A stretch of 40,155 nucleotides of DNA from Seison nebaliae (Eukaryota). Under the pieces are notes generated by a model. That model was not told the origin of the DNA. It saw only the letters and a program-made list of their open reading frames with translations, and searched no databases. Location: assembly GCA_023231475.1 (NCBI GenBank), contig JALJEE010001969.1, positions 1 through 40,155 of the forward strand, in the 5' to 3' direction. A program made the position numbers and the translations under genes. Shown here piece by piece: positions 1 to 40,155 of the stretch (the first letter of the stretch is position 1; each line of letters starts with the position of its first letter).

Positions 1-114
1 CCTGATTTGTTGCTTTCAAGAGTAGCTCAGGCCAAATCGTTTATTTCAGATGATTCACCTAGTGAGTTATCTCATTTTCTTCTTTATTTACCCCGCGGGG
101 ATTTGTTATTTTAA

Positions 115-115
115 A

Positions 116-144
<29 letters not shown>
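115..144 (+). repeat. AATAAA running into an A28 tract; candidate 3' tail of a non-LTR retroelement or retrocopy
   Basis: ttaaat followed by an uninterrupted A run at 117-144. The element body would lie upstream and mostly outside the window, so no TSD can be tested. Confidence 0.45.
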
Positions 145-146
<2 letters not shown>

Positions 147-155
147 ACGAGTCTA

Positions 156-406
156 GGACATAAGAGCCACGAGACAAAAAGGTCACGGGACAAAAGAGCC
201 ACATACAAAAGAGCCACGGACAAAAGAACCACGCAGACTTTGATTTTCTTCGAACAGCAGAAACATAAAAAGTCAGGTTGATGCTTTGACTCGAATTGAA
301 TGGTCATGAATTGGAATGGATTCTTCTCAAAGTGAAGTAAAAAACTCTAAATAAACAAAATTTTATGAACATTCTGTAATATCTTATTTTAGAAGGCTCT
401 TTTGTC
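156..406. repeat. Five tandem 15-16 bp units (consensus GGACAAAAGAGCCACG) plus one inverted copy; DNA-transposon/MITE subterminal-like array
   Basis: Units at 156-171, 172-187, 188-203, 204-218 and 219-233. Inverted core GGCTCTTTTGTC at 395-406. Confidence 0.7.
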
Positions 407-471
407 GTTCCCCCCAAAAATACAATGATTGTCGCTTATCATCACTCTGTCGATACCTAGATGATACTGAA

Positions 472-1278
472 TAGTGTTGTTAAGTGAAAATTCAAAGACT
501 ACTAACAATTAAATTACTACTTCGACTACTTAAAAATTTTTAGAAATAGTTCGAGACTAAAGTCCGAGACTTTAGTTCGGACTTTTGTAAATCTCAATAT
601 TTTAATATTGTGGAAATTGAAGCTAAACATTTAGAAACAACTTAATATAGAAATATTCCTATTAAACAAAACCAATTTACTATTTCCATTTTAAGCATGT
701 CTGACCAATCAAAACGTTTTCTGGGTATTTAATTTTTAAAATTATGTCAACAACACCACCAAAAAAGACAAAACGAACATCTAAAGTTCATCAATTTTTT
801 ATTGATACCCCTACTGGAAAGCACTCCATATTTCAATTAGATGATGCAGAAGGACAATAATATCGCAGATGAAAGACTCGATTCCTCTATACCAGTCTTT
901 GGCACATTGTGAAAATTCATGTATTTTCTCATACCTAATTTTCACATTTTTCACTGCATTGTATTATTCACCGAACACCATTGGCACTAAGAACTCCATT
1001 TCTAAATAAATGGCAAATAACAAAAATTATTATGCATAACAGCATGAAAGTTTATCGGATAATTCATTACTTCACGCACAGTGGCGCCAGAAATTGTATT
1101 TCAACCTTTTGCAGTTTGTGACATACTCGAGACATATTTGATATCGATCGTAAATTATCGAACGAACTGAGATTATTGAAAAATGACGACGAAGCCAGAA
1201 GATTTCAGAAGACATAATGTGTTTGGACATAATTATTCTGAAATTTCAGTTTTAATTTTTTTTATCTTAACAACACTG
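472..1278 (+). mobile_element. Decayed, internally deleted hAT-like DNA transposon
   Basis: TIRs: TAGTGTTGTTAAG (472-484) and CTTAACAACACTG (1266-1278), 12/13 match. Subterminal palindrome CTAAAGTC-cga-GACTTTAG near 558-576. Broken BED-finger-like frame from ~744 (MSTTPPKKTKRTSKVHQFF...TSLWHIVKIH). No 8-bp TSD survives. Confidence 0.6.
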
Positions 1279-2629
1279 ATTCGTATTAACCATTTACATT
1301 TGCAATAACAAGATGAATAATCCATCCTTTGGAAGTGTTTGGAAATGCTGAACCACGTAGCTTTTTCTATTGTTACTTAGAGAGGAATATATTCCAATTC
1401 ATGAGTATATAAGAATTTCCTATTTTGTTATCTAATTTTTTTGACTAATGAGGACGTAATAGGGGCGAAACCTTCCCTTGTCAGACATAAATATAAATAC
1501 GGCCATATTGTAGGCGTTAAAAAATTGATCTTAGACACGTATTATCAGATTTATGCTAAAGATTATACTGTATACAATAGATGTAGATAAAGTCGAACAT
1601 CTTTACTTCGCTTACATTCGCTTAAAGAGGACTCGAGACAAAGCATGAGTCTGGCTCATAGCTTGGCTGGAGCCTTGTATGTATAGGAGTCTTATCATGG
1701 ATATTTAATGGCCTGTATGGATGAATAGAGTCTTATCACTTTGGACTCACAGATCATATTCACAGCCCTATCTCATATATCCCACATTTACTTCTAGATC
1801 ATTGAGTTTGTTGTAATTGAATTTTCGATTATTTTGGTAAAATTGATCAATTCGTCAATCTTTTCTCGTTCTTCGTTAACGCCAGTTCTCTTTAATCAAT
1901 ATATACTAGACATCACTAACAAGGTAACTTGTGAACATGTACTGTGACACTTGTGAACTGTAAGTTTATTTGTTATGCATCTCTGATTTCGGTTCATAAT
2001 TTCAAAACGGTTTTCTTCCAAATGTTGCACATCTTCTATCAAAGTCAACACTATTGCTAAAAGGAAGTTATTCTCAACATTTTATCATTTTTCATCATCT
2101 CCCTTACTATTTTCATTTGCCATTCTTTTTATTATAGATTCATTTTCCCCTATTTTTTTCCATTTTCAAAATTTTCGATCTTGAATCCATTTCACGTTTT
2201 GCAAAAGAAAAAAAGCTTTAGGAAAAACAAACGTTGGAGATAACTTCATATAATCAGCATTATTTTCATTGATTTTTTTGGAGAACTACTCAGGATATGA
2301 ATAGATGCATCCCGTACTTCGTTTATTATCTGTAACTGGGCGATTCGATTCTGGGCGATTTTTGGTCATTTAATATTTATACCAACGACTTTCAGGAATA
2401 GATTAGTTTAATGATGAGAACAATATATTCGGAAGAAGGATATAAATGATCTCAAATTAATAAATATAATTATTATTAATTAATTTCTCATTCCCGTATT
2501 CCTTCCATGTTCTTTTTCATTCATGTCCGTTGCACATCCTCCGTAAACATTTCAACTAAATAAATCCTAAGCCCAGATATTTACGTTTGATAAGCTGGTA
2601 TGATAAACAAAAATATAACACCAACACAT

Positions 2630-3538
2630 ATGTCGACAATAAAGAAATTCAAAGCTTTATTTTAATTTAGTTTCCAATCATGAGAAATAAAAGTTGAATA
2701 TAGGTGAGAAAATTAAAATTATTTGAAAGAATTGTCCATAGGACATCAAATTTGACCGCTAAAAGAATGAAGAAACAAATAATTGTATCATCTTTTGAAT
2801 ATTTAGAATATTTGAATAGAAACGTTTTTTCAGGAAATTATGCTCTCACAGACCTGTGGTTAAATCATTTGTCGAAGAAAGGATTTATTATCAATTTATC
2901 CGATTCTTTCGAGAAAGTCAAATTGGTAAAAGATGATTTATGTATAGAAATATTCGTAATTGAACCTTACAACTTAAAAATTGATACGAAAAGGTTATTA
3001 TCTTTAAGGTGATGTTCTCAAAATTATTAACAAATTATCAAAGTGGCCGACTGATGTCATTACTTATTAATAAGCACATCTGGTGTAATAATATATGGAA
3101 TACTTTATCCACGATCGGCGGAGCTTATGGTTCTTTGGAATGTTCGCCTTATTTCTCACTAATAGCTCAAAAATTTTCTATTATTCAATACCGTATTGCC
3201 TCAACAATGAACAACGAAATAGCTTTGGGGAAATGTCTCTTATTTTTCACTTATTCACTCATTCAATTAAACAATATTCATTTTGCAAAAAGATATTTGA
3301 GGTTCCTTATCAAACTTGAATTGAATTTAAACAGAATATTTCTAGATATGTGAAAGATAAGTACGGAAGATTTTTCAAGTATGACGTTCGCTTGAAAAAT
3401 ATGTGGGAAGCGGGACGAGTGAAGTTAAAAAGAAGTTCTATATCATCCAAATCGTTCAGTAAATCGTCAAATGATATTAAGAAATTAACAGAGAATGATG
3501 TAGAATTAATTAAACGATGTTTAATACCTTTTCTTTGA
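2630..3538 (+). CDS. DUF4807 / F58A4.6-like protein (~254 aa)
   Basis: Exons 2630-2653 (tentative, GC donor), 2704-2993, 3044-3301 and 3346-3538 join in frame. The motif LSTIGGAYGSL...KFSIIQYRIA...GKCLLFFTYSLIQ...AKRYLR resembles my recollection of DUF4807 (WLSTLGGAFSALG...RCKLYxSxSLIQ). Confidence 0.7.
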
Positions 3539-3547
3539 AAAAGTCAA

Positions 3548-4103
3548 TTAATCTTCGTAAGTCATTTCTTCAAATACCTCCGATGATTGAATGCTCTAAA
3601 TTGATAAATTTAATTGAAAAGAACATAATAAGAAATTATTAACGTGTCGATATTTATTCAAATATTCGATTAGTATCGGCATATATCGGTCGAAACCTAA
3701 ATTGGTCATCGATGTTAAGATGTCCGTTGCCAATAAAGTTTTTCGTCTTTCTTTCGCACATTTATCAGCAGCTCTGTAAATTGATGGATTAACACGATGA
3801 ATATATTATTATTATTATTATTATTCAATTATTATATATAAGAAAGAAAACTCGGATGTAATGAAACTGATGAATTCGGAGGCACATTCTTGTACTAGTT
3901 CCTTCGCTTCTTTTGACACTTTTCCTCCATTCGGTATTCCTTTTTTCATTAATTTCATGATATTCGCGATTGGTAGGAATCGTTCTTGCTCTTTTAAGAT
4001 ATGTACATCCGGTTTCTCACCTAATATTAGTGAAAGTAATTGTAATGTAGTTGGTGATGAAAGAAAAACTTTCCAAATCTGATTCATAGTCTTCCTCTCC
4101 CAT
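3548..4103 (-). CDS. NFYB: Nuclear transcription factor Y subunit beta (histone fold), 126 aa
   Basis: Exons 4103-4070, 4020-3852, 3773-3644 and 3595-3548 give [12 protein letters not shown]...[16 protein letters not shown]...[38 protein letters not shown], the NF-YB core. Confidence 0.95.
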
Positions 4104-4247
4104 ATTAAAGGTGGTACTCGTCTATCAAATTATCACTTAACGATTTCAGAGTAGTTTCCTTCGATATTTTTTAAATATTTTTCTTTTTTAAATTTGAGTT
4201 ATATTTCAAATAAATTCCTTTCCAAAATTGAAGCATAACAATAGCAC

Positions 4248-6731
4248 ATGATGGTGTGGTATGATGAGATTGCAAATCTCGAAAAGAAATTAGTGAAATT
4301 ATCAGGAATAAATGAAGATTTAATTGAGAAGCAATTTGAGAAATGTGATCAATCAGTAAAGAAGAAGTTGCAAGACGAAGCAAACAAATTATTTGATGGA
4401 AAATATAAGAAGTTTTATGGGAAGATTGAAAGTAAGAAAGATGAATGTCGGACTGATATCTTTCTGAAGAAATTAGTGAAAATGCAAGAGAGTCTCCTAT
4501 CAACATCTGACAACATTTTCAGTGAACTGTGGAAATCATTTGAAGGTGAAAAGAAATCAGCTCGATCTACAATGGAATTTATGGAGGCTCTTCAACAATT
4601 TTTTTTGAGTCCTAAAACGTTGCCGAAAGATCGCCAATTGAGAATGTTCTCTCAAATGCCATTAAGTTTATTGGAAAGAATGAGGAATGAGAAGAAGTTC
4701 CTTAATAATTTAGATGAGGAGTTATTGATTTTATGGATTTTTGAAGAGAAGTTGAAGATGCATCATACGAAATTTATGAAAATATTGGAGAAAGAAGCAA
4801 TTAGTTGTAATCCGACTGTTCGAACGAAATCGATTGATATTATTTATTCATTAATTAAGAATCAATTAGAAGGCGAGAAATATTTGTTATTTATTCTCGT
4901 AAACAAATTGGGAGATACGAATACTCAATTGAGTAGTAGAATTTTATATCGACTAAAATTATTATGTTGTCACAACATCGAAAGACAATATGTCATTTTC
5001 GATGTCCTCCAACATTTCGTTCAAAGACCCAATCTCAACGAGAAAACTCTTCATTATGCACTTTGTGCGTTTAACCAATTCGATTTACGTGATTCTGGAG
5101 CAAGTAAATTTTGCGAGAAATTAATCTGTTTTTATTTCCAATATTTTCAACAACTCATTGATAAATCGAATGAGAAACATGAAGAATTGAATGAGAATAT
5201 TGTGACATTCCTTCTTGATGCATTAAGGAAAGCTTTGAGTTATTTGAAAGAATTCGATGGAATTTCAATGAATATGGAAGATTGTACAAAAATTTTATTG
5301 CGATGTGCTAACAGTAGTAAACATCAACGATTATGGATGTTATCATTCATCGTTCTACAGACATTATTGAACATTCAATCGGAAATATCTGAAGATTATT
5401 CATCATCATCTTTATCAATTATTGATAGATATTTTATGGCTCTATATAAACGTCTCAACGATTCTAGTGTTCTTTCTGGTAATTTTTCAAGATTGAACGT
5501 TAAAAATTACGCGTCCTTTTCTTCTTTAATCTATTCAAGCATTAAGAATGATCGTGTTGCTCATCGTCAATCAGCTTTTATAAAAAAATGGTTATCTTCC
5601 GTACTTCAATCACATGCTATGAATTTTAATTGTGCTACACTTCAACTTATCTCAACATTGGTCAATAAAGAGAAAGATCGATTTATCACAAATTATCACA
5701 ATGGAAAAGAATTATCGGTTAAATTGTACGGATCTGAAACACGGAAACATAAGATAATTGAATGTTCATCATCTTGGAATCATATAACTAATTTGGGTAA
5801 TCACGATTCTGACGATGATGACAACGAAAAATTCGAAAAGAAATGTTATGATCCATTATATATGAATCCATCACTATGTGGAATTGAATATACTGCGAAT
5901 TGGGAATTAGTTCTCCTTCAAAATCATTATCATCCTACATTGGCATTATGGTCAAAGGAGCTTTTAGAAGGAAAGTCATTATCATCTGTTGAATACGAAG
6001 GAGATCCATTCGTCGATTTTGAATTAATAAAATTTTTAGACCGATTTGTTTATAAGAATCCAAAGAAAATTTCAAAGAAGAATAATGACAATGAGGAGAA
6101 GAAATCAGGAGAATCAAAGAAGAAACGAAATGAAATAAATCGATCATTATATTCATCACAACGACCACCAATTGATTACAGTAATGTTACAGAGTTAAAT
6201 GAAAAATCAATTCCGATCGACGATCATTTTTTTTATCAGTTCCAATTTTTATATTTAAAAAAAAACTACTTTCTTAATCTTCCACAGTTATGAAAGAAGC
6301 AAAATTTACTCAAAAGGGGAAGTTGATGAAGATTTAGAAGATTTTGATGATGATGAATTTGACAACTATTTGAGTTTAGTAGTCAACTATTTTTCCATTT
6401 TTTAATATTTTTTAAAGGTAAAACAGAAGTGGAAGATCTTGATGATGTTGGTGATGATCTAACGTCATCGATAACGTTAGAGGAATATTTTGAGACGCCG
6501 AAACGGTTAACTGATGTTGAAAAATCGTTCGAGACAACTAAAATGAGAAGGGTTCGAAAAGCAAAAGAAAATCAAACATCTGAATTATCAGAAAGTAGCG
6601 ATGATATGGAGGAAGATGATGAAATGATCGCTTCACTGTTAGATAAACAAGAAGAGAATCAAAAAGAAGAATTGGCAACGAAGCGAAGAAATAGAAACAA
6701 ACCGAAAAAGGCGAAAAAACGAAGAAAATAA
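4248..6731 (+). CDS. CEBPZ: CEBPZ / Mak21 / Noc1 (CBF domain) ribosome-biogenesis factor, ~796 aa
   Basis: Exons 4248-6238, 6288-6373 and 6418-6731. Motifs EGEKYLLFILVNKLGD, DRYFMALY, YDP..MNP..C, WEL..L..HYHPT, YEGDPFVDF.LIKFLDRFVYKNPK, and an acidic then basic C-terminus. Confidence 0.92.
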
Positions 6732-7668
6732 TCAAAAATTGAAAAATAGAAGACCTATTTGAATTTAATGATTTGGAAGAAATAAATATTTTTAATTCCA
6801 CTTAATAAAATCGAAATAAAAATATATTGAATGACTATTACTTCATCGATTTTATCGACTATTTAAATTGCGAAAGTGAATGTTAGTCTTCTACAATATA
6901 ACCTTGTTTTTATTCTTCTTTTGTCTATAAGATATGAGTTAAACAAGCCTCTTATAATTATTGAAATTTCATTGAACGATTTTGTAGAAATAATAATTCG
7001 ATTTATTCAGAAACAAATGTCTTGTTATATATTTAATCGTCGATTCTGTTGATGTCAATTTGAAAGAATGAAATTTCCTTCATTAATGGAAATTAGTCAG
7101 ATTTAGTTTAATTGAAACTTTTAACATATCCATAACACCCTCATTATACACATTACATAAGTTGCAGAAGATCATTTAAAATTGTTTTTTATCATTTTCC
7201 GTAAAATTTGTTTGGTGAATGTTAAGTAAATAATAGTTGATATAAATAATCGAATAATCCGTGAAAGTATTGTGACTCATCAGAATAAGGGAGAAATGCC
7301 TCATTTTATCATGTACGTCTCAAGTCTTCCAATGCATTTTCTACATCTGACCTTACATATTAGAGAACTATAATTCGTTTTTTATGAGTTTCTTTATAAA
7401 AAGAATTGAGTGTGTGATAAATAAAATTACTCTTATGCTGATACTGTGAGACACCTGTACGTAAAGGGTGAAATGGCGTAGAGCCACGGGGTGAAGAAAC
7501 GACATTCATTTATAATAAATCGAAGAGTTCGGACAACAAAACTATTAAATCATTTTTGAATAAATAATTTCAGAATAACTGATACATTCCAATACGAGAA
7601 TTTTTCCTTTTTTCATTATCTGTTAATATGCCATTAATATCTTATCAACATTCCTTTTATCAAATAGA

Positions 7669-8358
7669 ATGTTTTCTTTATTTTTCCTTATCTTACTCTT
7701 ATTTCAACAACTACACTCTTACGACCCAGTCAAAGAAGGCTGTGTTTCATCAAAAACCGATCCGTTCAGTTGTTATAAAGGAAACTGCATCAAATTAGAA
7801 GATTTGGAAGAAAGAATTTGTGATTGTTCCACCGGATATTTGGGTAAATATTGTCACGTGGATGAAAGTTGAAATTCTCTCTTATTCACAAAGTAATTGG
7901 TCTATAATTCATAGAATATTGTTCGACGGGTGCTTGTGAGAAGAAAGAGTTAATTTGTGGATCCGACGACCAAACCTATCAATGTTATGAAGAACTATTG
8001 CGAGCATCTTGCTCCGATGAAATGTTATTTGCTAAACATACAGGAGAATGCGGAATAAGTTTTTATCAAATTTAGAATATAAATTTCGAAATTAATTCAC
8101 TTTTGTATAGATAATCCGAAAAACTCATGTATCATACCAGGGAAAAATTTAATCAAAATTAATCAACAAACAGAAAGAACGATTGGCCATTTCCAATGTT
8201 CTTGTGGAAATGAGGCGAATTTAACATGTAAAAGTGAATTTAATACTTCCCAACTCTTTTGGCCCATTGATATTTCACTTAATTCGGGAAATCATCATTT
8301 TATTCATTATATTTTGCTTCTATTCGCCTTTTCAATTTCTTTATGTAGTATTTTATGA
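7669..8358 (+). CDS. Secreted or GPI-type protein: signal peptide, EGF, Kazal, Cys-rich module, hydrophobic tail (196 aa)
   Basis: Exons 7669-7867, 7915-8058 and 8111-8358. EGF: C..C...GNC...CDCSTGYLGKYC. Kazal: ICGSDDQTY...C...HTGEC. C-terminus HYILLLFAFSISLCSIL. Likely 46-nt 5'-UTR intron at 7622-7667. Confidence 0.8.
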
Positions 8359-8642
8359 AAAAATTATGAAGATCATTATCATTTGTTGCAAAAAATCGAA
8401 GTAGACTTATTTGAATGTCGACAAATATAGAAGGCAGTTATTCAAATTATTAGGTACAGAATAGAGATATGAAAAATTTAAATATTATTTTTATTTAATT
8501 TCAAATTAATCTTATTCTTTATTTTATCTTACATTATTTATGTTTATAGAAGTTATTTGCTAGATATTATGTTATAATTTTCTTAAAAGCTCAAACTAAT
8601 TAGCATTCAAATAATACTTTGTACATACGAAACTTTTTTCAG

Positions 8643-8945
8643 AGAATAATGATTGTGTTAATGGAAGATATGTGAACTTACGAAAGAAAAAAGTTTGTAT
8701 TTGTGTGAAAGGTTTTATTGGGGAATTTTGTGAAATAAAACGCTCTTCACTGCATGATCCATGTTAGTCTTTGTTTGCTTATACAATATCTTATATTCCA
8801 ACAATTGAATTTAGCACGAAGTAAGAAATGTGTATTTCCATTTTATTATAATGGAAGATGGTTCAAGAAATGTACGCGTTTCCACTTTTATACAAAATGG
8901 TGCTCGTTGACATCAATATATCGAAGAGATTGGTCTTTCTGCTAA
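8643..8945 (+). CDS. Partial EGF-like plus fibronectin type II domain protein; 5' end unresolved
   Basis: Exon 8643-8762 (DCVNG...CICVKGFIGEFCE), intron 8763-8814, exon 8815-8945 (CVFPFYYNGRWFKKCT....KWCSLT..Y..DWSFC, an FN2 signature). I could not find a clean in-frame start. Confidence 0.65.
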
Positions 8946-9026
8946 TTAGATGGGTTATCAAATATCTTAATAAAAAATTATATTTATTTATCGAAATAAA
9001 TTGAAGACGAGTTCCTCAACATTCTT

Positions 9027-12000
9027 TTAAAGTATTTTAAAATTACCAGATAAGATGATTAAGCTTATTACCGTTGCCGTTAGAACAGTAAGCACACAAC
9101 CGATAACTGAAACCGTCCACGCATATTTGGCATAGAGTATTGCATTCCTTGTTCTTTTCAATTCTTCGGATTTGATAGACAACAAATTTAATAGAACCGC
9201 AAGAATACCTGACCAATTTGAGAATTTATGTTGGAAAGAAAAAAAATTGAATAACCGAAAGGCGGATTGAGTAAACAACATAAGAGAGCTAAGATTATCC
9301 ATCTTTTCGCCATTTTTTGGCTTTCATAAAATTTGAAAAGTTCCATAACTTCTTCTTTTGTAATACCACGGAGAGTGAATGGTTTCAGCATATTCTCTTC
9401 CAGTTGATCTTGTGGTGAAAGTTGAAAAAGATAAGCACAAAAATAGGAGCAAACCGTTTGAAATATTTAATGAATCAGCCACTTTATATTTTGGCATTGT
9501 TTTACCTTGTCAATTAGGAAATTAAATTATCATGAGTAATCATTATTCACTATTGATCATCAAATAGTACTGTTGCGAAGTGAATTTGTGTCAGTATTTA
9601 TCACTCAATCTCTCATGACAAACAACTCATTTTTAAGAATTTAAATAATAACTTTTTGATTTTGATCGATTTTTGGTGAGTGAACTTTTAGATGATTTGT
9701 TTTTTTCCAAATTAACAGTAGTAGCAGATTTTGCAGTTTTCGACTGTTTATCTGGTACCTTAGAAGTTTTTTCGGAAGTTGGTGAACCAACAGATTCTCT
9801 TACTATTTCACTTTCCATATAAAACTTTTTGAAGGTGCGAGAAGGTGAAGATTGTTTATAATTACCTGAAGTAGTATCGGTATATTCACTGGAATCGGGT
9901 AATGACTCTTTCGTCGACACCATAGTATTTGTTGATGGTTTGTGTAATAAAACTTTCGTGAACTGTTTTGAATCAGGCGAAAATGATTTTCCTGATTTTA
10001 TGCTTCTATTGTCTGTTCGTCTTCCAACGAAAGATTTCATATGAGGTGGAAGTGAAACTTCGTTCCCCCCAACATCATTTTCTAATCCTTTTGATTTTGT
10101 TTGGGTTTTCGACTGTTTTGAGGATAATAATGGTTTCGAATTTACTTTCTCGACTGAATCTTTTTTCCTCGATTTACTCTGATTAGTTTCGAATAATTCA
10201 TCTTTTAATGTTGTACCGCTATTTATTTTATTGGATTTTTTTGAGAGTTTGGATAAGCTGTCAGATGGATTTATGTCTTTCATTTTATTATTACTATTAG
10301 CAGGAAGATTCCCCTTGGATATCTTGGCGTTTGAAGTATCACTTTCGTGATCAAACTTGGTTAAAGGTTTCGAAGGAATTCTCGATGGTGGAAGATTAAT
10401 CGAAGGATCTTTTTCAGATTTATTTCTTTTTTTACTTATTATACCGGTAGACTTATCAGAAGAACTTCGTTTTATATCAGCGCTACTCTTTCTTGATTTC
10501 GATCTTTTTTCCTTCTTATCTTCAGATTTTGAGATTGATTCCGATTCTGTAGATGACATCGAACTATAACTATATCCACTTGAGGATGATTTCGAATTTT
10601 TTATTCCATTATTTTTGCTCACTCTCTTGGAACTAATTCGAGTACCAGTTGAGGAATGACTTGAATTTGATTCCGAACTTATACTTCGTCTCCTACTAGA
10701 TACCGAACTATTTTGTCCTTTACGCTTTCTTCGTCGTCTACTCCTCCGATCAGGCAATGATAGACGAGTTTGATCTTGGGAACGCATACGTTCTGTTGAA
10801 TTCTTACCTCGTTCATTGTAAATTTTAACAGTAGTTTTTGAGATATTATTTGCAGTTTTTGAAGAAGACTTTGCACTTGTATTGGTATCTCGGGGAACAT
10901 CAAATATTTTATTCAATTTTTCTTTTGATTCACAATTGTTCTCTGTAGACAATGAATTCCTGTTTAAGTAGGCTAGCCATGTTAAAGAATCTTCCTTATC
11001 CGAACTGTTATTAATATTGATGGTTGTCTTGTCACTTAACGAGTTTACTAGAGTCTCCATCTTGTGAAATTCGCTTTCCTTCATGTTCGAACTGTTAACG
11101 GTAGATGTACTATTTGGAACTTTAATTAATCTACCATTTCTCATATCAAAATTGATAATATTTACTGAAGGGAGTTTATCGTTAGGCTGAAAAAGAAAAT
11201 CAGAAGTTATTCTCGAAGTGTTATTCACTTCAAAACTTACTTCTTCCACCTTATTATTATGTTGTCTTTGTGATTTTGGCAATTGTTCGTCGTCAACTTC
11301 TAAAATTTTTTCTTCAAACTCATCTCCGGATATTAGAAAGTTATGATCAGAAGATTTTCTTGAAAATGTGATTATACTACTTCCACTCTTCTCTTGTAAA
11401 AGCATTGGAATTAATGGTAAATCGTTCACATTCTTATTCTCTAAAGTGATAGAATGATGTTCTATTAGATTTGAATGTTCAACTTCGTTAGGTTCTATAT
11501 GAATTGTGAACTTCAATTCGTTCCTTGAACTAGAATTATAATTTTCGTCAACTATCTCATATGTTTTGTTCAGGATGTCACTTCTACTATAAACTTTAGG
11601 ATCTGCACTTAATACAATCGGACTAGTTTCTTTTAACGTTTCAAAATAGTTATGAGAAATATCAAAACACGATGTCTCATCCGTAATCTCATCGACTTTT
11701 TGTTGTTCATTTGTCTGTCCTCCAACTATTTCATCATTCATAGATCCGTCATTACCGTCGCTAGAATAATTGTAATGACTGAAATTTTAAAAAATTTCGA
11801 ATAATATTTTTGTATTGAGGAAAAATGAACTTTAACTTCGTTGGAAAATCATTGAGACTATCTGTCAAACTAATTGCATCTTTCGAAGTATCATCTCGTT
11901 CGTATGAATAATAAGTGTATACATCTTCCGGTGAAATTTTGACAACTGATTTCACTAATTCCAGATATTCATTTAATGTTGAATCATTTCCTGTTGAAAA

Positions 12001-12396
12001 AGCATACTTTCTATCTCCCACATCTTCATTAGCGAATGAATTGATGAGCTGGAATCCTTTGAACATCTCGTTCTGCAATTCCACACAAAAATATTGACTT
12101 TTTTCACGTTTTGATGAAATATTGGATGATGATGATGACGAAGATAGAGATTTTGAGAGTACTTTCTCAAAACTTTCTTTATCTTTCTTTTGCTTTTCCT
12201 TTTTTATTAACCGATTGAAATCTTTTACATACTTCTTCAAAAGTTTTTTCATTTTATATTTATTATACTTATTAACTCTTTCAGAGATATGTGGAGAACA
12301 AGTTTCCTCTCCATTCTCATCAGTAGCCTCTTCTGTTTTGTCATCGGTTTCCTCAGTAGAAAAATCCGTTTCATTCGAGTTTCTTTGTAAATTCAT
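9027..12396 (-). CDS. Large Ser/Lys-rich protein with a C-terminal CD225/dispanin-like membrane domain (~1017 aa)
   Basis: Exons 12396-11837 (alternative donor gives 11831), 11760-9653, 9505-9455, 9408-9256 and 9208-9027, with all phases compatible. C-terminus WIILALLCCLLNPPFGILAVLL...A..YAKYAWTVSVIG matches the dispanin pattern. Confidence 0.7.
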
Positions 12397-12610
12397 TGCG
12401 CATTTGGGAAAATGAGGAATTGATTTCCTTAGTTTTTCATTTATTCATATATTCTTCACTCTCGATGATAATGGTTATATGATATCTTAAAATTTTACTT
12501 GTTTCATTTTTATTTTATATCATAATTATATTCTTTTAAATGAGAAGCTATAAATTTTCATTTTTCAATGTATTATCAAATCAGAATTGTTTGTAAATCT
12601 TTGTAAAATT

Positions 12611-13661
12611 ATGGGAGAGAACAAAGTTGATTTGACAGAAGTAGAAAATTTTGCAAAATGCGTTTGTGTCTCTTCACCGACTCCGTTATCTATTTTCGAA
12701 TTTTTAAGTTTCAAATTTTTCTTTTTTATAATTTCTAATTTGTCTGAATGAATTGTAGAAGATTTCCGAAATTTATGCGGAGACAGTTTCAAATTTGAAC
12801 GTTTCGGATTCTCTTCCGCCGAAAGATGTTTAGAATCGTTTAGTTCATTAAGAACATTTAAAAAGTTGGAGAATATCTTCAACATCAATTGTCCTAGTTT
12901 ATTTCTATTAAATAAATTGAAGAGAAGGGAAATTTTTCGTCGAAGCAAAAACGAATTATCAGATATGTGATTTACAGAAATTGGTGCAAGAACAAAAAAA
13001 AGTATATTTATTTTCCATATAATTTTATAATGAGAATTTATATGTAAATTTTCTATAGTCACACAAAGTTTCAGATTTTGACAATGTAACTCGACGTCGA
13101 ACAACAACAAACCATCGAAGCCATCATCGTCAATCAGAAAATGTGATCGATGATTACCGTCGTCGTGATAGAAGTGGAAGAACAAAATCGATGCCAAATA
13201 GACAAAATGAAAACGGACGTTCGTTTCGTTACGACAAGGAAGAGAAATTGAGAAATATTTCAATAAACGAAAAAAAATATCATTCATCATCCGCAAACAA
13301 AAGAGAACATCGAAATAGAAGAGACTCTGATTTAATGAACAACATCAACGAAAATGAAGAAAACGAAACGAATATGTATTTTTGCTTTTGTGTTAAACCG
13401 AAAGATATAATTATGAAAGATTGTCGTGCTTTGCAAATAAATATCCTCTTCCATGATAATTTATTTCAAAATAATCGACTTGCTGCCCATACACAAATCG
13501 ATCGTCTTGTCCCTCAAATTGAAACGCAAATGTGGCTAGATGGCAATTCAATGAGAAGATCAGAGAAAACGAAATGGCTTAACAATGCTTCCGTTTTATT
13601 AAACGACGAGAATTATAATATGAAAGAATATATCGGTCTCCAGAAAGAATTCCTCAATTGA
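12611..13661 (+). CDS. Extended-LOTUS (OST-HTH) domain protein without Tudor domain (294 aa)
   Basis: Exons 12611-12707, 12759-12864, 12923-13001 and 13059-13661 give CVCVSSPTPLSIFEFLKDFRNLCGDSFKFERFGFSSAERCLESF...FVEAKTNYQICDLQKLVQEQK. This fits the LOTUS consensus (DY...G..I.Y..LGF.S...FL.S) plus the LV..QK extension helix. Confidence 0.72.
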
Positions 13662-13856
13662 CTTATACAAATTTTTCTCACTCTTCTTTATTCCATTGTA
13701 TATAAACTCCTCAACAATCTCTTATATTAGATGAGATTGTCATCTAAAAATTATTCGTATAGTTCGTTTATTTCATATTGAAAATAACATTTTACAAAAA
13801 AAAAACAAAAAATTTAAAGAAAATAAACAATTTTTTTATGAAAACGGAAAATGTTT

Positions 13857-16043
13857 TTATCGAAATTTATTCTTCATTACTTTCTCGTAAATTGATGGGT
13901 ATGTCAATTGAAACTGACAATTGTGAGAGAAGATTATTGAATGTAATATAAAATAAATTCTAACTTTTTCCAAATGTTTCTGTTTGATTTTCTCGGAATA
14001 TTCTTTACTCTTAACGATGTCATGCAATAGCTTCTCTAACTCAATTTGAAGTGTTTGTTTTCCGATTTCGTTACATCTCTCTTCAGAAACCTGTTGACAA
14101 TAAGAAGTAGTTCCCTTATTGAATATGGTTGACATTGAATGACTATGTCGAGATAATTGTTCTTGATTATGATACATCGATTCTTCATTAAATCTCTCAC
14201 GATTATTTACCGTATGATTGAAATTATGAAAATGTTTTAATCGAAATGGAGTCGATACCATATTCCAATATTGAGCATTATTGTGAATCGATCGATGGAA
14301 ATCAGAATAAGAAGATAATGATGGAATATTGAGGAGATTGACAGAAACGGCGTTAAATAACGAATCTTGATTATTAATAAGACAAACAAATAATTCTTCG
14401 ACGATTTCGTCGAATATCATCAAATGATAAGAATGTATATTCTCTTCATGTTGATTAATGAAACGACGGAACAATTTCTCTGAATTTCCAATTAAAGGCA
14501 CCTTGAATGACGTGATAAGTACCGTTTCTTTTGATTTCTTATACAACTGTCTTAATTGACCATTTCTCATTGTACGTCGTATAAATCTCAACATCAAATG
14601 CAGAAGACGACGATTCGCAGGTTTCATCAATAATAAAATAGCATGCATCGATTTTAATATATTCTCCCTTCTTTCATCATATTCATTTTCCATCAAATTG
14701 TCAGTGTGAGGTATTAAAGTTTGTAATCTCCTCCCATCAAATATTCTCAGTAACATGTACACTAAGTTGGAAGAAATTATAGGATGTGCCATTTCATCAA
14801 AAGTCGACAAGATGATGTCCATTATATCATTCTCAATTCCTCGATAATATCCAATATTTGGCAATATTTTTTTGGGCCATTCAATCAACGATTTCATTGC
14901 AGACAGGATCCCTGAATCGATTGATAATTCGTCGTTCGGTATATTTTGAACTACTCCACTATCACTAAAATATTTTAAGTTGTGAATTAAATTCTTTTCA
15001 TATTTCTCATACAACTTTTCCATAATTCGATTGGTTTTAAATGAATCAGTTCGACACTCCATTCCACCTAATATAGCTGACTTCCAATAATAGAACGATT
15101 CATCTCCTGTAATCATTTGAGGTATTCTCAATGAAACTTCAGAAGTCGATTCTGTCAATTTGACATTTCTTTTATGGACCGAATTACATTTTTCACCCAT
15201 ATTCAATGAACTGATTGATTGACTGTTCGATTGACTCAATTTATCCTTCTTTGATTCAGTCGTTATTGTAGTGGTAGTAGTTATGAGATTCTTATTATCA
15301 AAATTATCATTAACTGTCAGATTGAGATGATTGGTGGCAGATAAACAACGTTTGCCTGCTAATGACCTTCCACTCTCATTATGACTATTCATCGATTCAT
15401 TTCGACATTTTGATAAATCTTCTTCTGATTTATTTATTGGACGACAACTATTCGATCTTCTCACATTATAAAGTTTAAGAAGATCAAATCGACTTAATCG
15501 AAGTTTAGAAATATTGTTGTTCAATGAAGTTAAATTGGGACGATATGAATTTGATTTTGTCAAATTGAATTCTTTTTTCTTCTCATGTTGTTCAGTATGA
15601 GTGGAATGTCGTTTAATTTGAGTAGGGAGGTACAACGATTTTTTTGGTAAAAATCTCTAAGGAAATTAGAAAGTTGGTGGGAATATTAAAGAAATAAAGA
15701 GACTTATAAATTCGATTATTTCCATTGAATGACTTTAATTGATTGGATGTATCGAGACCGACTTCTTGGAAGACTCCAGCCGATTGGAAACAACCGAGCA
15801 ATTTAATAATATTCTCTTTCGACGTTTCCGTACCATCTTCTTTCCCTTCGGTAGAAAACCAATCTTCGAACCATTTCACCGCTTCGCTACCATAAAAACA
15901 ATTGTCAAATGTTCGTAGATATTTCCGATGTTTACCGGTTGGCATTCGAGTTCGGAAGTCATCAATCATCCGATTCCACTGAAATAAGCAGAATAATAAT
16001 ATTACAAATGTACAAGACGAACCTTATTGGTTGCATTGAACAT
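13857..16043 (-). CDS. DEPDC1: DEPDC1-like protein (DEP plus RhoGAP-like domain), ~680 aa
   Basis: Exons 16043-16023, 15978-15704, 15654-13965 and 13913-13857. Motifs FNATNKWN...FR..MP..KHR...FDNCFYGSEAV.W, AMK.L..WP, LLL..ANRRLLHLMLRFI, SYCQQVS, FQ..YP.IY. Confidence 0.88.
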
Positions 16044-16305
16044 TCTTCTCTCTTCACTTCACATCGGAAGAAGCTGAGCTCAACTTTAAATATAGGCGAA
16101 ATGAAATAGAATTAAATAATTTATATTAAATTTATTTATTTTTTTAAAATCGTATTCTGGAAGAAAGCTTTAATTTTAAATTCCTTCTATTTTAAGATTG
16201 TTTCTGAATTTTGTGATTAAGAAATCTCTCATCGATTGAGCAATTGATATACAGAAAACAAGAAATACTTTGGATTAGTTGACACAGATTTTCACAACAG
16301 TTACC

Positions 16306-17288
16306 ATGACATATATGACGCCAATAAAAATTGGTGCGAAAGTTTTGGTTTGGCACGAAGGTAAAGTATTAGAAGCTACTGTAAAATATTTCGGTAATAT
16401 TAATGGACGGAACGGGGAATGGGTCGGTGTCCAGTTAACTACCAAAGGTTACCCATCCAAAGCATAAGGAATTTAAGTATTATTATTAAAATATTTTTAT
16501 GGTCATTAGACGGTGACACTAACGGAACATTGAAAGGTCGACAATATTTTACGTGTCCAAATAATTTAGGTTTATTTGTCAGACCTATATGTGTTAGATT
16601 ACAATTAAATCGACGACGGTTAGTCTTCTATTTATTTCATTTCAATTGGCTGGTGGAATTATTTTAAAGATCATTTAACCGATATCGATCGATTGCGCCA
16701 AAAAGTGAATGTAACGAATCTCCATTCAATAATAATCATTTGAAAAAGTTTAAATTGTGCCAACATTCAAGAATTTTAAATAATACTCATTTTGGCAACG
16801 GACTAACCAATAAGCATACTATTGACAATGCTCTTTTAACAAAAACTGAATTGACGTCAATGCCATATCATCAATATCAAGATAGCATGCATGAAGAGAA
16901 TTTTCGAAAGAAGCATTCGTTGTTACATCATGAGAATATTTTGAGTGTTCGCATGAAGAAACAACAAAAATATCTAAAGAAACATCGACAATATGAAATT
17001 GAATCTTATCGGGAAGAAGCTCTTCGTCCCTTTTCCGCTACTCTCGACAACTATATAAGCAATTCGAATATGTCAGAAAAAGTCATTAAGGTTCAAATGG
17101 ATTCTACGAACAAGAAACGAGTAACGTCAGCTCGCTTGCCACCACATGGTTTCCATCCAACTGCTTCAATACCATTACAACATATGGCAATCGAAGATGA
17201 ACTAAGAGGAAGACTCGATTCAGATTGGAATGAAAGGAATCCACTTCCGAGAAATACCTCATTATCAATGGACATTCTAAATCGATAA
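16306..17288 (+). CDS. CAP-Gly domain protein (289 aa)
   Basis: Exons 16306-16447, 16510-16618 and 16670-17288. Domain motif ATVKYFG....GEWVGVQL....GDTNGT..GRQYFTC....GLFVRP. Confidence 0.88.
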
Positions 17289-17470
17289 TCCACAAATAAT
17301 TTTTATATCCGACCACAAGGAAGATCATTGTTTCTTTTCTATTTCAAACATTTTTATAAGATTATTGTTGGTGTGGAAATATTCTTTAAAAGAATTATTT
17401 GAATGTTTCAATTAGATGTACAATCGGATAAATTATGTATATTACTCTTATACTTTATTTCTAGACTTTA

Positions 17471-17505
17471 TTCTTCTTCTTCTTCTTCCTTCTTCGTCTT
17501 CTCCT
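17471..17505. repeat. Imperfect (TTC)n microsatellite
   Basis: ttcttcttcttcttcttccttcttcgtcttctcct. Confidence 0.7.
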
Positions 17506-19638
17506 CTATCATTGCAATGATTAAACAGAAATTCTCGAATAAAATCAAATGTCTTTAGACCTTCTTCTCTTCCCTCTACTTAATATCATTGGTGGTTGAT
17601 GGTTAATTAACCTAATAGTATTTCCGTGATAGAATCGATTAAAGTCGAAACCGACTAAATATAATCCAATTTATTTGACATTTACTATACGAAGACCTTC
17701 TTTCCTTTATCATTCGATTTAATTAAGTTTTTGTTGTAAACGAAAATTAACGAAGGACTAATTAATATATATAGAAATTTATATATCTTTTAATTGACGA
17801 TCGTTTAATTCAAATTCATCTTATTAGAATCGTTGATGATATTCTATCAAAATCGACTTATAGATCATAATATTGATAAGATAGAAATTGTCTATCTAAT
17901 GAATGAATTTTTTTTTCTTATTTTATTAGAAACTATAATAAATTAGAAGAATAATAATGAGAATAAAGAAGAAGAAAGAAGAATGATAATTAGAATCTAT
18001 AATGAGAAAGAAGAAAAAAAATCTCAACCTATATTACTTAATCAGTAACGTAATTCCATGAATGAATGAAAAGAACGAATGAATCGATGATCTCTCATCT
18101 AATTTTCCATTATTTCCATTAATTTCTTTCTTTCTTTTCACGAAGGCATTATTCCCGTTCACTTTATAAGTTAAATTAATAATTTAGAGTTCTTTCCTTT
18201 TTTTACTCTACTTATCTAATTTTGTTCGGACATTTAAATTCTCCAATATTCAATGAGAATCAATCCATTGTGTAAAACATTTGTAAAGTTCTGTTTAGTT
18301 GGAGGTAGAGTGAAAGACCGAATTCGATCTCCCAAAACAAAGAGTTGTGTGGATAATTGTGTTTAAGATATCCGTTCTTCTAATCTTTTCTAGATTTGAA
18401 ATTCGATTAATTTTCTAAAACGAATTGTGTGAAAGGAAATCTGTAAGAAACATCAAGGGATGGAATTCATGATAAGACAATGTTAGATAAGACGCAAGTA
18501 ATGAAATGAAACTGCTATTACAATCCTCACTTGTTGTGACCTCATTCTATCAAAAAGTTATTTGATCGAATCTTCATGTTCAGTGGGTGAAACGTGTGGA
18601 AATAGATTAACACTACTGGATTACAACAGTGGATGCGTCATCTTCATCATAAAATAATCACTTATTTCGCCATATCATCGTCAGAATTTCGTCGTATCAA
18701 ATAATATCAAATTTTTCTCTTACGTCCAGAATTTATTACGTAAATTCCAAAATTCAATAAACAACATTGTTCTTTATTCGATGTCGAACACAAAAACTAA
18801 AGGAAAATTCACTTATCATTTCCCATCATTTTTTTCCACCAAAATATTCTTCGTAAGAGAAGAAATGTTAATATGTTAGTTACTCTATTGATTCCATTAT
18901 TACTAAAATTAGATAAAGAAGTTAATTTTTTGGTTTCTTTTCTCAATTCCTTTTTTTATCACATTTCCGAATTACTAAACAAGATGATGATAGAAAGAAG
19001 AAATTCCATCGATCATCTTTTATTAATTGGATCGGAAGTGTTATATCATTTCCCACCTTTTCTCCAATATGAAACATCTCCAGAAGTAGATTGAGAGGAA
19101 ATAAAAAACTTTTTTCTTTCCTTAATTTTCTGAATGGTGTTGTTAGTGTTATTGTTAGTAGGAATTGTTAGTCCAAGTAGCAATTGTAGCGACACTCTAC
19201 CTTCTCAATAATTATGCGGAAAACCGACTAAAAAAACGAATTAAATAAAAGAGAGTTCACGCTAAACGTGAAGAATTGACAGTTACTCAGCAAGACTCCT
19301 TTTCATGTTTCTTGTTTGTTAAACGGAATTCATCGATATTAATTTTCTATCAATAAATTTACTTTATTCTCAGTGGGAAATGAAAGAAAGGAAGCAAACA
19401 GTTTGTAAATGTATTTCCAATAAGATTTACCTTAAAACCATAAAAGCAATTCAAGTGTATAACGTGTAAGTGGAAGTGCGACAATGCGTGAAAGAGAGCA
19501 ATTCACCTTCGAAATCTTTTGGTAGAATTATCTGAAGAAATAATCAGCTGTATAAAAACGGCTGAAAATTACGTTCGAAATTTGGAACTTTGAATTATTC
19601 TCATTATTATTATTCATTCACTTTTCTTTTCATCCAGA

Positions 19639-21898
19639 ATGAATCCCTTTACAAAATTATTATTATTTTTAATTCTCATTTTCCAATATGCCAATGTTAT
19701 CCTAGCTGAAGATGGTAAATTGCTTGTTTGTTATTATACCAATTGGAGTCAATATCGAAATGGCATAGCACAATTTCAACCAGACGATGTCGATCCACAT
19801 ATTTGCACTCATATCGTTTATGCTTTCGCTAAATTGGATGGTAATCAATTAGCAGCATTTGAATGGAATGACGATGAGCAAACATGGGATATTGGAAATT
19901 TCAAACGGATAATTAATTTGAAGAAGATCAATCCCAATCTGAAAATTTTAATAGCACTTGGAGGATGGAATATGGCATCCGAACCATTTACTAAGGTTGT
20001 TGAGAATGAGAAACATATAGAAGAATTTGTTAAATCTGTTATCGGTTAATTCTTTTATATATTAGCCATTCAATGGTGATTTAATTTTAATATTGCAGAT
20101 TTCTTGAGGAAAAGAAATTTTGACGGTTTTGACATGGATTGGGAATATCCTGCGAATCGAGGATCTCCACCAGAAGATAAACAAAGATTCACCAAACTTA
20201 TTAGAGTTTGAATTATAATGATTATTTGTCATATTATATCACTTGTTTAGGATCTACGAATTGCATTCGAAGAAGAAGCAAAAATAACAGGAAAAGAAAG
20301 ATTATTATTAACAGCGGCGGTTGGTGCAGGAAAGACAACGATTGATTCGGCATATGAAATTGCAGAAATCTCGAAAGATTTAGATTTAATTAATCTAATG
20401 ACATATGATTTTCATGGACCGTGGGAGACGGAAACTGGATTGAATGCTCCACTATATGGTAGAGAGAACGAATCCAATGATTCTCTTTATTTAAATCAAG
20501 ATTTCGCTGTACGATATTGGATTAGACATGGTGCGTCTCCAAGTCAATTAGTAATGGGCATACCAACATATGGACGCGGCTTTACTTTGGAGAATGCTAA
20601 CAATACAAAATTGGGTGCTGCAGCTAAAGGACCTTCCAAACAAGACAAATATATACCGGAACCAGGTATTCGTGCTTATTACGAAGTTGAGTTCTTATTC
20701 TTCAGTAACTTCATATTTTCCTTTTCTACTTAGATGTGTCAAATGGAAAAAGAAGTGGATGTCACTAAAGTGTTTAATAGAGAACATTTAGCACCATATC
20801 TTTATTTCGGTGATCAATGGATCGGTTATGATGATTTAGAAAGCGTTGGATATAAAGTTCAATATTTGAAGGATATGCATTTGGCAGGTGCTATGGTTTG
20901 GTCATTAGATTTCGATGATTTCTCTGGTCACTGTGGTGGAGAAAAATATCCAGTAATTCGTCATATTCAGAAAGTTCTTCACAGTACTGATCGTATAACA
21001 ACGCCGGTACCGGTAGTAACGAAGGAAATAGATATTAATAAATCGACTATGAAAGAAACTGTTCCACCAATCAATCCCACAATCAAATTACCAATTACAA
21101 CTGAACCGCCAGTAACAAAAGTTAATTCCAAATCTGGTAGCAATTTAAGTTTGGTGGAAATGATTCGAATGAAAGTGGAAGAGATAATTGAAGAATTGGC
21201 AAGAAGAAAACTTGACTACTGCAAGGGAAAGGAGAATGGTTTCTATCGTGATCCCAATAAATGTGACCAATATATATATTGTTTAACTACTAAGGACGAG
21301 AATATTTACATGTATCATGGAAGTTGTCCTGAGTCATATATCTTCAACACTAAATCATATATGTGTGTCGAATCAAATAACGTTTCATTTATTTTTTCCA
21401 AACTCTTTTCATATTTTCTTCGTTTAGGATGAATGTATTGATAAAGGAAATCCCGACGAAAAGAAAGGAGGAATTATTCCAATTATTCAACAGACTCTAC
21501 CGACCAATAAACCAACATATTCCACCACACAGAAACATATTGTGAAGCAAACACAAGCACCAATTACAAACTCACCTGTACGACCTCAACAACCAACCTC
21601 AACAATCGATCCTCTATTGGAGATAATCGATAAATTACCAACTATTCCCGAATTACCTCCAGGTCTATTCACCGATTCACCTTATCCAACAACTGCTAGG
21701 AAATTCGAATGTTCATCTGGTGCCTCATCAGCAAAAGCTTATGCCAATCCAAACAATTGTTCTCAATTTTTTATGTGTTCCAATGGACAAGCCATTGTGC
21801 GCGATTGTCCACCAACCCTTATCTTTGATCCTAGGGTTCAATCTTGTAATTTTGCAACAGCAGTGCCTTCAGGTGTTCTCCAATGTAAAATGAATTAA
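19639..21898 (+). CDS. Secreted GH18 chitinase with Pro/Thr linkers and two CBM14 (peritrophin-A) domains, 688 aa
   Basis: Exons 19639-20044, 20099-20205, 20251-20685, 20734-21381 and 21428-21898. Signal peptide, [20 protein letters not shown], intact catalytic [32 protein letters not shown], and two 6-Cys CBM14 domains. Confidence 0.96.
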
Positions 21899-22180
21899 TC
21901 AGATAATTATTCTTCATATTAGGTTTATGTAGTTTAAACCGTTGGAATGATAATTTCACTCAACCAAATTTCTGCACTTTCCTAGAATCAGTATTCCCTC
22001 TCTTATAATTTTATGATTGTTACTCAATTCTCTCTTTACCAGGAGTATCAGAGGACGATTATAAAAGAATAAAAATTTCAATTTGTTTAATAAAAATTTT
22101 TTATTTCTGGACAAATAATAAAACATTTGATAACAACAAAAAGAATTTGTTTTAATTGTCAGTTGACAATTGAACGAAAT

Positions 22181-23968
22181 TTACGATAAAGTTTGTAACT
22201 GTTGAAATATTGGATGGTTGAGGATGTTGTTGTTAAAGAAATCTTCATAATTCACAGTGCGATATTCCTCTTCGTCCAAATTAACGGTATCCTGCATCGT
22301 ATTTATACACTGGGCCAAGTCGTTGTTCTCGGAAAGTTTTTTAATTTCTTCCATATTATTTCTATAACGACATTCCACGTTCTTATTCAAGCCACTAATG
22401 AAAAATTGTTTTTGTGTATTAGTCAAAGAAACGTCTCGTAAGATATTGGAGAAGACTTTATGATGACAAAAATAACCAGCATATTCATATGACGATACGT
22501 CGAAAGATAATTCTACTTTCTTCTCAATTTTTTTCAGAACCGCCTCATATTCCATTCCAACAAGAGCAACCTCATCATTCCATATCATAGAGGTCGGATA
22601 GTTTAATGTACTAATGTCAAACATCGTTGCTACCAAAGAATAAATATCAGAAAACGGAGTCAGTATCATATTTTGTGATGCCTGCCTAGTCAATTGCATT
22701 AGTAATTCAGGTGAGGAATATTTCAAAATTTTTGATGAAGAATTTTGATAAATCCAATGGAATGCCTGTGTCACAGCATTATTGATGAATTTCACATCTT
22801 TCTCCATCAATTTCTCACCTGGCTTCCCTATTCGTACACTGCAATCGAAATGTCCAAGTTTATAATTACCGTTAGAATCATAAAATATGGAAGCGGGACA
22901 AATGGCATTATGAAGTATTCCCACATTACAGTGAAGAAATCGTAACGCTCGTTCCATCGAATAAAGTATGGGTAAAATTGCATCAATGGAATATCGTTGG
23001 CTACCGAAATTAATTGCATCTTCCATCGTCTCCAAACATTCGAAATTATATTGAAGTATCTGCGAAGAAGATGTTTCATACACATTTTCTAACGAACATA
23101 AGAATTTCTCAACGTGTTTTCCACTTAAATTTGTTCGCATTTGTTCGATGGACGACAATTTTGGACTACGTTTACTATCTTCTTTCACTTTCTTGCTAAT
23201 CAGTTTCATGTTTTCAACGAAATGATAACAATTCGGCAGGTTATTATCAACAACTTCCAAATAACGATAGTTCGATGTATTGGCAGATCTTCGACTTATT
23301 AATTGACTATTTCGCATTAACAATTGATCTGCCTTATCTCCACTAAGTTCGACTGGCGGTCTCGCCAATAGTCGATATTCTCCTTGGATATTCGTATCAG
23401 TTTTAGTCGTATTCTTCACAATGGTGAAACGGTTAGACTTGAACGTCTTCTCAGAATTTCTTATATAGGAAGAAGTTAAATGTTTCAAATTCAGCTTATT
23501 TGAAAGATATCGTTGCTCAATCTGGTAACAGAGTTTCTCAGACGAATCGATAGAATTATTATTGAAAATTCTCAAGTTGTAAATATCAGTCGAGTATTTG
23601 GGTGTCTTTTTCCTAGTGATAGTTGAACGTACAGCATTTAGCATAGACTTTATAGTTCCATGAGAATGTAGTAAATTTGTCGTGTTGCTCATCGATCGAA
23701 GAGCATCGAAATCTTCTTTTTCATCTTCTTCTTTCCCTTCTCCTTCATCACTGTCACTATCCTCTGATTTATCTTCTTCTATAATTTGTTTGTCGGTCTG
23801 ATAGGCATTGATTAACTGCTGATTTTTAAGAATTTCGTCATTAATATGTTCCTGATTATCTTCGGAATATTCTCCCTCTGAATACTTCCTCAACATTTCT
23901 TTCGCTATCAAATTTTCGACATCATCATCTGTTCCAGTTAAATGATCGGTTTGATAATATCCATCCAT
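22181..23968 (-). CDS. Pseudokinase with acidic N-terminus and SCY1-like catalytic-loop pattern (595 aa, single ORF)
   Basis: LRFLH..VGILHNAICPASIF...YKLGHFD...YSSPE...SDIYSL. Kinase subdomains VI-IX are present, with HRD changed to HNA and DFG changed to HFD. Confidence 0.75.
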   Translation of the reverse strand: MDGYYQTDHLTGTDDDVENLIAKEMLRKYSEGEYSEDNQEHINDEILKNQQLINAYQTDKQIIEEDKSEDSDSDEGEGKEEDEKEDFDALRSMSNTTNLLHSHGTIKSMLNAVRSTITRKKTPKYSTDIYNLRIFNNNSIDSSEKLCYQIEQRYLSNKLNLKHLTSSYIRNSEKTFKSNRFTIVKNTTKTDTNIQGEYRLLARPPVELSGDKADQLLMRNSQLISRRSANTSNYRYLEVVDNNLPNCYHFVENMKLISKKVKEDSKRSPKLSSIEQMRTNLSGKHVEKFLCSLENVYETSSSQILQYNFECLETMEDAINFGSQRYSIDAILPILYSMERALRFLHCNVGILHNAICPASIFYDSNGNYKLGHFDCSVRIGKPGEKLMEKDVKFINNAVTQAFHWIYQNSSSKILKYSSPELLMQLTRQASQNMILTPFSDIYSLVATMFDISTLNYPTSMIWNDEVALVGMEYEAVLKKIEKKVELSFDVSSYEYAGYFCHHKVFSNILRDVSLTNTQKQFFISGLNKNVECRYRNNMEEIKKLSENNDLAQCINTMQDTVNLDEEEYRTVNYEDFFNNNILNHPIFQQLQTLS

Positions 23969-24110
23969 TTGGATGGGAGAAAGGTGAGAATGAAAAATTG
24001 AAAATAAAATAAAATACTTTTTTCGTTTACAAAGAATTTTCTATTTTCTATTTGTTCTTTTCTATTAAATTAATTTGTTACATCGAAAATAAATAAATAT
24101 TTATATAATC

Positions 24111-25841
24111 ATGTCCTTCCTCAGTAACGAAAAAACAATGAAGAAAATGCAAAATTTCCGATCCTCATTTCTCCATATGAATCATGCACTTCTCGCTCGT
24201 AGTTGCTACATTGTCGACGAGAGAATTGTATTGCAAACTGAAAATAATTTACCACCATATGTTAGATTACTTTTCTCCTATCCGTCATATGTCGTCAACA
24301 ATGTTTGGTCGATCGGTTCCAAATCATATTTTACGGTAAAAACTTATACGAAAGTTCAAATGAAGAAATATGAAGAGGAAAGATTTCAAATTTTGCCATT
24401 CGGTTATATAAGAAATCGTCGTTTATCGGTTTTTAATCGGTTGCAGAAATTCATTCATTTATTAAGTGAGACGCCGTTTATTTTACGGTATCATTTTCTT
24501 ATTCAAACAAAACATCACATATTATTGGGAATAGAAATGTGTGCGGATCTTTCACTCGGTCATTTGTTGGATAATGAAAAGGAAATTCGATTAAATACTT
24601 CAGACATCAAATTCTTTATTATTCAAGTATTTATTGCTATACGATTCCTTCATTCCAATCATATTATTCATCGATCAATTGAACCGAATGCCATTAAATT
24701 AGATGTTAATGGCTATGTAAAATTAGCTGGTTTCGATAACGCAACAATGTTATCTCAATATATTCCGAAAACATATTCGATCACCGGTCGACCTGGTTAT
24801 ATTGCCCCGGAACAATTTAGTGGCAATGGTTATTCATATGAATGCGATTGGTTTTCTATGGCATCACTTCTCCATTACTTATTGAGAAGGAAACCGTTAT
24901 ATGAATCACAAATTATTTTTGATGCATTCGAAACTGATGACGATAATGAAACTTCTCGATTAAGTGGACAAGTAGCTGATGGATATTGGACGGGTTCTCT
25001 TGGACGATCAAGAATCAATATACCATCTGAAGTCATTCTTTATCTATTCGATGATACTTATGGTTTAGAAGACTTCCGTCATGAGAGCAATAGCGATATG
25101 ATAAAAAGGTTAAAATCGGCAATAATCTCATCCAATACAATGATTAATGGAGTATTGAAAACTTATTTTGAAAATTGGATAGAAACAGCATCAAGTCTTA
25201 ATCATTTTAATCGTATCACAACCATCTGGCATAAACAAGAGGTACATGACATGCAAACTTATTCATTTCTACTCTCTTTAGCTGCAATCGATCCAGAACA
25301 ACGTTGGTGTTCCAATGACGACCCATGTCAAGAAATCACTAATCGTCATTCATATGAGAATCACGAACCGTTAAAGAAACAAATGAAATTTCCATGTTGT
25401 TTTCCCAGACATGGCGAACGACGACCTGTATCTACTGCATCTGATTCAACAATTTATTCTCATGACATTAGATCAGTTGTGGAAAATCCATTGGAAATTG
25501 ATGATTATAAACAATATCGAACATTCGAACATCATTCTTATATCACATCATATCGATGGCACAGTTTAATTAATCGACAACTTCATTCACCTGTTGCCAC
25601 TTATTGTTCTCGACAATATGCTCATCCTGTTTTCGATCCAACTGAACATTCTCCTCTTTTTAGTGTATTGCCAGATCAAACCGAAATTAATTTTCGTGCA
25701 TCACAACGTGAAATTAAAGAAGCGTCCTTAGACGATTTTCCTGATATTCCCAATATCGAAGCGACGGAAACGGTTTTGAAACGAATTGAAACTCATCGAC
25801 CTGTAGTTGCCAGACAATCAACAAGAACTTATAAATTGTAA
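24111..25841 (+). CDS. AGC-like pseudokinase (576 aa, single ORF)
   Basis: PFIL.....QT....LL.IE, IRFLHSNHIIHRSIEPNAIKLD.NGYVKLAGFD, TYSITGRPGYIAPE, CDWFS. HRD is HRS, DFG is GFD, and there is no Gly-rich loop. Confidence 0.8.
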   Translation: MSFLSNEKTMKKMQNFRSSFLHMNHALLARSCYIVDERIVLQTENNLPPYVRLLFSYPSYVVNNVWSIGSKSYFTVKTYTKVQMKKYEEERFQILPFGYIRNRRLSVFNRLQKFIHLLSETPFILRYHFLIQTKHHILLGIEMCADLSLGHLLDNEKEIRLNTSDIKFFIIQVFIAIRFLHSNHIIHRSIEPNAIKLDVNGYVKLAGFDNATMLSQYIPKTYSITGRPGYIAPEQFSGNGYSYECDWFSMASLLHYLLRRKPLYESQIIFDAFETDDDNETSRLSGQVADGYWTGSLGRSRINIPSEVILYLFDDTYGLEDFRHESNSDMIKRLKSAIISSNTMINGVLKTYFENWIETASSLNHFNRITTIWHKQEVHDMQTYSFLLSLAAIDPEQRWCSNDDPCQEITNRHSYENHEPLKKQMKFPCCFPRHGERRPVSTASDSTIYSHDIRSVVENPLEIDDYKQYRTFEHHSYITSYRWHSLINRQLHSPVATYCSRQYAHPVFDPTEHSPLFSVLPDQTEINFRASQREIKEASLDDFPDIPNIEATETVLKRIETHRPVVARQSTRTYKL

Positions 25842-26011
25842 ATATCAAATGGAATCTATTTATTGGAAGTATTAAAATTTATTCTGGCTAAACCGGATGA
25901 TATTTAAAAAAAAAGAACTGCATAAATAAAAGAGCATACTGGCAAATCATAAGAAGGTTGAACTGAAAATAAAATGAGGAATATGATGAAAAATAAAATG
26001 TTTAATAAAAT

Positions 26012-29000
26012 TTACATTCGTTGATTTAAGGAATGAAAGAAACGATCGTTCTCACCACTAACATTCTGACACCGATCATCATAGAGACCTTTCACCTGTA
26101 CAATCGTTTCGCGAATATTTAAAGCTATTTCATAGGACAGAGCATTAAAAGTGAAAACTTTCTGCACATCTCGACAAATGATTTTGATCTTAAACTTTCG
26201 TTCGTCTTTGAAAGTTTTCTTAATATTCAGTTTCGTTTGTAATTGAACGAAATGAGAATATTTCTTCATAATGGCTATTTTCGTGTCTTGTTCTTCTACT
26301 AACTGAACATGTTTGATTTCAGGCAGTTGAATAATAGCTGACAAATATTTGAGAGATTGATCTCCACGTGTCAATATGTCAGTCTCATTAATTTCATATT
26401 TTTGTCCAATTGTCAATTCGTTCAATTTCTTCTCAAATAAATAAATACGCAAATTTGTCACCATAATATGAATGAGAATGTTATTCTTGATGATTATGAT
26501 ACTGGATAGATAAACTTCGATTAATTGTAATGAATAAATACTTAAATTATCTGTCAATTCTTCAAAATCTTTCTCGATACAATTGAGAGATGATTCACTG
26601 AAATAATTACGATCGAAATCGATCGACTGAAACAAAGAGCTGAAAGTTTCATATTCCAAATTATTTGTGTCATCTGATGAATGATCTTCCGAATTTGATT
26701 CAAAGATCTGTTTTTTTAATTCGTTGAGTGAATATTTGATGTGAGGAGAACATTGGTCGTGATAAATGTAAATGGATTTAACGTGACTCAAAATATTCTC
26801 TCGAATTAAATTAATAGATTTTAACAATTCGTATAATTTCATTTGAGACAATGCGTCCAATTGATTATAAAGAGGTAAACAACTATTTAAGGAATAACAC
26901 ACTCTTGGATATCTAGAGATTCGACTATAATCTTTTTCTGTATGAATGCACTCATCAGAATATATTGTTTCATTTCTTGTCATTGCCGTATCACGTACTG
27001 CATGTGCAATGCCTGAACCAAAATCCAGAACACCAACAACCGGTTTGGAAATGCTACCAATTAATCCTTTACCAAATCCAGTTATTAATCCAGAGAAACC
27101 AGATTGACTTGCTCCGTTAACCGTTTGGGAGAGAATTGATGTTAATCCACTTGCCAAACCATATCCAAGACCGAGAGTGCCGCCAATCATTTGATCGAAA
27201 CCCTTTTGGTTATGCATTTGTTTAATCCATTCTCTTGTTCGTTGATGTTGATCGTCCAGTGTAATATACCATGAAATTCCTTCTGATAATGAATTCGTTA
27301 TTTTCCCAGCTGATTTAGCCACTCCATGTGTAACGTTTTGTAGGAGTGAACCAAAATCACCAGTTCGAAAGAAACTAGTTAATCCATCATGAACATCTGA
27401 TAAGAGACCAAATGGCGATCCCAGAAAATCGACCGTTCCCAATATCATTAATGCTTGTAATTTCAATTCTCGACGATAATGTTCAATGAGATGATGTATC
27501 ATGAGAGATGATGTCAATTGAACATGACATAAACTGATTTTCTCTAATTGAATATTGGCATTCTCGAAATTGATGAGTGGAACGCCGAATTTCAATTTAA
27601 TTTGTAACAAATCCGATGGCATCTTCGTTTTAGGAGCAGTTAACATTGACAGTTTTAGGATAATGCGAGATATTTGGAGATTATTAAAATAAATAGAAAT
27701 TTCATTTGACCCTCTAATGACAAATTGAACGACGTCTATCAAATGATGATCGCGAAATGTTTTAATTGTCTCGACATCCTTCTTCCAATTCACAACGTCT
27801 TCAATATAATCGTTATCATGATTAATGTAGTTGACCTCCTTGACATAGTCGGTTGGCAATTTGAGATGAAGAATAAAACTAATTAATCTCCAGAGAAAAT
27901 CTTCAATGATCACAATATTAAGTTTAGGAGAACTGATGATGAATTCGTTGAAAGTTAAAATATTATCATAATTAGTAGCAACCGAACGGACTAAACTAAA
28001 ACATAAATTCAAATGTGGAATATCTGAAGTATTTCTTCCCGATTTATTTTTCTCTTTCGTTCTCTTATTAGAATTAGTCACGCATACTTTATTCATAATT
28101 GCTCCATCCAATACAGGACCAGAATGTCGTTCTTCCAACAATTCTTCATAACTACAATCAGCGTTTCCATCACTCTGTAAGAAAATTTGTCGATGACTAT
28201 CAAGAAACTGATTAATTCCAATCAATCGATTAACATACAGACAAACATTTATCTCATCGTTCAAAATTGTCAAATATGTTCGCACATGTTCCATAACAAA
28301 ATAAAGTATCTCATAAAATATCGTTTGACGACTTATCAAACTTAATCCAATTCCTTTCTCTAATTTTATATCTATTTGATGAATATATCTAACATTAGTG
28401 TTTGAAAGTAATCTCACATCTGAATTCGATCGCTGTTTATATAAGGACTTCATTAAACTGTTGTTGTTGTTGTTGTTATTGCTGGGAATATCGGATGAAT
28501 CGATGATTTCAATAACTCTTGTTGGTCCATCTGTTCGAATGAATACACGTAATTTATTTGATCCAGGATATTGTTTTCTCAATGAGAATCTTCTAATATT
28601 TGTCGTGATTTTGCTTAATCGTAATTTAATTTTTCCTTGTTCGATATCCACATAATATTTTTGAGAATTATTTGCTAATGTTAAAAAGAAAGTTTTATTT
28701 TCTACTTCCTCATCTTCTCCATCTATTTTACTTTGAAATGAATAAATGGAATTTGACTCTTTGTCGTGTGGTCGTTGAAAGATCCATTTTTGAGTAGAAT
28801 TCCTTTTTTCATTACTTATATTAATGACCAGTTTCATTGAATTATCTTTTCTTTCCATATCTAAAACTTTCGAAAGTTTATTATCAAATTTCACCGATTT
28901 CATATGAACTATTCGTCCATCTGATAATTGTTTCCATAATTGTCGACGATTGTCTGTTTGAAGTGAAGTTATAATAATCTCATCCAGATCATTCACATCC

Positions 29001-32000
29001 AATACCAATGGAGTTATTAACATATTCTTCTTATCCTTCACATTTATCAATTGATCTTTGACGATAATGTAAAATGGATTATCAAAACAAATGGAATTGA
29101 TCTCTCCGAAATTATCTGGATCACATATAACATAAGACGACGAGTTAACAGCAATTGAGAAAAGAGGTGGTTGCATTGGTTGATCGAGGGCTATGGGAAT
29201 AGATTTCATTGATTGAATTCGTGAAGAATAATCATCAAGAAAATTATGCGGAATTATTGAAAAAGCTTTATAACTTTTCTTGTTTAAAGAAGACGAAGAA
29301 AATTTCCTTGATTTCTTTTTAGAATTATCTTTGCGTAGATCATCGATATCGGCTGTATGATAACGATCTTCATCATGAATATTAACATTCGCTTCGAATT
29401 GTCTAATATAAATATTGACGTTGGAATAATTGTCAATACGATAAAGTGGTGCATCTCGATTGAGATCAGTCACCATCACATGAAATGATCCATCATGTAA
29501 TACGATGTCGATCTTCATATAAACGGCATGATGATAAATTGATTTATCGATAGGTAAATCTGAACGAATTCGTCGCAGAAGATGTTCAGATTGACGATAA
29601 TATTTCGAGTTATTCTTCGTAAATTCAGAAACATTCTCACAGATGGATCTTAAGACGAGTTGAGAGGATATCGGTTTATCGATACGAAAACCTTTCGTCC
29701 ATAATCCAACATAATCATCATTTGAAGAATGACGTATTCTTAATGATAGTAACATATCGAGATCAGATCGACTCCAATGGAAAGCAGTTGATGATTGTGC
29801 CATAATAACTAATTGATCATTTGAATTATGAGGTGTTCGTTGTTGTTCATTATCATGAACTAATGTAGTTGATGATAAATTGGATGTGGAATTGATGAAA
29901 CATAATTGTGAGAGTTGAATGTCGAATGATGATTGATTGAGAATAATATATCTCGAAGTGAAAGAAACGATGGTGGTATGTCTCAATAATCCATTTCCTT
30001 TCGTCGCATGTATACCAACGAAATATTCATGAATATTATTCCTCCTGTCCACTTTTAATGATCTCCAACAAACTGTTCCGGAAGTAATGGCGAATTCTTT
30101 TGACCAAATGGGATTTCCATCGTCATGAAGTCGATTACCGATTCTCATACGGCAAAATGGCGGTGCATTCATATCAGAAAAGGAGAATAATAATGGAGAT
30201 CGTTGACGAGCACATTCATTATCATCCATTTGTCCAACTGATATACGACATGATGCATCCATTTGTTGAAAGATTAAAGGTAAACCAGTTTTATTTAGAA
30301 ACCAATAATCACACGATATCGACAAAGTTAACGGCAATAAAGATGTTGATGACATTGTTGATGAATTGCGAGATATCCGAATATTCAAATACAAAATTCG
30401 TCTCTGTTCATCCACAATTGAATATGTTTCATTTTGAATAAGATTAGAGAATGTTGAATGTAACATATCATCTCTGTTTAATTCGAAAGTGATTGAAGTG
30501 ATTTCATCGAAATTCGTCGTTGTTTGAAATGGCATCGATTCTACCATCAATTTCATTTTGAGAAGAATATTCGATTGATCAGTTGGCAAATGAATTTGAG
30601 TGAAATCGATGGAATCGTTCGCCTTACACTCACCATACAACGGACTGGCTGATGATTCATGTAATTGGAATTTAATGTCAAAAGGAAGAAGATTATAAAT
30701 GATGATGGGCGACATTAATTCGATAAGATGACATGGTAAATTTAAACGATCAAATCTCGATATAATCGGAAGATGATTAGAACAAGCAATAATATTCGAA
30801 TAATTATTCGATTTCTCATTGATTCTAATATTGGTACAATATGAGTCTCTCAATAATGCATCGTGATATTTGAGAGATGATAAAATTCGTAATCGATCAC
30901 CACCAATAACTTTCCGTCGATAAATATTGATAGATTTCATCGATTTACATTCACTATTCGCATATTGGATTGGAATCGAATATAATTCGTTCGGACTGAT
31001 TTCATGTAATACACATTCTTTCCCTCCTTCCACCGTCAACGAAAATGGCAAATGATTATAAAATAATAAAGCTGATTGAATGTTGATGATTTTCATAGCT
31101 TGTTCATTCATTCGAATATTACATAAGATTTTTGCGAATACTTCTCTCTTGTCAGAAAATGAATCATTAACTTCTTTTTTTATGATATACATCATTGTTC
31201 CAATTCGATCGACATTAATCGGTTTATCAATACATTTCCATCCGTCAAGTTTTATGAGAATTCTTTGATTATTCTCAGAAATCAAATAATTCTTCTTTTT
31301 GATATATGCATCGAAACGTGAGAATTTCCTCAAGAAAGATGAATGATTAGGACAATTAATATCTAAAATATTATTCGTTTTCTTGAAAATTTGCAAACCA
31401 TAAAAACTGAAAGAACATTTATTTCGATTGTTCACTGTGATCCATGTGCAACTTTCATTTTTAGACGAACCAGAGAATTGTGAAAAGTAAAGTTTGCATC
31501 CTGTAAAATTTCTGATTTGGAATGGAATAAAAGGTTGACGCTCATTGGAGACGGTCTGTTTGGAAAGATCAATCTTCTTCAATTTTTCACTAGTCGTTTG
31601 AATCAATTGATAAATTGATTGAGTCAAATTCCAATTCATCATCTCATCGCTATGAAGGAGGAGACAGTGACGAATATTAAACAGTTTTGTAGTATTCAAA
31701 TTACTGTGAGAAGAATATAGAGAAGTGCTTCTACTCTCATTGATGGCTAAAGTGGAATGTTGAATATTAAGTTTCTTCATCACATTCTTCAATCGTTCTT
31801 CCATATTACACGTCGATGGTTTACGAGGTAATGAGATTGTCGTCTCATTATTAAAATCGATTAATTGCTTATAATGTACATCAATCGACCATGGTTCCAA
31901 TAATGGTTCCCAACCACTCTCTAATCGGTTATAATAATAAATTGACATCATAATTGAGAGAGCGAATCGACTATGATATAAGTTGAAAGGATTCAGTTTT

Positions 32001-35000
32001 CCATGTCGATTATATAGAATTGGTGTATGTAGATTGAGTTTTATGTCTTCCAAGATTAATTCGCCAAGAGGTATATCGGATGAATCCAAATCATCAATGA
32101 GACAAATACTCATTCCTTCACAATATATTACAATTTTCGATTTTTCATTATTCGATAATACTGTTAAAAGATTAGACGATTTCATTTCATCTTTCTCTCC
32201 TTTTTTCAAATCAGTTCCACATGAATAAGAATAATGAAGGGCAGTACTCTCTTTGAGAGAAGTGATGATGGACATGATCATACGAACATCATGATATGAT
32301 AATCGGACAATAATCGGATTCATTACAATCTCCCAATTCTCTCCATATTCAAATGAACGTTCCATATCAATTTTGGGAATGATATCGATTAACAATGACA
32401 TTTCTTCCAAGAAGATGGTGGAGGCATTATCTTCAGTCGAATGCATCTTGATCGATGACAATTGTATTTTATCTAAATTCAATGAGAGTGATGCAGCTGG
32501 TAATGAGTCTGTTAGTATCATCATTTTCTTCGACAGTTGCCCATTCAATTCAAGAACAATTGCCATCGATTCAATATCAGTCAGATCTTCTATGAACACT
32601 AATTCGAAATTATTCAAATTTATTTGAATTTTCTCCTTTTTATTAATGAAATGAATTTCATTATCTTTCTTTTTATTCATCTCATCTTTATCTATTTCCA
32701 TTAAAATAAATTCTTTCAATTTCATCAATAATTCAGGAATAATAATGACCGTCGCTTCATTTATCATATAAGACGAGTTGACTTCATGATTATTATTGGA
32801 AAAGATGTTCATTTCAAATCCATTCGATTTAGTAATACCATCTCTTGGCAATTGTATAAAACTACAGAATTTATTTTTATGCATTTCGCTATTGTTTGAT
32901 GAACGGGAATCATCGAATTTCACAGAAGAAACATGAAAATTAAATTGATCCGATTCGTCTGAATTCTTCAAATAAGATAAAATACAATTCTCACAATTTA
33001 AACTAGCGAATTTCTGATGAGATTCAAATAAGTTGATAATAATCTTTGAGAATAATAAATCGATTTGGAATGTTCTGTGCATCATTTTGAGCAAATCATC
33101 AACGACGATATTTGTAATTTGGAAACAAACTAAATCTTTCGATAAATTTCGATAATGACTCTCACCAACAACTTCTCTCCTTTTTCCCAATTCACTTTCA
33201 AATGAATGATTTGGAATATTTGCTCCAATATTCTCCGATAATATTCGTCGTATCAATAAGTAATCCGATTGTTCAATATTCAAAGTTAATCGGGAGAAAT
33301 CAGAATAAATAAGAAAATTGGCGTCGCTCGTCAACCACTGAGTTCCACGTGAAACATCTAAATTGCGCAGAATAACAAATTTGATTGAATAACTAGAATC
33401 GATCAACGACCGTGTATTATTGAATATTTCCTCTGTATCTGATTCACTTTTTCGAATAATATTCTCGTAATTCCCATCTATTTCACACACTAACAACTTT
33501 GTATTATTCAATTGAATTTGCATCACGTCAATTAATGAACAATAAATATTATCTTCTAATGTTTTCGAAGAGAAATCGTTTAACGACTTCTTCGAATACT
33601 GTTTCGATCTATTTCGAAATCGTTCGAAAACCGATTCGGGTTTAATTCCATCATTAATCATCAACAATGATTCTTTCTTGATAGTTGAGTTTGGTCGACC
33701 AGTGTTCTTTATGGCGTTCATCTGCCAAATATAGGCAATATTCTCTTCGAATGTAAGAGAGGAATGAGAGGCATGATTCAATGAGACGATCGGTTTGAAT
33801 TCATTTACGATCAAAAATTGTCCCGGTTCAAATACGAGACATTTAGTAGACGAATTGTTCATCGGAATGATAATTATCGGTGAAGATATTTGGATATTAT
33901 AAGAGATTCGTTTGGATGTTTGAATTTTCTTCATATATCGTTTCATGTCAATGTGATCTAATTGGAAATGTTGTTGTAATTGTTCGAATGATTGTGCTGA
34001 TCTAATCTGATCCATCACGTTCAATGTCCCTGTAAATTCGTCAATCAAATTCAATAACTGTTTTATTAATAAATGTGAATGAATATAAATTAATTCATTC
34101 AACTTACCTTCAACAATAATATCAACTGACCGTTCCGATCGAATTCGATCATCAACAAACTTCTGATTAATTTTATTCATTAATAAATCTTTGATATCAT
34201 TACTGTTATTCTTGTTATTGTTGTGATGCAAATAATGATCATGAGAAATAAGAAGAATTTCCAATTCAAATAATTCTTCATTCATTTTGTGAAATAATCG
34301 TTTATTATATATTTTCCCACCAGAATAAAATGAATTATCAATTAATTCCATCGATTTCATTTTCATTGAAAATTTCGTATATTCTTCCGATCTCCTTCCA
34401 TTTGTCTCTCTTAAATAAATCTTATGTTTCTGATCTATCAATTTCAATTGACGACAATCCGTTTGATTCACAAATAACTTCGAACGGAATCGATTAATTT
34501 TGACAGTAAATAATTGTTGAGGAGATGGGAAGATGACATGAAAACGAAATCGTTTCATTCGAAAAGAAACAAACATTCTCTCATCCATTTCAACATGATT
34601 GTCAATGTCGATATAAGTCTCTTTCCCAATAGATTTCCGACTTGGAGGAATCGAATTACCCAAATTGAAAATATCGAACACGAGAGCCATCGTCTGGGAA
34701 TTGAATAAAAGAATAACGTCATCAATCTTTATCCAAAAATTGATATGATTTCTTCGATACTTCTCTTGGTAGTCTGGATGTTTCTCATCGACGATTACGA
34801 GATCGATGATAATTGAGGAAAAATCATTATCTTTTTCAACTTTCTTATTTGAAGGCACTTTTGTCATCTTCTTAGTTGGATGAAAATAATTATGAGAAGA
34901 TAAGGATCTTGGTAAACTAAAAGCACGACGTTCCACCGACCTCAATTTATTAGAAATATTTTTCGTTTTCATTAAACTTTCATTATTCTGAAGAAGATCA

Positions 35001-38000
35001 GTATCGTCGACGAATGTACGGAATGATTGTCGAGATTTAGGATTCTTTAAAAAACAATCGTCACTTTCAATTGGCGTATATTTCGTGCTTTGATGAGAAG
35101 AGAGACAATTTGTATTTTTGATCTTTTGATATTTCATTTCATCCTTCTCTACCAAACAATCCAACACTGTCCAATGTTTAACAGATAATTTTATTTTCTT
35201 CATATATAAATCGACATCTTCCACCACAATGCTCGAATCATAAATTTGAAGTTTTAAGATAATATTCTGCTCATCTCCATCAATATCCTCACTCATCAAA
35301 TGAATAACAATCGAAGGGATTTTCAGATGAATATTATCTAAAGTATCACTCATTCTCAATGTTTCTTTCATTGAAACCGTTTCCAAGTGGCCATACCGAT
35401 GTTCGTCGATTGCATCAAAATCTCGAAATATCAACGTATCACAAAGACAATTGATGGATTGATAGATCGATCGAGAAAGATAAAAATTGATATTATTCAA
35501 AAAATTGATTTTAATTAAGAAATTCGTTTTTTCCAGTTTCAGAGAAAACTTGTCGATAACATTTAATTTCATTTGTTTCTCCATCAATTGCAAATGACCA
35601 TGAGAGAGAAGTAGATTTAAAGAGATATCTGTTGACATTTGAAAAAGAATGTTCTCGATCTCCATGATAAAATATTCGTTGTCATTAAATATGATATCAC
35701 GCCAATCATCGTAGATGGGAAAGAATGCAGAAATATTTGCAAAATTAATTTCCGATGATACAATTTGTAATTCCTCCAAATTATTATTAGGTTCAATAAA
35801 AACAATATATTCGTCCATCTTTCTTGTTTCTTTATCATTCGAATAATGGAAAATGGTATTAAATTGATCTTTAAATTTTCCCATTTCATAAACGATACGA
35901 GATGAATGATTATAATGGAAATTCGTTAGACTTATATTGATAAATAATTTTTTATTTTTTAATTTCAATTGAATAATAAATGGTTGTTGTTGTTGTTGAT
36001 TATTATTATTGGAAATTGATAAAATTCTTCTCCATTTCTCTTTTAATGAACTTTTATAATTGTTTTCAATATCCTTTTCATTACTATTAAAATTCAACTT
36101 TGTTGGTATTATATATCTTCTAGTAAATCGAGATATGATATCATCAAAGAAAAATGATTGAAATTCACTTACTAATTCCAAATCGTTGTGATGATTTGAT
36201 CTTATACTTATTTGAATTGATCGAATAGTCAATCTGGCTAATTTGATAATGAATCTCTTCAATTTCTTTCTTTCACGATCATCGATTCGATGATATGTCA
36301 AAATTGTATTCTCCATCAATTCCTCATTCCCATAAAGATAATTCTCGTTGATTTCATTATTCTCGTTTCCCATTATTCCATTACGACATAAAAGAAATTT
36401 GAAGGAATTCATTATAATATTTATATTTATCATTTCGACAACTGATCGAGTTTGTGTGGTTGGAACAATTGAATCAATCATCATTAATTTCTTCCGATAA
36501 AATCGTTTTTTATTATTTTCAAATTTCTTCTTTAAAGTCGTTATCAGTGCAACTATTAAAGCTATCGTTTCCAGATTGAAAATCAAATTCAAATCATTTA
36601 AATTAACTTCGATTAATTGTTGAGTGAAGAAGAATTCGATAGAAATAAAATTTGTTTGTCGTTTTTCTTTCGTTTCTTCAATCTGTTTCACTTCCGTAAT
36701 CTGTTCATGTGATGCCATCAACAAATCATAGTCCGTACTATAACATTGCATCGCATCGACAACCAACATTTCTCCCATAGTAAATAGAACGTCACTTTCT
36801 CCATCCTCCAATTTTCGTGAATTACATTGACAATCCATTAATTGAAGTTCTGCGATTGATTCGTCTCCATTTGCTAATTGAACCGACAATTTCCTCAATT
36901 GGAACTCAAATTGTTTTTCCATTGAATTTAATGTTGAATTGTTTTCCTGTTGTTCCGAGGAACGACGGTTTGGAGATTGTTTTGTGATCGACATTTCTGG
37001 GAAGTTATAATAAAAATATTGAAAGATTCCTAATATTTTTTCACATTTAGAACTTTCCATGAAAAAGAATAAATTGTCGATATTTCCATAAAACTTTAAG
37101 AAATGTTCATTCTCTATCGATTGTTTTTTCAAACATTTCATTTCTATAAACATCTCGAATGAATGAAGGAACTTTATAGATTGTCTACTCGAATTCTTCA
37201 ATTCCTCAATATCTCCATTCACTACATTCCCCGTTAATATTTGTGTCTTTTTCAAATCGATTCTCATAAAACAGAATTCTTCATTAACCATCTCTTCTAA
37301 TTGATTCCCATCCCACCAGTCATTCATCTGATGTTCTCTGAGGATGTTAGGGAAAGTCTTCTCCCTTTCGAACGAATGACAGGGAGAACAATTTGGTGTA
37401 ACAAAAGTTTCATCTTGGTCATCCTCCATTAACATCTCGATACTACTTAAAGTCCTTAACATTCTCAAGTTTCTCCCATTCTTATTAGCAAACGCGCTGG
37501 CAGTCATAAAATTATTAATCGGAAGATAAAGTGTATGATGAGAATCGTTGGTAATATGAAGATTACCCAAATCAATAATGAGAACGAAATAATCTTTCTT
37601 TTTAGGAATTGTTCTTCTCATTACAATTTCTGGTGCTTCAATGTCAATAATGAATTTTGAGCTGTTATGAAACTGTCGAATATTATCAATTAATGATTGA
37701 TGATCATTTGTATGATTAGATGGATGAATTGATGAAGAATTCCAATTAGACGATTTCATCAATTCAGTTTGATTGGTGAGGAAATTCTTAAAATTTAAAA
37801 TTTGATCAATCACATTCACATCAGGATGAATTGACAATCCACTTGAGAACAATTGGCATCGATATCGACAATTCCTCACTCTCCTCAATGTATTCTCGAC
37901 CATTTCCAATGTGTTCGATTCGAAAGTTAAATGAATTACCGGTTTCTTTTCAATTGTCGATTTAGATTTATTAGTTATTAAATCAATATATCTATAAGAG

Positions 38001-39670
38001 GACATCGTTCTTAAACAAATATCATTGACAATTAAGTTGATAATATTCGCCTCATATCTTGGCATGACATCCATGCATAATCGACAGTTGTCTAATTTCA
38101 GTTCGATATTTCTCGATAAATCGTCAGACTGATGAATAATAAAACTAATTTGATTGAATTGTATATCAAATCTTGTCAAGACAGCATCACGATGCATAAC
38201 TGAATCTTCCAAGATTGATGCTCGAATGAAATCGATAATCTCTGAATCGATATTTTCAATAGATTTCAATCCTGGTGATTGCGTTGTTGTATCTTCTTCA
38301 TATAATGTGAGAGGAGAAATCGAATTCCACCATTGTGTCCATGTCGTTGATTGTTGTTCGCTACGATTCTCATTGACCATTTGAATGATTTTATCAGAAA
38401 GAGATTCGAAAACAGCCTTCCGAATAATAACAAGAGTATCATATTCCATTATCGATTCCATTTCTGTTAGCTGATTTTCAATCTTCTCCAGAAGAGACTT
38501 ATTTACATTTTCGGATCGTTTCGATTCGATCAAATATCTCTTGTATAACTTTGAATATTTACTCATTCGAATAATATGGTTTCTTAAATTCTTTCGAATT
38601 AGGAAGTTGATTAATCGATCACCGATTATTGATATTGAGAGATATCTCCACCATTCTCCAATACATTGCTTGTTGAAGGTGGATGGACGACACTGAACAA
38701 ATCGACGTCGTTCGTGAACATTCTTCAACTTATTAAAACATTTCAATAATAAATTTATTTGGATATAATGAAAATTGAATTTGAGTGGCACTTCCGTTAT
38801 CGATTGAATATGGAAACGACATTCATCAATTGTCTTCAACGATTCATCTTTATTATTCTTTATCACATTAAGATTGAAGGTATGAGGAGACAGAAGATGA
38901 ATGGCATTGTCATTCAAATTAAGCATCGTCTCTTCCAAAGTCATCTTCCTCAGAAACTCTTCAACATTTTCAGTTTGTTGATGGAATTGTTGTAAGAAAG
39001 TTTCATCATTTTCCGCTCTAATGGAAGCAAGAAAGTAAATGCGAAAATTTGTAAAATTTATTAGTTTCTCCTCCATCGATTGTTGACGATATTCAATATC
39101 AGATAAGCGAAGACCGATAGCGAAATGATTTTCTTCAATATCATCTTCATATCGAAAATGAATATTTCGAATACGAACCACTAACCGATTTAATAAGGAA
39201 TATAAAATGGCAGAAGATGTCCATGACATCTGCTTATTCGCCAATAACTTTTGAGCAATCCATTGCTGTTCCAATACATTCAATTTCTTCTTTTTCCATT
39301 CATTCTTCTTCTCCGGAGTGGATATACATGACGACAGATCTAATGGTGCGGATTTAAAAAGAGCTACAACATTATCCAATTCAACGGACCACTCGGACCA
39401 TCTCAATCCAAATAAAGGTATTGAAATACGTATGGAACCGATGACACCATTAATGAGAGAGAATCCCAAATTCAATCGATCAACCACATCTGGTTTTATT
39501 CGAACATTTCTCAAATGAAGTTTCCCCGTAAGAATTCCCAGTGATAATTGTTGGGAATCGATGTCGATAAATTTCCCCAAATAATAATCGATTGTCCATT
39601 GAATAAAACATTCAAATATTCTATTTATATATTTTTGTAACAATGTATCAAAGTAATCACATTCACCCAT
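26012..39670 (-). CDS. VPS13D: VPS13D bridge-like lipid-transfer protein (~4550 aa); exact start uncertain
   Basis: Chorein-N (YLGKFI....QLSLGIL.G.L.L.N), LSYHD, ICLIDD...DIPL, YYNRLESGWEPLLEPW, VAB-region W..NKTGLPLIFQQ, ricin-B-like QLW...DGRI/QKW.F, DGPTRV.EI, and C-terminal ILGTVDFLGSPFGL...KP..GVLDF. Confidence 0.95.
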   Translation of the reverse strand: MGECDYFDTLLQKYINRIFECFIQWTIDYYLGKFIDIDSQQLSLGILTGKLHLRNVRIKPDVVDRLNLGFSLINGVIGSIRISIPLFGLRWSEWSVELDNVVALFKSAPLDLSSCISTPEKKNEWKKKKLNVLEQQWIAQKLLANKQMSWTSSAILYSLLNRLVVRIRNIHFRYEDDIEENHFAIGLRLSDIEYRQQSMEEKLINFTNFRIYFLASIRAENDETFLQQFHQQTENVEEFLRKMTLEETMLNLNDNAIHLLSPHTFNLNVIKNNKDESLKTIDECRFHIQSITEVPLKFNFHYIQINLLLKCFNKLKNVHERRRFVQCRPSTFNKQCIGEWWRYLSISIIGDRLINFLIRKNLRNHIIRMSKYSKLYKRYLIESKRSENVNKSLLEKIENQLTEMESIMEYDTLVIIRKAVFESLSDKIIQMVNENRSEQQSTTWTQWWNSISPLTLYEEDTTTQSPGLKSIENIDSEIIDFIRASILEDSVMHRDAVLTRFDIQFNQISFIIHQSDDLSRNIELKLDNCRLCMDVMPRYEANIINLIVNDICLRTMSSYRYIDLITNKSKSTIEKKPVIHLTFESNTLEMVENTLRRVRNCRYRCQLFSSGLSIHPDVNVIDQILNFKNFLTNQTELMKSSNWNSSSIHPSNHTNDHQSLIDNIRQFHNSSKFIIDIEAPEIVMRRTIPKKKDYFVLIIDLGNLHITNDSHHTLYLPINNFMTASAFANKNGRNLRMLRTLSSIEMLMEDDQDETFVTPNCSPCHSFEREKTFPNILREHQMNDWWDGNQLEEMVNEEFCFMRIDLKKTQILTGNVVNGDIEELKNSSRQSIKFLHSFEMFIEMKCLKKQSIENEHFLKFYGNIDNLFFFMESSKCEKILGIFQYFYYNFPEMSITKQSPNRRSSEQQENNSTLNSMEKQFEFQLRKLSVQLANGDESIAELQLMDCQCNSRKLEDGESDVLFTMGEMLVVDAMQCYSTDYDLLMASHEQITEVKQIEETKEKRQTNFISIEFFFTQQLIEVNLNDLNLIFNLETIALIVALITTLKKKFENNKKRFYRKKLMMIDSIVPTTQTRSVVEMININIIMNSFKFLLCRNGIMGNENNEINENYLYGNEELMENTILTYHRIDDRERKKLKRFIIKLARLTIRSIQISIRSNHHNDLELVSEFQSFFFDDIISRFTRRYIIPTKLNFNSNEKDIENNYKSSLKEKWRRILSISNNNNQQQQQPFIIQLKLKNKKLFINISLTNFHYNHSSRIVYEMGKFKDQFNTIFHYSNDKETRKMDEYIVFIEPNNNLEELQIVSSEINFANISAFFPIYDDWRDIIFNDNEYFIMEIENILFQMSTDISLNLLLSHGHLQLMEKQMKLNVIDKFSLKLEKTNFLIKINFLNNINFYLSRSIYQSINCLCDTLIFRDFDAIDEHRYGHLETVSMKETLRMSDTLDNIHLKIPSIVIHLMSEDIDGDEQNIILKLQIYDSSIVVEDVDLYMKKIKLSVKHWTVLDCLVEKDEMKYQKIKNTNCLSSHQSTKYTPIESDDCFLKNPKSRQSFRTFVDDTDLLQNNESLMKTKNISNKLRSVERRAFSLPRSLSSHNYFHPTKKMTKVPSNKKVEKDNDFSSIIIDLVIVDEKHPDYQEKYRRNHINFWIKIDDVILLFNSQTMALVFDIFNLGNSIPPSRKSIGKETYIDIDNHVEMDERMFVSFRMKRFRFHVIFPSPQQLFTVKINRFRSKLFVNQTDCRQLKLIDQKHKIYLRETNGRRSEEYTKFSMKMKSMELIDNSFYSGGKIYNKRLFHKMNEELFELEILLISHDHYLHHNNNKNNSNDIKDLLMNKINQKFVDDRIRSERSVDIIVEGKLNELIYIHSHLLIKQLLNLIDEFTGTLNVMDQIRSAQSFEQLQQHFQLDHIDMKRYMKKIQTSKRISYNIQISSPIIIIPMNNSSTKCLVFEPGQFLIVNEFKPIVSLNHASHSSLTFEENIAYIWQMNAIKNTGRPNSTIKKESLLMINDGIKPESVFERFRNRSKQYSKKSLNDFSSKTLEDNIYCSLIDVMQIQLNNTKLLVCEIDGNYENIIRKSESDTEEIFNNTRSLIDSSYSIKFVILRNLDVSRGTQWLTSDANFLIYSDFSRLTLNIEQSDYLLIRRILSENIGANIPNHSFESELGKRREVVGESHYRNLSKDLVCFQITNIVVDDLLKMMHRTFQIDLLFSKIIINLFESHQKFASLNCENCILSYLKNSDESDQFNFHVSSVKFDDSRSSNNSEMHKNKFCSFIQLPRDGITKSNGFEMNIFSNNNHEVNSSYMINEATVIIIPELLMKLKEFILMEIDKDEMNKKKDNEIHFINKKEKIQINLNNFELVFIEDLTDIESMAIVLELNGQLSKKMMILTDSLPAASLSLNLDKIQLSSIKMHSTEDNASTIFLEEMSLLIDIIPKIDMERSFEYGENWEIVMNPIIVRLSYHDVRMIMSIITSLKESTALHYSYSCGTDLKKGEKDEMKSSNLLTVLSNNEKSKIVIYCEGMSICLIDDLDSSDIPLGELILEDIKLNLHTPILYNRHGKLNPFNLYHSRFALSIMMSIYYYNRLESGWEPLLEPWSIDVHYKQLIDFNNETTISLPRKPSTCNMEERLKNVMKKLNIQHSTLAINESRSTSLYSSHSNLNTTKLFNIRHCLLLHSDEMMNWNLTQSIYQLIQTTSEKLKKIDLSKQTVSNERQPFIPFQIRNFTGCKLYFSQFSGSSKNESCTWITVNNRNKCSFSFYGLQIFKKTNNILDINCPNHSSFLRKFSRFDAYIKKKNYLISENNQRILIKLDGWKCIDKPINVDRIGTMMYIIKKEVNDSFSDKREVFAKILCNIRMNEQAMKIINIQSALLFYNHLPFSLTVEGGKECVLHEISPNELYSIPIQYANSECKSMKSINIYRRKVIGGDRLRILSSLKYHDALLRDSYCTNIRINEKSNNYSNIIACSNHLPIISRFDRLNLPCHLIELMSPIIIYNLLPFDIKFQLHESSASPLYGECKANDSIDFTQIHLPTDQSNILLKMKLMVESMPFQTTTNFDEITSITFELNRDDMLHSTFSNLIQNETYSIVDEQRRILYLNIRISRNSSTMSSTSLLPLTLSISCDYWFLNKTGLPLIFQQMDASCRISVGQMDDNECARQRSPLLFSFSDMNAPPFCRMRIGNRLHDDGNPIWSKEFAITSGTVCWRSLKVDRRNNIHEYFVGIHATKGNGLLRHTTIVSFTSRYIILNQSSFDIQLSQLCFINSTSNLSSTTLVHDNEQQRTPHNSNDQLVIMAQSSTAFHWSRSDLDMLLSLRIRHSSNDDYVGLWTKGFRIDKPISSQLVLRSICENVSEFTKNNSKYYRQSEHLLRRIRSDLPIDKSIYHHAVYMKIDIVLHDGSFHVMVTDLNRDAPLYRIDNYSNVNIYIRQFEANVNIHDEDRYHTADIDDLRKDNSKKKSRKFSSSSLNKKSYKAFSIIPHNFLDDYSSRIQSMKSIPIALDQPMQPPLFSIAVNSSSYVICDPDNFGEINSICFDNPFYIIVKDQLINVKDKKNMLITPLVLDVNDLDEIIITSLQTDNRRQLWKQLSDGRIVHMKSVKFDNKLSKVLDMERKDNSMKLVINISNEKRNSTQKWIFQRPHDKESNSIYSFQSKIDGEDEEVENKTFFLTLANNSQKYYVDIEQGKIKLRLSKITTNIRRFSLRKQYPGSNKLRVFIRTDGPTRVIEIIDSSDIPSNNNNNNNSLMKSLYKQRSNSDVRLLSNTNVRYIHQIDIKLEKGIGLSLISRQTIFYEILYFVMEHVRTYLTILNDEINVCLYVNRLIGINQFLDSHRQIFLQSDGNADCSYEELLEERHSGPVLDGAIMNKVCVTNSNKRTKEKNKSGRNTSDIPHLNLCFSLVRSVATNYDNILTFNEFIISSPKLNIVIIEDFLWRLISFILHLKLPTDYVKEVNYINHDNDYIEDVVNWKKDVETIKTFRDHHLIDVVQFVIRGSNEISIYFNNLQISRIILKLSMLTAPKTKMPSDLLQIKLKFGVPLINFENANIQLEKISLCHVQLTSSLMIHHLIEHYRRELKLQALMILGTVDFLGSPFGLLSDVHDGLTSFFRTGDFGSLLQNVTHGVAKSAGKITNSLSEGISWYITLDDQHQRTREWIKQMHNQKGFDQMIGGTLGLGYGLASGLTSILSQTVNGASQSGFSGLITGFGKGLIGSISKPVVGVLDFGSGIAHAVRDTAMTRNETIYSDECIHTEKDYSRISRYPRVCYSLNSCLPLYNQLDALSQMKLYELLKSINLIRENILSHVKSIYIYHDQCSPHIKYSLNELKKQIFESNSEDHSSDDTNNLEYETFSSLFQSIDFDRNYFSESSLNCIEKDFEELTDNLSIYSLQLIEVYLSSIIIIKNNILIHIMVTNLRIYLFEKKLNELTIGQKYEINETDILTRGDQSLKYLSAIIQLPEIKHVQLVEEQDTKIAIMKKYSHFVQLQTKLNIKKTFKDERKFKIKIICRDVQKVFTFNALSYEIALNIRETIVQVKGLYDDRCQNVSGENDRFFHSLNQRM

Positions 39671-40155
39671 TCCATCGTTGATCAATCTCCTGTAAATTCA
39701 TCATTACAATCCTCATTGCAACCCACTCCACAGTTATCTCCCAAATACGGTTGTCGTCCAACGAACGATGGACATTCTCAACATATTTCGCCAGAATTAA
39801 ATGGTTATCCGTTTACTAATCCGCCTCCGCTGTAACAACAGCCCCAGATGAGTCCACGTCAAAGTGAAGAAAGACTTTCGTTAAATCAACAACGATTATC
39901 GTCTAATTTGCAACAATCATTTCAACCGACATTATTCTTACAAGAACAACGGATAACGATGAATGAACATGAACAGTCAATTTTAAATATACCATCAACC
40001 AGTTCTGATAAATTTGGAAATCTTTATTTGAAGAATCAGAATGATCTCTTCCAACAACATTATGGGCAAACGGAAACTATGTCTTTGGAAGAACAATCAA
40101 GACTTTTACTTCCGCCAGGATTAGATATAATGGATGCATTCAATCCAAATAGTTT
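39641..40155 (+). other. Q/P/S-rich coding-like frame, truncated by the window end, with one internal TAA (39833-39835); possible start at ATG 39848
   Basis: About 510 nt with a single stop in AT-rich DNA: ...QSSLQPTPQLSP...TNPPPL*QQPQMSPRQSEE...LLLPPGLDIMDAFNPNS. No recognisable domain. Confidence 0.45.

Follow-up and report, generated by a model that had tools for sequence, protein, structure and literature searches.

Introns in a Seison nebaliae contig begin with GTT, suggesting a changed reading of the 5' splice site

The analyzed stretch of DNA (hereafter, the window) comprises 40,155 nucleotides of the marine rotifer Seison nebaliae (assembly GCA_023231475.1, contig JALJEE010001969.1, positions 1 to 40,155). 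In this window, 26 introns restore the reading frames of 10 gene models on both strands; all are GT..AG introns, and 24 of them are 44-62 nt long. An earlier note had listed 27 donor coordinates, every one of which carries the hexamer assigned to it. The acceptors were picked in this analysis, and each junction has a single GT..AG placement among equivalent slides. The introns are as follows:

2994..3043, + strand: 50 nt, GTTATT, DUF4807 gene; protein P0111; frame-keeping GTAATT 38 nt upstream
3302..3345, + strand: 44 nt, GTTCCT, DUF4807 gene; protein P0111
3596..3643, - strand: 48 nt, GTTAAT, NF-YB gene; transcript gap
3774..3851, - strand: 78 nt, GTTTTC, NF-YB gene; transcript gap; intron also present in a divergent relative, aligned from +3
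4021..4069, - strand: 49 nt, GTTTTT, NF-YB gene; transcript gap
6239..6287, + strand: 49 nt, GTTCCA, CBF/Mak21 gene; frame; a transcript row starts immediately past the acceptor, at 6288
6374..6417, + strand: 44 nt, GTTTAG, CBF/Mak21 gene; transcript gap
7868..7914, + strand: 47 nt, GTTGAA, EGF-like/Kazal gene; frame only; GTA and GTG alternatives keep the frame
8059..8110, + strand: 52 nt, GTTTTT, EGF-like/Kazal gene; frame only; sole frame-keeping GT donor
8763..8814, + strand: 52 nt, GTTAGT, EGF-like/fibronectin type II model; frame only; one transcript row unspliced
9209..9255, - strand: 47 nt, GTTATT; transcript gap
9409..9454, - strand: 46 nt, GTTTGC; transcript gap
9506..9652, - strand: 147 nt, GTTATT; transcript gap
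11779..11836, - strand: 58 nt, GTTAAA; transcript gap D58
12708..12758, + strand: 51 nt, GTTTCA; deposited protein P0112
12865..12922, + strand: 58 nt, GTTGGA; protein P0112
13002..13058, + strand: 57 nt, GTATAT, the only +3A donor; protein P0112
13914..13964, - strand: 51 nt, GTTAGA, DEP-domain gene; transcript gap
15655..15703, - strand: 49 nt, GTCTCT, DEP-domain gene, with +3C as in no other donor; transcript gap
15979..16022, - strand: 44 nt, GTTCGT, DEP-domain gene; transcript gap
16448..16509, + strand: 62 nt, GTTACC, CAP-Gly gene; frame; flanked by Pfam CAP_GLY positions 2-34 and 38-62
16619..16669, + strand: 51 nt, GTTAGT, CAP-Gly gene; frame only; sole frame-keeping GT donor
20045..20098, + strand: 54 nt, GTTAAT, GH18 chitinase; protein P0005; blind aligner 16/16
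20206..20250, + strand: 45 nt, GTTTGA, chitinase; P0005; blind aligner 16/16; position shared with bdelloid-like loci (GTT 9/10)
20686..20733, + strand: 48 nt, GTTGAG, chitinase; P0005; blind aligner 15/16; position shared with bdelloid-like loci (GTA 8/8)
21382..21427, + strand: 46 nt, GTTTCA, chitinase; P0005; no blind-aligner placement

Eleven of these introns (10 GTT, 1 GTC) are exact gaps in the transcript-to-genome alignments of PMC8351084, supplementary file 2; one such gap settles a doubt in the earlier note between donors at 11836 and 11830 in favor of 11836 (GTTAAA, 58 nt), and another puts the GTC intron at 49 nt. Nine further introns (8 GTT, 1 GTA) give the deposited S. nebaliae proteins P0005, P0111 and P0112 letter for letter, these being predicted models and not independent RNA evidence. 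A spliced aligner blind to the +3 base, supplied with foreign chitinases, placed three of these nine (with 16, 16 and 15 of 16 queries). The introns at 6239, 7868, 8059, 8763, 16448 and 16619, all GTT, are supported by frame alone or mainly, and a 212-base transcript row (8752-8963) that runs unspliced through 8763-8814 is evidence against that intron. Other GT donors, some of them GTA or GTG, keep the frame in 15 of the 26 introns; five introns have an empty list in this check, their flanks hitting stops. The motif RTATCCTT is the donor of minor (U12-type) introns and occurs in 0 of the 26 window donors. The window introns are probably removed by the major (U2-type) spliceosome. Four branch-point patterns tried upstream of the acceptors of the window introns did not rise above shuffles.

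Animal introns usually begin GTA or GTG; since +3 pairs with U1, this base is a purine in almost all of them. In the window, +3 is T in 24 introns, A in one, C in one and G in none, a significant excess of T compared both to the base following GT in the window (T 0.411, p 6.5e-8) and to the intron interior (T 0.469, p 1.3e-6). The excess is found also in the transcript-matched introns, where GTT accounts for 10 of 11 (p 9.5e-4 and 3.2e-3, respectively). Purines are depleted at +3 (p 4e-5), as is A taken singly (p 5e-4), and C has no advantage there. With a +3 purine in 1/26, the donors depart from the GTRAG consensus complementary to canonical U1. No GTAAG, GTGAG or GTTTGT donor was found among the 26. 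On the exon side, 23 introns have a purine at -1 (p 1e-4), with A in 15 and G in 8, and 18 have A at -2 (p 5e-4); the donor signal is therefore A(A/G) followed by GTT. There is little signal at +4 to +8, and +4 to +10 are near background: A and T are equally frequent at +4 (10 each; purines 13), T at +7 occurs in 9 introns, neither position showing an excess of T like that of +3, A at +5 in 7 and G at +6 in 2. In this sample of 26 introns, T at +3 also clearly exceeds the T share of +7 to +20. The counts of the earlier note (+3T 24/26, +5G 7/26, -1G 8/26, neither GTAAG nor GTGAG) were reproduced exactly. Its reading of +5G and -1G as largely lost holds as far as a weakening is meant, and fails for a loss: +5G is reduced yet above the 7% G of introns (p 0.002), and the -1 position has kept its purine. 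As a side observation, exons fall further below expectation for GTA than for GTT (0.74 versus 0.91), which counts against a recoded donor rule, although CTA and CTT behave alike.

For comparison, we used bdelloid-like chitinase loci (L002-L005 and L008-L014), that is, a single gene family on metagenome contigs, which are likely to come from bdelloid rotifers. Their introns resemble those of Seison in being GT..AG, mostly 44-64 nt long, similar in base make-up (interior T 0.445, T after GT 0.425) and in sharing two chitinase intron positions; however, they carry +3A in 89 of 104 cases, with A the majority at 13 of 15 distinct positions. Because these similarly AT-rich introns use +3A, the +3T of Seison is not compositional. 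The difference is significant even against the single locus L004 (GTT 2/12; Fisher p 8e-6), and the contrast with ordinary animal donors drawn in the earlier note is backed by this comparator as well as by the transcript gaps. GTT is a minority among the bdelloid-like donors and keeps +5G there (12/14, none without both -1G and +5G), whereas in Seison it is near-fixed, with +5G in 7/24 and 12/24 GTT donors without both (p 0.002). The general prevalence of +5G differs likewise (71/104 versus 7/26, p 2e-4). That most Seison GTT donors do without +5G indicates that +3T is a positive signal and not a tolerated mismatch. The level of fixation at +3 is similar in the two groups (T 92% in Seison, purine 87% in the comparator), which is what a swap of the partner base would lead one to expect.

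Two shared positions bear on how GTT introns arose. The chitinase position (300, phase 0) has GTA in 8/8 bdelloid-like loci and GTT in Seison, which suggests conversion of an old intron; at position (171, phase 0), GTT is already present in 9/10 bdelloid-like loci, which counts against conversion. In a divergent relative whose NF-YB exons show about 85% identity, the same intron is 43 instead of 78 nt long and has an unrelated interior, and the alignment starts exactly at +3 of the Seison intron 3774..3851; this alignment edge suggests that the intron start is constrained.

It is highly improbable that constraint beyond GT was relaxed and that T-rich introns, reader selection or a small sample mimic a fixed +3T. 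The introns are indeed 47% T, the sample is 26 introns of one contig, six of them supported by frame, and +4 to +10 and the frame-keeping alternatives noted above would fit. Conversely, 24/26 against a T content of 0.469, T in only 10 and 9 introns at +4 and +7, the transcript-matched 10/11, a third-base T in 10 of 25 unused frame-keeping alternatives and the GTA of the like-composed comparator all argue against relaxation. The GTT pattern is real in the window, of which we are highly confident, and GTT after an A(A/G) exon end is very probably the genome-wide donor rule of S. nebaliae. Its splicing machinery likely reads the intron start by a changed rule.

The GTT rule likely arose because the spliceosomal base facing +3 became adenosine. 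The foremost candidate is nucleotide 6 of U1 snRNA, to which we give slightly less than an even chance; an A at this position would pair with +3U just as U ordinarily does with +3A or +3G. Donors would then be picked by a G-U-U core together with the purine-rich exon end, the latter pairing with the uridines of U5 loop 1 and with U1 near positions 9-10, and the remaining information would come from short intron length and U-richness. Old introns would have been converted from GTA to GTT while the machinery changed. The mean pairing energy to canonical U1 is -2.55 kcal/mol for Seison donors, -5.31 for the comparator and -2.22 for GT decoys; an A at position 6 brings the Seison value to -3.32. 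The discrimination of true donors from 321 GT decoys changes from an AUC of 0.59 for canonical U1 to 0.60 with A6, a negligible gain, and the position-6 A cannot therefore be the whole story. Adding a post-hoc U at U1 position 9 raises the AUC to 0.75, which is circular. The position-6 change leaves the weak +5G unexplained, and no Rfam match was found in the window.

Canonical U1 could also pair in a register displaced by one base, through a shift or a bulge, with +3U facing U1 A7 and the -1 purine facing U10. Roca and Krainer (2009) reportedly described such shifted-register 5' splice sites, which share the GTT start of Seison. In this register -1 pairs in 23/26 and +3 in 24/26 introns, and at -1, where A outnumbers G, a U partner would fit. 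However, the helix stops there, as +4 pairs in 13/26 and +5 in 14/26 (0.44 and 0.57 in GTT decoys) and -2 in 5/26; the displaced RAG after GTT is missing (+6G 2/26), and neither a GTT-RAG nor a GTTGCGT class exists among window donors. We consider this reading very unlikely.

The adenosine partner may instead reside in U6, through a change in the ACAGAGA box (G44 to A, perhaps also C42), so that +3U pairs and +5G matters little. This box reads +3 to +5, with G44 facing +3 (PMC11732430), and the drop of +5G between the comparator and Seison points at the U6 helix. The box is, however, part of the catalytic core and is reported unchanged in Entamoeba and, in PMC13326754, in Fritillaria. We consider the U6 change unlikely. 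An unchanged G44 would favor +3C, seen once; since +3C is not favored and purines are depleted, an A partner fits better than U6 G44.

A further alternative keeps canonical snRNAs and lets changed proteins or modifications (U1C, LUC7, SNRNP27, Prp8, m6A or pseudouridine patterns) select +3U, as proposed for Fritillaria; we regard it as rather unlikely, if less so than the change in U6. In Fritillaria borealis, also an animal with a genome-wide departure from GTRAG under the major spliceosome, splice sites changed while the U1 5' end, strictly preserved, the U6 box and the U5 loop did not (PMC13326754). There, 95% of introns leave GT/AG, whereas Seison keeps GT..AG in 26/26 and the change concerns only +3 onward. 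Perturbations of METTL16, SNRNP27K and LUC7 shift donors from the U6 class (NN//GURAG) to the U5 class (AG//GUNNN) with strong exon ends (PMC11732430). In Seison, the weak +5G and the purine-rich exon ends look like the outcome of such a shift, and the combination of these exon ends with weak +4 to +6 is likewise reminiscent of the U5 class. S. nebaliae has also lost roughly one third of the BUSCO Metazoa gene set, which speaks for this alternative. Seison differs from the U5 class, as that source describes it, in having more A than G at -1 (15 versus 8) and a fixed U at +3, which is free in that class; moreover, the perturbations covered there act mainly on +4 and on the weight of exon versus intron, and none gives a near-fixed +3U.

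The one printed +3U case found, Entamoeba, has a changed U1, which argues against canonical snRNAs: Roy and Bowser (bioRxiv 10.1101/2022.06.08.495308) describe GUUUGU(U) donors there that co-evolved with U1, which reads AACAAAC. Near-universal +3U in GT-AG introns is common to Entamoeba and Seison, but Entamoeba is an intron-poor amoeba with strict +4U and +5G (88-90% GUUUGU, 97-98% GUUUGN; same source), whereas Seison, an animal, carries several introns in most of the genes modeled, with +4T in 10/26 and +5G in 7/26. An Entamoeba-like U1 pairs with Seison donors no better than canonical U1 (-2.53 versus -2.55). Donors have often changed while U1 did not, as in yeasts, Giardia, Trichomonas, Micromonas, Thecamonas and the animal Fritillaria, which counts against a U1 change. 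Our tentative scenario, somewhat less probable than the position-6 adenosine by itself, is that U1 acquired A6 (perhaps also U9), that thousands of inherited GTA introns became A(A/G)GTT once the lineage had separated from bdelloids, and that the +5G contact was mostly abandoned while many introns were kept.

Our literature search found no paper on a GTT donor rule in Seison. A further caution is that gene prediction trained on GTRAG may put junctions in this group at the wrong place. For a lineage to fix +3T, its machinery and many of its introns had to change in concert. The printed case of such co-evolution found is an intron-poor amoeba in which few introns needed to follow. An intron-bearing animal with GTA-using relatives would allow a direct test of the co-evolution of splice signals and snRNAs: in Seison one could ask which part took the lead, whether the present introns arose by conversion or by replacement, and how weak a donor may become with intron length to help.

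Every donor listed in the earlier note was present at its coordinate in the window, and joining the exons around its 26 introns gave open frames in 10 gene models. Transcript evidence was taken from supplementary file 2 of PMC8351084, in which assembled transcripts are aligned to a genome assembly and at least 14 rows (within rows 2328-2357) lie on window coordinates. The table was searched by exon and intron lengths, and the NF-YB transcript row was found in this way. We found that 11 of the 26 introns are base-exact gaps in transcript rows:

3596-3643, 3774-3851 and 4021-4069, introns matched by transcript gaps
6374-6417, 9209-9255, 9409-9454 and 9506-9652, introns matched by transcript gaps
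11779-11836, 13914-13964, 15655-15703 and 15979-16022, introns matched by transcript gaps

Each of these introns has a single possible GT..AG placement, with GTT as the donor in 10 and GTC in one, and no gap in the rows listed for the window uses any other donor. The chitinase, DUF4807, EGF/Kazal, CAP-Gly and 12554-13661 genes have no transcript row among the matches listed. One row (8752-8963) reads unspliced through the intron at 8763 and may come from the minus-strand neighbour, as its 3' end. Contigs of sequencing runs compared with the window looked like DNA and showed no intron joints, which is neutral as evidence for or against splicing. Nine more introns recreate deposited proteins exactly; these weigh less, because the deposited models are gene predictions. 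Three of the nine were placed in 16, 16 and 15 of 16 runs on foreign chitinases by a spliced aligner that knows GT/GC..AG introns only; the aligner missed the chitinase intron at 21382 and drew spurious long gaps within the unconserved chitinase linker. The remaining six introns are supported by frame, and some of them also have frame-keeping GTA or GTG alternatives. Pfam profile positions run on across three chitinase junctions (98/100, 131/132 and 256/258) and one CAP-Gly junction (34/38).

The near-fixed +3T described previously was borne out (T 24, A 1, C 1, G 0; n = 26; 95% interval approximately 76-98%). It exceeds the frequency of T after GT in the window (41%, p = 6.5e-8) and in intron interiors (47%, p = 1.3e-6). 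Base composition was rejected as its source; relaxed constraint or sampling is a highly improbable explanation. No comparable excess of T was seen at +4 (T 10, A 10) or +7 (T 9). The loss of +5G was overstated: G is indeed infrequent at this position (7/26), but it still exceeds the 7% G of the introns (p = 0.002). The exon end carries a purine at -1 in 23/26 cases, mostly A, and A at -2 in 18/26. The information in the donor signal is thin, with approximately 0.7 bit at +3, 0.67 at -2, 0.48 at -1 and 0.39 at +5. Intron length is 44-62 nt in 24/26 cases, and no branch-point motif stood out in the introns. A U12-type reading was rejected, and exon avoidance of donor-like words was confounded by general TA avoidance.

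As a comparator, ten chitinases of Adineta and Rotaria were aligned, and a query with this alignment yielded 14 metagenome loci, labeled bdelloid-like on the basis of similarity to those proteins. The same aligner gave introns from 11 of the 14 (L002-L005, L008-L014), and none were kept from L001, L006 and L007. Of 162 candidate junctions, 104 were retained and 58 were dropped for support from under 5 of 9 queries or for a flank score below 8 of 12, including nine from L004 (7 GTA, 2 GTT) found with two queries only. The bdelloid-like introns resemble those of Seison in length and base make-up. Their donors have +3A in 89, +3T in 14 and +5G in 71 of 104 cases; it should be noted that the 104 introns are repeats of 15 positions, at which +3A is the majority in 13 and GTT in 2. 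The bdelloid-like GTT donors kept +5G in 12/14 cases, and none of them is without both -1G and +5G, whereas the Seison GTT donors kept +5G in 7/24 and lack both in 12/24; thus, GTT is a compensated exception in the bdelloid-like loci and the rule in Seison. Two chitinase intron positions are common to both: the first has GTA in 8/8 bdelloid-like loci versus GTTGAG in Seison, and the second has GTT in 9/10 bdelloid-like loci and in Seison, too. The most frequent bdelloid-like hexamer is the yeast-like GTATGT (22/104), in part because a small number of positions recur across loci. In L004, an arginine methyltransferase region (7878-12355) lies immediately upstream of the chitinase, and several deposited bdelloid proteins (handles P0094, P0100, P0106 and P0108) join the two, which may reflect a true gene fusion or the merging of separate models.

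A low-depth relative (sequencing runs X2, X4 and X5, one sample) has NF-YB exons approximately 85% identical to those of Seison, with the same neighbour gene linked. Its intron 2 is 43 nt long, versus 78 in Seison, with an unrelated interior. The aligned piece begins exactly at +3; therefore, the donor reads GTTACT versus GTTTTC in Seison, with three edge letters deduced from the alignment boundary. Intron 3 (piece from +6, two mismatches in 3639-3654 unplaceable) and intron 1 (donor outside the 30 letters shown) were left uncounted.

Intron +3 normally lies opposite position 6 of U1 in the duplex, and the canonical pairing is ACUUAC/GUAAGU. Mean pairing with canonical U1 was -2.55 kcal/mol for the Seison donors, -2.22 for neighbouring unused GT sites (decoys) and -5.31 for the bdelloid-like donors. 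A shifted register of U1 pairing would fit -1 and +3 but not +4 to +6, and this very improbable reading was rejected on that misfit. An adenosine partner opposite +3 would yield a fixed T, depleted purines and no preference for C, and this combination favors an A at U1 position 6, which we put forward tentatively, as a candidate somewhat short of probable. Such a change is insufficient alone: the donor-decoy AUC stays at 0.60, and the weak +5G is unexplained. Changed proteins or modifications acting with canonical snRNAs appear rather unlikely, with a precedent in Fritillaria in the accessible part of PMC13326754. Less likely again is a changed U6 box, although U6 G44 faces +3 at a later step, according to the part of PMC11732430 available. 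An Rfam search of the window returned no match.

Protein and Pfam searches identify the genes involved. SNEBB_004087, a Seison nebaliae protein, is 100% identical to a window chitinase exon, and two further exons match the deposited Seison proteins SNEBB_004080 and SNEBB_004084, for whose genes the protein search for foreign homologues returned only deposited Seison proteins. Pfam matches on exons comprise NF-YB, CBF/Mak21, DUF4807, Kazal, fibronectin type II, DEP, CAP-Gly and GH18/CBM14 pieces. Other features of the window are the following:

115-240 (approximate), poly-A run, then several imperfect copies of a ~15-base unit, close to the contig end
3262-3595, 3' part of the NF-YB transcript overlapping opposite-strand last exons of the DUF4807 gene
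8615-8945, plus strand, EGF-like and fibronectin type II model with no evident start codon and no first exon found
12611-12864, plus strand, N-terminal part of SNEBB_004084, by eye presumably LOTUS domain-like; no Pfam match with single exons searched
22184-24040, minus strand, intronless frame of 619 codons, weak unrelated Pfam matches only; looks kinase-like by eye
24093-25838, plus strand, intronless frame of 582 codons, partial protein kinase match (Pfam), head-to-head with the preceding frame
26015-39697, minus strand, intronless frame of 4561 codons, spanned without splicing by a transcript row of 13,708 bases

The last frame, which resembles a VPS13-family gene, is odd next to neighbours with several introns.

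In some nematodes, GTT donors are a sizeable minority. The epizoic rotifer S. nebaliae (Seisonidea) is marine, and its genome is compact, at approximately 46 Mb and 32% G+C, according to the accessible text of PMC8351084, the supplementary file 1 of which makes no mention of introns, splicing, snRNA or snRNP. The available parts of PMC10125929, PMC13161344, PMC10639083 and PMC10599564 contain nothing on rotifer donors. In the literature searched, with most subscription journals outside its coverage, there was no report of a GTT consensus in Seison, rotifers or any animal; the closest known system, as far as the sources were accessible, is that of Entamoeba, whose donor is stricter and whose introns are few. 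A genome-wide survey could reveal a high GTT share in further animals. In Seison, as sampled by 26 introns of one contig, the GTT donor pattern is a real feature.
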